Origin: an uncultured Pseudomonadales bacterium
GTDB lineage: Bacteria; Pseudomonadota; Gammaproteobacteria; Pseudomonadales; UBA7434
NCBI GenBank assembly: GCA_943787705.1
Contig: CALSNL010000002.1
Location: forward strand, 451,694 to 515,693
Reading direction: 5' to 3'
Length of the DNA stretch: 64,000 nucleotides
Part shown: positions 1 to 64,000 of the stretch, piece after piece
How the letters are laid out: each line of letters starts with the position of its first letter
Numbering within the stretch: the first letter of the stretch is position 1
Notes under the pieces: model-generated
Databases searched by the model: none
Told to the model about the DNA's origin: nothing
The model's input: the letters and a program-made list of their open reading frames with translations, nothing else
Made by a program: the position numbers and the translations under genes

Positions 1-844
1 TTAATAAACGCCACACTAAATACAGAACCGATATTGTAACAATAATAGCGCCAATACGATGACTAAAATGAATCGCTGTTCTAGCGGCACTGTCCATCAC
101 GCCACCTAAATAATTAGGCCCGATATCTTGGGCAAAATTAAAGCCTGTAGCAAAATCCATGGTTGGCCACCAAACCGTTTGGCACATCGGTAAATCGGGA
201 CAAGCCAGAGCGGCATAGTTAGACGATGTCCAGCCACCCAGCATAATTTGAAAAATGACGAGCACAAATACGGTAATCAGCACCGGCTTAATGGATTGCA
301 GTGACTGCATCACAGAAGGAGAAACCGTCCATTGATAGTTGTTTAATCTTAATGTGAGCAACCACAGTAGCGATAGAGTGGTGAAGCCGCCCATCAAGTG
401 AGCTGTGACAACTTGTGGCCATAAGTTTAAGGTGACCGTCCAGCGCCCAAACATGCCCTGTAAAATAACCATACCTAATAAAATTAATGGCAGCTTAAAA
501 GGTGAAAGACTGTCACGATTTTTAATACGATCACGCCAAGCTAGGCCAACCAAGGCAATACAGAAAAAACCAAGACCCGTTGCCAATAAACGATGAACCT
601 GTTCTGGCCAAGTTTTATCATGCTCAACTGGGGTGTCGGGAAATGCAGCATTGGCTATGGCTACTTCTTCAGCATCCATTGGCCAAAGTATATGTCCATA
701 ACAGACAGGCCAGTCAGGACAGCCCAAACCAGCATCCGCTAAGCGGGTGAAGGCACCCAAAATAATGACGCATACGGCAAATGCGGTTGCACATGCGGCA
801 AGTCTGAATCCTGGTTTACGTTTTTCAGCAGTATTTATCAACAC
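1..844 (-). CDS. ctaA: heme A synthase (COX15/CtaA family), partial; C-terminus lies beyond the window start
   Basis: Not in the ORF track because it runs off the edge. My minus-strand translation from GTG at 844 stays open to base 1: VLINTAEKRKPGFRLAACATAFAVCVIILGAFTRLADAGLGCPDWPVCYGH...QVHRLLATGLGF...ALACPDLPMC. The paired-Cys loops and multi-TM pattern are typical of COX15. It starts 4 nt after the stop of the upstream cox-cluster gene. Confidence 0.85.
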   Translation of the reverse strand, partial: MLINTAEKRKPGFRLAACATAFAVCVIILGAFTRLADAGLGCPDWPVCYGHILWPMDAEEVAIANAAFPDTPVEHDKTWPEQVHRLLATGLGFFCIALVGLAWRDRIKNRDSLSPFKLPLILLGMVILQGMFGRWTVTLNLWPQVVTAHLMGGFTTLSLLWLLTLRLNNYQWTVSPSVMQSLQSIKPVLITVFVLVIFQIMLGGWTSSNYAALACPDLPMCQTVWWPTMDFATGFNFAQDIGPNYLGGVMDSAARTAIHFSHRIGAIIVTISVLYLVWRLL

Positions 845-847
845 GTT

Positions 848-1486
848 TTAGCGCTCTTTTGAATATTTTAGTAAGTACTTGAGGTCTTTTAATATGACCA
901 CACCATCATGCTCATTTAAATAATACATCATTGCCCAGCCGTCAGGATCAACCAGAAAAAATCGTACTGTCTGGCTGGCGCTGGCAAGAACATTATCAAG
1001 CTCAATCAAAGCGAGTTGATTGGTTTCTTCATTCGCTATCTCATCAACGACAGCTATTTTCATATAGTGATTCTCTGCCGCTAAATGCGCAGTTAGCTCA
1101 TCACTCAACGCAGGCGCAGTGCTCAAATAAACGCGCTGCACACGATTACCCTCTTTATTTAAGCGCTTATGTATTTGGCGCGTAACGAGCAGCGTATCTA
1201 AACAGTCAGCATCACAATCAGCGCCACCACGAACAACGATTGACCATTTACCTGCCCAAATATTATCTCTGGCTAACTCAACGTTGGTTGTTAATGCCAA
1301 GCCATTTAACTGAATAGGCGGCTGAATTAAAACACCTTCATTTTTACTACCAACATTAATAACGCCCGATTCCACCAAGTTATACACGACAGCGGCAATA
1401 GCCATTAAACCAAAAGGGATAGCCCAGAGCACGACGAGCTTCATACGGCTTGATCGTACCTGCTTAGGTGTAAATGATGCTGTCAT
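848..1486 (-). CDS. membrane-anchored thioredoxin-fold protein of the cox cluster, divergent SCO1/SenC-like (CDADC motif)
   Basis: 212 aa ORF with an N-terminal TM helix. The template GKWSIVVRGGADCDADC...RVQRVYLS...FFLVDPDGWAMMYY parallels the SCO pattern GKWxLVxFGxTxCPDxCP...V..V.S.DP...LxDxxG. It lies between SURF1 and ctaA, as in Pseudomonas-type cox clusters. Confidence 0.6.
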   Translation of the reverse strand: MTASFTPKQVRSSRMKLVVLWAIPFGLMAIAAVVYNLVESGVINVGSKNEGVLIQPPIQLNGLALTTNVELARDNIWAGKWSIVVRGGADCDADCLDTLLVTRQIHKRLNKEGNRVQRVYLSTAPALSDELTAHLAAENHYMKIAVVDEIANEETNQLALIELDNVLASASQTVRFFLVDPDGWAMMYYLNEHDGVVILKDLKYLLKYSKER

Positions 1487-1509
1487 AATTTCAACTCAAT
1501 GTTAAACGC

Positions 1510-2238
1510 TTAATGATTGGCCGTGTCTGTATTACGAGGCCGAATAGATGAATAGAGCCAAAAGACGAATAATGCTGCCGCCATTGAAAACCACTGTACT
1601 GCATAGCCCCAATGCTTTTCTGGCTGAACATTAACAGCTGGCCAATCAACAAGTAGGGCACCTGACGCTGAAGGCTCTAAACGCACAGAATAAGGATAAA
1701 GCTCATTATCAAGCACAGTAGCAATTCTTGATATGTCCTCCCATTGTACGACCAAAGGCCATTGTTCAGACCACTCATCATTGGCCAATGTCACCGGTTT
1801 ACCCAATGGCACATAAATTTTACCAATAATACGCACCTTTGAATCCATAACAGGCACGTTAGGAAGTTGTTGCCTATTGGCAAAGCCAGCAATCCAGCCG
1901 CGGTTAACTAGCACCGAAAAACCGCTTTCAGTCACAAAGGGCGTTAATACTTCATAACCAACAACACCCCCATAAATACGATTATCAAGCAAGACATTGT
2001 GTTGATTATCAAACTCACCGATAAGATATACGCGCTGATGGCTAGATTGAACGGACGCATCTTGGCTCTCTAACTCAATCGGTAACATCTGATCTTGCGC
2101 TTCGTATTGCGCTTGTAATTGCTGCTTTTCTTCACCGCGCTCTAACTGCCAAAAACCTAGGCGCAGCAAGAGTGGCAATGCCACCAGCACAGTAATAAGA
2201 ATTTTCCAGTTGGAATCCCAACGATAAGCTGCAATCAT
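1510..2238 (-). CDS. SURF1 family cytochrome oxidase biogenesis protein
   Basis: 242 aa with TM helices at both ends (FWQLERG...; QWFSMAAALFVFW). LGFWQLxR and NRGW motifs. Sits in the cox cluster. Confidence 0.9.
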   Translation of the reverse strand: MIAAYRWDSNWKILITVLVALPLLLRLGFWQLERGEEKQQLQAQYEAQDQMLPIELESQDASVQSSHQRVYLIGEFDNQHNVLLDNRIYGGVVGYEVLTPFVTESGFSVLVNRGWIAGFANRQQLPNVPVMDSKVRIIGKIYVPLGKPVTLANDEWSEQWPLVVQWEDISRIATVLDNELYPYSVRLEPSASGALLVDWPAVNVQPEKHWGYAVQWFSMAAALFVFWLYSSIRPRNTDTANH

Positions 2239-2286
2239 GACGGTATATGAAAGCGCATTGCGATCAACAACTTGGATGAAAAAATT

Positions 2287-2568
2287 ATGTTAATAAAAGT
2301 CATTATTGTGATCTTACTAATTGGACTCGTTATCAGTCTTGCTAGTGGGCTGGTATTTTTATTTAAGGATGTTGGAACAACGCGTCGAACATTGAATTCT
2401 TTGGGCATTAGAATAGCCCTCGCGATTGCCTTAATGGGAACAACCCTTTACGGATTTTTTTCGGGGCAACTAGAAGTAGGGGCTCCATGGGATGCGCGCA
2501 AGTACGCAGCACCCCAACAACAAATGGTTGAGCCCCAAATATCAAATGATATAAACGAAGAAGAATAA
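2287..2568 (+). CDS. small twin-TM protein (DUF2909-like) of the cox cluster
   Basis: The ORF track gives 2272..2568. The ATG at 2287 gives MLIKVIIVILLIGLVISLASGLVFLFKD...RTLNSLGIRIALAIALMG, i.e. two TM helices. Position next to coxC is conserved in Pseudomonas-type clusters. Its 3' end overlaps the convergent coxC by 27 nt. Confidence 0.65.
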   Translation: MLIKVIIVILLIGLVISLASGLVFLFKDVGTTRRTLNSLGIRIALAIALMGTTLYGFFSGQLEVGAPWDARKYAAPQQQMVEPQISNDINEEE

Positions 2569-3513
2569 GCATACCCAAACAACGTCAACGAAATGCCAGT
2601 ACCATGATGCCGCTTCAAACCCAAAGCAATCGTCATGAGAGAAATGACCTTTAGTTGCACGCAAGAACATGATTAACAACATGGTCATACCTAGGAATAC
2701 GTGAAAGCCGTGGAAGCCTGTCAACATAAAGAAGGTGGTACCGTAAATGCCGCTTTCTAATGTTAAGCCAAGGTGCACATAAGCTTCATAGTACTCAGCG
2801 ACCTGAAGGAACAAAAACGCGATTGCTAAGACAACCGTGGCAAATAACCAGCCTTTAAATTTAGCACGGTTACCTTCTTTAAGACCTATGTGAGCAATAT
2901 GCACAGTCACAGAAGACGATAAAAGAAGAATAGTATTCCACATAGGTAACCAAAGCGCTAAGCCATTATGTGCATCGCTTGGGTACATGCTATTGCCTAC
3001 TCCGGCACCCTGAAAGGCAGCCTTCGCGCCATTGACGGCTTCATCAGGCGTTGTTAATGGCGGCCATGAATACTCATAACCTGAAGCAGCCCACATTTTG
3101 GCTAACTCCATGTACTGACCTTTTTCACCTTCACCACCCAACCAAGGGCCGGCTAAGTTACGCACATAATAGAGCGCGCCAAAGAAAGCGGCAAAGAACA
3201 TTACTTCAGAAAATATAAACCAACCCATGCCCCATACGTAACTGCGTTTAAGTTGCACGCTGTTCATGCCTGACATGTTTTCAATAATGGTTTGACGAAA
3301 CCAAGAGAATAATGTGGCGCTTAACATCACAAAACCAGCAATAGCGATATAACGACCAGCACCTGTCATCTCTGCTTGAAGCTCATTTAAAAATGTAGCT
3401 AAGCCAAAGATTAAAGCAAACAGGCCTATGGATGCCAATATCGGAAATGCAGACTGCTCCGGCACATAATAATGTTCATAGCCTTCGACGCTGCTATTGG
3501 TGTCTGTTGACAT
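2542..3513 (-). CDS. coxC: cytochrome c oxidase subunit III
   Basis: 323 aa polytopic protein. C-terminal GFHGFHVFLGMTML...EAASWYWHFVDVVW is a subunit III signature. Confidence 0.95.
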   Translation of the reverse strand: MSTDTNSSVEGYEHYYVPEQSAFPILASIGLFALIFGLATFLNELQAEMTGAGRYIAIAGFVMLSATLFSWFRQTIIENMSGMNSVQLKRSYVWGMGWFIFSEVMFFAAFFGALYYVRNLAGPWLGGEGEKGQYMELAKMWAASGYEYSWPPLTTPDEAVNGAKAAFQGAGVGNSMYPSDAHNGLALWLPMWNTILLLSSSVTVHIAHIGLKEGNRAKFKGWLFATVVLAIAFLFLQVAEYYEAYVHLGLTLESGIYGTTFFMLTGFHGFHVFLGMTMLLIMFLRATKGHFSHDDCFGFEAASWYWHFVDVVWVCLFFFVYII

Positions 3514-3601
3514 TTTGTCTCTCCGTTCTAACAGTAGTTTTTGCAGGAGTGCTTGCTGAATCTCGCAAAAATTTCTGCATTACTATTTAAAAAATAATGG
3601 T

Positions 3602-4174
3602 TTATAGCGCCGTCAAACTTGTAGTTTGAATAACGCCCGTTTCAGTTACATCAAATAATGTGTAAGACAAAGTAATGGTATTTACATCATCCGGTAAATC
3701 TCTATCAACAATAAATCGGAGCGGCATATCAACAGCCGTACCACCACTTAACAATTGCTGATTAAAACAAAAACATTCTGTCTTATGAAAATACGTTGCC
3801 GCTCTTCCTGGCGATACACTCGGTATTGCCTGTGCTGTCATCTCACCTGAGGTTGGATTTCTAGCATAAAAAGTGGTTTCAATTTCTTCGCCCGGATGCA
3901 CTTTCATGCTGAATACTTCGGGTCGAAATTCCCATGACATGTTTTCATTGTTAGTCGCAATAAACTGTACGGTTACATTGCGACTGGTATCAATTAATTC
4001 TGCAACAGGTATAAACGCTTCAGAATTAGTTTTGCCATTTAAACCAGTGACATCGCAGAACAAATCGTAAAGCGGCACCAATGCAAAACCAAATCCGAAC
4101 ATCACAACCGTTACGACTACTAAGCGCGCAACTAATTTGCGTACTGAGAGAGTTGTATTAAGCTGCTCTGTCAC
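3602..4174 (-). CDS. ctaG: cytochrome c oxidase assembly protein CtaG/Cox11
   Basis: 190 aa with an N-terminal TM. YDLFCDVTGLNG and KTECFCFNQQ motifs are characteristic of Cox11. Confidence 0.93.
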   Translation of the reverse strand: MTEQLNTTLSVRKLVARLVVVTVVMFGFGFALVPLYDLFCDVTGLNGKTNSEAFIPVAELIDTSRNVTVQFIATNNENMSWEFRPEVFSMKVHPGEEIETTFYARNPTSGEMTAQAIPSVSPGRAATYFHKTECFCFNQQLLSGGTAVDMPLRFIVDRDLPDDVNTITLSYTLFDVTETGVIQTTSLTAL

Positions 4175-4284
4175 TGTTCCTACCTCTGCTATAAAACACC
4201 TAAGTGTTTATCAAAATGACTATTACTACTGTCTTAACTTGCTCTATCTCTAACAACCTAAACCTTCAACTGCACCAACGTCGA

Positions 4285-5838
4285 TTATTTAATCGGCGGA
4301 GGTGTAGTGAATGTATGGTAAGGCGCTGGCGATGGAATAGTCCATTCCAAACCTTCAGGATTATCCCAAACCGCATCCGTTGCTTTCTCGCCACCGCGAA
4401 TGGTTTTGATAACAATAAACAAGAAGAACACTTGGCTAAAGCCGAATAAGAATGCGCCCATGCTAGCAACTTGGTTAAAGTCAGCAAACTGCAATGCATA
4501 GTCAGGAATTCGACGAGGCATGCCCGCTAGACCCACAAAGTGCATTGGGAAGAAAGTTAAGTTTAAACCGACAAACGATAACCAAAAATGCGCTTTACCT
4601 AATCGCTCGTCATACATGTTGCCACACCACTTCGGCAACCAGTAATACACCGCAGCGAAAATCGAGAATACCGCACCTGGCACTAATACATAGTGGAAGT
4701 GAGCAACTACGAAATAAGTATCATGGTATTGGAAATCGGCTGGCGCAATCGACAGCATCAAGCCAGAGAAACCACCAATGGTAAACAAGATAACAAAAGC
4801 AATGGCAAACAGCATTGGCGTTTCAAATGTCATTGAACCGCGGAACATGGTCGTTACCCAGTTGAAAACTTTAACGCCTGTTGGCACCGCAATTAACATG
4901 GTTGCGTACATAAAGAAGAGCTCGCCCGCAATTGGCATGCCGACCGTAAACATATGGTGAGCCCATACAATAAACGATAAGAAAGCAATCGACGCCGTTG
5001 CATACACCATAGAGGCATAACCAAATAACGGCTTACGCGCAAACGTTGGGATAATCGCCGAAACGATACCGAACGCTGGCAAGATCATAATATACACTTC
5101 AGGATGACCGAAGAACCAGAACACGTGCTGGAACAATACCGGATCACCACCACCTGCAGCACTAAAGAAACTCGTGCCAAAGTGAATGTCCATTAACATC
5201 ATTGTTACGCAACCGGCTAATACTGGCATTACCGCAATTAATAAGTAAGCCGTGATTAACCAAGTCCAAACGAATAATGGCATTTTCATTAACGTCATAC
5301 CTGGCGCGCGCATATTCAATATCGTTGCAATGATATTGATTGAACCCATAATCGATGACGCACCCATAATGTGAACGGCAAAGATAAAGTAAGTTACGCT
5401 TGGCGGTGCATAAGTTGTTGATAACGGTGCGTAGAATGTCCAACCGAAGTTAGGACCACCACCTTCCATTAATAACGTTGATGCCAACAATGTGAAGGCA
5501 AACGGTAAAATCCAGAAGCTCCAGTTGTTCATGCGTGGCAGGGCCATATCTGGCGCGCCAACCATCATTGGAATCATCCAGTTCGCTAAGCCAACAAACG
5601 CTGGCATAACAGCACCAAACACCATCACGAGACCGTGCATGGTTGTCATTTGATTGAAAAATTCAGGCTCAACTAATTGTAAACCTGGCTGAAATAACTC
5701 AGCTCGAATGACTAGCGCAAATACGCCGCCCATAAGAAACATGGCAAAACTAAACCATAAGTACATTGAGCCAATATCTTTGTGGTTAGTTGTAAATAAC
5801 CAACGCCCAAAACCTTTTGCCGGACCGTGATCACCCAT
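4285..5838 (-). CDS. coxA: cytochrome c oxidase subunit I (aa3-type)
   Basis: 517 aa. Motifs TTNHKDIGSMYL, GHPEVYILILP-like (GHPEVYIMILPAFG) and VVAHFHYVL. Confidence 0.97.
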   Translation of the reverse strand: MGDHGPAKGFGRWLFTTNHKDIGSMYLWFSFAMFLMGGVFALVIRAELFQPGLQLVEPEFFNQMTTMHGLVMVFGAVMPAFVGLANWMIPMMVGAPDMALPRMNNWSFWILPFAFTLLASTLLMEGGGPNFGWTFYAPLSTTYAPPSVTYFIFAVHIMGASSIMGSINIIATILNMRAPGMTLMKMPLFVWTWLITAYLLIAVMPVLAGCVTMMLMDIHFGTSFFSAAGGGDPVLFQHVFWFFGHPEVYIMILPAFGIVSAIIPTFARKPLFGYASMVYATASIAFLSFIVWAHHMFTVGMPIAGELFFMYATMLIAVPTGVKVFNWVTTMFRGSMTFETPMLFAIAFVILFTIGGFSGLMLSIAPADFQYHDTYFVVAHFHYVLVPGAVFSIFAAVYYWLPKWCGNMYDERLGKAHFWLSFVGLNLTFFPMHFVGLAGMPRRIPDYALQFADFNQVASMGAFLFGFSQVFFLFIVIKTIRGGEKATDAVWDNPEGLEWTIPSPAPYHTFTTPPPIK

Positions 5839-5850
5839 CTTCGGTGCTCC

Positions 5851-7035
5851 TTATTGATTTTTCTTGAAAGTTAAAATGTCGACTGGCTGAAGCTGATCAC
5901 CCATGTTGTTACCCCAAGCATTACGCTTAAAGGTAATAACAGATGCTAAGTCGATATTATTAAGTTGATTGCCAAAGACTGGCATGACTGCATTACCAGC
6001 AACACCGTTGACCATCACATTGATATGCGCGTTAATTGGGCCTGTAGTAATACCGGTGCCAACAAGGGATGGTCCAAGACCACCGCCACCATTAGCGCCA
6101 TGACAAGCCACGCAATTCGCCTGATAAACTTTTTCGCCGCGAGCATACAGTTCATCCATTGTGAACGTTTGCGACATCGCCGCTTTTAACTCTTCGGCTT
6201 CGTCTTTTTTACCTGCTAACCAATTTGCATAATCGGCTTCTTCCATGGCGTGAACCACAATCGGCATAAAGCCATGCGATTTGCCACAAAGCTCAGCACA
6301 CTGACCGCGGTAAATACCCGGCTCATCAATAATGGTCCATGCGTCATTCACGAAACCTGGAATCGCATCACGCTTAACCGCTAAGGCAGGAACCCACCAA
6401 GCATGTAACACATCATTCGCAGTGATTAAGAAACGGACCTTCTTATTAATAGGAATAACTAATGGCTCATCGACTTCAAGGAGATAATGCTCACCTTTTG
6501 GCGCAAGACCATAAATTTCATCTTGTGACGTAGTGAGGTTACTAAAGAAGCTCACATCTTCACCTAAGTATTCGTATTGCCACTTCCACTGATAACCGAC
6601 AATCTTAATATTGATTTCAGCTTCTGAAGAATCGTAAATTTTGATTAACGAAGACGTTGCTGGAATGGCCATTAACACCAAAATAAGCGCAGGGATTAAT
6701 GTCCAAGCTAGCTCAACGGCGGTGCTTTCATGAAACTTAGCCGGCACTGCACCCGAAGATTTACGGTGCATCATCATGGAATAAAACATGACACCAAATA
6801 CGACAACACCAATCCAAACACAGATCCAGAAGATCAGCATATGAAGGTCGTATATTTCATGGCTTACGGCAGTTACGCCTTCAGTCATATTTAGACCCCA
6901 ACGCTGGGCTTCATCAACCACTGCATCGCTGGCGCCAAAAGCTTGAACGCTAGTCATTAGTAGGGTTGGCAGTAATAATACCTGTCCCAACACCCACAAA
7001 AGCTTACTTGCAAGCTGTTTGCCTATTAAACGCAT
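5851..7035 (-). CDS. coxB: cytochrome c oxidase subunit II with fused C-terminal monohaem cytochrome c domain
   Basis: The ORF is open to 7059, but the likely start is the internal MRLIGKQ at 7035, followed by a signal peptide. CuA site CAELCGKSHGFM. C-terminal CVACHG haem c motif. Confidence 0.93.
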   Translation of the reverse strand: MRLIGKQLASKLLWVLGQVLLLPTLLMTSVQAFGASDAVVDEAQRWGLNMTEGVTAVSHEIYDLHMLIFWICVWIGVVVFGVMFYSMMMHRKSSGAVPAKFHESTAVELAWTLIPALILVLMAIPATSSLIKIYDSSEAEINIKIVGYQWKWQYEYLGEDVSFFSNLTTSQDEIYGLAPKGEHYLLEVDEPLVIPINKKVRFLITANDVLHAWWVPALAVKRDAIPGFVNDAWTIIDEPGIYRGQCAELCGKSHGFMPIVVHAMEEADYANWLAGKKDEAEELKAAMSQTFTMDELYARGEKVYQANCVACHGANGGGGLGPSLVGTGITTGPINAHINVMVNGVAGNAVMPVFGNQLNNIDLASVITFKRNAWGNNMGDQLQPVDILTFKKNQ

Positions 7036-7578
7036 AATCCACCATCTCCTAAAACACACATATATAACTAATAAATATCGACTGACGCTATATCAATCGA
7101 GTGCTAGCACGCCAAAACAGCCGCCTAACACCTATAAAACCTCTTTCATCCAGCTCAGCACAGACACCTAGTTTCTAAGACAAGATAATATCGACCGGCT
7201 GTTCTACCGATAGCGATATCTTTTGTCTCAGTTCGGTACGTCTTACTTAAGACTGCGCCATTACCTAGCGCCATGCTGGAATAAGCTGATGCACAACTAA
7301 TCGTGTGCGACAAAACGCCGCGATTATAACAAAGGAAACAAATATCGCACTATCTAGCGAACAATATATTAATCATCACCCACGGATGTCCGCAGAAATA
7401 CCATTATCTTTTAGCAATAATGAGTGAAGCTAACTCTTTGTTTTTAAATAAACTGACAAAAACGACCAAAATCCGTTATTTTGTTCTTTTATTAGCTCAG
7501 TCAATCATTAGTCTTGCCCTAGACGAGTTTTTGATACGCTTAAATATACGCAATACTAGGCCTTCTCGTTCACAATTA

Positions 7579-8946
7579 ATGATGATTTCCAACAATATAG
7601 AGAATAATCCCAACCACGAGGCTAGCAACGCTAAAGTCTGGGCCATTGCCTGGCCAATGATATTAAGTGGCATATCTATTCCCATGTTGGGCTTGGTCGA
7701 TACCGCTTTATTAGGCCATTTAGACCATCCTCGCTATCTGGCCGCCGTCGCCATAGGCGCGCATGTTATTGCCATTTTGTACTTAAGCTTTAGCTTTTTA
7801 AGAATGGGCACCACCAGCTTAGTCTCACAAAGTGTCGGCCGGGCCAGAAATAACACCGCCATAGGCTTCAGCCAAGGCGCTAATAACACTACCGACAGCA
7901 TTATCTATCGCACTTTACTCATGGCCGCGCTATTTGGCGTAATACTCACCATCACCATTCCTTGGTTAATCGATTCAATCATATTGCTGATGAACGCCAG
8001 CGAGAACATTGCCGGCTTAGCCGCTGAATATATCCGCATCCGTCTTTATTCGGCCCCAGCAGCCATGATGACCTTTGCTATTTCTGGCTGGCTAATAGGG
8101 CTTAAGAAGACCAAGGCCGCATTAGCGCTAATTCTATTCAGCAACCTCATTAATATTATTCTGGATACTGTGTTTATTGTTGTTATGGACATGAACAGTG
8201 CAGGAGCGGCTATCGCATCCGTAATCGCAGAATACTCAGGCTTAGCCCTAGGCTTGGTTTTTGTCTGCCGGCAAACCCAATTAACCACGCTCAAACAATG
8301 GCAAAGCTGGCTATCACCAAAGGCCTACCAACAAATATTAGCCATGAACGCGCATTTATTTGTCAGAACCTTATTGCTGTTTTTTACCTTTAATTTTTTT
8401 ACTGCTCAAGGCGCCAGTATCAGTGACTCTGTTTTAGCCGCCAATGCCATTTTATTGCAGTTAGTATTCTTTTCTGCCTATGTTATGGATGGCTTTAGCT
8501 ATGCCGCCGAAGTACTTTGTGGAGAAGCGACAGGCAGCAAACAACGTAAAACCTTTATCCATTGCGTTAAAATCTGCGCAATCTGGCTTGCAGCAACCGG
8601 ACTATTATTTAGCGCCAGCTTCTTACTAATAGGCGATGTTATTATTGGTTTATTGAGTGATATGCCCAAGGTTATGCAGCTCGCCAAGCAATATATGATT
8701 TGGCTGGTGCTTATGCCATTAGCGGGCATGCTAGCTTACTTGCTAGATGGCGTGTTTGTCGGCGCAGGACGCACTCAACCCATGCATCTCACCATGTGGT
8801 TTTCGGTGGTGATTGTTTTCTTACCCGTGTGGTGGCTAACGCAGGGCTGGCAGAATCACGGCTTATGGTTTGCGTTTATTTGTTTTAATCTTGCTCGCGG
8901 TCTTAGCCTAGCCATCGTTTACCCCGCATTATTGCGAAAAATATAA
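7579..8946 (+). CDS. MATE family efflux transporter (DinF-like)
   Basis: The ORF is open from 7420. The N-terminus aligns with MATE proteins only from MMISNN...VWAIAWPMILSGISIPMLGLVDTALLGHL (ATG 7579). About 12 TM segments. Confidence 0.85.
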   Translation: MMISNNIENNPNHEASNAKVWAIAWPMILSGISIPMLGLVDTALLGHLDHPRYLAAVAIGAHVIAILYLSFSFLRMGTTSLVSQSVGRARNNTAIGFSQGANNTTDSIIYRTLLMAALFGVILTITIPWLIDSIILLMNASENIAGLAAEYIRIRLYSAPAAMMTFAISGWLIGLKKTKAALALILFSNLINIILDTVFIVVMDMNSAGAAIASVIAEYSGLALGLVFVCRQTQLTTLKQWQSWLSPKAYQQILAMNAHLFVRTLLLFFTFNFFTAQGASISDSVLAANAILLQLVFFSAYVMDGFSYAAEVLCGEATGSKQRKTFIHCVKICAIWLAATGLLFSASFLLIGDVIIGLLSDMPKVMQLAKQYMIWLVLMPLAGMLAYLLDGVFVGAGRTQPMHLTMWFSVVIVFLPVWWLTQGWQNHGLWFAFICFNLARGLSLAIVYPALLRKI

Positions 8947-8948
8947 AC

Positions 8949-9203
8949 TTATTTTGGATCAATAAACTTGACGGCTTCAACAGCTACTTCATGAGCCAAC
9001 GGCTGCTCACCCAAACGGTTTTGATTGACACGCGTGGGTATCTCTTCTTGCTGCGAGGCAATGGCCTCCGCTAATGACTCTTCGAAATCACAGCTCGCAC
9101 AAGCACGCCATTGATCGTCTTTATCGTTGAGATAAATAAAGATTTTGTCGGCTAACTTACACTGTGGGCAAACAGCGCCAGCTATAAATCGTTTGTTACG
9201 CAT
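8949..9203 (-). CDS. yheV: YheV family putative zinc-ribbon protein
   Basis: The track ORF extends to 9356. The conserved part starts at MRNKRFIAGAVCPQCKLADKI...WRACASCDF (CxxC...CxxC), ATG at 9203. Confidence 0.7.
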   Translation of the reverse strand: MRNKRFIAGAVCPQCKLADKIFIYLNDKDDQWRACASCDFEESLAEAIASQQEEIPTRVNQNRLGEQPLAHEVAVEAVKFIDPK

Positions 9204-9355
9204 ACTACTCTCTCGTTTCTTAATCATTCTCTTATTAGTCAGAACATTTGCCATCATATCAGTGGCAACAGTTATTGGATATAATCGTCTGGCTGGCTCC
9301 CTAAGCATTAAATTCCAGCCATTAAACTCACGCCAAATTAGCAGAGTAAAACTCA

Positions 9356-9886
9356 ATGAATATTCGCTCTTTTCAAAACACCATACCCGAATTAGGCAAT
9401 GCTGTTTATGTCGATGAAAGCGCCGTTGTTATTGGTGATGTTGTTTTAGGCGATGATTGCTCAGTTTGGCCGCATGCCGTTATTCGTGGCGACATGCATC
9501 GCATACGTATAGGTAAACGTACTAGCATTCAAGATGGATCAGTATTGCATATCACTCATGCCAGTAGTTATAACGAAGCCGGCTGGCCATTAACGATTGG
9601 CGATGATGTCACCATTGGCCATCGTGCCATATTGCACGGCTGCACAGTAGGCAACCGTGTATTAATTGGTAACGGTGCCATTGTGATGGACGGCGCGGTA
9701 ATTGAAGACGAAGTTATTATTGGTGCCAATGCTTTAGTGCCGCCTGGCAAGCATCTCGAAAGTGGCTTTCTCTATGTGGGCTCGCCGTGCAAACCTGCTC
9801 GCCCATTAACTGAAAAAGAGAAAAGCTTTTTTCTTTATACCACTGCAAACTATGTAAAACTAAAAGACCAATATCGTCAAGAATAA
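9356..9886 (+). CDS. yrdA: gamma-class carbonic anhydrase-like / hexapeptide-repeat protein (YrdA family)
   Basis: 176 aa with left-handed beta-helix hexapeptide repeats: VIGDVVLGDDCSVWPHAVIRGD...IGHRAILHGCTVG. Confidence 0.88.
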   Translation: MNIRSFQNTIPELGNAVYVDESAVVIGDVVLGDDCSVWPHAVIRGDMHRIRIGKRTSIQDGSVLHITHASSYNEAGWPLTIGDDVTIGHRAILHGCTVGNRVLIGNGAIVMDGAVIEDEVIIGANALVPPGKHLESGFLYVGSPCKPARPLTEKEKSFFLYTTANYVKLKDQYRQE

Positions 9887-9921
9887 TAAAAACGGGCTAA
9901 ATATTCGTTGTAGCGCCACCA

Positions 9922-11190
9922 TCATAAGCGTTCAATTTTATAGTGCACATGGTAGGGCGGCTTCAACACAAGATGACGGCGATAAGGTGTTATGGACTGA
10001 ATAGAAATCTGATTCATAGACCGTAAATAACTCGGCGTATTAAGACCTAACAAGCTATCTTCATTTGCGGTAATCCGATAACGGCCTTGGCGTAAAATAG
10101 GTGAGCGTACCTCTATATGATCTACCTTTCTTAGCAAACGATAACCATTAAATGGCGACGCTAAAGGTTCACCAATAAAATTTCCCTGCCCTGGCATATG
10201 CACGCTTTTCCAATAAGCTTCAAGCATTGTCGCACCAAACCCATAATGCCACATGGCCAACAAAGGATTAGGAAATTTTTGCACAAAGTTACAAGGCTCT
10301 ATAGCCGAGCCATAACTGCCCGTCGCCCCCGCTTCTAACCATCGCATTGCACTCATCTGATTAGAATCAGTTAACTGACCACCTGCCGAGGTCAAATGAT
10401 CGGCCATTGCGCCAGGTAAAAATGAAAGCGTTTCTAAATGCGGTACAGCTACCGCGCCCGTAAAATAGAATAAAATATCAGAGCGATTTTTTATTCCATC
10501 AGAATTTAAAATATGTAAATCATATGTATCTTTGAAATTTTTGTTTACCTCGTCAAAAAAAACATTACGAACTGAGCGTGTTTTATCTGACGTCGTCAAT
10601 AAAAAGGCTCGCCCCAATGGCTGCGTGTCATCGGAGGCAATACCACGATCAATTAACTGAGTCGCCTCTTGTGTATTTTTTGCAGCGAGCATCATGGTGG
10701 GTCGCATTTTAAAATCACGATAAGGCGCAACACTCATAGAATTATAATAAGGCGAGGTACGTGTTTTTGTGCAGCCGCTTGCACAATAGGCAACGTTATA
10801 GCCAAAAGTAAATGCCGCTGTCACACTCATACAGCCAACCTGATACGGCTTTTCCCACGCCAACGCTAATGCCTGAATATTATCGCCTAACTTAGCATCC
10901 AATAATTTTTTTTGCACAGCAAACTCACCGGGTCCAATAACGGTTTTATTCGCATCCAATGAAATACCAATAATATTCTCAAACGGTATTTTACGATGCT
11001 GCTGATAATAGTAAGCAATGTCTTCGCTTTTTTTATCTCCCTTAATATAAACTACCGCTAACTCTGATGGCTTTAAACCCACTTTCGGCAACTCAACAAA
11101 AAGCCCAACAGAAGCCATTATCTTTGAAGTAAAAAATAATAAAAGGAAAAAGGCGCTCTTAAAAAAAGCGTTTAGAGAAATTATATTCAC
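9922..11190 (-). CDS. secreted protein of unknown function (possibly TIGR03790-like; unverified recollection)
   Basis: 422 aa with a hydrophobic N-terminal signal-like segment. Conserved-looking block GAMADHLTSAGG...AGATGSYGSAIEPCN...KFPNP...EAYWKSV..PGQGNFIGEPLASPF. I recognise no catalytic family. Confidence 0.6.
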   Translation of the reverse strand: MNIISLNAFFKSAFFLLLFFTSKIMASVGLFVELPKVGLKPSELAVVYIKGDKKSEDIAYYYQQHRKIPFENIIGISLDANKTVIGPGEFAVQKKLLDAKLGDNIQALALAWEKPYQVGCMSVTAAFTFGYNVAYCASGCTKTRTSPYYNSMSVAPYRDFKMRPTMMLAAKNTQEATQLIDRGIASDDTQPLGRAFLLTTSDKTRSVRNVFFDEVNKNFKDTYDLHILNSDGIKNRSDILFYFTGAVAVPHLETLSFLPGAMADHLTSAGGQLTDSNQMSAMRWLEAGATGSYGSAIEPCNFVQKFPNPLLAMWHYGFGATMLEAYWKSVHMPGQGNFIGEPLASPFNGYRLLRKVDHIEVRSPILRQGRYRITANEDSLLGLNTPSYLRSMNQISIQSITPYRRHLVLKPPYHVHYKIERL

Positions 11191-11193
11191 GTG

Positions 11194-12033
11194 TTATAAA
11201 CTATTGCGAATAGATTGGATAACCGCATGCGTATCTGGCTTTACATTACGCCAAAGTCTAAAAGATTCTGCCGCCTGCTCAACTAACATACCTAAACCGT
11301 CAGCAATTTTTCTTGCTCCCTGCTTAGCGGCTAGCTGCAAGAAAGGCGTAGGTCCCTTTGCATACATCATGTCATAACAACAAGCACCGTTAAAACATTC
11401 ATTCGCTAATGGCAGAGTATCACCACTGAGACTTGCGCTAGTGCCATTAATAATAATATCGAAAGGCTCTGTCAGCTCATCATATTGCTTAGCACTTAAC
11501 TCACAGCCAGCATCGTTAGCCAACGGTTGAAAAGCGCGACTTAATTGCTCGGCTTTTTCAAGCGTGCGGTTAGCAATCACAATGGATGCTGGTTTAGCCA
11601 ATAATAACGGTTCAAGAATGCCGCGCACAGCGCCGCCCGCACCTAAAACTAAAATATTGGCGCGCTCAATAGGCCACTGCAAATTACTTTGCAAATCGGC
11701 TAACAAACCACAGCCATCAGTATTATCACCAACAATAATGCCGCCTTTATTTATTAAGGTATTCACTGCACCTGCGCGTCGCGCTCGCTCACTTAATTGA
11801 TCAGCAAACTGATAAGCGTCTAATTTAAACGGTACGGTAATATTTAAACCCGCACCCTCACTGTCAAAAAAAGCGCGAGCACTGACTTCAAACTCACCCA
11901 GCGCCACAAGCTGCCGCTGATAATTCATCGCTTGTTTTAATTGCTCAGCAAACTGCTGATGAATATCCGGCGATCGGCTATGCTCAATTGGATTTCCAAA
12001 CACAGCGTAAGAATTTTTATTTACATCGTTCAT
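11194..12033 (-). CDS. aroE: shikimate dehydrogenase
   Basis: 279 aa. Motifs FGNPIEHSRSPDIH, NITVPFK, GAGGAVRGI. Confidence 0.95.
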   Translation of the reverse strand: MNDVNKNSYAVFGNPIEHSRSPDIHQQFAEQLKQAMNYQRQLVALGEFEVSARAFFDSEGAGLNITVPFKLDAYQFADQLSERARRAGAVNTLINKGGIIVGDNTDGCGLLADLQSNLQWPIERANILVLGAGGAVRGILEPLLLAKPASIVIANRTLEKAEQLSRAFQPLANDAGCELSAKQYDELTEPFDIIINGTSASLSGDTLPLANECFNGACCYDMMYAKGPTPFLQLAAKQGARKIADGLGMLVEQAAESFRLWRNVKPDTHAVIQSIRNSL

Positions 12034-12089
12034 TATTTATTTTCTTCGCTCTCAATTGTTATTGCTTTACGCAGCTATAAAAATTTATT

Positions 12090-13034
<945 letters not shown>

Positions 13035-13091
13035 TTAATTGAATTTTGTATTTTGAGTACGGGGTAATGCTTCTAATTAATAGCGCAAAGT

Positions 13092-13688
13092 CTAACGTAA
13101 AACATCGCCTGTCACTAAATCGCGAATTGCTGAAGTCACACCACTACGATTTACCTTACCACTTAAATAAACAGGAATCTGCTTGCCAAAATAATGTCGT
13201 GTAGCCAGCTGCGTTAATGCGGGAGCTTGCTTAGTGGGATTAGCTGATGTCGAGACGATCATACCGCCAAAGGCCTGACAAAGCGCGGCAACCATAGGGT
13301 GCTTAGAAATACGCACTGCCACAGTATCATGCGCGCCGGTAATCCAATAAGGAATATGGCCATTTGCTGGTATTAACCAAGTTGTTGGTCGATAGTCAGC
13401 TGATGGCTTCGTATTATCGCTGCTAACGGATTGCTTTAACTGAGAAAGCTGCGCATCAGACAGGGACGACAGTAAGGGCGAGAGTTGATTAAGATTGGCG
13501 GCCACGAGAATAAGACCTTTGTCCATTGGCCGATTTTTTAATGCCAACAAACGATCAACTGCATCAGCATTGAAAGGGTCGCAGCCTAAGCCCCAGACCC
13601 CTTCCGTTGGATAGGCAATCACTTCACCATGCTTGAGTGCAGATAAGGCTTTTTCTAACTGCCAACGGCCTGGCGCACTCATAAGCAA
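13092..13688 (-). CDS. tsaC: L-threonylcarbamoyladenylate synthase type 1
   Basis: 198 aa YrdC-domain protein: VIAYPTEGVWGLGCDP...KNRPMDKGLILV...STSANP. The start abuts the purE stop. Confidence 0.92.
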   Translation of the reverse strand: MLMSAPGRWQLEKALSALKHGEVIAYPTEGVWGLGCDPFNADAVDRLLALKNRPMDKGLILVAANLNQLSPLLSSLSDAQLSQLKQSVSSDNTKPSADYRPTTWLIPANGHIPYWITGAHDTVAVRISKHPMVAALCQAFGGMIVSTSANPTKQAPALTQLATRHYFGKQIPVYLSGKVNRSGVTSAIRDLVTGDVLR

Positions 13689-14192
13689 TTATTTGGCGAG
13701 TTGAGCCTGAAGTGCAGCATCTTTAGCTTCAACAGCTTTAGCACACTCTGCACGCTCAGCTTTAACGCGAGCAGCAAGGTCCGCATCAGCCGTCGCAAGT
13801 ATTTGCGCCGCTAGGTAAGCTGCGTTTTTTGCGCCCGCTTTACCAATTGCTACTGTTGCCACTGGAATTCCACCTGGCATTTGAACCGTCGATAACAATG
13901 CATCCATTCCTTGAAGCGAAGCATTAATAGGCACGCCAATAACGGGCTTAGTCGTATTAGCAGCGACAGCACCGGCCAAATGCGCGGCCATACCAGCAGC
14001 GGCAATAAAGACGCCACATCCACGTTGGTCAGCACCGGTCACATAGTCATGGGTTGCCTGCGGCGTTCGATGCGCTGAAGATACTTTGACTTCTGTACGA
14101 ATCGCAAATTTAGCCAAGGTATCAATAGCTGGCTGCATTTGCGGTAAATCGCTATCTGAACCCATTAATATGGCAACAAAAACTTCACTCAT
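13689..14192 (-). CDS. purE: 5-(carboxyamino)imidazole ribonucleotide mutase
   Basis: 167 aa. Motifs ILMGSDSDLPQM, SAHRTP, IAAAGMAAHLAG. Confidence 0.96.
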   Translation of the reverse strand: MSEVFVAILMGSDSDLPQMQPAIDTLAKFAIRTEVKVSSAHRTPQATHDYVTGADQRGCGVFIAAAGMAAHLAGAVAANTTKPVIGVPINASLQGMDALLSTVQMPGGIPVATVAIGKAGAKNAAYLAAQILATADADLAARVKAERAECAKAVEAKDAALQAQLAK

Positions 14193-14306
14193 GACATTAC
14201 TCTCTATATTTACTATTTATTAAAACCGAATATTTATACTTAAGAAGCCGCGCAAATTACAGAAAAATGAGGCAGGTTTCAAGCGTCAAAAGGCTATCTA
14301 TCGATA

Positions 14307-15581
14307 TTATCGGCTATACAGCCCTCCGACCACGGTAACGATGCCTTGAAGCTCTAAATCCACCAATATCGCGCTCAAGGTATCCACATTTCGCTCTACT
14401 CTCGCCTCAATAAGCTCATATGGCACCGGATCATAGCCAATAGCCTCTAGCACTATGCGCATTTCGGCAGATAATCCCGCTAACAATTCTGCTTCAGCTT
14501 GCTTTAACGCCATCTCATCAGCTTTTTTATCGCTTTCAGTTTGCGCCGAAGCTAACCCCTGAGCAAGCTGCAATGCATTAATAGCGGTTAACACATCTTC
14601 GGCACTTTCTATTAATGTGGCGCCCTCTTTTATTAACTGATGGCAGCCAGCACTTAAGGGATTTTGAATGGAGCCAGGCACAGCAAACACTTCTCGGTTC
14701 TGTTCGGCAGCATAATTAGCTGTAATTAAAGAGCCACTCGGAAGCGCAGCTTGCACGACAATCACGCCTAAACTAATGCCAGAAACGAGGCGATTTCGCC
14801 GCGGAAAATAAACCGGCTTTGCTGCCGTGCCCAATGGCATTTCGGTAATCACGCAGCCATTTTCGAGAATCTTTTCTGCCAGTAATTGGTGGTTTCTAGG
14901 ATAAACGACATCCAATCCTGCCGCCCAAACGGCCGTTGTTTTACCGCCCGCTTTCAGTGTCCCTCTGTGTGCCGCCGCGTCAATACCGGTTGCCATACCA
15001 CTAGTAATTAACAAACCTGCATTTGATAACTCGGCCGCTAAATGCTCAGTAAACTGCTGCGCACCCGGACTCGGTTTGCGAGTGCCAACTATCGATATAG
15101 ACATTGATTTAAAAGTATTTATTTGCCCTGCTAAATAAATCATCTGCGGGCAGTCGGGTAATTCCTTCAATAGCGATGGGAAGCGTGGATCATCTCGAAC
15201 CAGCACATGGCTACCCGTTTGAACCAACCAATCTAAGCTTTGCTCAGCTAATTGCCACTGCTTAACACCACGAGGATCCTTCAAAAATCGTTGTAATTTT
15301 TGACGGCAGGGGGCACGTAAACCCGCCACTTCCAGAGGATCAATCGCTCCCCCTATTAATGCATCAATAGAGCCCGCTTTGGCTAATAACAATGACAAGC
15401 TAACCGGTCCTAGCTCATCAATATGCTGAAGCGCAATAAGCGCCGTTAACTGTTCACGGGAGTAGGGGCAGTCATCATTAATATTAGATTTCGAACTAGA
15501 GGAGGTTTCACTGCGAGGCAGCCAAATAGCTGCTGATTTTTTATCAGAAATAGCGTTATTCATAAGATCATCCTTGATCAT
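14307..15581 (-). CDS. dprA: DNA-processing protein DprA (Smf)
   Basis: 424 aa. Motifs IVGTRKPSPGAQ, SGMATGIDAAAH, YPRNH, FPRRNRLVSG. Conserved position opposite def. Confidence 0.93.
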   Translation of the reverse strand: MIKDDLMNNAISDKKSAAIWLPRSETSSSSKSNINDDCPYSREQLTALIALQHIDELGPVSLSLLLAKAGSIDALIGGAIDPLEVAGLRAPCRQKLQRFLKDPRGVKQWQLAEQSLDWLVQTGSHVLVRDDPRFPSLLKELPDCPQMIYLAGQINTFKSMSISIVGTRKPSPGAQQFTEHLAAELSNAGLLITSGMATGIDAAAHRGTLKAGGKTTAVWAAGLDVVYPRNHQLLAEKILENGCVITEMPLGTAAKPVYFPRRNRLVSGISLGVIVVQAALPSGSLITANYAAEQNREVFAVPGSIQNPLSAGCHQLIKEGATLIESAEDVLTAINALQLAQGLASAQTESDKKADEMALKQAEAELLAGLSAEMRIVLEAIGYDPVPYELIEARVERNVDTLSAILVDLELQGIVTVVGGLYSR

Positions 15582-15732
15582 ATTAAGGGGAAGAGTGCTG
15601 AGTCCATCATTGAGAATCTACCGTTTAGACTCTCAATAATTTTTATTTACTTAAGGATTAGTTACCTCATCAAAAACAGACAACGGTCGCTCGGCTTCAA
15701 GAATAAGACCGTAGCTCAACTTTTCAAATACT

Positions 15733-16677
15733 TTAAAAACGATTAACAAGTCCTGCGCGCTCACTGGGCAAATTCACTCGACCTTTACCCACTCTGTCGC
15801 GAATAGTCTTGCCTGCCTGGTTAATCCCCAATACATCACCGGTGGCCAAACCTTCTCGCTCACCGCGATTAATCGCCACAACATCATAGCGACCAATACT
15901 GGCTACGCCGCCTTCAACAGCAATAATCACCCCATCAACATCATCATTAGGGGCTTTAGGGTAAAAGATTGAATTCACTTCTTCATCGGCAAAGGCTAAA
16001 AATCGATCGCCAATACGGACTTCTTCGCTGCTGCTATTCAATAAAATACTGGTGACGCCTTCTTCTTCATCTTCGGCAACAATTCGGCCAGTACCAATTT
16101 CAAGCGCTTGAATGCCCAGTTTTTCGCGGGTTTCAGGGTCAACAAAGGTTTCACCTTCACGATAAATCCCATAAAACTTGGTTGCTGGATCAAATTCACC
16201 GCGCGCATAAATACGATCACCGGCGGCACTAATAATGCGATTGCCAGACACCGCTAAGACATAAGGTGCCATTTCGAGCGTCTCCTTTTCGACGACTCGG
16301 CTACGTGACAGAAAAGAACTAATCGCATCGAGTGGAATGGCCGGAATAGCCGCTCCCAGTGGCGATGTACGCATTTGCGGCGTCAGCTTAACCGAGCCAC
16401 GATTCACCACTAAGCGAGGTTTACCGTCTAAATAGATTAACGACAATATATCACCAGGATAAATAAGGTGAGGGTTATTAACCTGCGGATTTGCCTGCCA
16501 AATTTCCGGCCATAACCAAGGCGTTTGGAGATACATTTCTGAGATATCCCATAATGTATCGCCAGTCTTAACCGTATAAGTCCCCGGATGATTCTCGCGC
16601 AATTCAAGCGCTGCTAAAGCCCACTGCCCATGCATAAAGGCGGCACATACAACCAAGCCAAGCCAAAATTTGTTCAT
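15733..16677 (-). CDS. LysM peptidoglycan-binding protein (TsaP-like, as found beside dprA in Pseudomonas)
   Basis: The track ORF runs to 16875. The signal peptide starts at the internal MNKFWLGLVVCAAFMHGQWALA (ATG 16677). LysM segment YTVKTGDTLWDISEMYLQTPWLWPEIWQANPQVNNPHLIYPGD. Confidence 0.85.
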   Translation of the reverse strand: MNKFWLGLVVCAAFMHGQWALAALELRENHPGTYTVKTGDTLWDISEMYLQTPWLWPEIWQANPQVNNPHLIYPGDILSLIYLDGKPRLVVNRGSVKLTPQMRTSPLGAAIPAIPLDAISSFLSRSRVVEKETLEMAPYVLAVSGNRIISAAGDRIYARGEFDPATKFYGIYREGETFVDPETREKLGIQALEIGTGRIVAEDEEEGVTSILLNSSSEEVRIGDRFLAFADEEVNSIFYPKAPNDDVDGVIIAVEGGVASIGRYDVVAINRGEREGLATGDVLGINQAGKTIRDRVGKGRVNLPSERAGLVNRF

Positions 16678-16812
16678 TTGAATGTCCTTTCCAAGCCAAT
16701 ATTGATCTAAGTGACTGCTTCTTATCGTGTAGTTGAAGTAACTGCGACAGAAAAGAGCGATAATCGTTGCAAAAAAACCGTTTATTATTCGGTTAACACT
16801 GGCAAACTTCCG

Positions 16813-16906
16813 GTGCAATCTTCTAGCCACGATCTGTATAATATAGCAGTCATGACCCGCCTTAACGGTAAGCATTCTCTATAAATGCAGGCCATGACTG
16901 GTTTTT
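16813..16906 (+). promoter_or_regulatory. candidate extended -10 promoter followed by a hairpin and T-run (leader, attenuator or small RNA upstream of def)
   Basis: TGTATAAT at 16835-16842 with a weak -35 (GTGCAA/TGCAAT). Imperfect 11 bp stem CAGTCATGACC (16847-16857) pairs with GGCCATGACTG (16890-16900), followed by TTTTT at 16902-16906. About 170 nt upstream of the def ATG. Confidence 0.3.
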
Positions 16907-17075
16907 GCGGGCTGGCCGCACAGCAACGTGATCGCCATCGTTACAAATTTTGATTCACGTCACAAAACGGATTAGGGCCAAAGTTCCTCACCATTAAAAG
17001 TGTTAGTGAAGTCCTGCAAAGACAAAACATTAGAATATTAGCAAACTGAATTTTATTAATAGAAATAGACAAACC

Positions 17076-17573
17076 ATGGCCATACTCGATATCTTAGAAT
17101 TTCCCGATCCTCAGCTCAGAACGATTGCTCGTCCTGTCAAAGAGGTGGATGCGCGCATTCAGCAATTGATCAGCGATATGACTGAAACCATGTATGACGC
17201 TGAAGGTATTGGCCTTGCCGCGACTCAAGTTAATGTGCACAGACAAGTTGTTGTTATCGATGTTTCTGAAGAGCGCGATACTCCCCTCGTTTTTATCAAT
17301 CCCAGTATTGAAGTACTCGACCCAGAATTACACAGCTATCAAGAAGGCTGCTTATCTGTACCTGGATACTATGAAGAAGTATCACGGCCGACTGGCGTTA
17401 AAGTAAAAGCGTTAAATGAAAAAGGTGAGTCCTTTGAAATCATCACCGATGGTTTACTTGCTGTATGTGTACAGCATGAAATGGATCATCTTAACGGTAA
17501 ACTATTTGTTGATTATATTTCTGCCCTTAAGCGCAATCGTATAAAACAGAAACTACAAAAAGAGCGCCGCTAA
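17076..17573 (+). CDS. def: peptide deformylase
   Basis: 165 aa. Motifs [21 protein letters not shown]. Confidence 0.97.
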
Positions 17574-17625
17574 ATTTATTTATTCGCTTTCTTGCTATTC
17601 ACTTAAGCCATCGACAGGTAAAAAC

Positions 17626-18585
17626 TTGCGCATTATTTTTGCTGGTACTCCGCAATTTTCAGCAGACCATTTACAAGCCTTATTAGATCAAGGCCAACAT
17701 CAAGTGGTCGCCGTTTACACGCAGCCCGACCGCCGCTCAGGTCGTGGGAAAAAACTGCAAGCTTCGCCGGTTAAAAAAATTGCCGAACAAGCTAATATCC
17801 CCGTATTACAACCACTGACATTAAAAGACGAAGACGCATTGCAAGCGCTCGCGCAACTCAATGCCGACGTGATGATTGTTGCCGCTTATGGATTATTACT
17901 TCCTCAAGCCGCATTAGATACGCCGAAGTTTGGTTGCATTAATATTCATGCTTCTTTATTACCGCGCTGGCGCGGTGCAGCACCTATCGAAAGAGCTATT
18001 ATTGCTGGCGACCCCATCAGCGGCATTACTATTATGCAAATGGCGATTGGCCTAGACACTGGAGACATGCTATTTAAATCTTCCTGTGATATTACCGACG
18101 ATGAAACGGGCGACAGCTTGCGCAGCAAGATGACAGCGTTAGGTATTCCATTATTATTTAAAACGCTCTCCGCCATTGATGCTCAAACATTAGCGCCTGA
18201 ACCACAAAACGATAGCGACAGTAATTACGCTGTAAAAATAGATAAAAAAGAAGCCTTAATCAACTGGCATGAATCGGCAGAACATATTAATCGCAAAATT
18301 CGCGCGTTTACCTCTGCCATGGGTTGCCATACTTTTTTAAATGATCAGCGTATTCGCATTATTAAAGCTCTGCCAATGCCGAGCAGCAACAAGGCTATTG
18401 CCGGCAGTGTTATTGCCATTAATAAAAAAACCATTACTGTGCAATGCCATAACAGTTGCCTTGAAATCTCTATGGTGCAAATACCTGGCGCCAAAGCCAT
18501 GGATATTGCCTCCCTTCTCAATGGCCGACCCGATTTTTTTAGTCTCGGCGATTGTTTTTCCTCGCCTATAGAAAGCGAGCAATAA
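17626..18585 (+). CDS. fmt: methionyl-tRNA formyltransferase
   Basis: 319 aa with a TTG start. Motifs IIFAGTPQF and HASLLPRWRGAAPI. Confidence 0.96.
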   Translation: MRIIFAGTPQFSADHLQALLDQGQHQVVAVYTQPDRRSGRGKKLQASPVKKIAEQANIPVLQPLTLKDEDALQALAQLNADVMIVAAYGLLLPQAALDTPKFGCINIHASLLPRWRGAAPIERAIIAGDPISGITIMQMAIGLDTGDMLFKSSCDITDDETGDSLRSKMTALGIPLLFKTLSAIDAQTLAPEPQNDSDSNYAVKIDKKEALINWHESAEHINRKIRAFTSAMGCHTFLNDQRIRIIKALPMPSSNKAIAGSVIAINKKTITVQCHNSCLEISMVQIPGAKAMDIASLLNGRPDFFSLGDCFSSPIESEQ

Positions 18586-18589
18586 TGTA

Positions 18590-19933
18590 ATGAAAGATGT
18601 GCGTGCGCTAGCCGCCAAAGCCCTTGCTCGAGTTATTAGTCAGGGAGAATCTTTTTCTGCAGATATCGATGCGCTTTCTAATTCTCAATCCACTAACGAT
18701 GCTAAAGCGCATGAGAGCACTGACGTCGAAAATAAAGACCGTGCTTTTTATCGTGAGCTTTGCTTTGGTACCTTGCGTCATTTTCATCGACTCGATGCAC
18801 AATTAAAACCCTTATTGAAAAAACCGTTTAGCCAAAAAGACGCAGACATTTACGCCTTACTTCTCACCGGTTTATATCAATTACTCTATTTACGCACACC
18901 CGATCACGCCGCCATTAGTGCTAGCGTTGACGCAGCAAAAAAATTGAAGAAGCCGTGGGCAAGTGGCTTAGTGAATGCGGTACTGAGAAATTTTTTACGT
19001 CAGCAAGCGGAGCCAAGTAACGCTAAACCATTGAGTCCGGCAGCCGATGTCAGCCACCCCAATTGGTTATTTAAGAAAATAAAGAAAGATTGGCCAGAAC
19101 ATTCGCAGGCGCTTTTCGATTACAACAATAGCGCGCCAGCTATGTCGCTGCGCGTCAACTTAGCTAAAAATAGTCGTGATGATTATCAACAACAATTAAC
19201 TGCTGCAGGTATCGAAACCGAACTCGATCCCAACAGCCCATCTGGGCTGCGATTAATACAAGCGGTGGCCGTAAGCGAATTGCCCGACTTTGAGCAAGGC
19301 GCGGTTAGCGTGCAAGATCCCGGTGCTCAGTTAGCCGCTTTATTGCTCGATGTTCAAGGACCAATGCAAGTACTCGATGCCTGCGCTGCACCCGGCGGAA
19401 AAACCATACATACGCTAGAGTCAGCAGCAGACTGCCAATTAACCGCCATTGATAGCAGTAGTGAGCGCCTACTTAGAGTAAAAGAGAATCTTGCTCGCTA
19501 CCAATTGTCAGCTCGCTGCATTACTGCTGATGCAGCAGCGACGGACACTTGGTGGGACGAACAGCCCTTTGATCGCATCTTGCTCGATGCGCCTTGTTCA
19601 GGCACCGGTATTATCAGCCATCATCCCGATATCAAGTTTTTGCGCCGCTCCGGCGATTTAGCGCAGTTTGCCGAACAGCAAACAACCCTACTTAATAAGC
19701 TTTGGCCACTATTAAAAGACGGCGGCCAACTCCTCTATTGCACCTGTTCGATAATGCCTGAAGAGAACGCAGCGGTTATTGATGCTTTCTTAACTCAGAC
19801 GCCTTCGGCCAAAGCGTTACCGATTGATGCTCAATGGGGTGTTATCAGCGGATCAGGACGCCAACTACTACCAAATAAGGGCAAAAACGGCGGTTTTTTC
19901 TACGCAAGACTTAGCAAGTCTGCCACGCTTTAG
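18590..19933 (+). CDS. rsmB: 16S rRNA (cytosine967-C5)-methyltransferase
   Basis: 447 aa. NusB-like N-domain plus the SAM methyltransferase motifs DACAAPGGKT and LLDAPCSGTG...LLYCTCS. Confidence 0.94.
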   Translation: MKDVRALAAKALARVISQGESFSADIDALSNSQSTNDAKAHESTDVENKDRAFYRELCFGTLRHFHRLDAQLKPLLKKPFSQKDADIYALLLTGLYQLLYLRTPDHAAISASVDAAKKLKKPWASGLVNAVLRNFLRQQAEPSNAKPLSPAADVSHPNWLFKKIKKDWPEHSQALFDYNNSAPAMSLRVNLAKNSRDDYQQQLTAAGIETELDPNSPSGLRLIQAVAVSELPDFEQGAVSVQDPGAQLAALLLDVQGPMQVLDACAAPGGKTIHTLESAADCQLTAIDSSSERLLRVKENLARYQLSARCITADAAATDTWWDEQPFDRILLDAPCSGTGIISHHPDIKFLRRSGDLAQFAEQQTTLLNKLWPLLKDGGQLLYCTCSIMPEENAAVIDAFLTQTPSAKALPIDAQWGVISGSGRQLLPNKGKNGGFFYARLSKSATL

Positions 19934-20011
19934 TACGCTTAAACATATAGCATTTTAATGACCGTGTTGGTGATATTTCATTCAGCCGGCAAATAAGATA
20001 AAGCAGATAAC

Positions 20012-21385
20012 ATGAAAATTGTGATATTGGGTGCAGGGCAAGTCGGCGGCACATTAGCAGAAAGTTTAGCCAACGAAAAAATGGATATCACCATTGTCGA
20101 TAGCGACGGCCCAAGGCTGCGCGAATTACAAGACAAGCTCGATATTGGTGTTATTAATGGTCATGCCGCTCACCCTGATGTTCTGCATAGCGCCGGCATA
20201 GAAGATGCCGACATGTTAGTCGCCGTAACCGGCTCTGACGAAATCAATATGCTTGCCTGTCAAATTGCTCATTCCATTTACCGCACACCCACCAAAATAT
20301 GCCGTATTCGCTCTAATAGCTATGTTGAGCAAAAAAGCTTATTTGCCAACGACGCCATACCCATTGACGTTATTATCGCGCCAGAAAAATTAGTCACTGA
20401 ACATATTATCGGCTTGCTCGAATATCCTGGTGCTTTACAAGTTATCGATTTTGCTAACAGTGCCGTTCAGCTGGTTGCTATTCGCGCCCAAGCTGGCGAT
20501 AAGTTTATTGGTGAAACGTTATATAACATCCAAAAAATGACGCCCAAACAAGATGCGCGTGTCGCCGCTATTTTCCGTGGCGATAGAGCGATTAAACCTG
20601 AGCGCTCCACAGAAATAGAACCGCTCGATGAAGTTTTTTATGTCGCTGCTAAAGAAAATATTCGCCCCGTTATGCGTGAGCTTGGACAACTAAGCCGGCC
20701 CTATAATCGCATTATGATTGCTGGCGGAGGTAATATTGGTTTACGTTTAGCGCAGGCAATAGAAAACCAATACTCAGTAAAAATTATTGAGCAAAATGGT
20801 GAACGCGCTGAAACGCTGTCTGAACAATTAAATAAAACTATCGTATTGCACGGTAGCGCTTCTGATACCGAATTACTTCACAGTGAAAATATTGACAGCA
20901 TTGATGTCTTTATTGCACTCACCAATGATGATGAAGCCAACATCATGTCTTCATTACTGGCCAAAAAATTAGGCGCCAGAAAAGTGATTACTTTAATTAC
21001 CAATCCTGCTTATGTTGATTTAGTTCAAGGCGAAGATATTGATATCGCCTTTGCGCCTCAGTTAATTACGCTAGGTAGTTTATTAACACATGTGCGACGT
21101 GGTGATATGGCAGCCGTGCATTCACTGCGACGCGGCGCTGCCGAAGCCTTAGAAATTATTGCCCACGGTGATAGTAAAAATTCTAAAGTGGTTGGCAAAT
21201 GCGTGGCCGATATCGAAACACCTAAAGGCGTTAGGATTGGCGCTATTGTGAGAGACGGTAAAGTATTTATTGCTCATCGTGATGTAGTGCTGGAAACCGA
21301 TGATCACGTTATTGTATTTTTGGCGGACAAAAAGCAAATACCCGCTGTAGAAGCCCTATTTCAAGTTGGTCTTGGGTTCTTTTAG
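20012..21385 (+). CDS. trkA: Trk potassium uptake system NAD-binding protein TrkA
   Basis: 457 aa with two Rossmann repeats (ILGAGQVGG and IAGGGNIG). Confidence 0.95.
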   Translation: MKIVILGAGQVGGTLAESLANEKMDITIVDSDGPRLRELQDKLDIGVINGHAAHPDVLHSAGIEDADMLVAVTGSDEINMLACQIAHSIYRTPTKICRIRSNSYVEQKSLFANDAIPIDVIIAPEKLVTEHIIGLLEYPGALQVIDFANSAVQLVAIRAQAGDKFIGETLYNIQKMTPKQDARVAAIFRGDRAIKPERSTEIEPLDEVFYVAAKENIRPVMRELGQLSRPYNRIMIAGGGNIGLRLAQAIENQYSVKIIEQNGERAETLSEQLNKTIVLHGSASDTELLHSENIDSIDVFIALTNDDEANIMSSLLAKKLGARKVITLITNPAYVDLVQGEDIDIAFAPQLITLGSLLTHVRRGDMAAVHSLRRGAAEALEIIAHGDSKNSKVVGKCVADIETPKGVRIGAIVRDGKVFIAHRDVVLETDDHVIVFLADKKQIPAVEALFQVGLGFF

Positions 21386-21468
21386 CCACTATATTACCTA
21401 CTTATATTAGCCACTATAAAAATAGGGTTTTTAGCTTTTTTGCTCGTCATATTGAGGTTGTCTAGTTT

Positions 21469-22929
21469 ATGCATTTTTCGATTATAGGTGCGCTGCTGGG
21501 TTTGCTGTTATTAATTTTCAGCTTAACCATGCTTATTCCCATACCTTTTGCTTTATGGTTTGGTGATGACACAATTCATGTTTTTGTTTCCGCGTTTGCA
21601 ATAACCGCTGCAACAGGTGCCGCGCTTTGGCTGCCAAATAGAAAAATTAAACACACTTTAAGAACCCGTGATGGTTTTTTAATTACCGCATTATTCTGGC
21701 TGGTACTAGGTTTATTCGGTGCGCTGCCATTGTTTTTATCTGACGCACCCAACCTCTCTATTACCGATGCTATCTTTGAATCTATATCTGGTTTAACCAC
21801 CACCGGTGCCACCGTTATTACGGGTCTTGATGATTTACCTAAATCGATTCTTTACTATCGCCAACAACTTCAATGGTTAGGCGGTATTGGTATTATTGTT
21901 ATCGCCATAGCTATTTTACCCATGCTAGGTGTTGGTGGTATGCAATTGTATCGGGCAGAAACACCCGGCCCGATGAAAGACAATAAATTAACCCCGCGTA
22001 TTACTGGCACAGCAAAAGCGTTATTCACTATTTATGTTTTAATGACCATAGGATGCGGCATTACCTATTGGATTGCTGGCATGTCGGCTTTTGATGCATT
22101 AGCCCATAGTTTTTCTACGGTTGCGATAGGTGGGTTTAGTACCCATGATGCCAGTATGGGTTATTTTGATAATCCTATTATTTTATCGGTGGCTGTGGTC
22201 TATATGCTGTTAGCTGGTGTTAATTTCGCTTTGCATTATTTTTCATATCATAACCGTTCACTTAAGGTGTATAGCAAAGACGCTGAATTCCGCTTTTATA
22301 TTTTAATAAACGTATTAGCTATGGCCGTTGTAGTCGCTGGCTTATTACTGCTTAGCGACAGCACACTGAATTTTAGTTGGCAAGAAAGTATTGTGCAGGG
22401 TGTTTTTCAGGTCGTATCCTTAGCAACCACTACCGGTTTCGCTTCTAGTGATTACACACAATGGCCCACTTTTATTCCTGTGTTTATGTTTTTGCTCGCC
22501 TTTATGGGTGCCTCTGCCGGCTCCACAGGCGGCGGTATGAAAGTGATTCGTGTTCTATTAATTGTTAAACAAGGTTACAGAGAATTAGTAAGGCTTGTGC
22601 ACCCGAATGCGGTTATCCCTATTAAAATTGGCGACCGACCGGTTTCTGATCGTGTTATAGGCGCTGTTTGGAGCTTCTTTGCTATTTATATTTTGGTCTA
22701 TATTTTTATGATGCTATTAATTCTAGCAACAGGATTAGATTTTCTAACGGCTTTTTCCGCCGTCGGTGCCAGTATTAATAACCTGGGTCCGGGTCTTGGC
22801 GATGTCGCCGCCCATTATGGCGACATTCCAGCAACCGCAAAGTGGGTACTATGCCTAGCCATGTTATTGGGCCGTCTTGAAGTGTTTACATTGCTGGTGC
22901 TATTTACTCCGGCATTTTGGCGAAAATAA
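21469..22929 (+). CDS. trkH: Trk potassium uptake system membrane protein TrkH
   Basis: 486 aa polytopic protein with repeated selectivity-like loops: SGLTTTGATV, VAIGGFSTHD, TTTGFASSD, NNLGPGLG. Confidence 0.94.
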   Translation: MHFSIIGALLGLLLLIFSLTMLIPIPFALWFGDDTIHVFVSAFAITAATGAALWLPNRKIKHTLRTRDGFLITALFWLVLGLFGALPLFLSDAPNLSITDAIFESISGLTTTGATVITGLDDLPKSILYYRQQLQWLGGIGIIVIAIAILPMLGVGGMQLYRAETPGPMKDNKLTPRITGTAKALFTIYVLMTIGCGITYWIAGMSAFDALAHSFSTVAIGGFSTHDASMGYFDNPIILSVAVVYMLLAGVNFALHYFSYHNRSLKVYSKDAEFRFYILINVLAMAVVVAGLLLLSDSTLNFSWQESIVQGVFQVVSLATTTGFASSDYTQWPTFIPVFMFLLAFMGASAGSTGGGMKVIRVLLIVKQGYRELVRLVHPNAVIPIKIGDRPVSDRVIGAVWSFFAIYILVYIFMMLLILATGLDFLTAFSAVGASINNLGPGLGDVAAHYGDIPATAKWVLCLAMLLGRLEVFTLLVLFTPAFWRK

Positions 22930-23104
22930 TGCCTATAATTTCAGATATGAGTTTTACCTATCACATTTAAAAGAGCAGAAAAAAACCACCGTTAAGGTAT
23001 AATCGCGCGCGTTAAAGAGCCGCAACTTCGATTATTGCAAATGATGTTGCAAGGCCGTGTCGTTTTACCTTTTTCCTATTTCTTAGCATGAGTGATTTTA
23101 AGCA

Positions 23105-24136
23105 GTGTCCGATTCTAATAACAGTGCAACGAACAGCACCAAAAAAAATCTAATTAATGGATCAGAGGAGCCTCTGACATTCCAGGAATTGATTTTGACA
23201 TTACAAAACTACTGGGCGAAGCATGGCTGTGTCATTTTGCAGCCACTCGATATGGAAGTAGGCGCAGGTACTTTTCACCCTGCCACATTTTTGCGTTCCA
23301 TAGGTCCTGAAACTTGGAATGCGGCCTATGTTCAGCCTTGCCGCCGTCCAACCGACGGTCGCTATGGTGATAATCCCAATCGATTACAACACTATTATCA
23401 ATTTCAAGTAGCGCTAAAACCGTCGCCCGACAATATCCAACAATTGTATTTAGACTCACTCTATGAAATCGGTATTGATCCTAAGGTCCACGATATTCGC
23501 TTTGTTGAAGATAACTGGGAATCACCAACGCTTGGCGCATGGGGCCTAGGTTGGGAAATTTGGTTAAACGGCATGGAAGTTACTCAGTTCACTTACTTTC
23601 AACAAGTCGGCGGTATTGAATGTTATCCCGTGACTGGCGAAATCACTTACGGACTCGAACGAATAGCAATGTATTTGCAGGGTGTTGATAGCATTTACGA
23701 TTTGGTCTGGACTAAAAATGAACACGGTAGCGTTAGCTATGGTGATGTATTCCATCAAAATGAAGTTGAAATGTCAGCTTATAATTTTGAACATGCCAAT
23801 GTCGATTTTCTGTTTCAATTTTTCGATGAGTGTGAAACTGAAAGCCAAAAATTAATCGAAGCGGGTCTTCCACTTCCGGCTTATGAACAAGTAATGAAAG
23901 CATCACATGCATTTAATTTATTAGATGCACGGCATGCCATTTCAGTGACTGAGCGACAGCGATTTATTTTACGCGTTAGAACCTTAGCGCGTGCAGTTGC
24001 CGAAGCCTATTATAAAAAACGTGCCGAACTCGGCTTTCCACTTGCAGAGGAATCGTTAAGATTGGACGCACTCGCTAAATTTGAAAAAGAAAATACTAAG
24101 AAAGATAAAAAAGGCAAAAAGGAGGCGGGACAATGA
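23105..24136 (+). CDS. glyQ: glycine--tRNA ligase alpha subunit
   Basis: 343 aa with a GTG start. [18 protein letters not shown]...[27 protein letters not shown] overlap with glyS. Confidence 0.95.
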
Positions 24137-26229
24137 ATACCACCGCTAACTGTTTAATAGAATTAGGTACTGAAGAATTACCGCCAACCGCTTTAAAAGC
24201 GCTTTCAGCTGCTTTTGAACAAGGGTTATTAGCCGGTTTGCGAAGCGCTGATTTAAGCTTTAACGCCGATAACGTTAAAAGCTTCGCCACACCTCGTCGA
24301 CTCGCTATTTTAATTTCTGATTTACAAACCCAACAGCCGGATAAAAATATAGAAAAATTAGGTCCTGCTGTTGCTGCTGCCTATGATAAAGAAGGCAAGC
24401 CAAGTAAAGCCGCAGAAGGGTTTGCTCGTAGTAACGGTATTAGTTTCGATGAGCTAATCACCATTAATACCGATAAAGGTGAACGCCTTGGATTCAGAAG
24501 TGTTGCTAAAGGAAAGGCGACTGCAGAATTACTTGAAGGTCTTATTGCTGCGTCCTTGGATGCATTACCCATTCCCAAGCGTATGCGCTGGGGTGCTTCG
24601 CGAGCTGAGTTTGTCCGACCCGTGCAGTGGTTGGTTGCACTCTTAGATTCAGATCCGGTTAACTGCACTATATTAGGTGTACAGTCTGGGTCACAAAGTT
24701 TTGGTCATCGCTTTCATGCGCCGGCACCCATCACTATTAATAGTGCACTTAGCTATGAAAACCAATTACTTGAAGAAGGCCATGTTATTGCTGACTTCGA
24801 CAAGCGTCGCGAAGCTATTGCAATACAAGTTGCCGAACTTGCTAAGACAGTTAATGGCGTAGCCGTTATTGAAGACGACCTGCTTGATGAAGTGACGGCA
24901 TTAGTTGAGCAACCCTTTGCCCTCATTGGCAATTTTGATAGCGAGTTTCTTTCGGTGCCTCAAGAAGCACTTATCTATTCAATGAGTGAGCACCAGAAAT
25001 ATTTTCATATCGTTGATAATAATAATCACTTACTGCCTAACTTTATTACCGTTAGTAATATCAACAGTATCGACCCTAGTAAGGTCGTTAGTGGTAACGA
25101 ACGCGTTATTCGTCCGAGACTTGCCGATGCTGCTTTCTTTTTTGAAACGGATAAAAAGTTATCTATGGCGTCTTTAAGAGAGCGCTTAAAATCAATTGTA
25201 TTCCAAAAACAGCTAGGTACGGTTTTTGAAAAAACCGAACGTATTGGTCTGCTTGCTGAAGGTTTAGCTGCCTCTCAAAATACTGATGATGCTGAAGCAG
25301 CAAAATTAGCTGGGCAATTATGTAAAGCTGATCTTGCTTCCGATATGGTTTTAGAATTCGATAAGATGCAGGGTACCGCCGGTGGCTACTATGCATTAAA
25401 TGAAGGTTTATCCGATGCCGTAGCGGCTGCTATTAAATCTCACTACTTGCCAAAATTTGCAGGCGATCAAGTACCGCAAGGTAATACCGCTTGTGCCGTT
25501 GCACTCGCCGACCGCCTAGATACCTTAACTGGCATTTTTGGCATTGGCCAAGAGCCCTCTGGTTCAAAAGATCCTTTTGCGCTTCGTCGCGCATCGATTG
25601 GTATTCTACAAATCATTTTGCAAAACCAGCTGCCACTCAATATTAATGAATGGGTGGCGCGCGCCGTAGCACAGCATTCTGTGATTAAAGATCCAGAATC
25701 GACAACTGCACGCGTTGTCGATTATTTATTTGATCGCTTTGCTGCTGTATATCAAGATCAAGGTTTACCGGTTGAAGTATTCGCTGCTGTTAAAGCTAAC
25801 AAAGTCAGTAGCCCTTTAGATTTTAATGCCCGCGTACAAGCTGTTGCTGCATTTATTAAAACCAGTGAAAGTGAAAGTCTTGCCGGTGCCAATAAACGTG
25901 TAAGCAATATTCTTGAAAAGTCTGAAGTCACCGTAACGGCTTCTGATTTTAATGCAGCACTTCTTGTTGAAGCCGCTGAAATTGCACTCGCTGATGCTAT
26001 TGAAATAAAAGAAGCTGAGGTTCAGCCGCTTTTTGATCAAGCTAATTATCGTGATGGTTTATTAAAATTAACTGAACTTAAAGACAGTATTGATGCCTTC
26101 TTTGATGGCGTAATGGTTAATGCTGATGACCCAACACTTAAGAATAATCGTCTGGCATTATTATCTCGTTTGCGCGCACTATTCTTACATGTTGCTGATA
26201 TCTCTTTACTCGCGCCGCAAAAGCGCTAA
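24133..26229 (+). CDS. glyS: glycine--tRNA ligase beta subunit
   Basis: 698 aa. [12 protein letters not shown]-terminus, translationally coupled to glyQ. Confidence 0.95.
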
Positions 26230-26272
26230 CTGAGCTTAAAAGCATATGAAAAAGTTTTAAGGGACTTGAAGC

Positions 26273-26995
26273 GTGATTCTGTTTTTAAAAGGTAAATGTT
26301 TTTATTTTTTCTATTTTTTATCCGTTTTTTGGTTCGGCGTAACAGGCGGTTTAATTTTTTGGCTGCCTTACCGTTTTAGATTCTTTTACATATCCCTTTG
26401 GAATCGGATGATTGTTGCCTTAGCGCGCATTTTTATCGGTGTTAAAGTTAACGTCATTGGCCGCGAAAATATCCCATCAACACCCTGCGTGATAATGTGT
26501 AAACACCAATCAGAATGGGAAACGTTTTATTTACAGACTATTTTCCCTCACCTATGCACTATCCTTAAAAAAGAACTATTAAGCATTCCATTTTTTGGTT
26601 GGGCATTAAGGCAAATGGAACCGATAGCGATTGATCGCTCATCACCAAAAGATGCGTTACGCAAAGTACAGTCGTTAGGCTTAAAACGGTTAGAGCAAGG
26701 GAGGTCTGTATTGATTTTTCCGGAAGGGACCCGAGTTAAACCCGGTGAACGTGGTCGCTATGCTCGCAGTGGTGCAAATCTCGCCATAGCCAGCGAGTCA
26801 CTGATTTTACCTATCGCACATAATGCCGGTGTGTATTGGCAAAATAAACAAAAGAAAAAAGCCGGTATGATTACTTTTGTTATTGGCGCGCCTGTCACTA
26901 CAGCTGACAAATCTGCCAAGCAGTTAATTAATGAAGTTGAAACATGGATTGAAGAGCAATCGATGGCGTTATTAACGACGGCTAATAATGCTTAA
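26273..26995 (+). CDS. plsC: 1-acyl-sn-glycerol-3-phosphate acyltransferase family protein (LptA/PlsC-like)
   Basis: 240 aa. Acyltransferase blocks KHQSEWET and FPEGTR. Sits beside gyrB, like Pseudomonas lptA. Confidence 0.8.
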   Translation: MILFLKGKCFYFFYFLSVFWFGVTGGLIFWLPYRFRFFYISLWNRMIVALARIFIGVKVNVIGRENIPSTPCVIMCKHQSEWETFYLQTIFPHLCTILKKELLSIPFFGWALRQMEPIAIDRSSPKDALRKVQSLGLKRLEQGRSVLIFPEGTRVKPGERGRYARSGANLAIASESLILPIAHNAGVYWQNKQKKKAGMITFVIGAPVTTADKSAKQLINEVETWIEEQSMALLTTANNA

Positions 26996-27023
26996 CCGCC
27001 ATATTTTATTCACTCCTAAAGAT

Positions 27024-29525
<2,502 letters not shown>

Positions 29526-29670
29526 CTAAAACAATAAAAATCAATTGCTTAGCGGTATTTATAACCGCATATTGTGTGATGATATTCGGCCTGAGTCAAC
29601 CTAATATACAGGTAGTTTGAGCCCTCAAATCAGCAGCTATAAGCGCCTTATTTCAACGCCGCACAACGGC

Positions 29671-30783
29671 TTATCCTAAGCTTTGCGTCTCTTCTGTTTC
29701 ACCCTTCAATACCTGAAAAACCTTTAAGTATTTAAGCTTTTCCCACGGCTGGTTGACCAAATCATCGGCCACTACACAGGTCATAAATAATTGAATATCT
29801 AAGCTATCGAGTAAGCTGCATAACTTGCCTTGGTGAGAAGCATCAATCTCTGCAGGAAGGTCATCAATTAACAAGACACACTTCTTCTGAGTGGTCTTTA
29901 CCATTAAATCGCATTGGGCTAAGCGTAATGCACAGACAACTAACTTTTGCTGCCCTCTTGATAACACCTGCCCCGCATTCAAACCGTTTATTTGTAACTT
30001 TATATCTGCCCTATGTGGGCCATAATGCGTAAACCCTCGCCGTAAATCACGATCTATACTCAACGCCAACACATCACTTAAAGACTTCTCTGCGTCCCAG
30101 CCTCGGCTGTAAGAAACCGATAATTCAGGGAGATCAACCAATCTTTCAAGAAAACCAACGAAAACCGGATAAAAAGAGTCGAAATACCTCAACCTAGCCT
30201 TATCAACTAACTCTGAGGCCTCTATCAACTCTTGATCCCAAGCAGACAGTGTACGTTTATTTGCTTTACCTGATCGAAGAGCGGCATTTCGCTGCTTTAA
30301 ACATCGCTGCATTCGTCGCCAAGAATCATAAAACGAATGTTCCACGTGAAACACACCCCAATCCATAAACTGCCGTCGCTGCTTAGGGCCACCCTCAAGT
30401 AATGTATACGCTGAAGAGTCTATTAATTGGATAGGAAGAGTTTCAGCCAGACGGATCAAGCTTTTTTCATCCTGGCCATCAATTCTAATACGGAAACCGC
30501 CTCTTTTAGCCCGCTTTACACCAACTGAAAGTGCTGGCTGGTCATCATGAAGCACTTTACCAAAAACCGTACAGGTATCCTGATGGTATTGAATAACCGG
30601 TTGTAACTGCGTGCCGCGAAAAGATCGCGCCAACCCAAGAATATGGATAGCTTCGAGAATAGAGGTTTTACCGGCACCATTAGGCCCAGAAAAAATATTA
30701 ATCTGTGCAAAATCTTGAATAGATACGGAAGAGAGGTTGCGGACACCAGAAATTTCAAGCTCTGAAAGTTTCACGTGAAACAA
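29671..30783 (-). CDS. recF: DNA replication and repair protein RecF
   Basis: 370 aa with a TTG start. Walker A GPNGAGKTS. LLIDDLPAEID signature region. Confidence 0.95.
   Translation of the reverse strand: MFHVKLSELEISGVRNLSSVSIQDFAQINIFSGPNGAGKTSILEAIHILGLARSFRGTQLQPVIQYHQDTCTVFGKVLHDDQPALSVGVKRAKRGGFRIRIDGQDEKSLIRLAETLPIQLIDSSAYTLLEGGPKQRRQFMDWGVFHVEHSFYDSWRRMQRCLKQRNAALRSGKANKRTLSAWDQELIEASELVDKARLRYFDSFYPVFVGFLERLVDLPELSVSYSRGWDAEKSLSDVLALSIDRDLRRGFTHYGPHRADIKLQINGLNAGQVLSRGQQKLVVCALRLAQCDLMVKTTQKKCVLLIDDLPAEIDASHQGKLCSLLDSLDIQLFMTCVVADDLVNQPWEKLKYLKVFQVLKGETEETQSLG
30338..30353. promoter_or_regulatory. parS (ParB-binding) site inside recF
   Basis: TGTTCCACGTGAAACA fits the 16 bp palindromic consensus TGTT(T/C)CACGTG(A/G)AACA at all positions. 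Confidence 0.75.
30767..30782. promoter_or_regulatory. parS (ParB-binding) site overlapping the recF start codon
   Basis: The plus strand reads AGTTTCACGTGAAACA, 15 of 16 matches to TGTTTCACGTGAAACA. The 14 bp core palindrome GTTTCACGTGAAAC is perfect. It encodes the recF codons for M-F-H-V-K. Confidence 0.7.
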
Positions 30784-30913
30784 TGCCCGCTATTAAATCG
30801 CAACAACTGTAGCGAAAGAAAAGAAGGGCACAGAGAAATGGTGACAGCAGTCGTTAAAAATAATGAGGTAAAAAAGCAATAACTCATAGGGGCTAGGCCG
30901 CTAGCACCCTCCT

Positions 30914-32026
30914 TTATAAACGCATCGGCATAACAACGTACAGGGCATTATTATCAGTGTCACCATCCTGAACCAAAGCACTACTATTAGAATCCGACAG
31001 CGTCATTGTAACCTGATCACTTTTGAGGGCACCCAAAACGTCAATCAGATAACTTACGTTAAAACCCATCTCAACGCTATCTCCTTGATAACTAACGGAA
31101 ACCTCTTCATGAGCCTCTTCCTGCTCAGGGTTATTCGCTTGAATACCGACCATTCCATCACTCAGTGTAAAGCGAATACCGCGGAATTTCTCATTCGACA
31201 AAATCGCCGAACGTGAAAGAGCAGACTTAAGCTCAGCTCTTTCTGCAGAGACTATTTTGTTTCCACCTTTAGGTAGAACACGCTCATAATCAGGGAATTT
31301 TCCGTCAACCAGTTTAGAGACAAACACCATACCATTGGTTGTCGCTCTAATATGGTTAGCGCCAAACTCAATAGTTATAGGCGCTGATTCGTCAGACAAT
31401 AATCGTGTAAGCTCAACAACCCCTTTACGAGGAACAATAAACTGCTGTTTATCGCCCTGGATTTCATCGACTAAGTCAATATGGGCAATCGCCAAACGAT
31501 GACCATCAGTAGCAACAGCCTTAAGCTTATTACCCGAAAGCTCCCACAACATGCCGTTCAAATAGTATCTAACATCTTGTTGCGCCATTGAGAAAGCCGT
31601 GCGATCGATTAACTGAGCAAAGTCTCCTTGATTGACCGTAGCAGAAAAGCTGCTTTCATCCTTCTGAACTGAAGGAAAATCAGCCGCTGGTAATGTCGCC
31701 AATGTGTATCGACTGCGACCACTCTTAACAACAGCCTTGCCTTGCTCTAACGAAAAAGATATGTCGCACGAATCAGGAAGCGACTTACAAATATCCACTA
31801 GCTTTCTTGCGGGCACGGTAATGTCACCATTCTTATCGGCGGCATCATCCAAAGCGATAGTGGCACTTAACTCAACTTCTAAATCGGTGCCGGTTATAAC
31901 CAGCTTGTTACCACTCGCTATAATCAATAGATTAGACAATATAGGCATTGTCTGACGGCGCTCTACAGCACCCGCTACGATTGTCAGTGGACGAAGAAGC
32001 GCTTCGCGATTGACTGAAAATTTCAT
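30914..32026 (-). CDS. dnaN: DNA polymerase III beta sliding clamp
   Basis: 370 aa. MKFSVNREALLRPL...ILSNLLI...VVMPMRL. Confidence 0.97.
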   Translation of the reverse strand: MKFSVNREALLRPLTIVAGAVERRQTMPILSNLLIIASGNKLVITGTDLEVELSATIALDDAADKNGDITVPARKLVDICKSLPDSCDISFSLEQGKAVVKSGRSRYTLATLPAADFPSVQKDESSFSATVNQGDFAQLIDRTAFSMAQQDVRYYLNGMLWELSGNKLKAVATDGHRLAIAHIDLVDEIQGDKQQFIVPRKGVVELTRLLSDESAPITIEFGANHIRATTNGMVFVSKLVDGKFPDYERVLPKGGNKIVSAERAELKSALSRSAILSNEKFRGIRFTLSDGMVGIQANNPEQEEAHEEVSVSYQGDSVEMGFNVSYLIDVLGALKSDQVTMTLSDSNSSALVQDGDTDNNALYVVMPMRL

Positions 32027-32129
32027 CTTTATTTAAATCTCCGGTTGAGCGTTTTACGATATTTCGTTAAGCGCCAATCTCTATAAAAAGTGACTGTTGT
32101 AATATAGCCTTATTTAAACATTCAAGGGA

Positions 32130-33854
32130 TTAAGTGGCCAGCGTACGGAGCAAGTTCTGATAATCTTCACGAATATCAGAGCTAGTTTCACGTAGCTCTT
32201 TAATCTTTCTACAAGCATGTAAAACAGTGGTGTGGTCACGACCACCAAACGCGTCGCCAATTTCAGGCAAACTATGATTAGTAAGCTCCTTAGCCAAAGC
32301 CATTGCCATTTGTCGAGGCCTAGCGACCGAACGACTTCTTCGCTTTGACATTAAATCAGCCACTTTAATTTTGTAGTATTCAGCCGTGGTTCGCTGGATA
32401 TTATCAATACTGACCTGTTTATCTTGAAGCGCCAATAAATCTTTCAGTGACTCTTTTATTAACGGAACATCAACTGGACATTTAGTGAAGTGAGCACTTG
32501 CTATCACTCTTTTTAAAGCCCCTTCTAGCTCTCGAACATTAGAACGAACCCGTTGCGCCAAAAAGAAAGCAGCATCGTGTGGTAATTCAACTTTGGCTTG
32601 CTCAGCTTTGGCCATTAGAATAGCGACTCGAGTTTCCAGCTCCGGAGGCTCTACAGACACCGTTAAACCCCAACCAAAACGCGATTTTAGTCGCTCTTCA
32701 ACGCCTCGGATTTCTTTAGGGTAACGATCGCAAGTCAAAATCATTTGCTGCCCCCCTTCTAACAAAGCATTAAAAGTATGGAAAAACTCCTCTTGCGAAC
32801 GCTCTTTGTTAGCAAAAAACTGAATATCATCGATCAATAAAGCATCAACCGACCGGTAATAACGCTTAAAATCATTGATCGCATTTAACTGTAAAGCTTT
32901 AACCATATCAGCAACAAAGCGTTCAGAATGAAGATACACCACCTTGGCGTTTGGCTTAACTGCTTGCAAAGCATTACCAACTGCATGCATTAAATGCGTC
33001 TTACCTAGACCAACACCGCCATATAAAAACAAAGGATTATAAGAACCCCCTGGGTTCTCAACCACCTGCATAGCAGCAGCGCGAGCAAGCTGATTTGACT
33101 TACCCTCTACAAAATTATCGAAGCGGTAAGCAGGAATAAGATTATTTTGATGACTAGGCGAATCACCGACATCATCACTCACTCTAGCGCGCCGCGAGCG
33201 AGTCGCTGTATTCCTACTACTATGAAGGAGATTCTCTGATGAGACGTTATTATCTCTGGGTCGACCACGACGCTCCACACCCTCTGGGCTACCCTTGACC
33301 AAAACCGAAGCATGACTTAACTGCTCTAGAGAACCATCCGTCAATACATTTGCAGATGAATCAGGCTCTGACAACGATGCTGAAGCCAGTGATTGTGTGG
33401 GTGAGGTGGGTGGCGAGGCAAAAGCCATAGCGTGGTTCGCTTTATCGGCAACATTCACCACCAGAGAACGACGATCAACTGAAGGGTGTGCTTGAACAGG
33501 AACGTCCACAGAGACAGTGCTGGTTAGTGAGGAAGCAGCAAAGCCACTAGAAGCTGTATTTGAACTCTGTTCTTGCACAGAAATAGTGACCGAAGGCGGC
33601 TCACCCTCTGAAAGCATTTTAGTAAGCTCAAGAATCCTATCCATAAACTTATCGGCGACCCAATCTTTAATAAAGCGATTAGGTGCAAGCAGGAGGAAAC
33701 CAGCTTCAGACGACTCCACCTGTAAGGGTCGAATCCAGGTATTAAATTGCTGAGCTGGCAATTCATCCTGCAAATAATCTACACACCTGTTCCATATTAG
33801 GTGCCAAGTAGGCTGCGACAATCGATATCCCCCAAAAAACCAAAGCCACTTCAC
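32130..33854 (-). CDS. dnaA: chromosomal replication initiator DnaA (unusually long domain II linker)
   Basis: 574 aa as tracked; a TTG at 33821 is an alternative start. Domain [29 protein letters not shown]+ region [14 protein letters not shown]-terminal DNA-binding region [15 protein letters not shown]. Confidence 0.96.
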
Positions 33855-34000
33855 CTAGTTAATAGAGGTGTAACACAGCATTATGGTCATAGTTCTAATT
33901 TTAGAATTACTAAAGGCTCCAAGAACGCTACCAGCATAAAAAATCACTAGAAATACTTAGGCCTAGAAAAGAGGCGCAATTGTAGCGGCAAAGAGTAGAC

Positions 34001-34171
34001 TTATCCACAACTTTTATGATTATTTTAAGTCCTATTAAAGAAAGGTAACCCATATTAAAACCATTAAATATCAACAACTTGAGAAAAAACAAACAAAAAC
34101 ATTGAAACAATCAAATAAAAGATTGTTTAAACAGATAAGAAGTTATTAACATATTAGCAAGCTGTGGATAT
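34001..34171. promoter_or_regulatory. DnaA boxes in the dnaA-rpmH intergenic region (dnaA autoregulation and/or Pseudomonas-type oriC candidate)
   Basis: Perfect TTATCCACA at 34001-34009. TGTGGATAT (reverse complement ATATCCACA, 8/9) at 34163-34171. Weaker TGTGGGAAA at 34174-34182. A strongly AT-rich tract at about 34010-34160 lies between them. Confidence 0.5.
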
Positions 34172-34448
34172 CTTGTGGGAAAGAAAGAAAAACTAACAAT
34201 TTAAAACAACTGTTGTAAGTACACACTACAGCTAAAAGCTTATCTTTAAAGGTGTAACTGAAAAAGACATTGTATATTTAGCAAACCCAATGATAAAAAA
34301 CAGCGCTGATAAATGAAAAGCTAAAAGGATCAACGATATAACCCAAGAAAAACCCTCCTAACAAGAAAAAAGTACATGCTTCTATTTATAGCTATTGCTA
34401 TAAAATGACAGCACTTTAAAATGATTTGCTATTAATTAGCGTTCGGCA

Positions 34449-34477
34449 TTGATCCCAGAAGCTTTTATGCGTAGAAT
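34449..34477 (+). promoter_or_regulatory. candidate sigma70 promoter of rpmH
   Basis: TTGATC (34449-34454), 17 bp spacer, TAGAAT (34472-34477). About 75 nt upstream of the rpmH ATG. Confidence 0.45.
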
Positions 34478-34553
34478 CCTGCGCCCTTTTGTGGGTGTTT
34501 GCATGCCTTAGGCACAAACATTTTGAACACGTAAATAATTTGGTAATAGAGCA

Positions 34554-34688
34554 ATGAAAAGAACTTTTCAACCCAGTACTTTAAAGCGTAAACGCAGTCA
34601 CGGCTTCCGTGCTCGTATGGCAACTAAAAATGGACGCGCACTTATTAATCGCCGTCGCGCTAAAGGCAGAAAACGTTTAACTGCGTAA
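34554..34688 (+). CDS. rpmH: 50S ribosomal protein L34
   Basis: Below the ORF-track size cut-off. My own translation is [44 protein letters not shown] (44 aa), the canonical L34 sequence. Confidence 0.97.
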
Positions 34689-34841
34689 TATCTATTATTG
34701 ATCGCCAACGATATAGAGCTACTTTTATTGATAATAAATCAGTAATTCTATGTAACATCTGCTTTATATCGTGCGGCCGTCAGTGTTCGCTCTCTTCTTA
34801 GCATTTAAGTAGTCTGAGTTAAGTAGCCTGAGTTAATCAGT

Positions 34842-35237
34842 ATGGTGAATACAATAGAAACAAGCTGTCGCTTTCAGAAAGACAGGCGCTTACTGAATGC
34901 CCATCAGTATAAAAATGTCTTTGACAATGTAGATTGCAAACAGAGCGGTAAGTACTTTACTTTTCTCAGCACATCAAGCCAACAGGCCAAGCACAGGCTT
35001 GGTTTGATTATCGCTAAAAAACATATTCCTCTGGCTGTAAATAGAAACAAGATTAAGCGTGCCATTCGAGAAAGCTTTCGGCAACAACTTAATCATGAAA
35101 TTGTTAATACTCAAATGACATCTTTTGATGTTATTGTTCTTGCAAAATCCTCTGTTCGTCAGCTGGATAATGCACAGCTCAACGAGGAGCTAAGTAAACA
35201 ATGGCTCCGTCTAATAGCAAAACGCCAACAACTTTAA
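34842..35237 (+). CDS. rnpA: ribonuclease P protein component
   Basis: 131 aa. Motifs RLGLIIAKKHIPLAVNRNKIKRAIRESFR and DVIVLAK. Lies between rpmH and yidD. Confidence 0.93.
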   Translation: MVNTIETSCRFQKDRRLLNAHQYKNVFDNVDCKQSGKYFTFLSTSSQQAKHRLGLIIAKKHIPLAVNRNKIKRAIRESFRQQLNHEIVNTQMTSFDVIVLAKSSVRQLDNAQLNEELSKQWLRLIAKRQQL

Positions 35238-35560
35238 ATCCTTTTCTCAATATTTTGAGCCAAGTAGCTATTTTCCTAATAGCGGCTTATCAATTACTTC
35301 TGAGTCCTTTACTGGGTCCACGTTGTCGCTTTTATCCGAGCTGCTCTAGTTATGCTAAACAAGCCTTTAAAGAACAAGGTTTTAGCCGCGGTAGTATACT
35401 TACCTTAAAACGATTAGCTAAATGTCATCCTTTTAATAAGGGTGGCATTGACGAACTACCTGCTGAAAAAACATCAGCAGGCAATTTATTTTATGGAAAG
35501 ACTCAGATCGATCGGGAAAATACCGATCATGCACAAACTAACTGTACTCATTCTCACTAA
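35201..35560 (+). CDS. yidD: membrane protein insertion efficiency factor YidD (with C-terminal extension)
   Basis: Motifs YQLLLSPLLGPRCRFYPSCSSYAKQA and LKRLAKCHPFNKGGIDELP. Overlaps the rnpA 3' end, as is usual. Confidence 0.88.
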   Translation: MAPSNSKTPTTLNPFLNILSQVAIFLIAAYQLLLSPLLGPRCRFYPSCSSYAKQAFKEQGFSRGSILTLKRLAKCHPFNKGGIDELPAEKTSAGNLFYGKTQIDRENTDHAQTNCTHSH

Positions 35561-35580
35561 TTAAAGGCTACACATTAAGT

Positions 35581-37347
35581 ATGGACGTTCTTAAAAATCT
35601 ACCTCGCATCGCATTATTTACCCTTGTTGCTGGTATTGTTTTACTTATTCTAAAACAATGGGTCGAGTTCTCACCCAGCTATGATCAAGCCATAGCTGAT
35701 CGACAACAAGCGCTTAATGAAAGCCGAGTTCAAATGAATGAGGTTGAATACAATAACAACGAAGTTAATGAAGTTGTTAGCGAAGAAGATTATGAAACAG
35801 CGTTTGACCAACCTATAGCAAACGTAGCTTCTGAGAGTGCGAGCATTATTGAAGCAGTTACTGCACCTCAATCAGCCCGTAAGATTGTTGTCACTACAGA
35901 CACTATACGCGTAACGATTGATTCTCAAGGTGGCGATATTATTGAAGTCGCATTACTTAAACATCTCGAGAGTCTAGAAGAAAATGCTGAACCGATGCTA
36001 CTGTTAGAAAAATCGGGAGCAAGAACCTATACCGCGCAATCAGGCTTAACTGGACCAAACGGTACAGACGTTAGATCTACACGTGCTCGCTTTTATAGCG
36101 CACAGTCGAACTATGAAATGGTAGGAACCGATGATTTAGAAGTTGATTTAATATTCAATGATCCCAGCGGCATAAAACTGACGAAGCGCTATACCTTTAA
36201 ACAAGGTGAGTATTTAGTCGATGTAAATTACATAGTAAAAAATAATTCTGGTATCGATTGGCAAACAACTTTTTATTCACAAATTAGTCGCGACCAATCG
36301 GCTGATCCAGGCGCTGATACCGCAGGCTTCGGTATGAAGTCTTATTTAGGTGCAGCAACAACCACAGCAGATGATCCCTACAAGAAAATTAGCTTTAAAG
36401 ATATTAGTGAGGAAAATTTTCGAAATCAGTATGCGGGTGGTTGGGTAGCAATAATTCAACATTATTTTGTGAGTGCTTGGATCCCAGAACCTAACGCAAC
36501 CTATAATTACTATACCAAAGCGAGTAAATCAGGTTTAAACATCATTGGCTTTCATAAAGCTTTTGAAGTTGAAGCGGGTAATACAGCAACAATAGGCTCG
36601 CAATTTTATGCAGGCCCTAAATATCAGTATCGCTTAAAAGAAATAGCACCTCATCTTGATCTAACAATCGATTACGGTTGGTTATGGTGGATAGCACAAC
36701 CGCTTTATACCTTATTATATTTCTTTGCTACTGGCGAAGCGCATATGTTTGGTGAAGTCTATGATGTCTTTCCTGGGTTTGGAAACTGGGGTTTCTCTAT
36801 CATAATGCTGACCTTTGTTATTAAAGCGATCTTCTTCCGTTTGTCAGCAACCAGTTATCGCTCAATGGCGAATATGCGTCGCGTGCAACCTAAACTGTTA
36901 GCTGTTCGTGAAAAACATGCAAACGATAAACAAGCTCAATCAAAAGCGATGATGGAGTTATATCAAAAGGAAAAAATCAATCCACTAGGTGGCTGCCTGC
37001 CTATTCTTGTACAAATGCCAGTATTTATTGCTTTGTACTGGGCACTTATGGAAAGTGTTGAATTAAGACATGCACCATTTATTGGTTGGATAACCGATTT
37101 ATCAGTTATGGATCCTTATTTTGTGTTGCCGTTAATCATGGGTATTACCATGTTCTTGCAACAAAAAATGAATCCGCCACCTGCAGATCCTATGCAAGCA
37201 AAAATAATGCAATGGATGCCGGTCGTGTTTACATTATTCTTTGTATTCTTCCCAGCAGGCCTTGTTGTTTATTGGGTATCAAATAATATATTGTCGATTT
37301 CCCAGCAGTGGTATATCACTCGACAAATTGAAAAAGCGCATAGTTAG
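35581..37347 (+). CDS. yidC: membrane protein insertase YidC
   Basis: 588 aa with a large periplasmic P1 domain. Motifs YQKEKINPLGGCLPILVQMPVFIALY and GLVVYWVSNN. Confidence 0.96.
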   Translation: MDVLKNLPRIALFTLVAGIVLLILKQWVEFSPSYDQAIADRQQALNESRVQMNEVEYNNNEVNEVVSEEDYETAFDQPIANVASESASIIEAVTAPQSARKIVVTTDTIRVTIDSQGGDIIEVALLKHLESLEENAEPMLLLEKSGARTYTAQSGLTGPNGTDVRSTRARFYSAQSNYEMVGTDDLEVDLIFNDPSGIKLTKRYTFKQGEYLVDVNYIVKNNSGIDWQTTFYSQISRDQSADPGADTAGFGMKSYLGAATTTADDPYKKISFKDISEENFRNQYAGGWVAIIQHYFVSAWIPEPNATYNYYTKASKSGLNIIGFHKAFEVEAGNTATIGSQFYAGPKYQYRLKEIAPHLDLTIDYGWLWWIAQPLYTLLYFFATGEAHMFGEVYDVFPGFGNWGFSIIMLTFVIKAIFFRLSATSYRSMANMRRVQPKLLAVREKHANDKQAQSKAMMELYQKEKINPLGGCLPILVQMPVFIALYWALMESVELRHAPFIGWITDLSVMDPYFVLPLIMGITMFLQQKMNPPPADPMQAKIMQWMPVVFTLFFVFFPAGLVVYWVSNNILSISQQWYITRQIEKAHS

Positions 37348-37388
37348 TTAATGGCTAGCGCTGCTTAACTGACTATATAGACAACGAT

Positions 37389-38771
37389 ATGGACAACGAT
37401 ACTATTACCGCTATTGCTACTGCAGCAGGAAAAGGCGGTATTGGTATTGTTCGTCTTTCAGGTCCAAAATCTTTAGCTATTGCTGCGCAATTAACACAAA
37501 CAGATTTATCTCCTCGCCACGCATTATTCTCATCCTTTGTTGATAAAAATCTTGAAAAGATTGATGAAGGTATCGCCTTATATTTTCCTAGACCACACTC
37601 CTTTACCGGTGAAGACGTTGTTGAGCTACAAGGGCATGGTGGAGCTGTTGTTCTTAATCTTTTACTCGCAGAAACAGTAAAGCTTGGGGCACGTATAGCA
37701 AGGCCTGGTGAGTTCTCAGAGCGCGCATTCTTAAACGATAAAATAGATTTAGTCCAAGCTGAAGCAATTGCGGATATTATTGAAAGTCGCTCAGAGACAG
37801 CTGCAAGGTCAGCCATGCGGTCATTGAGTGGTGAGTTTTCAAAAAAGATACAGACACTGACTAACGAGATAACTAAGCTTAGAATTTATGTAGAAGCCGC
37901 AATTGATTTTCCTGAAGAAGAGGTTGATTTTGTTTCTGACGGTTACGTATTGAATGAGCTAAACCAGTTAAGTAGTTCAATAGAAGCTATTTGGCGGCAG
38001 GCAAAGCAAGGCAGTTTAATTCGTGATGGTGTATCGGTTGTTATTATTGGGAAACCGAATGCGGGTAAATCGAGTTTATTAAACTTATTAGCTGGTGACG
38101 ATTTAGCGATCGTTAATCAACGAGCCGGCACGACTCGCGATATTTTACGCGAGGATATACAAATTGATGGATTGCCTTTACGGATAATAGATACCGCAGG
38201 ATTGCGTGATTCTGATGACGAGATAGAGCAAGAAGGAATACGTCGTGCTAAAAAAGAAATAGAAAAAGCTGATGTTATTTTATTTATGCGTGATTCGGTT
38301 ACGGAAGGTGCGTTTGCTGAAGATAAAAAACAAACAATAGAAAGTATTCATAAAGAGCTTTCAAGTTTTGAAATAATACCGCTTAAATCAACTTCGTTTA
38401 TTGTTGTGAATAATAAAATAGATATAAGTGGTTCTAGGGCTTCGGTGGATACGAATAATTATTTTACTGAGGTTTCTTTGTCGGCCAAAACAGGTGATGG
38501 ATTTAACTTGTTTACAAAGAGCCTTAAGACGCTTTGTGGTTTTAGTGATAGTGAGAATAACTTTGTTGCACGTAGTCGTCATATTGAGGCGATTGATAAT
38601 GCGCGGGGTTATATTTTAGAGGGTAAGAAACAGTTGCTGGAGAATCAAGCGGGTGAGCTGCTAGCTGAGGATTTAAGACAGGCGCAGAATTATTTGGGGA
38701 TGATAACAGGTAAGGTTTCTTCTGATGATTTGCTTGGTGAGATATTTTCTAGTTTTTGTATTGGGAAATGA
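37389..38771 (+). CDS. mnmE: tRNA modification GTPase MnmE
   Basis: 460 aa. DTITAIATAAGKGGIGIVRLSG, G1 motif GKPNAGKSSLLN, DTAGLR, C-terminal CIGK. Confidence 0.96.
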   Translation: MDNDTITAIATAAGKGGIGIVRLSGPKSLAIAAQLTQTDLSPRHALFSSFVDKNLEKIDEGIALYFPRPHSFTGEDVVELQGHGGAVVLNLLLAETVKLGARIARPGEFSERAFLNDKIDLVQAEAIADIIESRSETAARSAMRSLSGEFSKKIQTLTNEITKLRIYVEAAIDFPEEEVDFVSDGYVLNELNQLSSSIEAIWRQAKQGSLIRDGVSVVIIGKPNAGKSSLLNLLAGDDLAIVNQRAGTTRDILREDIQIDGLPLRIIDTAGLRDSDDEIEQEGIRRAKKEIEKADVILFMRDSVTEGAFAEDKKQTIESIHKELSSFEIIPLKSTSFIVVNNKIDISGSRASVDTNNYFTEVSLSAKTGDGFNLFTKSLKTLCGFSDSENNFVARSRHIEAIDNARGYILEGKKQLLENQAGELLAEDLRQAQNYLGMITGKVSSDDLLGEIFSSFCIGK

Positions 38772-38797
38772 TTTTTTCTTTTATTTAATAGGGTTTT

Positions 38798-39596
38798 TAT
38801 ATTCTGGGTTTTTACTTTTTCTGTTTGATTTTTCAATCAAGACCGTCGGGGTGGCCCGACACGCCAGTCACTTTTCTTTGCTTGTGCAAAGAAAAGTAAC
38901 CAAAAGAAAGCACACAATCTGACGAAGATTGACCCCGATATAACCTATTCGCTTTGGGGTGGTTTTATCCAGTACATCTTAGCAGCGCCTACGAAAACGT
39001 TTTTCACTCGACTTAATTGCTCGTCAATATCTGAGCTCGCCTCCAGCCAATATCATTCTGATCCCTCAGACTTTTCAAAACACAATGCGGCTACAACGAA
39101 CAAGTTCAGTAGAGCTTCTTTTTATTTTAGAACAAGTAAAAACCGTGCCTAACGGCCGGCTTTTACTATTGAGCTCCGCATGCCGCTCAAAAGGAAAAAA
39201 AGAAAAAAGAGTAGAACTACTATTTCGCTCAAAGGTAAAATTGGACGTAAAGCTTGATGCAAGTGCAGCACAAAAAAAGTACCCCCTATACCGCTTGGCG
39301 ATAATCTCTCTGGAACTGCTGGACAGAAAACACTACGAGATGCACCCGTCGTGGTTAAGCTTCGCCGTTAAGCTTACGGCATTTTTTGGTTACTTTTTGT
39401 TGCTGTAGACAAAAAGTGACTGGCTGTCGGGCCACCCCCGACGACCTTGAATTTAAAACTTAAAAAATAGAAGTAAACAACCAGAATATAAGAGCACTAT
39501 CAGGTGGGGCTTAAAGATCTAGATTCTGGCTGTCGGGCCACCCCCGACGACCTTGAACTTAAAACTCAAACAAAAAAGTAAAACCTCAGAATATCG
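38798..39596 (+). mobile_element. non-coding MITE-like structured element, copy A (614 bp core at 38837-39450 plus repeated arm units)
   Basis: Terminal inverted repeats TCAAGACCGTCGGGGTGGCCCGACACGCCAGTCACTTTT (from 38837) and AAAAGTGACTGGCTGTCGGGCCACCCCCGACGACCTTGA (to 39450). GC hairpins GTCGGG-N5-CCCGAC at 38845-38860, 39426-39442 and 39532-39548. Subterminal AT hairpins at 38871-38896 and 39393-39416. About 97.5 percent identical to the reverse complement of 56552-57165. No credible ORF. Confidence 0.6.
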
Positions 39597-39622
39597 ACTA
39601 ACCAAAACAACTAACACTACGC

Positions 39623-40177
39623 TTATGCCGCCTGCCAATCCCGACTCCCACCCCGAAACCTCGACTTCAAATATTCCATCTGATCACCAATAATCTGCCT
39701 ATTACTCAAATACATAAACTCATAAATATTCGGCGTAAACGGCACCGCCAGTAACTCCATCCCCGCCTCCTCTGGTGTTCGTGCTCCTTTAAAGCTATTA
39801 CAACGCTGGCAAGCAGCCACAAGGTTCTGCCAGCTATCCTGACCTCCCTGCGAAGATGGAATAATATGATCTCGAGTTAACAAGCCATAAGGAAACTGTT
39901 TACCACAATAAAGACAAAAGTGATCATCACGCCTAAAAAGCGTTCGATTAGATAAAGCTGGAGTTAAACATTGTCGCGAAGTCTTACCATCGCAAGCAAT
40001 AATTGGAGGGATAGATAATATTGATCGATAACCTTTGCGATTGTAGCCGCCATGGAGAATAGAACGCCTACTCCCTAAACTCCATACCACTTGTTGCTTA
40101 ACGCAAAGTGTTGCTGCAATTTCCTTAGAAACCCAACATTGTGGCAAACCAGCTTTATTTAATCGCAATATTTTCAC
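39623..40177 (-). CDS. free-standing HNH endonuclease (McrA/COG1403-like, with N-terminal domain of unknown function)
   Basis: 184 aa. HNH/zinc motif CLYCGKQ...LTRDHIIPSSQGGQDSWQNLVAACQRCNSFKG. Occupies the slot between mnmE and mnmG, where enterics carry mioC. Confidence 0.85.
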   Translation of the reverse strand: MKILRLNKAGLPQCWVSKEIAATLCVKQQVVWSLGSRRSILHGGYNRKGYRSILSIPPIIACDGKTSRQCLTPALSNRTLFRRDDHFCLYCGKQFPYGLLTRDHIIPSSQGGQDSWQNLVAACQRCNSFKGARTPEEAGMELLAVPFTPNIYEFMYLSNRQIIGDQMEYLKSRFRGGSRDWQAA

Positions 40178-40259
40178 AAGTTACCTTAAATAAGTTGTGC
40201 TAAATAAATTAAATATCAGTTTTTTAATAATAAACGCAGTTTTTTTTCATCTCAATAGC

Positions 40260-40530
40260 TGTGTGTAAACACTTGAGCAGCTGTGCATAAAGAACATATT
40301 TATACACAGAAATACGGCCTTTTGATTTTTATGCCAAAAGTTTAAGTTTTTAACTCTCAGCTTGGCAGCAGCTTAGACACGCTTTACCTCTGCAGTTATG
40401 CTTGCTGTAAGTAGCTGTAATCAATAAGTAAAAAGGGGTTTTCCACAGCAAAATGCTTTGCTTATTATTACTATATTATATAAATATCTATATATACATA
40501 AAGACATATACATAAGAAATAAAAAGATAA
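40260..40530. other. candidate E. coli/Vibrio-type oriC: DnaA-box cluster plus AT-rich unwinding region upstream of mnmG
   Basis: DnaA-box matches: TGTGTGTAA 40260-40268 (8/9), TGTGCATAA 40282-40290 (reverse complement TTATGCACA, 9/9 to TTATNCACA), TTATACACA 40300-40308 (9/9), TTTTCCACA 40439-40447 (8/9). An AT-rich stretch at 40450-40530 follows, with the tandem 12-13-mers ATATACATAAAGA (40492-40504) and ATATACATAAGA (40506-40517) on the mnmG-proximal side. I saw no GATC sites here. Confidence 0.5.
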
Positions 40531-40679
40531 GAAAGTCCATTCAAAGGTCTCAAGCAATACGTTTAATCAGGGCTGTTCAGCCTGAAATTTAATGTTATAT
40601 TGCGCGGCCTGCTTGCAAGGATGTCGTTAAATAACCATCCTAAGCTAACAAACCAATACGAGATACAGACTCAAAACTC

Positions 40680-42620
40680 ATGCGATACCCTGATAACTTC
40701 GATGTCATTGTGATTGGTGGCGGCCATGCCGGTACCGAAGCGGCGCTTGCTGCAGCTCGCATGGGCAGTAAAACACTGCTGTTGACTCACAACATCGAAA
40801 CATTGGGCCAGATGTCATGCAACCCAGCGATTGGCGGCATAGGCAAAAGTCATTTGGTCAAAGAGATCGATGCACTTGGTGGCGCAATGGCTATTGCTGC
40901 CGACCATGGTGGTATTCAGTTTCGTGTTTTGAACGCAAGAAAGGGCCCTGCCGTTAGAGCAACTCGAGCACAAGCCGATCGCGTTTTGTACAAAGCAGCT
41001 ATTCGATCGATTCTTGAGAATCAAGCTAACCTCACTATTTTTCAAGCGTCGGTTGATGATTTAATTATCAATGAGAGCGTAGCAACCCCGGTAGTTACTG
41101 GGGTTATAACAAATATCGGCTTGGAGTTTCACGGTAAAACGGTTGTTTTATCTGCTGGCACATTCCTTGGCGGTAAAATTCATATTGGCTTAGATAATCA
41201 TTCAGGTGGTCGAGCCGGTGATCCGCCATCCATTGCTTTGGCAAATAGATTACGCGAATTACCCTTTCGAGTCGGCCGTTTAAAAACAGGTACCCCTCCT
41301 CGTATTGATGCAAAAACTGTCGATTTCTCTGAGTTACAAGAGCAAAAAGGTGATACACCGCTTCCGGTTATGTCGTTTCTTGGCAGTGTCGATGACCATC
41401 CGGAGCAGGTGAGTTGTTATATCACCCATACCAATGAGCAAACGCACAATATTATTCGTGAAGGTCTCGATAGATCACCTATGTACACAGGGGTGATTGA
41501 GGGAACAGGACCACGTTATTGCCCATCGGTAGAAGATAAAATTCATCGCTTTGCCGATAAATCCTCGCATCAGATCTTTATTGAGCCAGAAGGGTTAAAT
41601 ACCCATGAGCTCTACCCAAATGGTATATCGACTAGCTTACCTTTTGATATTCAAATACGTATGGTTCGTAGTATCAAAGGCTTTGAGAATGCCCATATTA
41701 CGCGGGCTGGCTATGCCATAGAGTATGATTTTTTTGATCCTAGAGATTTAAAACCAAGTTTGGAAACCCGCTTTATTGATGGTTTATTCTTTTGTGGCCA
41801 AATTAACGGCACAACTGGTTACGAAGAAGCCGGCGCCCAAGGTCTGTTAGCTGGAACGAATGCATCGCTGAAAGCACAAGATCGGGAGTCTTGGTGTCCA
41901 GGTCGTGATTTAGCGTATATCGGTGTAATGGTCGATGACTTGATCACTTTGGGGACTCAAGAACCTTATCGCATGTTTACTAGTCGTGCTGAATATCGAC
42001 TCATATTACGTGAAGATAATGCCGATGCTCGACTCACAGAAGTGGGTCGATCCTTAGGATTAATTGACGAAAATCGATGGCGAGCGTTTAGTGAAAAGCA
42101 AGAAATTATAGCGCGTGAAGAACAGCGATTATCTTCAACTTGGGTTCAGCCTGATTCAAGTACGGCCGAAAAATTGAATCCAAAACTCAAAAACCCATTA
42201 AGTCGTGAGTATAATTTAGCCGATTTATTAAAGCGTCCAGAGCTAAATATTAACGATATTTACGATGCTACTGACTTAAAAATCAATCATCAACAAGCCA
42301 AAGAACAAATAGAAATTACGGCAAAATATGCTGGTTATATTGATCGTCAACAAGACGATATTAATAAACTTCGCCGTCATGAAAAAACCAAAATTCCGGC
42401 AGATTTTGACTTTAGTTCAGTGTCTGGTTTAAGCAATGAAGTGAAGCAAAAATTGAATGACGCTAAGCCTGAAAGTTTAGGACGAGCCAGTCGAGTGCCG
42501 GGTGTGACCCCTGCCGCTATTTCCCTTTTGCTTATTTTTCTAAAAAAATTAGGTCATCTTGAGAATTTGGATTTGAATGAATCAGATATTCAAAAAAGTA
42601 AAAACCAACAAGTTCTTTAG
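40680..42620 (+). CDS. mnmG: tRNA uridine 5-carboxymethylaminomethyl modification enzyme MnmG (GidA)
   Basis: 646 aa. [19 protein letters not shown] motif, [20 protein letters not shown]. Confidence 0.97.
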
Positions 42621-42634
42621 ATTCTTGCCAGTAA

Positions 42635-43279
42635 TTGGAAGTCGTTCATTTGAATAATCAGCATCATGAATTATTGCGCAGAGGAGCAGAAAAACTGTCT
42701 CTCCCAATTAGCGATAAACAAATCGATCAATTACTTCAGTTTGCTGAATTGATCCTTAAGTGGAACAAAACGCATAATTTAACGGCAATTACAAACCCTG
42801 ATGAGGTAGTAAGTAAACACTTACTTGATAGCTTAAGTGTTTGCTCGTCTTTTCCTAAAGGTAATGCATTAGATGTAGGGAGCGGTGCAGGCTTACCGGG
42901 TATTCCATTAGCCATTATTAATAGCCATCAAGATTACACACTGGTTGACTGTAGCTTAAAGAGAATTGCTTTTATAAAAGAGGTTAAAAGAAAGTTAGCG
43001 CTAACTAATGTGGCTGCTATTCATAGTCGGGTCGAAGATTTTGATGGTGGCTATTTCGATGTTATTACTAGCCGAGCGTTTAGCTCGCTAGGTAAAATGC
43101 TAGAGCAAACGCAACATTTGCTGGCTGATGATGGATGTTGGTTTGCCATGAAAGGCACGCTGCCAACAGAAGAAATTAGAGAAATGGCGGATAATTTTAA
43201 AGTACAAAAAACACTCAAACTATCGGTTCCAGGTTTAAATGCTGAAAGGCATATTATTCAAATTGGACGATCAACGTAA
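42635..43279 (+). CDS. rsmG: 16S rRNA (guanine527-N7)-methyltransferase RsmG (GidB)
   Basis: 214 aa; start uncertain, with an alternative TTG at 42650. Motifs KWNKTHNLTAI and DVGSGAGLPGIPLAI. Confidence 0.93.
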   Translation: MEVVHLNNQHHELLRRGAEKLSLPISDKQIDQLLQFAELILKWNKTHNLTAITNPDEVVSKHLLDSLSVCSSFPKGNALDVGSGAGLPGIPLAIINSHQDYTLVDCSLKRIAFIKEVKRKLALTNVAAIHSRVEDFDGGYFDVITSRAFSSLGKMLEQTQHLLADDGCWFAMKGTLPTEEIREMADNFKVQKTLKLSVPGLNAERHIIQIGRST

Positions 43280-43457
43280 ATAATAAATTGGCTCTATTCG
43301 ATATAAATACAATTACGGCTGGCGTTTTTTCCCTCAAACCATCGATAATAGCAACTGACATGGCGGCTGATTCAGATAGCCGATAATATGGCAGAAAGAA
43401 GATGGTCAATTCAGTGATGACTTTCAGACATAGCTGCACAAAACTCCGGATACGATT

Positions 43458-44246
43458 TTGGCTAGAATTTTTGCGATAAGTAATCAGAAAGGTGGTGTTG
43501 GTAAAACAACCACTACCGTGAATCTTGCTGCCTCGCTTGCGGCAACAAAAAGACGTATTTTATTAGTTGATCTTGATCCGCAAGGTAATGCCACAATGGG
43601 TTGTGGTATTGAGAAGAATGATCGCGAATTAACTTTGTATGATCTGCTTCTGCAAAACACATCCGTTGAGCAAGTTGTTTGTTATAGCGAGTCGGGAAAA
43701 TTTGATGTACTGCCATCAAATGGAGATCTCACCGCCGCGGAAGTTGAGTTGTTAAATGTTCCTAATAAGGAATATGTCCTCTCTGAAATATTAAACAGTG
43801 TTCGAGATCAATACGATTTTATCTTAATTGACTGCCCCCCCTCTTTGAGTATGTTAACGGTTAATGCCATGGCAGCAGCTGACGGCGTTATTATTCCGAT
43901 TCAATGCGAGTACTATGCCTTGGAAGGTTTGTCAGCGTTAATGAACACCATTGCTAGAGTCGCTGATTCCATTAACCCTAATATTATTATTGAGGGTTTA
44001 TTGAGAACGATGTATGACCCGCGCAACAGTTTGACCAATGATGTATCGGATCAGCTAATGCAGCATTTTGGCGAGCGGGTTTATCGAACCGTTATTCCTC
44101 GCAATGTTAGATTAGCTGAAGCTCCCAGCTATGGGCAGCCGGTATTGGCTTATGATCGTCAATCTAAGGGTGCGGTGGCTTACTTAGCACTAGCAGGTGA
44201 GCTGCTTCGTCGTGAAGAGGCCAGAAAGCCTTTAGATAGCTTTTAG
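43458..44246 (+). CDS. parA: chromosome partitioning ATPase ParA (Soj)
   Basis: 262 aa with a TTG start. Deviant Walker A NQKGGVGKTTT. DCPPSL. Confidence 0.95.
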   Translation: MARIFAISNQKGGVGKTTTTVNLAASLAATKRRILLVDLDPQGNATMGCGIEKNDRELTLYDLLLQNTSVEQVVCYSESGKFDVLPSNGDLTAAEVELLNVPNKEYVLSEILNSVRDQYDFILIDCPPSLSMLTVNAMAAADGVIIPIQCEYYALEGLSALMNTIARVADSINPNIIIEGLLRTMYDPRNSLTNDVSDQLMQHFGERVYRTVIPRNVRLAEAPSYGQPVLAYDRQSKGAVAYLALAGELLRREEARKPLDSF

Positions 44247-44330
44247 ATAACTCTAATCCTGTATCAAGCTATAACCCACAAGAGTTCAGCTTTATTCATT
44301 TCAATAGCAAATAATTTAGGCGCAACAATA

Positions 44331-45359
44331 ATGGCAATAAAAAAGAAAGGCTTGGGTAAAGGGTTAGATGCTTTATTAGGAGATGCTTTTAATGCCGCCT
44401 CAAAGCAGCAAAAGGTTAATACCTCGCCAAGCAACCAGCCAGCTAGAGGGTTAGCTGCTGAATTAAACCAGCTATCTAGCCGTGCGCAGCAACCGTCGAC
44501 AGCAGAAACCGATTCATTAGTAGAGAAGCCGATAGAGCCTTTAGCTGGGCAGCCAGTGTTAAAAACAGATACATTACTAGAAGTGCCTGTTGAAATGTGT
44601 CAGCGAGGCAAATATCAACCCAGACGCGATATCGATCCTAGCTCCTTAGAAGAGTTGGCAGCTTCTATTCGTAATCAAGGGGTTATGCAGCCCATTATAT
44701 TAAGGGCTGTTGCCAGTGAATCAGCCGCAGAAGCCAGTTATGAAATAATTGCTGGTGAACGACGTTGGCGTGCAGCGCAGTTAGCTGGGCTAACAACTGT
44801 TCCCGCTGTTGTGAAAGATGTACCCGATGAAGCCGCGATGGCAATGGCATTGGTAGAAAATATTCAGCGTGAAGATCTCAATTCCATGGAAGAGGCTTAT
44901 GCGCTATCCAGATTAAATCAAGAGTTTGGCCTTACACATCAACAGGTTGCTGACATTGTTGGTAAATCGAGAGCTGCGGTGTCCAACACTTTGCGCTTAA
45001 TGAGTTTACATAAAGATGTTAAGTTGCTTTTGGAAAATGGAGATTTAGAAATGGGTCATGCTAGAGCTTTATTGGGCTTAGAAGGTATGACTCAAGTCAA
45101 TACAGCGAAAGAAGTGGTCAACCGTGGTTTGAGTGTGCGCCAAACCGAAGCTCTCGTAAAAAGCGTTCAAACACCCAAAGCAGAAAAAACAACCAAAAAC
45201 GCTATCGAAGACCCGAATATTTCTCGCTTACAAACTGATTTATCAGACACTTTAGGTGTTCCTGTGTCGTTTAGTCATTCAGAAAATGGTCGAGGCAAAT
45301 TAACAATTAAATACAATAGCCTTGATGAGTTGGATGGAATTTTAGAGCATATTAAGTAA
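44331..45359 (+). CDS. parB: chromosome partitioning protein ParB (Spo0J)
   Basis: 342 aa. N-terminal KKGLGKGLDALLG, ParB box IIAGERRWRAAQLAGL, HTH GLTHQQVADIVGKSRAAVSNTLRL. Confidence 0.95.
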   Translation: MAIKKKGLGKGLDALLGDAFNAASKQQKVNTSPSNQPARGLAAELNQLSSRAQQPSTAETDSLVEKPIEPLAGQPVLKTDTLLEVPVEMCQRGKYQPRRDIDPSSLEELAASIRNQGVMQPIILRAVASESAAEASYEIIAGERRWRAAQLAGLTTVPAVVKDVPDEAAMAMALVENIQREDLNSMEEAYALSRLNQEFGLTHQQVADIVGKSRAAVSNTLRLMSLHKDVKLLLENGDLEMGHARALLGLEGMTQVNTAKEVVNRGLSVRQTEALVKSVQTPKAEKTTKNAIEDPNISRLQTDLSDTLGVPVSFSHSENGRGKLTIKYNSLDELDGILEHIK

Positions 45360-45426
45360 ACGTTAGAATTACCGTTAAAAGCCCGCTGCAAAAGGGCGAA
45401 AAAACAACAATCCCAAGCAATCTTGG

Positions 45427-45455
45427 TTGCTTCCCCTGAGTTGATTATTTATAAT
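45427..45455 (+). promoter_or_regulatory. candidate sigma70 promoter of the atp operon
   Basis: TTGCTT (45427-45432), 17 bp spacer, TATAAT (45450-45455). About 155 nt upstream of atpI. Confidence 0.45.
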
Positions 45456-45610
45456 CCGCGCCGCTTGGATCGGTACTATCTATTCACTGTGTTATTTAGT
45501 GATCGGAAACAGTGCAAAGTTGGTTGAAATGACTAATAAGGGTGGTATTTAGCTGTTTAATAGGCAGTCATAAAAATACTTAAAACCTTGTTTTAAAATA
45601 ACTTTCAGCG

Positions 45611-46039
45611 TTGCGCAATCCGTTTATGGTGAATATAAGTATAAGTAGCAAACCTCCTCTTCTTCAGCAGGTATTATTGCAGTTGCTTGCAGCAACTCTA
45701 CTATCGCTCGCTTTTAGTTGGTATCAAGATTGGGCGTGGACAACGTTAGTTGCCACGATGGTTGGGTCTTTAATAGCGACAAGCACAGGATTTTATTTTA
45801 ATTGGCGTTCATTTCAGAGTGATTTAAGCGTTAATGATGAAGCAGCAGCTCATCGTGTAGTCTCGGATGTTTATCGAGCATCAATGGCAAAAATGTTGAT
45901 GGCAGGTGTGTTGCTGGCGTTAGCTTTCCGATACGGAGATCAATTAGATAAACCTTTTTTACTGCTTGGGTTTGTTGTAATTAGTCTTTTTGGTGTGGTT
46001 TGTAATGCGTTTTTAACGCGAGCTGATGAACCGCAATAG
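45611..46039 (+). CDS. atpI: F0F1 ATP synthase protein I
   Basis: Small hydrophobic protein at the first position of the atp operon. Start uncertain: TTG at 45611 or ATG at 45626. Confidence 0.8.
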   Translation: MRNPFMVNISISSKPPLLQQVLLQLLAATLLSLAFSWYQDWAWTTLVATMVGSLIATSTGFYFNWRSFQSDLSVNDEAAAHRVVSDVYRASMAKMLMAGVLLALAFRYGDQLDKPFLLLGFVVISLFGVVCNAFLTRADEPQ

Positions 46040-46163
46040 CGCAAAAACAGCATAACAATGGTCTGTATGCGGGGTTTGAATTAATCCCAGTAAGTTGACC
46101 GGAAGCAGAAAGATTATTAGTTATACGTCATTTATTAGTACGTTATAAATATTGAGAAACTAG

Positions 46164-47048
<885 letters not shown>

Positions 47049-47124
47049 TCGACAAAGTGAATAGTCGTTACGTAAAGAGTAATGTGTAAAACAGTTTTTT
47101 ATATTTAAACATTTAAATTTTTGA

Positions 47125-47364
<240 letters not shown>

Positions 47365-47498
47365 TTTTTGTCGAAGACAAAAAGAAAACCAAACAGCCGG
47401 TCCAACTCGTTTTTGATAGTAAGGGTTTAACAAGTTTCTTTTGTTAAGCACCTTTTGTTAATACCTCCGGCTGTTCATTAATTGAAAAGGGTAATGCA

Positions 47499-47969
47499 GT
47501 GAATATTAATCTCACTTTGTTTGCGCAATTAATCAGTTTTGCGATCTTTGTATGGTTTTGTAAAAACTATGTATGGCCACCTATTATTGGTGCTATGCAA
47601 GAGCGACAAAAGCAAATTGCTGACGGCTTAAATGCCGCAGAAAAAGCAGGTCAAGATCTTGAAGATGCGCGTCAACAAGTAAAAGCACAGCTGGTTGAAG
47701 CCAAAGCGCAAGCTGCAGGTATTCTTGACCAAGCAAACAAACGTGCTGCGCAGATTGTTGATGAAGCAAAAGAGCAAGCGTTTGAAGAGGGTCTTCGCCT
47801 AAAAGGTGCAGCGCAAGCTGATATCGATCAAGAAGTGAATAGAGCGAAAGAAAAACTTCGCTCACAAGTTGCTTCTTTGGTTTTGGTTGGTGCAGAGAAA
47901 ATTCTGGAAGCGTCTATTGATGAGACCGCACATAGCGATATCGTCAACAAGCTTGCAGCCAATCTTTAA
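47499..47969 (+). CDS. atpF: F0F1 ATP synthase subunit b
   Basis: 156 aa with a GTG start. N-terminal TM followed by a long charged coiled coil. Confidence 0.93.
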   Translation: MNINLTLFAQLISFAIFVWFCKNYVWPPIIGAMQERQKQIADGLNAAEKAGQDLEDARQQVKAQLVEAKAQAAGILDQANKRAAQIVDEAKEQAFEEGLRLKGAAQADIDQEVNRAKEKLRSQVASLVLVGAEKILEASIDETAHSDIVNKLAANL

Positions 47970-47983
47970 ATCGGGAATCGGTA

Positions 47984-48520
47984 ATGGCTGAATTAAGAAC
48001 ATTAGCTCGTCCTTACGCAAAAGCGGCTTTTCAGGCTGCTGGCGAGTCAGGCGCTGTCCAACTTTGGGCAGATCAGTTAACGCTGCTTGGATCTATATCT
48101 TCTCAAGCTAAAGTTACTGACGCGATTAGTTCATCAACGATTGATGCGGTAACACAGGTGTCGACACTCACTAATTTAGCGGGTGATGATTTAAGTGTTG
48201 CTATAAACAATTTCTTGCATGTGCTCGCAAGCAATAAGCGATTATTGTTATTGCCTTCAATTGCAGAATTGTTTAATGAATTAAAAGCAGATTTAGAACG
48301 CTCTGTTGAGGTGAATATAAGCACCGCTTTTGCTTTGGATAGTGCAGTTGAAGCTAAATTAGCAGAAGCATTAAAAGATAAATTGCAGCGTGATATACGT
48401 GTACACACTGACGTCGATAAATCGTTGTTAGGTGGTGTCGTTGTTCGTGCGGGTGATATCGTTATTGATGGTTCTATTAAAGGACGAATCGCTAAGCTCG
48501 CTGAGGCGATGTCGATTTAA
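47984..48520 (+). CDS. atpH: F0F1 ATP synthase subunit delta
   Basis: 178 aa. N-terminus LARPYAKAAF. C-terminal GGVVVRAGDIVIDGSIKGRI. Confidence 0.94.
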   Translation: MAELRTLARPYAKAAFQAAGESGAVQLWADQLTLLGSISSQAKVTDAISSSTIDAVTQVSTLTNLAGDDLSVAINNFLHVLASNKRLLLLPSIAELFNELKADLERSVEVNISTAFALDSAVEAKLAEALKDKLQRDIRVHTDVDKSLLGGVVVRAGDIVIDGSIKGRIAKLAEAMSI

Positions 48521-48605
48521 GTAACATATTTTAATTTGGGTTATAGAGCGGCTTTTAGATTCGCCGTTTATTAAGTAATGAATTTGTAGGTTTGAGGAAT
48601 AGACA

Positions 48606-50150
48606 ATGCAACAGCTGAATCCATCTGAGATTAGCGAGATTATCAAACAGCGTATTGATCAACTGGATATTTCCAGTGAAGCGCGCAATGAAGGCACAGT
48701 GGTTTCCGTAACTGACGGCATCATTCGAATTCACGGTCTAGCCGATGCTATGTACGGTGAGATGATCGAATTTGAAGGCGGCATATACGGTTTGGCGCTT
48801 AACCTTGAGCGTGACTCTGTTGGTGCGGTAATTCTTGGTGACTATAAAAGTATTGCGGAAGGTCAATCTTGTCGCTGTACGGGTCGTATTCTTGAAGTAC
48901 CTGTTGGTCCTGAATTACAAGGTCGTGTTGTTGATGCGCTTGGTAATCCAATTGACGGCAAAGGTCCTATTGAAGCAAAAGAAACTGATGCTATAGAAAA
49001 AGTTGCGCCAGGTGTTATCGCCAGACAATCGGTTGATCAGCCTGTGCAAATTGGCCTAAAAGCCGTTGATGCCATGGTGCCAATTGGTCGTGGTCAACGT
49101 GAATTAATCATCGGTGACCGTCAGGTCGGTAAAACAGCGATTGCTGTTGATGCCATCATCAACCAAAAAGGTAAAGGCATTAAGTGTGTCTATGTTGCCA
49201 TTGGTCAGAAAGCCGCTTCTGTAAATGCAGTGGTTCGTAAGCTTGAAGAGCACGGCGCAATGGAACATACCATTGTTGTTGCTGCAACAGCTTCTGATCC
49301 TGCGGCGATGCAGTTTTTAGCACCGTTTGCCGGTTGTACCATGGGTGAATACTACCGTGACCGCGGCGAAGATGCGTTAATCATTTATGATGATTTAACC
49401 AAGCAGGCTTGGGCTTATCGTCAAATTTCTTTACTACTTCGTCGACCACCAGGTCGTGAAGCTTATCCTGGTGACGTCTTCTATTTGCACTCACGTTTAT
49501 TAGAGCGTGCCGCTCGTGTAAATGCAGAGCATGTAGAGCAAATCACTAATGGTGCTATTAAAGGTAAGACGGGTTCTTTAACAGCATTACCTATCATCGA
49601 AACACAAGCAGGTGACGTATCGGCTTTTGTACCGACTAACGTTATCTCTATTACTGATGGCCAGATTTTCTTAGACACTGATTTATTCAATGCGGGTGTT
49701 CGTCCAGCAATGAACGCTGGTATTTCTGTATCACGAGTGGGTGGTGCAGCACAGACTAAGATCATTAAGAAACTATCTGGTGGTATTCGTACTGCGTTAG
49801 CGCAATATCGTGAGCTTGCAGCCTTTTCTCAGTTTGCTTCTGATCTCGATGACGCGACTAAAGCTCAGCTTGATCACGGTGAGCGTGTTACTGAATTAAT
49901 GAAGCAAAAACAGTATGCGCCTCAGTCAATTGCTGAAATGGCATTATTGATTTATGCAGCAGATAACGGCTTTCTTAACGACGTAACCGTTGAAAAAATT
50001 GGTGATTTCGAAGATGCCTTACTTTCTTATTCTCATTCAGAGCACGGCGCCTTGCTAGAAAAAATAGCAACTGACGGCGGTTGGGATAAAGATACTGAAG
50101 CATCCTTTAAGTCATTGTTAGAGAGCTTCAAGTCTACACAGACTTGGTAG
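48606..50150 (+). CDS. atpA: F0F1 ATP synthase subunit alpha
   Basis: 514 aa. Walker [12 protein letters not shown]. Confidence 0.98.
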
Positions 50151-50183
50151 TTAACTATTAAACGCAAACGTAAAGAGTAAAAC

Positions 50184-51047
50184 ATGGCTAGCGGCAAAGA
50201 GATACGGACGCAGATTACCAGTATCAAAAGCACTCAAAAAATTACGAGTGCAATGGAAATGGTGGCTGCGAGCAAAATGCGTAAAGCGCAAGAGCGAATG
50301 CAAAAAGGTAAGCCTTATTCCAAACGGATTAAGTCGGTTATTGGCCATCTTGCAAATTCGACGCCTGAATATCGCCATATGTTTATGGAACAGCGTGAAA
50401 TAAAGCGCGTTGGATATATTGTTGTTTCTACAGACCGTGGTTTATGCGGTGGCTTGAACATTAACTTGTTTAAACAAGCTATAGCAAGCATGAAAGAGTA
50501 TTCCGATAAAAATATAGATGTTGATTTATGTTTAGTCGGCGCTAAGGGTGCTAGCTTCTTTAATTCTTATGGAGGCAACGTTGTTGCAGCCGTTCGTGAT
50601 TTAGGCGAAGACCCAGCGGTAATCGATTTAATTGGCAGCATTAAAGTGATGCTCGATGCCTATGAAGAAGGCACCATTGATCGTTTATATATTGTAAATA
50701 ACGAATTTGTAAACACGATGACTCAGCAGCCAGAAGTGGAGCAGTTATTACCACTAAGTTCTGATGATGATGAATCAATGCAACACCATTGGGATTATAT
50801 TTATGAGCCCGATGCAAAAGATTTACTTGATGGCTTATTGGTTCGATATATCGAAGCGTTAGTTTATCAAGCAGTAGTAGAAAACGGGGCCTGTGAGCAA
50901 GCCGCACGAATGATTGCAATGAAAAGCGCAACCGACAATGCTGGTGACCTTATTGATGATTTACAGTTGGTGTACAACAAAGCACGCCAATCAGCGATTA
51001 CCCAAGAACTTTCAGAAATTGTTAGTGGTGCCGCAGCAATTAGTTAA
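50184..51047 (+). CDS. atpG: F0F1 ATP synthase subunit gamma
   Basis: 287 aa. [23 protein letters not shown]...[19 protein letters not shown]. Confidence 0.97.
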
Positions 51048-51092
51048 GTGGTGCATTGAGCAATTTTTATTAAAACAGTTAAAAGCATTTAA

Positions 51093-52508
<1,416 letters not shown>

Positions 52509-52551
52509 TCTGAATTATAGATAAGCAAAGATAGAAGGCGGGATATAAAGA

Positions 52552-52974
52552 ATGGCAAGTATTCAATGTGACATCGTTAGTGCCGAGGAATCCATTTTCT
52601 CTGGCTCTGTCAAAATGATTATCGCTACAGGTTTGCTGGGAGACTTAGGTATCTCAGCAGGTCACTCACCGTTACTGACCGGCTTAAAACCTGGTCCAGT
52701 ACGTGTGATTAATGAAAACGATGATGAGCAAGTTTTTTATGTTTCTGGTGGCTTTTTAGAAGTTCAGCCCAGCGCTATCACCGTTTTGGCTGATACTGCG
52801 GTTCGTGCTGAAGATCTTGATGAAGCAGCAACACTAGAAGCACAGAAACAGGCTGAGCAAGATATTGATAACCCGAGTGGCGACATTAACTACTCACTTG
52901 CGGCCTCTGAGCTCGCTGCAGCCGTCGCTCAACTTAGAACGATCCGTTCAATTAAGAAAAAGTTAGGTAAATAA
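52552..52974 (+). CDS. atpC: F0F1 ATP synthase subunit epsilon
   Basis: 140 aa in the last position of the atp operon. Motifs GISAGHSPLLT and FYVSGGFLEVQP. Confidence 0.95.
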   Translation: MASIQCDIVSAEESIFSGSVKMIIATGLLGDLGISAGHSPLLTGLKPGPVRVINENDDEQVFYVSGGFLEVQPSAITVLADTAVRAEDLDEAATLEAQKQAEQDIDNPSGDINYSLAASELAAAVAQLRTIRSIKKKLGK

Positions 52975-53000
52975 CCACTTTTTTCAAATTGGTAAGCCAA

Positions 53001-53027
53001 AAAAGGGTAGCAACTGCTACCCTTTTT
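53001..53027 (+). terminator. rho-independent terminator after atpC
   Basis: AAAA, then GGGTAGC (53005-53011), loop AACT, GCTACCC (53016-53022), then TTTTT (53023-53027). The A-tract upstream makes it potentially bidirectional. Confidence 0.8.
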
Positions 53028-53096
53028 AGTATGCATAAGATATTGTTGTGCAAAAAATAACCAGTTATAGTTTTCTTCAAAAAAACAGGTCTTCTT

Positions 53097-54476
53097 TTGA
53101 ATATTGATGTTGTGATTCTCGCTGCCGGACAGGGCAGTCGTATGCGCTCTAATAAACCCAAGGTTTTACATGCCATTGGCGGAAAGCCCATGGTGCAACA
53201 TGTCATTGATGCTGCAAAAGCGTTAGGTGATGTCAAAGTCCATATTGTTGTTGGACACGGTGCTGATCAAGTTCAAGCTAATTTAGGCGCAGACAGTCGA
53301 TACAGTGATTGCCAGTACATTGAGCAGCAAGAACAGCTAGGTACAGCGCATGCTGTGCTCCAAGTGCTACCGGCATTAACGTCTGGCTCAAAAACCCTTA
53401 TTCTTTACGGCGATGTGCCGTTAATTAAGACGGAAACACTTCGTGCAATGCTAGAAGCCGTCAACGAGACTTCTATGGCCGTTTTGACGGCCTCACTTGA
53501 TGATGCCACTGGCTATGGCCGTATTGTCCGTAATGATCATAACGAAGTCTTATCGATCGTTGAGCATAAAGATGCTAAAACGGATCAACTAGCGATTAAT
53601 GAAATCAATACCGGCATTATGTGTATCCCGCAAAGCTGTTTAGCAAAGTGGCTACCCAATATTGGTAACGATAATGCGCAAAAAGAATATTATTTACCTG
53701 ATGTTATCGCTATGTCAGTTAACGATGGTGTGGCAATTAATACGCCCAGTCCGCAATCCTTATTTGAAATACAAGGTGTTAATAACCGTCTGCAACTTGC
53801 CGAACTCGAGCGTGAATTTCAACGTGAGCAGGCAAATAAGCTGATGATAGAAGGGGCGACATTGTCTGATCCTGCCCGTGTTGATATCCGAGGCAATGTT
53901 ACCGTAGGCCAAGATGTCTATATTGATATTAACGCCGTATTCCGAGGTGAAGTTGTTATAGGTGCTAATGTTAGCATTGGTCCTAACTGCGTCATCACTA
54001 ATGCATCGATTGCTGAAGGCAGTAATATTTTAGCGAACAGTGTTATAGAAGATGCTGTGATTGGTAAAGATTGTAATATTGGGCCTTTCGCAAGACTCCG
54101 ACCCGGTGCAAACCTTGCTGATGGATGCAAAGTGGGTAACTTTGTTGAAATTAAAAATGCACAGCTTGGTGATGGTAGTAAGGTGAATCATCTTTCTTAT
54201 GTGGGTGATGCTGAAATTGGTACAGACACCAACATTGGTGCAGGAACCATTACTTGCAATTACGATGGTGCTAATAAATTCAAAACCGTGATGGGTAACA
54301 ATGTATTTGTCGGTTCGAACAGTACTTTAGTGGCGCCTGTAGAAATTGCTGACGGTGGATTTGTCGCAGCGGGATCAACCGTTACACAAACTGTACCTGC
54401 AAATAATTTAGCGGTCGGTCGTGGTAGACAAAGAAATATAACGGGTTGGAAAAAACCGGTTAAGAAAAAATCATAA
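53097..54476 (+). CDS. glmU: bifunctional UDP-N-acetylglucosamine pyrophosphorylase / glucosamine-1-phosphate N-acetyltransferase
   Basis: 459 aa with a TTG start. [19 protein letters not shown]-terminal hexapeptide repeats. Confidence 0.96.
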
Positions 54477-54516
54477 TCTATTTTATAGTAAAAAAACAAA
54501 TCAGCGGAAAATCAAT

Positions 54517-56349
54517 ATGTGTGGAATAGTGGGTGCTGTAGCGCAGCGAGATATCGCAGCGATATTATTAGAAGGCTTAAAGCGTTTAGAGTATCGCGGT
54601 TATGATTCTGCCGGTCTTTCGGTAACTGATAAACAAGGCATTAATCAGCGAATTCGTCGAGTAGGTAAAGTGCAAGCATTAGCTGATGCAGTTGCTGAAG
54701 CTGGCGCGCAAGGCGGTACTGGTATTGCACATACACGTTGGGCGACGCATGGCGAGCCTAATGAAAATAATGCTCACCCACATTTATCGAATGAGCGTAT
54801 TACCATTGTTCACAACGGCATTATAGAAAACCACGAAGATTTAAGAGTTTCGCTAACAGCAAAAGGTTATGCTTTTGTTACTGATACTGACAGCGAAGTG
54901 ATTTGCCATTTAATTAATGAAGAATTAAAAAGTGCTGATTCGTTAGTAGCGGCAGTACAAAAGGCGGTTGTTCAACTTGATGGTGCTTACGGTACTGTTG
55001 TTATGGACAATAACGATCCTGATAGATTAGTGGTTGCAAGATCGGGTAGCCCACTGGTTATTGGTTACGGCATTGGCGAACACTTTGTTGCCTCTGATCA
55101 ATTAGCCTTATTACCGGTAACGCGTCGCTTTGCATTTCTTGAAGAAGGTGATGTTGCAGAAATAACACGTTCAGAAGTTAAAATTTTTGATTGTGATGGC
55201 ACGCCTGTAGAGCGTGAAATTACAGAATCAACAATTAGTCATGATACCGGTGACAAGGGTACTTTTCGTCACTATATGCTTAAAGAAACGTATGAGCAGC
55301 CAATTGCGATTCAGCGAACATTGGAAGGTCGGCTAGAAGCGGGTAAAGTTTTAGATCGATCTTTTGGTGAATCAGCCGAAAAGTTATTACCCAATGTTGA
55401 GCATGTACAAATTATTGCTTGCGGTACCAGTTACCACGCAGGTATGACAGCGCGTTATTGGTTTGAAGAATTTGCCGGCGTGTCGTGTAATGTAGAAATT
55501 GCATCAGAGTATCGCTATAGAAAATCGTTTGTTCGTCCTAATAGTTTATTAGTGACTATCTCGCAGTCGGGTGAAACAGCAGATACACTAGCGGCATTGC
55601 GTTTAGCTCAGCAACAAAATTATATGACTAGCCTGACGATTTGTAATGCGCCAGGTTCTTCACTAGTACGTGAATCAGATATGGCTTATATGATGGAGGC
55701 CGGTGTTGAAATCGGTGTTGCATCAACAAAAGCGTTCACCGTGCAGTTAACCGGTTTAATAATGTTAGCAACAGCCATTGGCCATCACAAAAATTTATCG
55801 TCAGAAGCTGAAGCGAAAATTGTGCAAGCCTTGCAAAGCCTGCCAACAAAAATAGAGCAAGCCCTTGCAATGGATGCGGATATTGAAGTGTTAGCAGAAG
55901 ATTTTGCAGATAAGCATCACAGCTTATTTCTAGGCCGTGGTGATCAATACCCGATTGCAATGGAAGGAGCGCTTAAGTTAAAAGAGATTTCTTATATTCA
56001 TGCCGAAGCTTATGCGGCGGGTGAATTAAAGCATGGGCCACTAGCGTTAATTGATGCTGATATGCCGGTTATTGTTGTTGCGCCGAATAATGAATTGGTT
56101 GAAAAATTAAAATCGAATGTTGAAGAAGTGCGTGCGCGTGGCGGATTGATGTATGTATTTGCTGATAAAGCAGCATCATTTAAATCGGACGATACAATGA
56201 AGGTATTACATGTGCCAAGTTGTGATCCATTATTAGCGCCAATTATTTATACCATCCCACTTCAATTGCTGTCTTATCATGTTGCGATTATTAAGGGGAC
56301 TGATGTTGATCAGCCTCGTAATTTGGCTAAGTCGGTTACGGTGGAGTAA
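54517..56349 (+). CDS. glmS: glutamine--fructose-6-phosphate aminotransferase
   Basis: 610 aa. MCGIVGAV N-terminal nucleophile. SIS domains. C-terminal KSVTVE. Confidence 0.98.
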
Positions 56350-56411
56350 GTTTTTATAAGCTTGCGCCTAGAGACGATGGGTTTTTTAGGTTTATCGTTT
56401 TATTAGGTGCC

Positions 56412-57307
56412 GGTTGTTTACTTTATTTGTTTGAGTTTTCAATCAAGGTCGTCGGGGGTGGCCCGACAGACTGAAGCCAGAGTTTTATGCATAAACTTTT
56501 AGTTATATTGGTATATTCTGAGGGTTTACTTTTTTTGTTTAAGTTTTAAATTCAAGGTCGTCGGGGGTGGCCCGACAGCCAGTCACTTTTTGTCTACAGC
56601 AACAAAAAGTAACCAAAAAATGCCGTAAGCTTAACGGCGAAGCTTAACCACGACGGGTGCATCTCGTAGGGTTTTCTGTCCAGCAGTTCCAGAGAGATTA
56701 TCGCCAAGCGGTATAGGGGGTACTTTTTTTGTGCTGCACTTGCATCAAGTTTTACGTCCAATTTTACCTTTGAGCGAAATAGTAGTTCTACTCTTTTTTC
56801 TTTTTTTCCTTTTGAGCGGCATGCGGAGCTCAATAGTAAAAGCCGGCCGTTAGGCACGGTTTTTACTTGTTCTAAAATAAAAAGAAGCCTACTGAACTTG
56901 TTCGTTGTAGCCTCATTGTGTTTTGAAAAGTCTGAGGAATCAGAATGATATTGGCTGGAGGCGAGCTTAGATATTGACGAACAACTAAGTCGAGTGAAAA
57001 TCGTTTTCGTAGGCGCTGCTAAGATGTACTGGATAAAACCATCCCAAAGCGAATAGGTTATATCGGGATCAATCTTCGTCAGATTGTGTGCTTTCTTTTG
57101 GTTACTTTTCTTTGCACAAGCAAAGAAAAGTGACTGGCATGTCGGGCCACCCCCGACGACCTTGAACTTAAAACTTCAAAGAAAACATAAAAGTCCAGAA
57201 TATAAGAATACTATGAGATCCAGTTTAAAGATCTATATTCTAGCTATCGCCCCACCCCCGACGGTCTTGACCTTAAAACAAAAAAAATTAAAAGGATACC
57301 TCGACTC
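56412..57307 (-). mobile_element. non-coding MITE-like structured element, copy B (614 bp core at 56552-57165, inverted relative to copy A, with two arm units on each side)
   Basis: The reverse complement of 56552-57165 aligns with 38837-39450 with about 15 differences by hand alignment. GC hairpins at 56451-56467, 56560-56576 and 57141-57157, plus a degenerate one at 57246-57262. The outermost recognisable arm begins about 62 bp after the glmS stop. Confidence 0.6.
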
Positions 57308-57362
57308 ATAACATCAAACATAAAGCCGATATCTAAAAGTTAAATAAAAAGAGGAGGGGGGG

Positions 57363-58766
57363 TTAAGCTAGTGCTAGCTTTTCGTTTTTCTTTTCGGCCA
57401 TTTTCTTTTGCGTTTCTTCAATATCAGCATTAGTCCGCTGCTTCGTAATGCCAGGTATACCAAGACACAATAATTTGGTTATCTCAGTTCTTGGCAGCGC
57501 CTCACTTAAATAAAAGCCCTGAATCGTATCGCAGCCTAACTCTTGCAATAAATCCGCATGCTCAACATTCTCAACACCTTCAGCCACAACGCGCATATCT
57601 AAAGCATGAGCAACATCAATAATGGCCTGAGTAATAGCCACATCAACTTTATTGTCGAGCAAGTTAGCAATAAACATCTGGTCAATCTTCAAGATATCAA
57701 CAGGCAATGTTTTTAATAATTTAAAAGTTGAGTAGCCGGTACCAAAATCATCAATGGCAATCTCGATGCCCATATCACGCAAACCGGTTAAGGTCTCAGA
57801 TGTTTTTGCTAACGTATCTAAAATCAGTGATTCAGTTAGCTCAATAATTAATTGCTCTGGTGGAAATCCAGTACGTTTTAAAATACGTTTTATCTGTACC
57901 AGCATATCCTGACGAATAAGCTGCTTCGCGGATAAGTTAACCGCAATCTTCGCATGAGGAACGCCATCTTCAATCCACTTGGCACCATGTCGACAGGCTG
58001 TCTCTAAAACCATTTCACCAATGCCTGAGATTAAACCCGCATTCTCAGCAATAGGGATAAACTCATTGGGTGATACCCAGCCCAAATCGTCATGCTTCCA
58101 ACGCACTAATGCCTCAATGGAAGTGATGTGGCCGGTCGCGAGATTCATCTTAGGTTGGTAATGAACAGTTAGGTCTTTGCGCGAAATAGCATGGCGCAAT
58201 TCAATTTCAAGATTAAGACGTCGCAGTGATGGCGCGTTAGAGCTACTGCGAGTAAAGAATTTAACACTGTCACCGCCAACAGCTTTGGCATTTTGTAACG
58301 CACTAATAGCTTGGTGCAATAAAGTTTGCTCATTATCTGCTTTGTTAGGATAAAGACTAATACCGATACTGGCTGTGGTCATTAATTCTTGCTGGTCTAT
58401 AAAAACCGGTTTGCGAATAACGTTGAGTAAACGATTAGCAAGTTGACGAAGTTGAGAGGCATTGTCGACACCCTCACTTAACACGGCATATTCATCAGAA
58501 CCCAAATGCATGAGCAGATGATCACCATTGAGAGCATGTGTTAGTCGGTCGGTAGTGACATCAAGAAGCTGTTGTCCCACTTCTGGGCCAAGCGTTGATG
58601 TGATTGTGTTAAAGCGATCAAGATCGATAAAGAGAAGTGCTAGAGATTTTTTACGGAGCCGTGCCCGTGCGATGGCAAGTTGCAATCGCTGCTTGATGTC
58701 TATACGGCCAGCCAACAGTTTGGCATTTTCAAAAGCCGTAGCACCAAAAAAAGTATCAGTACTCAA
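57363..58766 (-). CDS. GGDEF-EAL protein (degenerate GGDEF site, intact-looking EAL phosphodiesterase); no sensor domain
   Basis: 467 aa. The GGDEF position reads LGSDEYA. EAL domain motifs EALVRW, NLS, ELTES, DDFGTGYS, KIDQMF, EGVE. Confidence 0.88.
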   Translation of the reverse strand: MSTDTFFGATAFENAKLLAGRIDIKQRLQLAIARARLRKKSLALLFIDLDRFNTITSTLGPEVGQQLLDVTTDRLTHALNGDHLLMHLGSDEYAVLSEGVDNASQLRQLANRLLNVIRKPVFIDQQELMTTASIGISLYPNKADNEQTLLHQAISALQNAKAVGGDSVKFFTRSSSNAPSLRRLNLEIELRHAISRKDLTVHYQPKMNLATGHITSIEALVRWKHDDLGWVSPNEFIPIAENAGLISGIGEMVLETACRHGAKWIEDGVPHAKIAVNLSAKQLIRQDMLVQIKRILKRTGFPPEQLIIELTESLILDTLAKTSETLTGLRDMGIEIAIDDFGTGYSTFKLLKTLPVDILKIDQMFIANLLDNKVDVAITQAIIDVAHALDMRVVAEGVENVEHADLLQELGCDTIQGFYLSEALPRTEITKLLCLGIPGITKQRTNADIEETQKKMAEKKNEKLALA

Positions 58767-58967
58767 GCTAAACGGTCTTGCATGGTAAAACCTCTACTAC
58801 AGTGGGGCCTATTAAACGCGACACATATGCACTTGTGCAAGCGAATAACTCGTTAAAAAACAATAATTACCAACTATTTCTTAAAAAAGTTAGCATGTCT
58901 ATAAATCACACGGTATATTGATCGGCTTAACTTTTATTTAAAATTTAATGCAGCAAAACGATACCTT

Positions 58968-61121
58968 ATGGATGTTTCACGAATACTTGATTCTTTAAAC
59001 AGCGCGCAACGCGAAGCTGTTTCTTGCGATAACAAAAGTGTGTTAGTGCTCGCTGGTGCGGGAAGCGGTAAAACTAGGGTGTTGGTGCATCGCATTGCAT
59101 GGTTATTGCAGGTACAAGGTGTATCGCCATCGTCAGTAATGTCGGTGACCTTTACCAATAAAGCCGCTAAAGAAATGCGCTCACGTATTGGTGAGCTTCT
59201 GCAAATAACCCCGCAAGGCATGTGGGTGGGGACTTTTCATGGTATTGCGCATCGATTATTAAAAGCGCATTGGAAAGACGCAGGCTTACCCGAAAATTTT
59301 CAAATTATTGATAGCGATGACCAATTGCGCATGGTTAAGCGTTTATTAAAAGAACATGAGCTCGATGAAACACGTTTTTCTCCAAAATCTATTCAATGGT
59401 ATATCAATGGCCATAAGGATGAAGGCCGGCGAGCTAAGCATGTCGATCACCATAATGATCCCTATGAAAAGACACTGGTTCAAGTTTATTTAGCCTATGA
59501 AGCCGCTTGTGAGCGTTCTGGGCAAGTAGATTTTGGTGAGCTATTGTTGCGTGCACATGAGCTTTGGTTAAACAGTCCCTCCGTATTAAATCACTATCAG
59601 CAGCGCTTCCAATATTTGTTGGTCGACGAATTTCAAGACACTAATACCATTCAATATGCATGGCTTCGAGTGCTTGCTGGCAATAGTAATACCATTACCG
59701 TTGTCGGTGATGATGATCAATCCATTTACGGCTGGCGCGGCGCTAAGATTGAGAATATCCAGCAGTTCAGTGAAGATTTTCCAGGCACCCAAACGGTTAA
59801 GCTTGAACAAAATTATCGTTCTACCTCATGCATTCTCGATGCGGCTAATGCCGTTATTTCGAACAATCCGAGTCGTTTAGGTAAAGAACTATGGACGGAT
59901 GGCGAGACGGGAGATCCTATCTCGCTTTATGCTGCATTCAATGAGCAGGATGAAGCGCGCTTTATTGTTGAGCGTATAGAAGAGCATGTTAGTAATGACA
60001 CACTTCGCTCTGAGCAGTCTATTTTATACCGATCTAATGCCCAGTCACGGGTTTTAGAGGAAGAGTTAATCCGTACCGGTATTCCTTATCGCATTTACGG
60101 TGGCCAGCGATTCTATGATCGTTTAGAGATTAAGAACGCGGTTGCTTATTTACGTTTGTCTCATGGACGCGATGATGATGCCGCTTTTGAGCGAGTAGTG
60201 AATACACCGACAAGGGGTATTGGCAACAAAACGATAGAAGCTTTACGGTTTCGTGCGCGTGAATCGAATACCTCAATGTGGCGAGCAGCCGAGCAATTAA
60301 TTAATGATGGCAGTTTAACCAAGCGAGCCATGACAGCCCTGCAAAATTTTATGGCGCTAATCAATGATTGTGGTGAAGCATCAAGCACCTTGAGCTTAGA
60401 AGACTTGGCGGCTTTTGTATTAGAGGCCAGTGATTTAATGGCCTTTCATGGCAAAGAGACCGGTGAAAAAGGTCAGGCGCGAATAGAGAATTTACAAGAA
60501 CTCGTTAACGCCACACGACAGTTTGAGCCAGAAGGTGATGACAGCACAGCACTTCGAGAATTTTTAGATACAGCAGCATTGGATTCTGGCGAACAACAAG
60601 CCGATGAATATACCGATGCTGTGCAGCTAATGACATTACATTCGGCCAAAGGTCTAGAATTCCCTGTGGTGTATTTAGCCGGTGTCGAAGAAAATCTTTT
60701 CCCACATAAGATGTCTGTAGAAGAGCCGGGGCGCTTAGAAGAAGAGCGTCGACTTTGTTATGTCGGTATTACGCGTGCCATGAAGCACCTTTATTTAACC
60801 TATGCCGAGACGCGTCGCTGGTATGGACAGGAATCTTATAATGCGGTGTCACGCTTTGTGCGTGAAATTCCCGATGAGTGCATTAAAGAGATTCGTGTTA
60901 AGGCCAATATTAGTCGGCCGGTAAGTGCAGGCATGTCATATGCCTCAGCCGATCATGAAACAGGCTTGTTACTTGGTCAGCGAGTGATGCACAGTGTCTT
61001 TGGTGAAGGCGTGATACTCAATATTGAAGGACAGGGCAGTAATGCTCGTGTGCAAGTTAACTTTGACGATGAAGGCAGCAAGTGGCTGGTCGCTGCTTAT
61101 GCCAATCTTAATAGTATTTAA
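58968..61121 (+). CDS. uvrD: DNA helicase II UvrD
   Basis: 717 aa. LNSAQREAV, AGAGSGKTRVL, VDEFQDTN, TLHSAKGLEFPVV, YVGITRA. Confidence 0.96.
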   Translation: MDVSRILDSLNSAQREAVSCDNKSVLVLAGAGSGKTRVLVHRIAWLLQVQGVSPSSVMSVTFTNKAAKEMRSRIGELLQITPQGMWVGTFHGIAHRLLKAHWKDAGLPENFQIIDSDDQLRMVKRLLKEHELDETRFSPKSIQWYINGHKDEGRRAKHVDHHNDPYEKTLVQVYLAYEAACERSGQVDFGELLLRAHELWLNSPSVLNHYQQRFQYLLVDEFQDTNTIQYAWLRVLAGNSNTITVVGDDDQSIYGWRGAKIENIQQFSEDFPGTQTVKLEQNYRSTSCILDAANAVISNNPSRLGKELWTDGETGDPISLYAAFNEQDEARFIVERIEEHVSNDTLRSEQSILYRSNAQSRVLEEELIRTGIPYRIYGGQRFYDRLEIKNAVAYLRLSHGRDDDAAFERVVNTPTRGIGNKTIEALRFRARESNTSMWRAAEQLINDGSLTKRAMTALQNFMALINDCGEASSTLSLEDLAAFVLEASDLMAFHGKETGEKGQARIENLQELVNATRQFEPEGDDSTALREFLDTAALDSGEQQADEYTDAVQLMTLHSAKGLEFPVVYLAGVEENLFPHKMSVEEPGRLEEERRLCYVGITRAMKHLYLTYAETRRWYGQESYNAVSRFVREIPDECIKEIRVKANISRPVSAGMSYASADHETGLLLGQRVMHSVFGEGVILNIEGQGSNARVQVNFDDEGSKWLVAAYANLNSI

Positions 61122-61133
61122 AGAGAGTATATT

Positions 61134-62243
61134 ATGGGCGTTTTTATTAAGGCAGCTTCATTATGCGTAGCGTTGGCGATGTTAGCGGCTTGTGGTGGTA
61201 ATGATGCTAGCCAAAATGGCAATGCAGGCGAGAATGTGGGCAAGAGCGCCAAACAAGAAAAGTATCAATGGAAGCTAGTAACCACTTGGCCGAAAAACTT
61301 TCCTGGTCTTGGTGTTGCGCCAGAAAATTTCGCTAAATTAGTCCATCGAATGAGTAGTGGTCGCTTAAGTATAAAGGTTTACGCAGCGGGCGAAATTGTT
61401 CCTGCTATGGAAGTGTTTAGTGCTGTGTCGAGTGGCACGGTTCAAATGGGTCACGGCGCGGCGTATTACTGGAAAGGAAAAATACCTGCTGCGCCATTAT
61501 TTACCTCTGTGCCCTTTGGTTTAAACGCGCAAGAAATGAATGGCTGGCTTTATCACGGTGGCGGTCTTGAATTATGGCGAGAAGTTTATGCGCCCTATAA
61601 TTTAGTGCCTATGGCTGGCGGGAATACCGGCATACAAATGGGTGGTTGGTTTAATAAAGAATTAAACAGCATTGAAGATTTTAAAGGCTTAAAAATGCGT
61701 ATCCCAGGTTTGGGTGGTGAAGTCTTTACACGAGCAGGTGGCACAGCAGTCAACTTAGCCGGTGGCGAAATTTATACGTCATTACAAACGGGTGTTATTG
61801 ATGCTGCCGAGTGGGTGGCACCCTATAATGATTTAGCTTTTGGTTTTAATAATGTGGCTAAATATTATTATTATCCCGGCTGGCATGAGCCCGGCCCTAC
61901 TATTGAATTAATCATTAATAAAGATGCTTATCAATCCTTACCCGATGATTTAGTAGCGATTGTTGAAGCGGCAGCACGAACAATTAACCAAGATATGTTG
62001 GATGAATATACTTCGCGAAATAATGCGGCATTGGTAGTGTTAAAAGAGAAAGGGGTAGAATTGCGTCGTTATCCTGATGAGGTTTTAGATGTATTGCGTG
62101 AAACTTCAAGAATAGTGATGGAAGAAAATGCTCAGAACGATGAGATGTTTAAGAAGGTATATGCGTCTTATAATGCCTATCGTAAAAGCGCGACGGCTTA
62201 TCATCAGATTAGTGAACGAGCTTACTACGATATAAGAGATTGA
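61134..62243 (+). CDS. TRAP transporter substrate-binding protein (COG4663-type, lipoprotein signal)
   Basis: 369 aa. Lipobox LAMLAAC. WKLVTTWPKNFPGLG...GTVQMGHGAAYYW is typical of the DctP-related family 7 binding proteins. Starts 12 nt after the uvrD stop. Confidence 0.85.
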   Translation: MGVFIKAASLCVALAMLAACGGNDASQNGNAGENVGKSAKQEKYQWKLVTTWPKNFPGLGVAPENFAKLVHRMSSGRLSIKVYAAGEIVPAMEVFSAVSSGTVQMGHGAAYYWKGKIPAAPLFTSVPFGLNAQEMNGWLYHGGGLELWREVYAPYNLVPMAGGNTGIQMGGWFNKELNSIEDFKGLKMRIPGLGGEVFTRAGGTAVNLAGGEIYTSLQTGVIDAAEWVAPYNDLAFGFNNVAKYYYYPGWHEPGPTIELIINKDAYQSLPDDLVAIVEAAARTINQDMLDEYTSRNNAALVVLKEKGVELRRYPDEVLDVLRETSRIVMEENAQNDEMFKKVYASYNAYRKSATAYHQISERAYYDIRD

Positions 62244-62253
62244 ATGCGTTAAA

Positions 62254-62272
62254 GGCCGTTTTTAAAACGGCC
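62254..62272. terminator. palindromic hairpin between the convergent TRAP-binding-protein and yciA genes
   Basis: GGCCGTTTT-T-AAAACGGCC is a perfect palindrome. There is only a short T-run (TTT) on the minus-strand side, so terminator function is tentative. Confidence 0.4.
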
Positions 62273-62310
62273 AAGCCCAGTTACTAAACCATTATCTAAA
62301 TTTACAAAAG

Positions 62311-62700
62311 CTACTTAACTGCGCGTGTTCGGCCATTATTATCGATGGAGACAAATACAAATAAGCCTTCAGTTACTTTAATTTTTTCACCACTCAGCCC
62401 GCTATCAATCCATACTTCAACTAATACTTGAATTGAGCTTCGGCCAACGCTAACGATTTCGGTATAGCAGCCGACAACAGCGCCTACATGTACTGGTACC
62501 AAGAAGTTCATATTGTCGATGGCGACAGTGGCCACTCGTCCGCCAGCGATTCTACCCGCAGCAACGCCTGCAGCAATATCCATTTGTGATAATAACCAGC
62601 CGCCAAAAATATCACCGCTAGCATTAGTATCTTTGGGCATAGCGATAGTCTGAAGAGACATTTCGCCATTTGGCATTGGGTTATCGTCGTTAGCATTCAT
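62311..62700 (-). CDS. yciA: acyl-CoA thioesterase, hotdog fold (YciA-like)
   Basis: 129 aa. MPKDTNASGDIFGGWLLSQMD...VATVAIDNMNFLVPVHVG. Confidence 0.88.
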   Translation of the reverse strand: MNANDDNPMPNGEMSLQTIAMPKDTNASGDIFGGWLLSQMDIAAGVAAGRIAGGRVATVAIDNMNFLVPVHVGAVVGCYTEIVSVGRSSIQVLVEVWIDSGLSGEKIKVTEGLFVFVSIDNNGRTRAVK

Positions 62701-62830
62701 GGTGTAAAAACTCGCTATAAATAGAACTAATAGAAAAGTAGATGTTACAGCTACTCAAATTGTACATGCGTTGTTAGTAATCATACCTTTGATAACAACA
62801 AAAAGATTGATGACCTATGCCCAGATTGCA

Positions 62831-64000
62831 TTAATTGTAAATTTTTTCCGGTAACCAGGTGACTATGGTTGGCCAGCGTGTCATTAGCAAAAGTAAAAAT
62901 AGTTGAATTAAAATAAAGGGAGCAACACCACGATAAATAGTGCTCGTCGCTATTTCGGCTGGTGCTACACCTCTAAGATAAAACAGTGCAAAACCGAAAG
63001 GTGGCGTTAAGAAAGACGTTTGTAAATTCACAGCAATCATAATGCCTAGCCATATGGGGTCAAAACCCATGGCTAATAGAATAGGGCCGACGATGGGCAC
63101 AACCACAAAAGTGATTTCTATAAAGTCTAAAATAAAGCCCAGTAAAAAAATAACCGCCATAACAACCAGTAGTGCGCCCATCTTCCCGCCTGGCATATCC
63201 GCAAATAATGATTGTACTAATTCATCACCGCCGTAGCCTCTAAAGACTAATGAGAATAAAGTGGCACCCAATAAAATCATAAAAATCATACTGGTGATTT
63301 TTAGCGTTTCTCTCACTACTTGCTGTAAGCGAATAAAATTCAATTGCCGTTTACACAGCGCAATAACCGTTGCACCCAGAGCGCCAACCGCTGCCGCTTC
63401 AGTTGGCGTAGCGGCACCAGCAAGTATTGAGCCTAGGACTAAGAATATGAGTGCAAGTGGGGGAAGCAAATTTGAAATAATTTGCAGGCTAGAAATATCT
63501 TCATCATTTATATAGGCCGGCGCCACATTAGGTTTAAGCCATGAATAGATAAAAATATAAATAAGATACAAGCTCACTAAAATTATGCCAGGAATAAGAG
63601 CGCCTACGAATAAATCACCCACAGAAATAGTTTTTGGGCTAAATATACCTTGGTTTATTTGAGCCTGCTGATAGGCAGTAGAAAGAATATCGCCTAAAAG
63701 AACAAGTGCTATAGAAGGCGGAATTATTTGCCCCAGTGTGCCGGTGGCACAAATAGTCCCTGTAGCGAGCGCGGGATTGTATTTATGTTTGAGCATGGTC
63801 GGCAACGACATTAGCCCCATGGTAACAACGGTAGCGCCGACAATGCCGGTGCTGGCTGCGAGTAACATACCAACAATGACGACCGCATAGCCAAGGCCAC
63901 CACGGCGCTTACCAAATAGCGCAGCCATATTATTGAGTAGGTCTTCAGCAAGGCGCGACTTCTCTAGCATCACACCCATAAACACAAATAACGGCACGGC
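62831..64000 (-). CDS. dctM: TRAP transporter large permease (DctM family), partial; N-terminus lies beyond the window end
   Basis: The frame is open to base 64000 (AVPLFVFMGVMLEKS...). Polytopic, with typical DctM motifs PLFVFMG and GIVGATVVTMG. Confidence 0.9.
   Translation of the reverse strand, partial: AVPLFVFMGVMLEKSRLAEDLLNNMAALFGKRRGGLGYAVVIVGMLLAASTGIVGATVVTMGLMSLPTMLKHKYNPALATGTICATGTLGQIIPPSIALVLLGDILSTAYQQAQINQGIFSPKTISVGDLFVGALIPGIILVSLYLIYIFIYSWLKPNVAPAYINDEDISSLQIISNLLPPLALIFLVLGSILAGAATPTEAAAVGALGATVIALCKRQLNFIRLQQVVRETLKITSMIFMILLGATLFSLVFRGYGGDELVQSLFADMPGGKMGALLVVMAVIFLLGFILDFIEITFVVVPIVGPILLAMGFDPIWLGIMIAVNLQTSFLTPPFGFALFYLRGVAPAEIATSTIYRGVAPFILIQLFLLLLMTRWPTIVTWLPEKIYN

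Follow-up and report, generated by a model that had tools for sequence, protein, structure and literature searches.

The stretch of DNA that we analyzed (64 kb; the window) is the dnaA neighborhood of a gammaproteobacterium and carries gyrB-recF-dnaN-dnaA, rpmH-rnpA-yidD-yidC-mnmE, a gene for an HNH endonuclease, mnmG-rsmG-parAB, the atp operon, glmU, and glmS. The Pfam scan covered 44 of its 56 open reading frames (ORFs) of at least 100 amino acids; the others were named by position or lie nested within larger genes. Between mnmE (37389-38771) and the HNH gene (39623-40177, minus strand), both confirmed by Pfam, lies the repeat element that a first-pass annotation had placed there (copy A). 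A hairpin search found a second element, which that annotation had overlooked, at about 56405-57307 (copy B), between glmS, which ends at 56349, and a GGDEF/EAL gene (57363-58766, minus strand). We call these two positions site A and site B. The window had also been reported to hold no transposase, integrase, or RAYT gene, and none was found among the 44 scanned ORFs, with two ORFs lacking any match. A search for tRNA and tmRNA genes found none.

Copy A is 851 bp long. Its left arm is a single unit reading outward (38798-38867, minus strand), placed by an nhmmer search with a unit profile (model positions 1 to 71) and by the sequence. The GC hairpin of this unit, H1 (38845-38860), has a 4-nt loop, one loop base being deleted. 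Inward of the arm lies an AT-rich hairpin, H2, of type a (GTCAC TTTTCTTTGC TTGT GCAAAGAAAA GTAAC; 38867-38900), an inverted repeat with compensatory stem changes over 26 copies. The core that follows (38901-39388, plus strand) is noncoding and of the short variant: it lacks about 107 to 130 nt that long variants carry at a purine-rich tract (about 39195-39215). At either end of the core, the inverted repeat continues in degenerate form for some 45 nt. A pattern scan found an outward-facing terminator-like hairpin with a T-run at the right end of the core (GCCGT TAAGCTT ACGGC ATTTTTT; 39364-39390, plus strand), which is present in all aligned right-type ends, and a structural counterpart at the left end (CAATCT TCGTC AGATTG, then a T-rich run; about 38905-38945, minus strand). 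The right H2 is of type b (GTTAC TTTTTGT TGCTGTAG ACAAAAA GTGAC; 39389-39420), again an inverted repeat. Beyond it come an inner arm unit (39420-39490, plus strand; H1 at 39426-39442), a linker placed from the sequence (39491-39525, plus strand), and an outer arm unit (39526-39594, plus strand; H1 at 39532-39548) that ends 28 nt before the HNH stop codon. Together with the flanking CCAGAAT and ATTCTGG, the linker forms a further hairpin, and the same linker type recurs in other copies.

These parts largely bear out what the first-pass annotation had described. The arm unit, of about 70 nt in copy A, does occur once on the left (38798-38867) and twice on the right (39420-39478 and 39526-39584, with a spacing of 106 nt), and the AT-rich hairpins described just inside the repeats are present at 38867-38900 and 39389-39420, each beside AAAAGTAACCAAAA. 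The GC hairpin described for every repeat, GTCGGG-N5-CCCGAC, holds for both right copies (39426-39442 and 39532-39548) and fails for the left one, the loop of which has 4 nt and not five. The inverted arms pair 38829-38875 with 39412-39458 over 47 nt at 72% complementarity. In the window as a whole, the 17-mer of the H1 hairpin has 6 matches, against 0.02 expected. No T-run follows H1 or H2, whichever direction is read.

Copy B is about 900 bp long, is inverted relative to copy A, and has two units per side and a core about 97% identical to that of copy A. Its glmS-side arm (56405-56582, minus strand) consists of an outer unit (56405-56472) and an inner unit (56512-56582), with H1 hairpins at 56451-56467 and 56560-56576. 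The middle (56582-57134, minus strand), delimited by alignment and sequence, comprises an H2 of type b (56582-56613), the core (56614-57100), and an H2 of type a (57101-57134). In the arm on the GGDEF/EAL side (57134-57308, plus strand), an inner unit (57134-57204) is followed by a decayed outer unit (57240-57307) in which the hairpin ATCGCCCCACCCCCGAC is broken. The outer boundary, 57308|57309, was set by comparison with conspecific strains bearing a different insert. A Tn7-like element at attTn7 was considered for this site and rejected, there being no Tns genes, ends, or duplication.

The same architecture defines a family. Its members measure 0.85 to 1.13 kb and have a core of 0.5 to 0.7 kb between inverted arms. 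Each arm starts with H2 and continues with one to four tandem modules of about 105 bp, and each module consists of H1 (GTCGGG-CCACC-CCCGAC) and an A-rich tail with a CTTGAA/CTTAAA-like hexamer periodicity. Unlike the alternating units of BIMEs, the units inside one arm share one orientation, with a period of about 105 nt. A unit-profile search found at least 129 units. In a scan with GGGCCACCCCCGACGRYCTTGA that took one genome per species, at least 65 stretches carried the motif; these came from four records, namely, two Cellvibrionales MAGs, one uncultured Gammaproteobacteria MAG, and one Pseudomonadales single-cell genome. Among the stretches listed, which were mainly from two MAGs, at least 46 belonged to one and at least 16 to another, and all lay outside ORFs. 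The motif was within about 800 nt of the end of the stored stretch in 64 of the 65 matches listed. Wherever the sequence continues inward of the motif, it is always the family core, at 85 to 95% identity.

Metagenome contigs that encode an identical MnmE point the same way: 3 of 10 cross the element and 7 of 10 stop 6 to 585 nt after mnmE, which is the signature of a repeat that breaks assemblies. The element accounts for the breaks found every 15 to 30 kb in assemblies of this marine clade. From the fragment sizes in the most fragmented MAG and the two copies in 64 kb here, we estimate, without having a count, that a genome probably holds dozens of copies and possibly around a hundred. The copy search proposed at first pass thus turned up dozens more copies in related Cellvibrionales/Pseudomonadales MAGs. 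That annotation had recognized no known family in the sequence, and we found no match to one either: blastn of the element against plasmid and phage collections, Rfam, and a full-text literature search for the hairpin sequence, which returned no paper, were all negative.

Simpler forms of the hairpin occur farther away. In a distant single-cell genome (SAG, L065), H1 forms the tip of a simple palindrome, about 110 nt long, that lies behind the glnA terminator and has a DNA fold z-score of -6.5. Relatives of higher GC content have the hairpin between murA and hisG, on its own and as a terminator-like stem. A metagenome scan with a hairpin of 9-bp stem gave 15 matches, mostly chance occurrences in high-GC coding sequence, with three solitary terminator-like hairpins among them.

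The H2 stem comprises 12 pairs, and over 26 distinct ends two of its columns are compensatory (UA to CG, 15/11; UA to GC, 16/6). Two further H2 subtypes differ by paired substitutions, and a longer H2 variant holds one more GC hairpin, in which paired variation is seen as well. These compensatory substitutions show that structure, and not sequence, is conserved in the modules. The outward-reading strand has three G.T/G.U positions without variation, and these wobbles hint that it is this strand that folds, as DNA or RNA. The loop of H1 is GGTGG in the left arm and CCACC in the right arm, which puts the hairpins in inverted orientation relative to each other. H1 was intact in all 36 inner units and in 9 of 41 outer units, the latter often being shortened as well; since a locus had to have one intact hairpin to be ascertained, the apparent conservation of the hairpins is inflated.

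The element had been described as noncoding, and no conserved ORF or Pfam match speaks against that. The sole long ORF of the core (107 amino acids) is frameshifted in other copies, and neither it nor six-frame translations matched Pfam. An Rfam cmscan gave no match at an E value of ≤1 in 38000-40500 and none at gathering score across the window, and an Rfam search of the L077 flank was also without a match. Group II introns, integron attC sites, and CRISPR were considered as identities for the element and set aside, being unmatched by Rfam, orientation, or spacing.

A noncoding core could still be a multicopy gene for a long structured or antisense RNA, with the arms as processing or termination signals. 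Strongly conserved blocks in the core, the outward terminator-like hairpins at both of its ends, the fit of the wobble pairs to the outward-reading strand, and single-sequence fold z-scores of about -3.3 and -3.2 are consistent with such a gene. However, the terminal inverted repeat largely accounts for those z-scores, and RNAalifold on 14 cores, run on one strand only, gave essentially no consensus structure: -0.43 kcal/mol with a penalizing covariation term and only one compensatory pair. Between copies, the core is 85 to 95% identical, which does not exceed the identity seen in ordinary intergenic DNA across these species (80 to 94%); the core also tolerates an indel of 107 to 130 nt and the replacement of patches, and even a threshold of E ≤ 1 brought up no Rfam family. 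An RNA gene is therefore a very unlikely explanation of the element.

Comparison with relatives shows that copy A was inserted. In five relatives with HNH proteins 67 to 79% identical, mnmE and the HNH gene are convergent, and only 7 to 46 bp separate their stop codons, so the 851 bp of copy A were added between them. The empty-site comparison suggested at first pass thus has an outcome, in that element-free mnmE-HNH sites do exist in relatives. The HNH gene itself was considered as a partner of the element and ruled out, since it is a conserved neighbor of mnmE in many relatives that lack the element.

The insertions are old. Site A is occupied in CAXAHI and JABIQF MAGs and site B in CAXAHI, with flanks 85 to 89% identical. 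Of 16 JABIQF sites, at least 6 also hold an element in the CAXAHI sample, which is incomplete (seven alignments of at least 600 nt). At orthologous sites of different species, the flanks align at about 90%, and the number of units and the sequence of the element differ. Within the clade, all sites open to comparison are shared, and none of them gave evidence of a recent transposition. Of the flanks, 57 of 70 (81%) face the 3' end of a gene. Taken together, these results show that the copies were inserted behind gene 3' ends, mostly between convergent genes, in a common ancestor of several species and have stayed at their ancestral insertion sites since. The terminators of neighboring genes are often visible and point into the element.

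Position and age raise the question of a BIME-like host element of convergent intergenic regions, kept by selection as an insulator or terminator, an mRNA 3' stabilizer, or a platform for gyrase or nucleoid proteins. The preference for gene 3' ends, the retention of sites across species in a compact genome, and the maintenance of the hairpins through compensatory change would all be expected of it, as would the outward-facing terminator-like hairpins at both core ends and the solitary terminator-like stems in related taxa. However, the relatives need only their 7 to 46 bp between mnmE and the HNH gene, and the other convergent gene pairs in the window, with gaps of 2 to 68 bp, are free of the element. 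H1 and H2 lack the T-run of a terminator, and the invariant wobbles favor the outward-reading strand and not the strand of read-through from neighboring genes. Moreover, the conspecific strains without the element at site B carry an unrelated island of 6.9 kb there instead, with no clean empty site; no repeats are common to the element and the ends of this island. We consider a selected host element unlikely, but a host function could equally well account for the fact that about 3% of a compact genome has been retained for so long.

The first-pass annotation had read the arms as multiple binding sites of a transposase. In its full form, this view makes the element a MITE that arose by internal deletion of a DDE transposon (Tn7-, Mu-, IS21-, or Tn402-like), with the arm units as transposase sites. 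The composite inverted ends with repeated modules, the noncoding and multicopy nature of the element, and the position of copy B downstream of glmS, the classic Tn7 attachment region, are in keeping with it. The ends themselves are not. Target-site duplications, which the first-pass annotation had failed to find, are indeed absent from the outward flanks of 85 arms and from both complete copies in the window, and no terminal sequence or constant flanking oligonucleotide is shared across the 85 arms. The units number one to four and differ in number at orthologous sites, the outer units are decayed, whereas functional termini would be expected to show the reverse, and the modules are conserved as hairpins with compensatory changes. 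A full-length relative with a transposase between the same ends, which the first pass had proposed to look for, did not appear in about 400 kb of sampled flanks, and no multicopy ORFs (IS elements) were found in those flanks. All arms for which the inner side is present lead into the noncoding core, save one copy interrupted by a phage.

That phage supplies a further argument. A Mu-like prophage of about 40 kb (rebuilt as a contig of 40.5 kb), with genes for MuA, a MuB-like ATPase, portal, F, and gp36, sits inside the H2 loop of an otherwise ordinary copy of the element. We had considered the arms as the ends of a Mu-like phage because two viral contigs have arms beside Mu head genes. This was rejected: the prophage is bounded by ends of its own (TGTAG...CTACA, of the TG..CA type) and by a 5-bp duplication, CAAAC. 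The arms are thus not ends of the Mu type. With a transposase-bearing phage that uses unrelated ends, and with the hairpins and arms behaving as described, the derivation from a DDE transposon is unlikely.

Strains record what has happened to the copies after insertion. At site A, strains with flanks 99.3 to 99.8% identical have elements that are only 90.5 to 97.8% identical, the differences lying in patches, and in one strain, other sequence has taken the place of about 130 bp at the core's right end. At site B, the spacers of strains with identical GlmS and GGDEF/EAL proteins measure 909, 1,011/1,013, 1,086, 1,125, and 1,134 bp. One site B version has lost a unit through the fusion of two direct units. 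In another, which has three units, (CTTGAA/CTTAAA)n is expanded and the far flank is different. Three versions have a core of the long type (about 107 to 130 nt extra at the purine-rich tract) that is flipped and has hybrid junctions at TTTTGGTTAC. The number of units ranges from one to four and differs at one site between species and even between strains. Thus, the elements now evolve mainly by recombination between copies, in the form of conversion patches, replacement of the core in either orientation, and the gain and loss of units between direct repeats.

Flipped cores could also suggest an inverton, in which a site-specific invertase flips the core between the inverted arms and thereby redirects an internal promoter. 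Both orientations do occur at the same site in conspecific strains, long inverted repeats flank the core, and other strains have a Resolvase/invertase-family gene at this locus. However, the flipped cores at site B are different sequence variants (long type, 87 to 94% identical) with mosaic junctions, and they therefore look like replacement by another copy and not like a clean flip. Because inverted arms allow a donor copy to pair in either orientation, flipped cores are explained without a dedicated invertase. The Resolvase/invertase-family gene occurs at site B only in strains that lack the element there, no invertase adjoins any copy of the element, and the elements face gene 3' ends and not promoters. 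An inverton is thus highly improbable.

On balance, we lean toward reading the element as a clade-specific family of noncoding, nonautonomous palindromic repeats, REPIN- and foldback-MITE-like in character, and regard this as somewhat probable. A single ancient dispersal would have carried the copies into 3' intergenic "safe" sites, with vertical inheritance thereafter. Gene conversion centered on the core and inner arm would keep the copies similar, and the outer reiterations would decay. The original dispersal may have depended on an enzyme that acted in trans on folded hairpin DNA, as RAYT/IS200-type HUH transposases do for REPINs, and would not have used a DDE transposase binding repeated sequence sites; we infer this from the conservation at the level of structure, the lack of target duplications and termini, and the REPIN precedent. 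The family would then persist as a REPIN-like, vertically inherited replicator. Against this reading, the element is about 10 times as long as a REPIN, and its arm units are tandem and not alternating. It also counts against it that neither the scanned ORFs of the window nor the flanks of about 400 kb yielded a mobilizing enzyme and that no site in the clade showed recent movement.

A related possibility is a long-lived replicator that renews itself in place, the core and inner hairpins homing into or converting existing copies in either orientation and pushing older arms outward. Such renewal would explain why the inner units are intact and the outer ones progressively decayed. If it were true, genomes of this clade would contain about 100 dispersed hot spots of recombination and inversion, possibly with antisense transcription into whichever neighbor the core faces. 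We hold renewal in place to be decidedly unlikely.

Under the favored reading of vertically inherited palindromic repeats, the element belongs to a kind that is already known, the intergenic palindromic repeat. The family itself is previously undescribed and belongs to a group of uncultured marine gammaproteobacteria. Its architecture (about 1 kb, with a core, tandem hairpins in inverted arms, and flipping and mosaics at strain level) matches no described bacterial family that we recognized. The variation among strains, with units gained and lost, cores flipped, mosaics formed, and flanks changed, shows that the copies are active substrates of recombination; this makes them likely to drive genome rearrangement in a lineage that is abundant and uncultured. 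The mobilizing enzyme, if found, would define a new hairpin-recognizing transposition system.

Of the known systems, the Tn7/Mu type has TG..CA ends, a 5-bp duplication, and a fixed set of sites at each end; the arms of our element have one to four units and are decayed on the outside. PATEs derived from IS200/IS605 resemble our element in having subterminal hairpins, no target-site duplication or classical terminal sequence, and, as would be inferred for our element, recognition of single-stranded hairpins. However, the hairpins at the two ends of IS200/IS605 elements and PATEs lie on the same strand, with no inverted arms, whereas those of our element have asymmetric loops and are inverted. 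Furthermore, IS200/IS605 insertion occurs 3' of a fixed tetra- or pentanucleotide, and our element has no constant flanking oligonucleotide. Eukaryotic Foldback (FB) transposons have long inverted repeats made of variable numbers of tandem subrepeats around a noncoding middle and are prone to recombination and inversion. They make target-site duplications and have coding partners, and the likeness to our element is one of architecture only, with no sequence relationship.

Like the BIMEs of enterobacteria, the element combines hairpin units with linkers into a mosaic, lies in 3' intergenic regions, and varies among strains in its number of units. Successive BIME units point in alternating directions, and a long unique core is absent from BIMEs. 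In our element, by contrast, the units are direct within an arm, and two arms are inverted around a core. Typical bacterial MITEs measure tens to a few hundred base pairs, well below the length of the element. Otherwise it resembles MITEs such as Correia, ERIC, and MITEAba12 (PMC10969869, PMC3184786) in being noncoding, multicopy, intergenic, and presumably mobilized in trans and in having terminal inverted repeats, which in this family are the arms (47 to 53 nt, 72 to 76% complementary, with perfect cores of 14 nt). It differs from them in lacking a target-site duplication and sharp termini, in that no parent IS was identifiable in the sampled flanks, and in having arms made of a variable number of hairpin modules.

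Another close comparison is with the REPIN/REP-RAYT system (Bertels and Rainey; doi 10.1101/2021.07.10.451892, PMC3116915), the members of which are likewise extragenic, palindromic, nonautonomous, and present in many copies and have a short GC-rich hairpin. A REPIN of about 100 bp consists of two inverted REPs (a palindrome of about 14 bp each) and a short spacer, whereas our element is 0.85 to 1.13 kb long and has a conserved core of 0.5 to 0.7 kb, a second, AT-rich hairpin, and one to four direct units per arm; only the simple form of L065 (about 110 nt) fits that description. The REP-RAYT system includes a single-copy RAYT (HUH Y1) gene that the same REP flanks. No GTAG-type 5' motif was noticed by eye in the element, and no RAYT occurs among the Pfam-scanned ORFs of the window or was recognizable in the flanks of about 400 kb, for which the test was one for multicopy ORFs only. 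REPINs are extragenic, are inherited vertically, and persist for millions of years (doi 10.1101/2021.07.10.451892). Our element, too, is inherited vertically at stable positions, with long-term persistence at orthologous sites, and its distant SAG relative is a plain palindrome of about 110 nt. The forms described here make up a natural series from a solitary hairpin through a 110-nt palindrome to a 1-kb composite. The family is thus a second example, beside REPINs and much larger and structurally different, of a noncoding repeat that persists vertically in a compact bacterial genome.

Three G.T (G.U) wobble positions, located in H2 (the AT-rich hairpin between core and arm) and H1 (the GC hairpin of the arm unit), were invariant in 26 of the 26 distinct element ends that we aligned (alignment A5, columns 61/96, 64/93, and 101/120). 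The wobbles always lie on the outward-reading strand, and the complementary strand would give A.C mismatches at the same positions. A form of H1 with a 9-bp stem, CCGTCGGG-CCACC-CCCGACGG, was also found in other contexts. In the single-cell genome of a member of the Pseudomonadales (L065:5400-5512), it caps a simple ~110-nt palindrome that follows the glnA terminator; in a gammaproteobacterial contig of 61% GC (L199:5340-5390), it forms a solitary terminator-like stem in the murA/hisG spacer. In the arm unit, the A-rich tail has a hexamer period, CTTGAA/CTTAAA, and some copies show this repeat expanded to 10 or more hexamers, forming a microsatellite, as in L216:12840-12920 from another strain (~1010 to 1085 of the site B spacer) and around 4884-4924 of a further stretch, L051.

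In one copy of the element, a Mu-like transposable prophage of ~40 kb sits within the H2 loop. Its sequence, IMGVR_UViG_3300009434_001054, was reassembled from stretches L180, L158, L078, and L076, and L077 is also concerned. The prophage ends are TGTAG...CTACA, flanked by a 5-bp duplication, CAAAC, and its genes include those for MuA, a MuB-like AAA protein, an HTH repressor, DUF1804, the Mu portal, Mu F, gp36, and Phage_tail_S. The gene order is unusual in that genes for the head and tail are oriented leftward from the center and those for A, B, terminase, portal, and F are oriented rightward.

Beside copy A, we examined a McrA-like HNH gene of 184 amino acids (window 39623-40177) that is convergent with mnmE. 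The gene is a conserved, single-copy mnmE neighbor in many Pseudomonadales and Oceanospirillales genomes, with Motiliproteus, Spartinivicinus, and Pseudohongiellaceae among the named matches, and it does not represent a mobile homing endonuclease here. Copy A lies 0.6 kb from the HNH-mnmG spacer (40178-40679; 29 to 32% GC), which carries one-mismatch DnaA boxes at 40282, 40300, and 40439. In the dnaA-rpmH spacer (33855-34700; 25 to 31% GC), the DnaA box at 34001 is perfect and that at 34163 has one mismatch. Either of these AT-rich spacers could hold oriC. Elsewhere in the window, two minus-strand open reading frames of 212 and 422 amino acids (848-1486 and 9922-11190) gave no Pfam match at an E value of ≤1e-5.

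The second copy in the window, copy B, is inverted and occupies the spacer between glmS and the GGDEF/EAL gene (56405-57307); it was absent from the first-pass annotation. Its arms have two units per side, and its core is ~97% identical to that of copy A. In the strain represented by L216, the glmS-side element (11834-12954) has three units on its far side and is followed by ogt-like and methyltransferase genes, not GGDEF/EAL, with a further element at the contig end (19752-20002). Together, these features suggest a genome rearrangement with its breakpoint inside the element. Certain conspecific strains, whose GlmS and GGDEF/EAL proteins are identical, have a 6.9-kb island in place of the element at the glmS site (L214:11834-18613, from ENA ERZ10646689 contig_5487; also in L217, L209, and L212). 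The island codes for a 199-amino-acid Resolvase-family recombinase, MORN-repeat proteins, HIT, an HNH_2/DUF3427 protein, and NUDIX. The island's left end is directly at the glmS stop codon, and its right end, ~80 nt before the GGDEF/EAL stop, is the exact end of the outer arm unit in other strains. An island with these ends and genes at this position suggests that the glmS site is a hot spot resembling attTn7.

Follow-up and report, generated by a model that had tools for sequence, protein, structure and literature searches.

In the 64,000-nt stretch of Pseudomonadales DNA analysed here (the window), glmS (54517-56349, plus strand; Pfam GATase and SIS domains) is followed by a non-coding repeat, referred to as copy B, and then by a convergent GGDEF/EAL gene (57363-58766, minus strand; Pfam). 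Another copy of the repeat, copy A, is localized between mnmE (37389-38771, plus strand) and a convergent gene encoding an HNH protein (39623-40177, minus strand), both assigned by Pfam. The original prediction, made from the letters of the window, had placed both copies between convergent genes, in agreement with these assignments. It had also placed the outer arm of copy B ~62 bp after the glmS stop codon and the beginning of copy A ~26 bp after the mnmE stop codon: the close downstream position stands in both cases, but the alignments of the arm HMM start at 54 nt and 24 nt, respectively. The window ORFs that were checked are housekeeping genes.

Organization of the repeat

The repeat consists of inverted arrays of ~107-nt arm units placed around a non-coding core, the whole being ~0.8-1.0 kb long. 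An arm unit contains, in this order, CTGGCT, the palindrome GTCGGG-CCACC-CCCGAC, GACCTTGAAYTTAAAAC, an A-rich tail ending with CAGAATAT, and a spacer of ~35 nt which folds back on the A-rich tail. The arrays hold one to three units, arranged head-to-tail and pointing away from the core on both sides, and the arm HMM score drops from the inner to the outer units in every array with at least two of them. According to the repeat search, the inverted arms are 53-60 nt long and 87-92% complementary.

With up to 3 mismatches allowed, the window has 6 occurrences of the 17-nt arm palindrome (GTCGGGCCACCCCCGAC), vs. 0.02 expected from shuffles, and the arm-unit HMM recovers 7 arms in the 64 kb, every one at copy A or copy B. 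On the glmS side, copy B has an outer arm at 56403-56471 (minus strand, arm HMM 58.1 bits, palindrome at 56451-56467) and an inner arm at 56507-56582 (minus strand, 74.2 bits, palindrome at 56560-56576). The outer one is identical in L003, L004 and L006 and nearly identical in L081 (L-numbered names such as L001 or L003 designate the comparison loci set against the window). The core of copy B (56577-57138, minus strand, core HMM 706 bits) belongs to the short form, with ~562 nt, and is inverted with reference to that of copy A. On the GGDEF/EAL side are found an inner arm at 57134-57209 (plus strand, 62.7 bits, palindrome at 57141-57157) and an outer, degenerate arm at 57242-57296 (plus strand, 32.5 bits), with 3 mismatches in its palindrome (57246-57262). 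The original prediction had likewise given copy B two arm units per side, with the outermost one degenerate. Copy A has one arm on its left, i.e., mnmE, side (38795-38867, minus strand, 55.7 bits), a short-form core (38862-39425, plus strand, core HMM 711 bits) and two arms on its right, i.e., HNH, side (39420-39494 and 39526-39597, spanning 39420-39597, plus strand, 72.3 and 68.3 bits).

The global alignment of copy B (56552-57165, reverse complement) with copy A (38837-39450) gives 15 differences in 615 columns, 2 of which are single-base gaps. The hand count of the original prediction (about 15 differences in 614 bp, including two 1-nt indels) was thus exact. The repeat search describes the same pair as two inverted stretches, one of 377 nt at 98% and one of 280 nt at 94%. 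The differences are unevenly placed: 13 are found in the first 278 alignment columns, towards the terminal hairpin T2, and only 2 in the remaining 337 columns, i.e., on the side of the terminal hairpin T1 and its arm. This distribution suggests that a more recent conversion tract may cover the T1 half.

Copies A and B (38772-57362) are located on the same replichore, inverted and 17 kb apart, and they bracket mnmG, rsmG, parAB, the atp operon, glmU and glmS. The cumulative GC skew is lowest around 34-36 kb, and position 34001 has a perfect DnaA box (region 33855-34841), thus the replication origin is probably localized between dnaA and rpmH. An inversion could potentially arise between the two copies, which bears on genome stability; no inverted arrangement of the 17 kb was seen in 15 places among the matches listed.

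The core exists in several forms. The short form has ~560 nt in the window, while the long form (L001, L003, L022, L028, L069 and L081) has ~680 nt, with an extra A/G-rich stretch of 115 nt. A mini form with a core of ~120 nt is found in L166, and L054 has a solo palindrome without core but with inverted flanks.

Each end of the core can be folded as a hairpin of the form TTGGTTAC-stem-loop-stem-GTGACTGG. T1 (56578-56617, minus strand) is the end nearest to glmS in the window strain, and its predicted pairing is kept by two-sided changes; T2 (57098-57138, plus strand) shows a G-C to A-T double change in 5 copies. Across 12 distinct variants, 98.9% of the cells are paired, and 4 pairs have changed on both sides (e.g., G-C to T-A in T1 and G-C to A-T in T2), a covariation that was matched by none of 500 shuffles. 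These alignments show that the predicted terminal hairpins are kept by compensatory changes. Moreover, four G-T wobble pairs are found at the base of the hairpins, with the effect that the strand running outward folds into the hairpin more favourably than the complementary one.

The conserved 3' module of the core contains a terminator-like hairpin, GCCGTTAAGCTTACGGC followed by a T run (56622-56638, minus strand), in which the variants change to G-U-compatible pairs. No covariation was found in the 3' module outside the terminal hairpin. Folding of the whole core as RNA gives a z of about -4 on both strands, a value that is uninformative because it is driven by the two ends pairing together.

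The core has no conserved ORF: ORFs of 107, 87 and 171 aa differ between copies, and the 107-aa one is without Pfam match. Nothing credible was obtained with Rfam, whether for the whole window at gathering thresholds or for copy A at E values up to 10, and the tRNA/tmRNA scan found none. BLAST of the element against plasmid and phage collections gave no match, and neither the arm nor the core pattern occurs in viral contigs.

Two further observations concern the composition of individual copies. A GC-rich insert of ~57 nt (...GCGCAGCGCCTGAAGGGCGCCCCGTAGGGTGAGCGAAGCGAATC...) is present in the T1 loop of L022 (700-756) and L028 (421-474), and also in L011, L017, L033-L035, L040, L043, L047, L050, L056, L067 and L070. 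It contains GTAG motifs and a small palindrome, and by its sequence it looks like a second, REP-like repeat family which would have landed inside the first. Tandem partial units are found in L043 (150-400) and L047 (680-1092, reverse strand). In these loci a complete core end with one arm is followed by a second unit beginning within the core at CCTATACCGC, in which the 3' module, the hairpin and the arm are repeated. The arrays can thus hold core remnants besides arms.

Distribution at gene ends and empty sites

The exact arm pattern was searched in one genome per species and was found in at least 64 loci of four GTDB species. The numbers of loci per genome are at least 45 for the MAG CAXAHI01, at least 16 for Cellvibrionales SI072_bin135, at least 2 for the SAG AM-377-L22 and at least 1 for JBELIP01. 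In nearly all of these loci, a contig end is no more than a few hundred bases away, and at least 60 contig ends of the four MAG/SAG species are concerned. The arms are on the plus strand at contig starts and on the minus strand at contig ends, i.e., they point outward, thus the assemblies break inside the core. Arms at so many contig ends are those of a multi-copy dispersed repeat. Wherever a contig end reaches into the core, its only match there is to the non-coding core. In the window's own species, too, short-read contigs break off right after mnmE.

In a crude nearest-ORF test, the 3' end of the neighbouring gene faces the element in 47 of 59 flanks. The proteins recurring beside the arms in the 64 listed loci are orthologous neighbours alone, with no transposase-like paralogues. 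When 80 metagenome glmS loci were searched with the HMMs, the family was found only at GlmS identities of at least 91%. Several further sites are common to both MAGs. The arm palindrome was found in no paper by the literature search, which returned nothing relevant on SAR92 repetitive elements. The comparison leads to the conclusions that: (i) the spacer at glmS is an ordinary one between convergent genes, like dozens of others, the proximity to glmS being coincidental; (ii) the repeat is previously undescribed and restricted to one clade, a small group of marine gammaproteobacteria.

The comparison of empty with occupied sites, which had been proposed together with the original prediction, reveals both states. 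The spacer between mnmE and the HNH gene has 20-29 nt in L161-L165 and 46 nt in L167, vs. 851 nt in the window. The order yidC-mnmE-HNH-mnmG is kept in these six loci, their HNH proteins have 72-79% identity, and neither arm nor core was detected by the HMMs in their mnmE-HNH spacers. In the same manner, L083 (82% GlmS identity) has glmS, the GGDEF/EAL gene and uvrD in order, with a glmS spacer of ~300 nt without the element. These junctions show that the element is an insertion relative to the related genomes.

At the mnmE/HNH site the element is present in the window's species, in two MAG species (HNH proteins 90-92% identical) and in an 86% lineage; at the glmS site, relatives with 91% GlmS identity have it as well. 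The occupied sites are old, and no clean, recent presence/absence pair was found among the loci compared. On their outside the arm arrays end raggedly, in agreement with decay, but they do not delimit the mobile unit.

Turnover and orientation at a single site

Strains with identical GlmS have three alleles past glmS, i.e., a short core, a long core in the reverse orientation and a 6.8 kb island. The short core, in the minus orientation and with T1 beside glmS, is that of the window, L004 and L006. L001 and L003 have the long core in the plus orientation; the Flye-style contig names of these two loci indicate that they are probably long-read assemblies. Both orientations are also found among the relatives at 91% GlmS identity (minus for L081, plus for L080 and L082).

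Copy B is closer to its paralogue than to its orthologue: it is 97.6% identical to copy A, with which it shares the 115-nt deletion, vs. ~92% identity with the copy at the glmS site of the conspecific L001. For the two MAGs, the identities are 0.9-0.98 for the flanking genes and 0.1-0.7 for the arms at the same site; by these values, same-site copies change faster than the flanking genes. At the site of L008/L027, the outer truncated arm is common to both loci and the inner unit is of a different type. The three glmS alleles, the paralogue closer than the orthologue and the fast arms together speak for block replacement from other copies. The comparison shows that, within one site, the core and the inner arm are exchanged together as one block, in one orientation or the other, and that older, more decayed arms remain outside.

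The comparison of the window with L081 gives another view of the rates. The element is mostly 0.9-1.0 identical per 50-nt bin, vs. 0.52 for the fourfold-degenerate sites of glmS and 0.63 for those of the GGDEF/EAL gene. Selection on a host function could explain this high conservation equally well as turnover.

Two other loci deserve a description on their own. The short-read contig of L004 (12774-20002) matches the window as far as the right arms of copy B; beyond them lie unrelated genes (ogt-like, methyltransferases) and, at the contig end, a further copy of the repeat. Such a contig is either the product of a rearrangement through recombining copies or a chimera created at the repeat during assembly. 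In L002 (11834-18639, the same in L005), a 6.8 kb island replaces 56350-57308 of the window, GlmS being identical. It begins at the glmS stop codon and takes the place of the whole repeat. It encodes a serine recombinase of 199 aa (Pfam Resolvase) together with HIT, DUF3427/HNH_2 and NUDIX genes, contains opposed MORN-repeat genes sharing a 113-nt inverted repeat at 87%, and is without Tn7 genes. The 3' end of glmS is thus an integration point in this species, for a different element.

Nature of the repeat and likeness to known elements

The sequence found beside glmS is probably a clade-specific, high-copy, non-coding and non-autonomous interspersed repeat of the foldback type, renewed by arm-templated recombination. 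An enzyme encoded elsewhere in the genome would once have carried the repeat to new spacers, and the existing copies would now owe their renewal mainly to recombination with one another, in which a second copy serves to repair a broken one. Since the left arm is the inverted counterpart of the right one, the template could pair in two ways; the core would then be copied in either orientation, and both orientations would be expected at one site. Recombination between copies cannot explain the first colonisation of new sites, and no transposase or other enzyme linked to the ends was found in the sequences examined.

Such a repeat resembles MITEs by its inverted ends, its lack of coding capacity and its many copies, and the short, long and mini forms recall the internal-deletion variants of MITEs. 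It differs from them since no target-site duplication, defined terminus or related autonomous element was found, and since its inverted ends are arrays of tandem sub-repeats. The foldback elements of eukaryotes (e.g., FB of Drosophila) have long inverted ends made of tandem sub-repeats around a variable middle. The resemblance with FB elements is one of layout alone: they belong to another domain of life and have no sequence relation with the repeat.

The original prediction was that of a non-autonomous derivative of a site-specific, Tn7-like transposon inserted at the glmS attachment site, the arms being TnsB-type binding repeats. The non-autonomous insert stands, i.e., there is no conserved ORF, the sequence is multi-copy and it is absent at the junctions of relatives; the glmS-specific attachment does not, and this Tn7 reading, which was rejected, is now hardly credible. 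The position just past glmS and the several subterminal repeats on each side are indeed those of Tn7-like elements at attTn7. The arms were compared with authentic Tn7 from plasmid R721 (NC_002525.1, tnsABCDE annotated), 200 nt of each end being used. In local alignments of five arms with Tn7-R and Tn7-L, 1 of the 10 comparisons was marginally above 500 shuffles: the inner right arm of copy A scores 27 against Tn7-R (maximum of the shuffles, 26), with the arm stretch CTTAAAACTCAAACAAAAAAG matching CTTAAACTGAACAAAATAG with two gaps. The other 9 are within the shuffles, against the loose likeness between the AT-rich part of the arm and the TnsB-binding repeats of Tn7 ends which the original prediction had mentioned. 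The termini had been noted to lack the TGT of Tn7-type ends, and the sequences agree: the outer boundaries are ...GGTGCCGG / TTGTTTAC... and ...CGACTCA / TAACATC and the core ends are CCAGTCAC...GTGACTGG, whereas Tn7 has 5'-TGT...ACA-3' termini and the Tn7 ends of R721 start with TGTGGGCGGACAA. Tn7 makes a target-site duplication of 5 bp, but no direct repeat of at least 5 nt was found within 25 nt of either boundary of copies A and B. The clustered TnsB-type sites of Tn7 are of ~20-22 bp, vs. a repeat period of ~107 nt. The orientation and the distance past glmS are fixed for Tn7, while the repeat shows both orientations at glmS and a distance from the stop codon of 25 nt (L001) or ~55-62 nt (window). 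Tn7 has one or few copies at a dedicated attachment site, vs. at least 46 contig ends in a single MAG and dozens of copies at unrelated gene ends. No tnsABC/tniQ gene was found in the window ORFs checked, in the fetched loci or in the ORFs recurring beside the arms.

The presence of both orientations at one site in strains with identical GlmS, together with a core flanked by inverted repeats of 53-60 nt, would also be given by a site-specific invertible switch, in which the segment enclosed by the inverted arms, i.e., the core, is turned round by a recombinase. This is very unlikely: the orientation alleles also differ by the 115-nt indel and by ~8% substitutions, no recombinase gene is adjacent to the core, no promoter stands out, and copy A has a single orientation in all nine contigs seen. 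Moreover, the breakpoints of L003 are asymmetric (one at the outer limit of the inner arm, the other within the terminal hairpin of the core), thus there was no clean symmetric flip. A host-useful element under selection, which could insulate convergent genes or stop transcription in both directions between them, or could form a family of small-RNA genes, is improbable in turn. It would agree with the bias to gene 3' ends, with terminator-like hairpins in both directions at conserved places of the core (3-4 vs. 1.1-1.5 expected) and their G-U-compatible changes, and with an element far more conserved than the fourfold-degenerate sites of its neighbours; such predicted two-way hairpins would suit a stop signal between convergent genes. 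Nevertheless, many convergent junctions of the window are without the element, close relatives manage with spacers of 20-46 nt, promoter-like sites are no commoner than in shuffles, there is no covariation outside the terminal hairpin, and selection acting copy by copy would not be expected to give turnover at single sites.

An analogy with the REPIN/RAYT type is possible but remains unlikely as an explanation (REPIN biology is described in bioRxiv 10.1101/2021.07.10.451892). The hairpin ends would be the substrates of a single-copy HUH tyrosine transposase, or of another domesticated nuclease, which would duplicate the repeat by way of a single-stranded DNA intermediate, and the repeat family would be inherited vertically. 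REPIN and REP-BIME of Pseudomonas and enterobacteria are likewise non-coding, palindrome-based extragenic repeats, often found at gene ends, with dozens of copies in one lineage, sites common between species and no transposase of their own. The bias to 3' ends, the same sites occupied across species, the persistence within one clade only, the compensated hairpins whose basal G-T wobbles favour the hairpin of one strand, the absence of terminal duplications and the core-less solo palindrome of L054 with its inverted flanks are all in line with such an analogy. But REPIN and REP-BIME have ~0.1 kb while the repeat, with its large conserved core, is about ten times larger, its tandem 107-nt arm units have no GTAG-type head beside the palindrome, and long symmetric inverted repeats are foreign to substrates of the IS200/IS605 type. 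No RAYT gene was seen in the small part of each genome that was examined.

A more specific proposal, of which the likelihood is quite low, is that of a long-lived, vertically inherited replicator of the REPIN kind, ten times larger, with strand-specific hairpin ends recognised by a single-copy domesticated nuclease. The conserved core might then supply an RNA or DNA structure needed for copying. The HNH protein adjacent to copy A could be one candidate nuclease for such a replicator, the link being that of adjacency alone: it abuts copy A in three species, and the probability of this adjacency by chance is about 1 in 12.

This protein, encoded between mnmE and mnmG (39623-40177, minus strand), has 184 aa, and its HNH domain is closest to the HNH domains of Cas9d and IscB (NCBIfam, PDB). 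It matches in size the HNH-only IshB relatives of IscB, for which ~180 aa have been reported (PMC11610941). As the enzyme of the element, the HNH neighbour was considered and rejected: its family is widespread in Gammaproteobacteria and it has the same position in relatives without the element.

For the foldback-type repeat renewed from its own copies, as preferred here, several consequences can be drawn. For annotation, a false lead to a Tn7 attachment site is removed, and the same sequence is to be expected at many gene ends of the clade, where it will break short-read assemblies. Dozens of copies of a 0.9 kb non-coding repeat are unusual for a small marine genome. Its layered arms, compensated hairpins and two-way block replacement make it a tractable case for the study of how repeats persist and are homogenised in bacteria.
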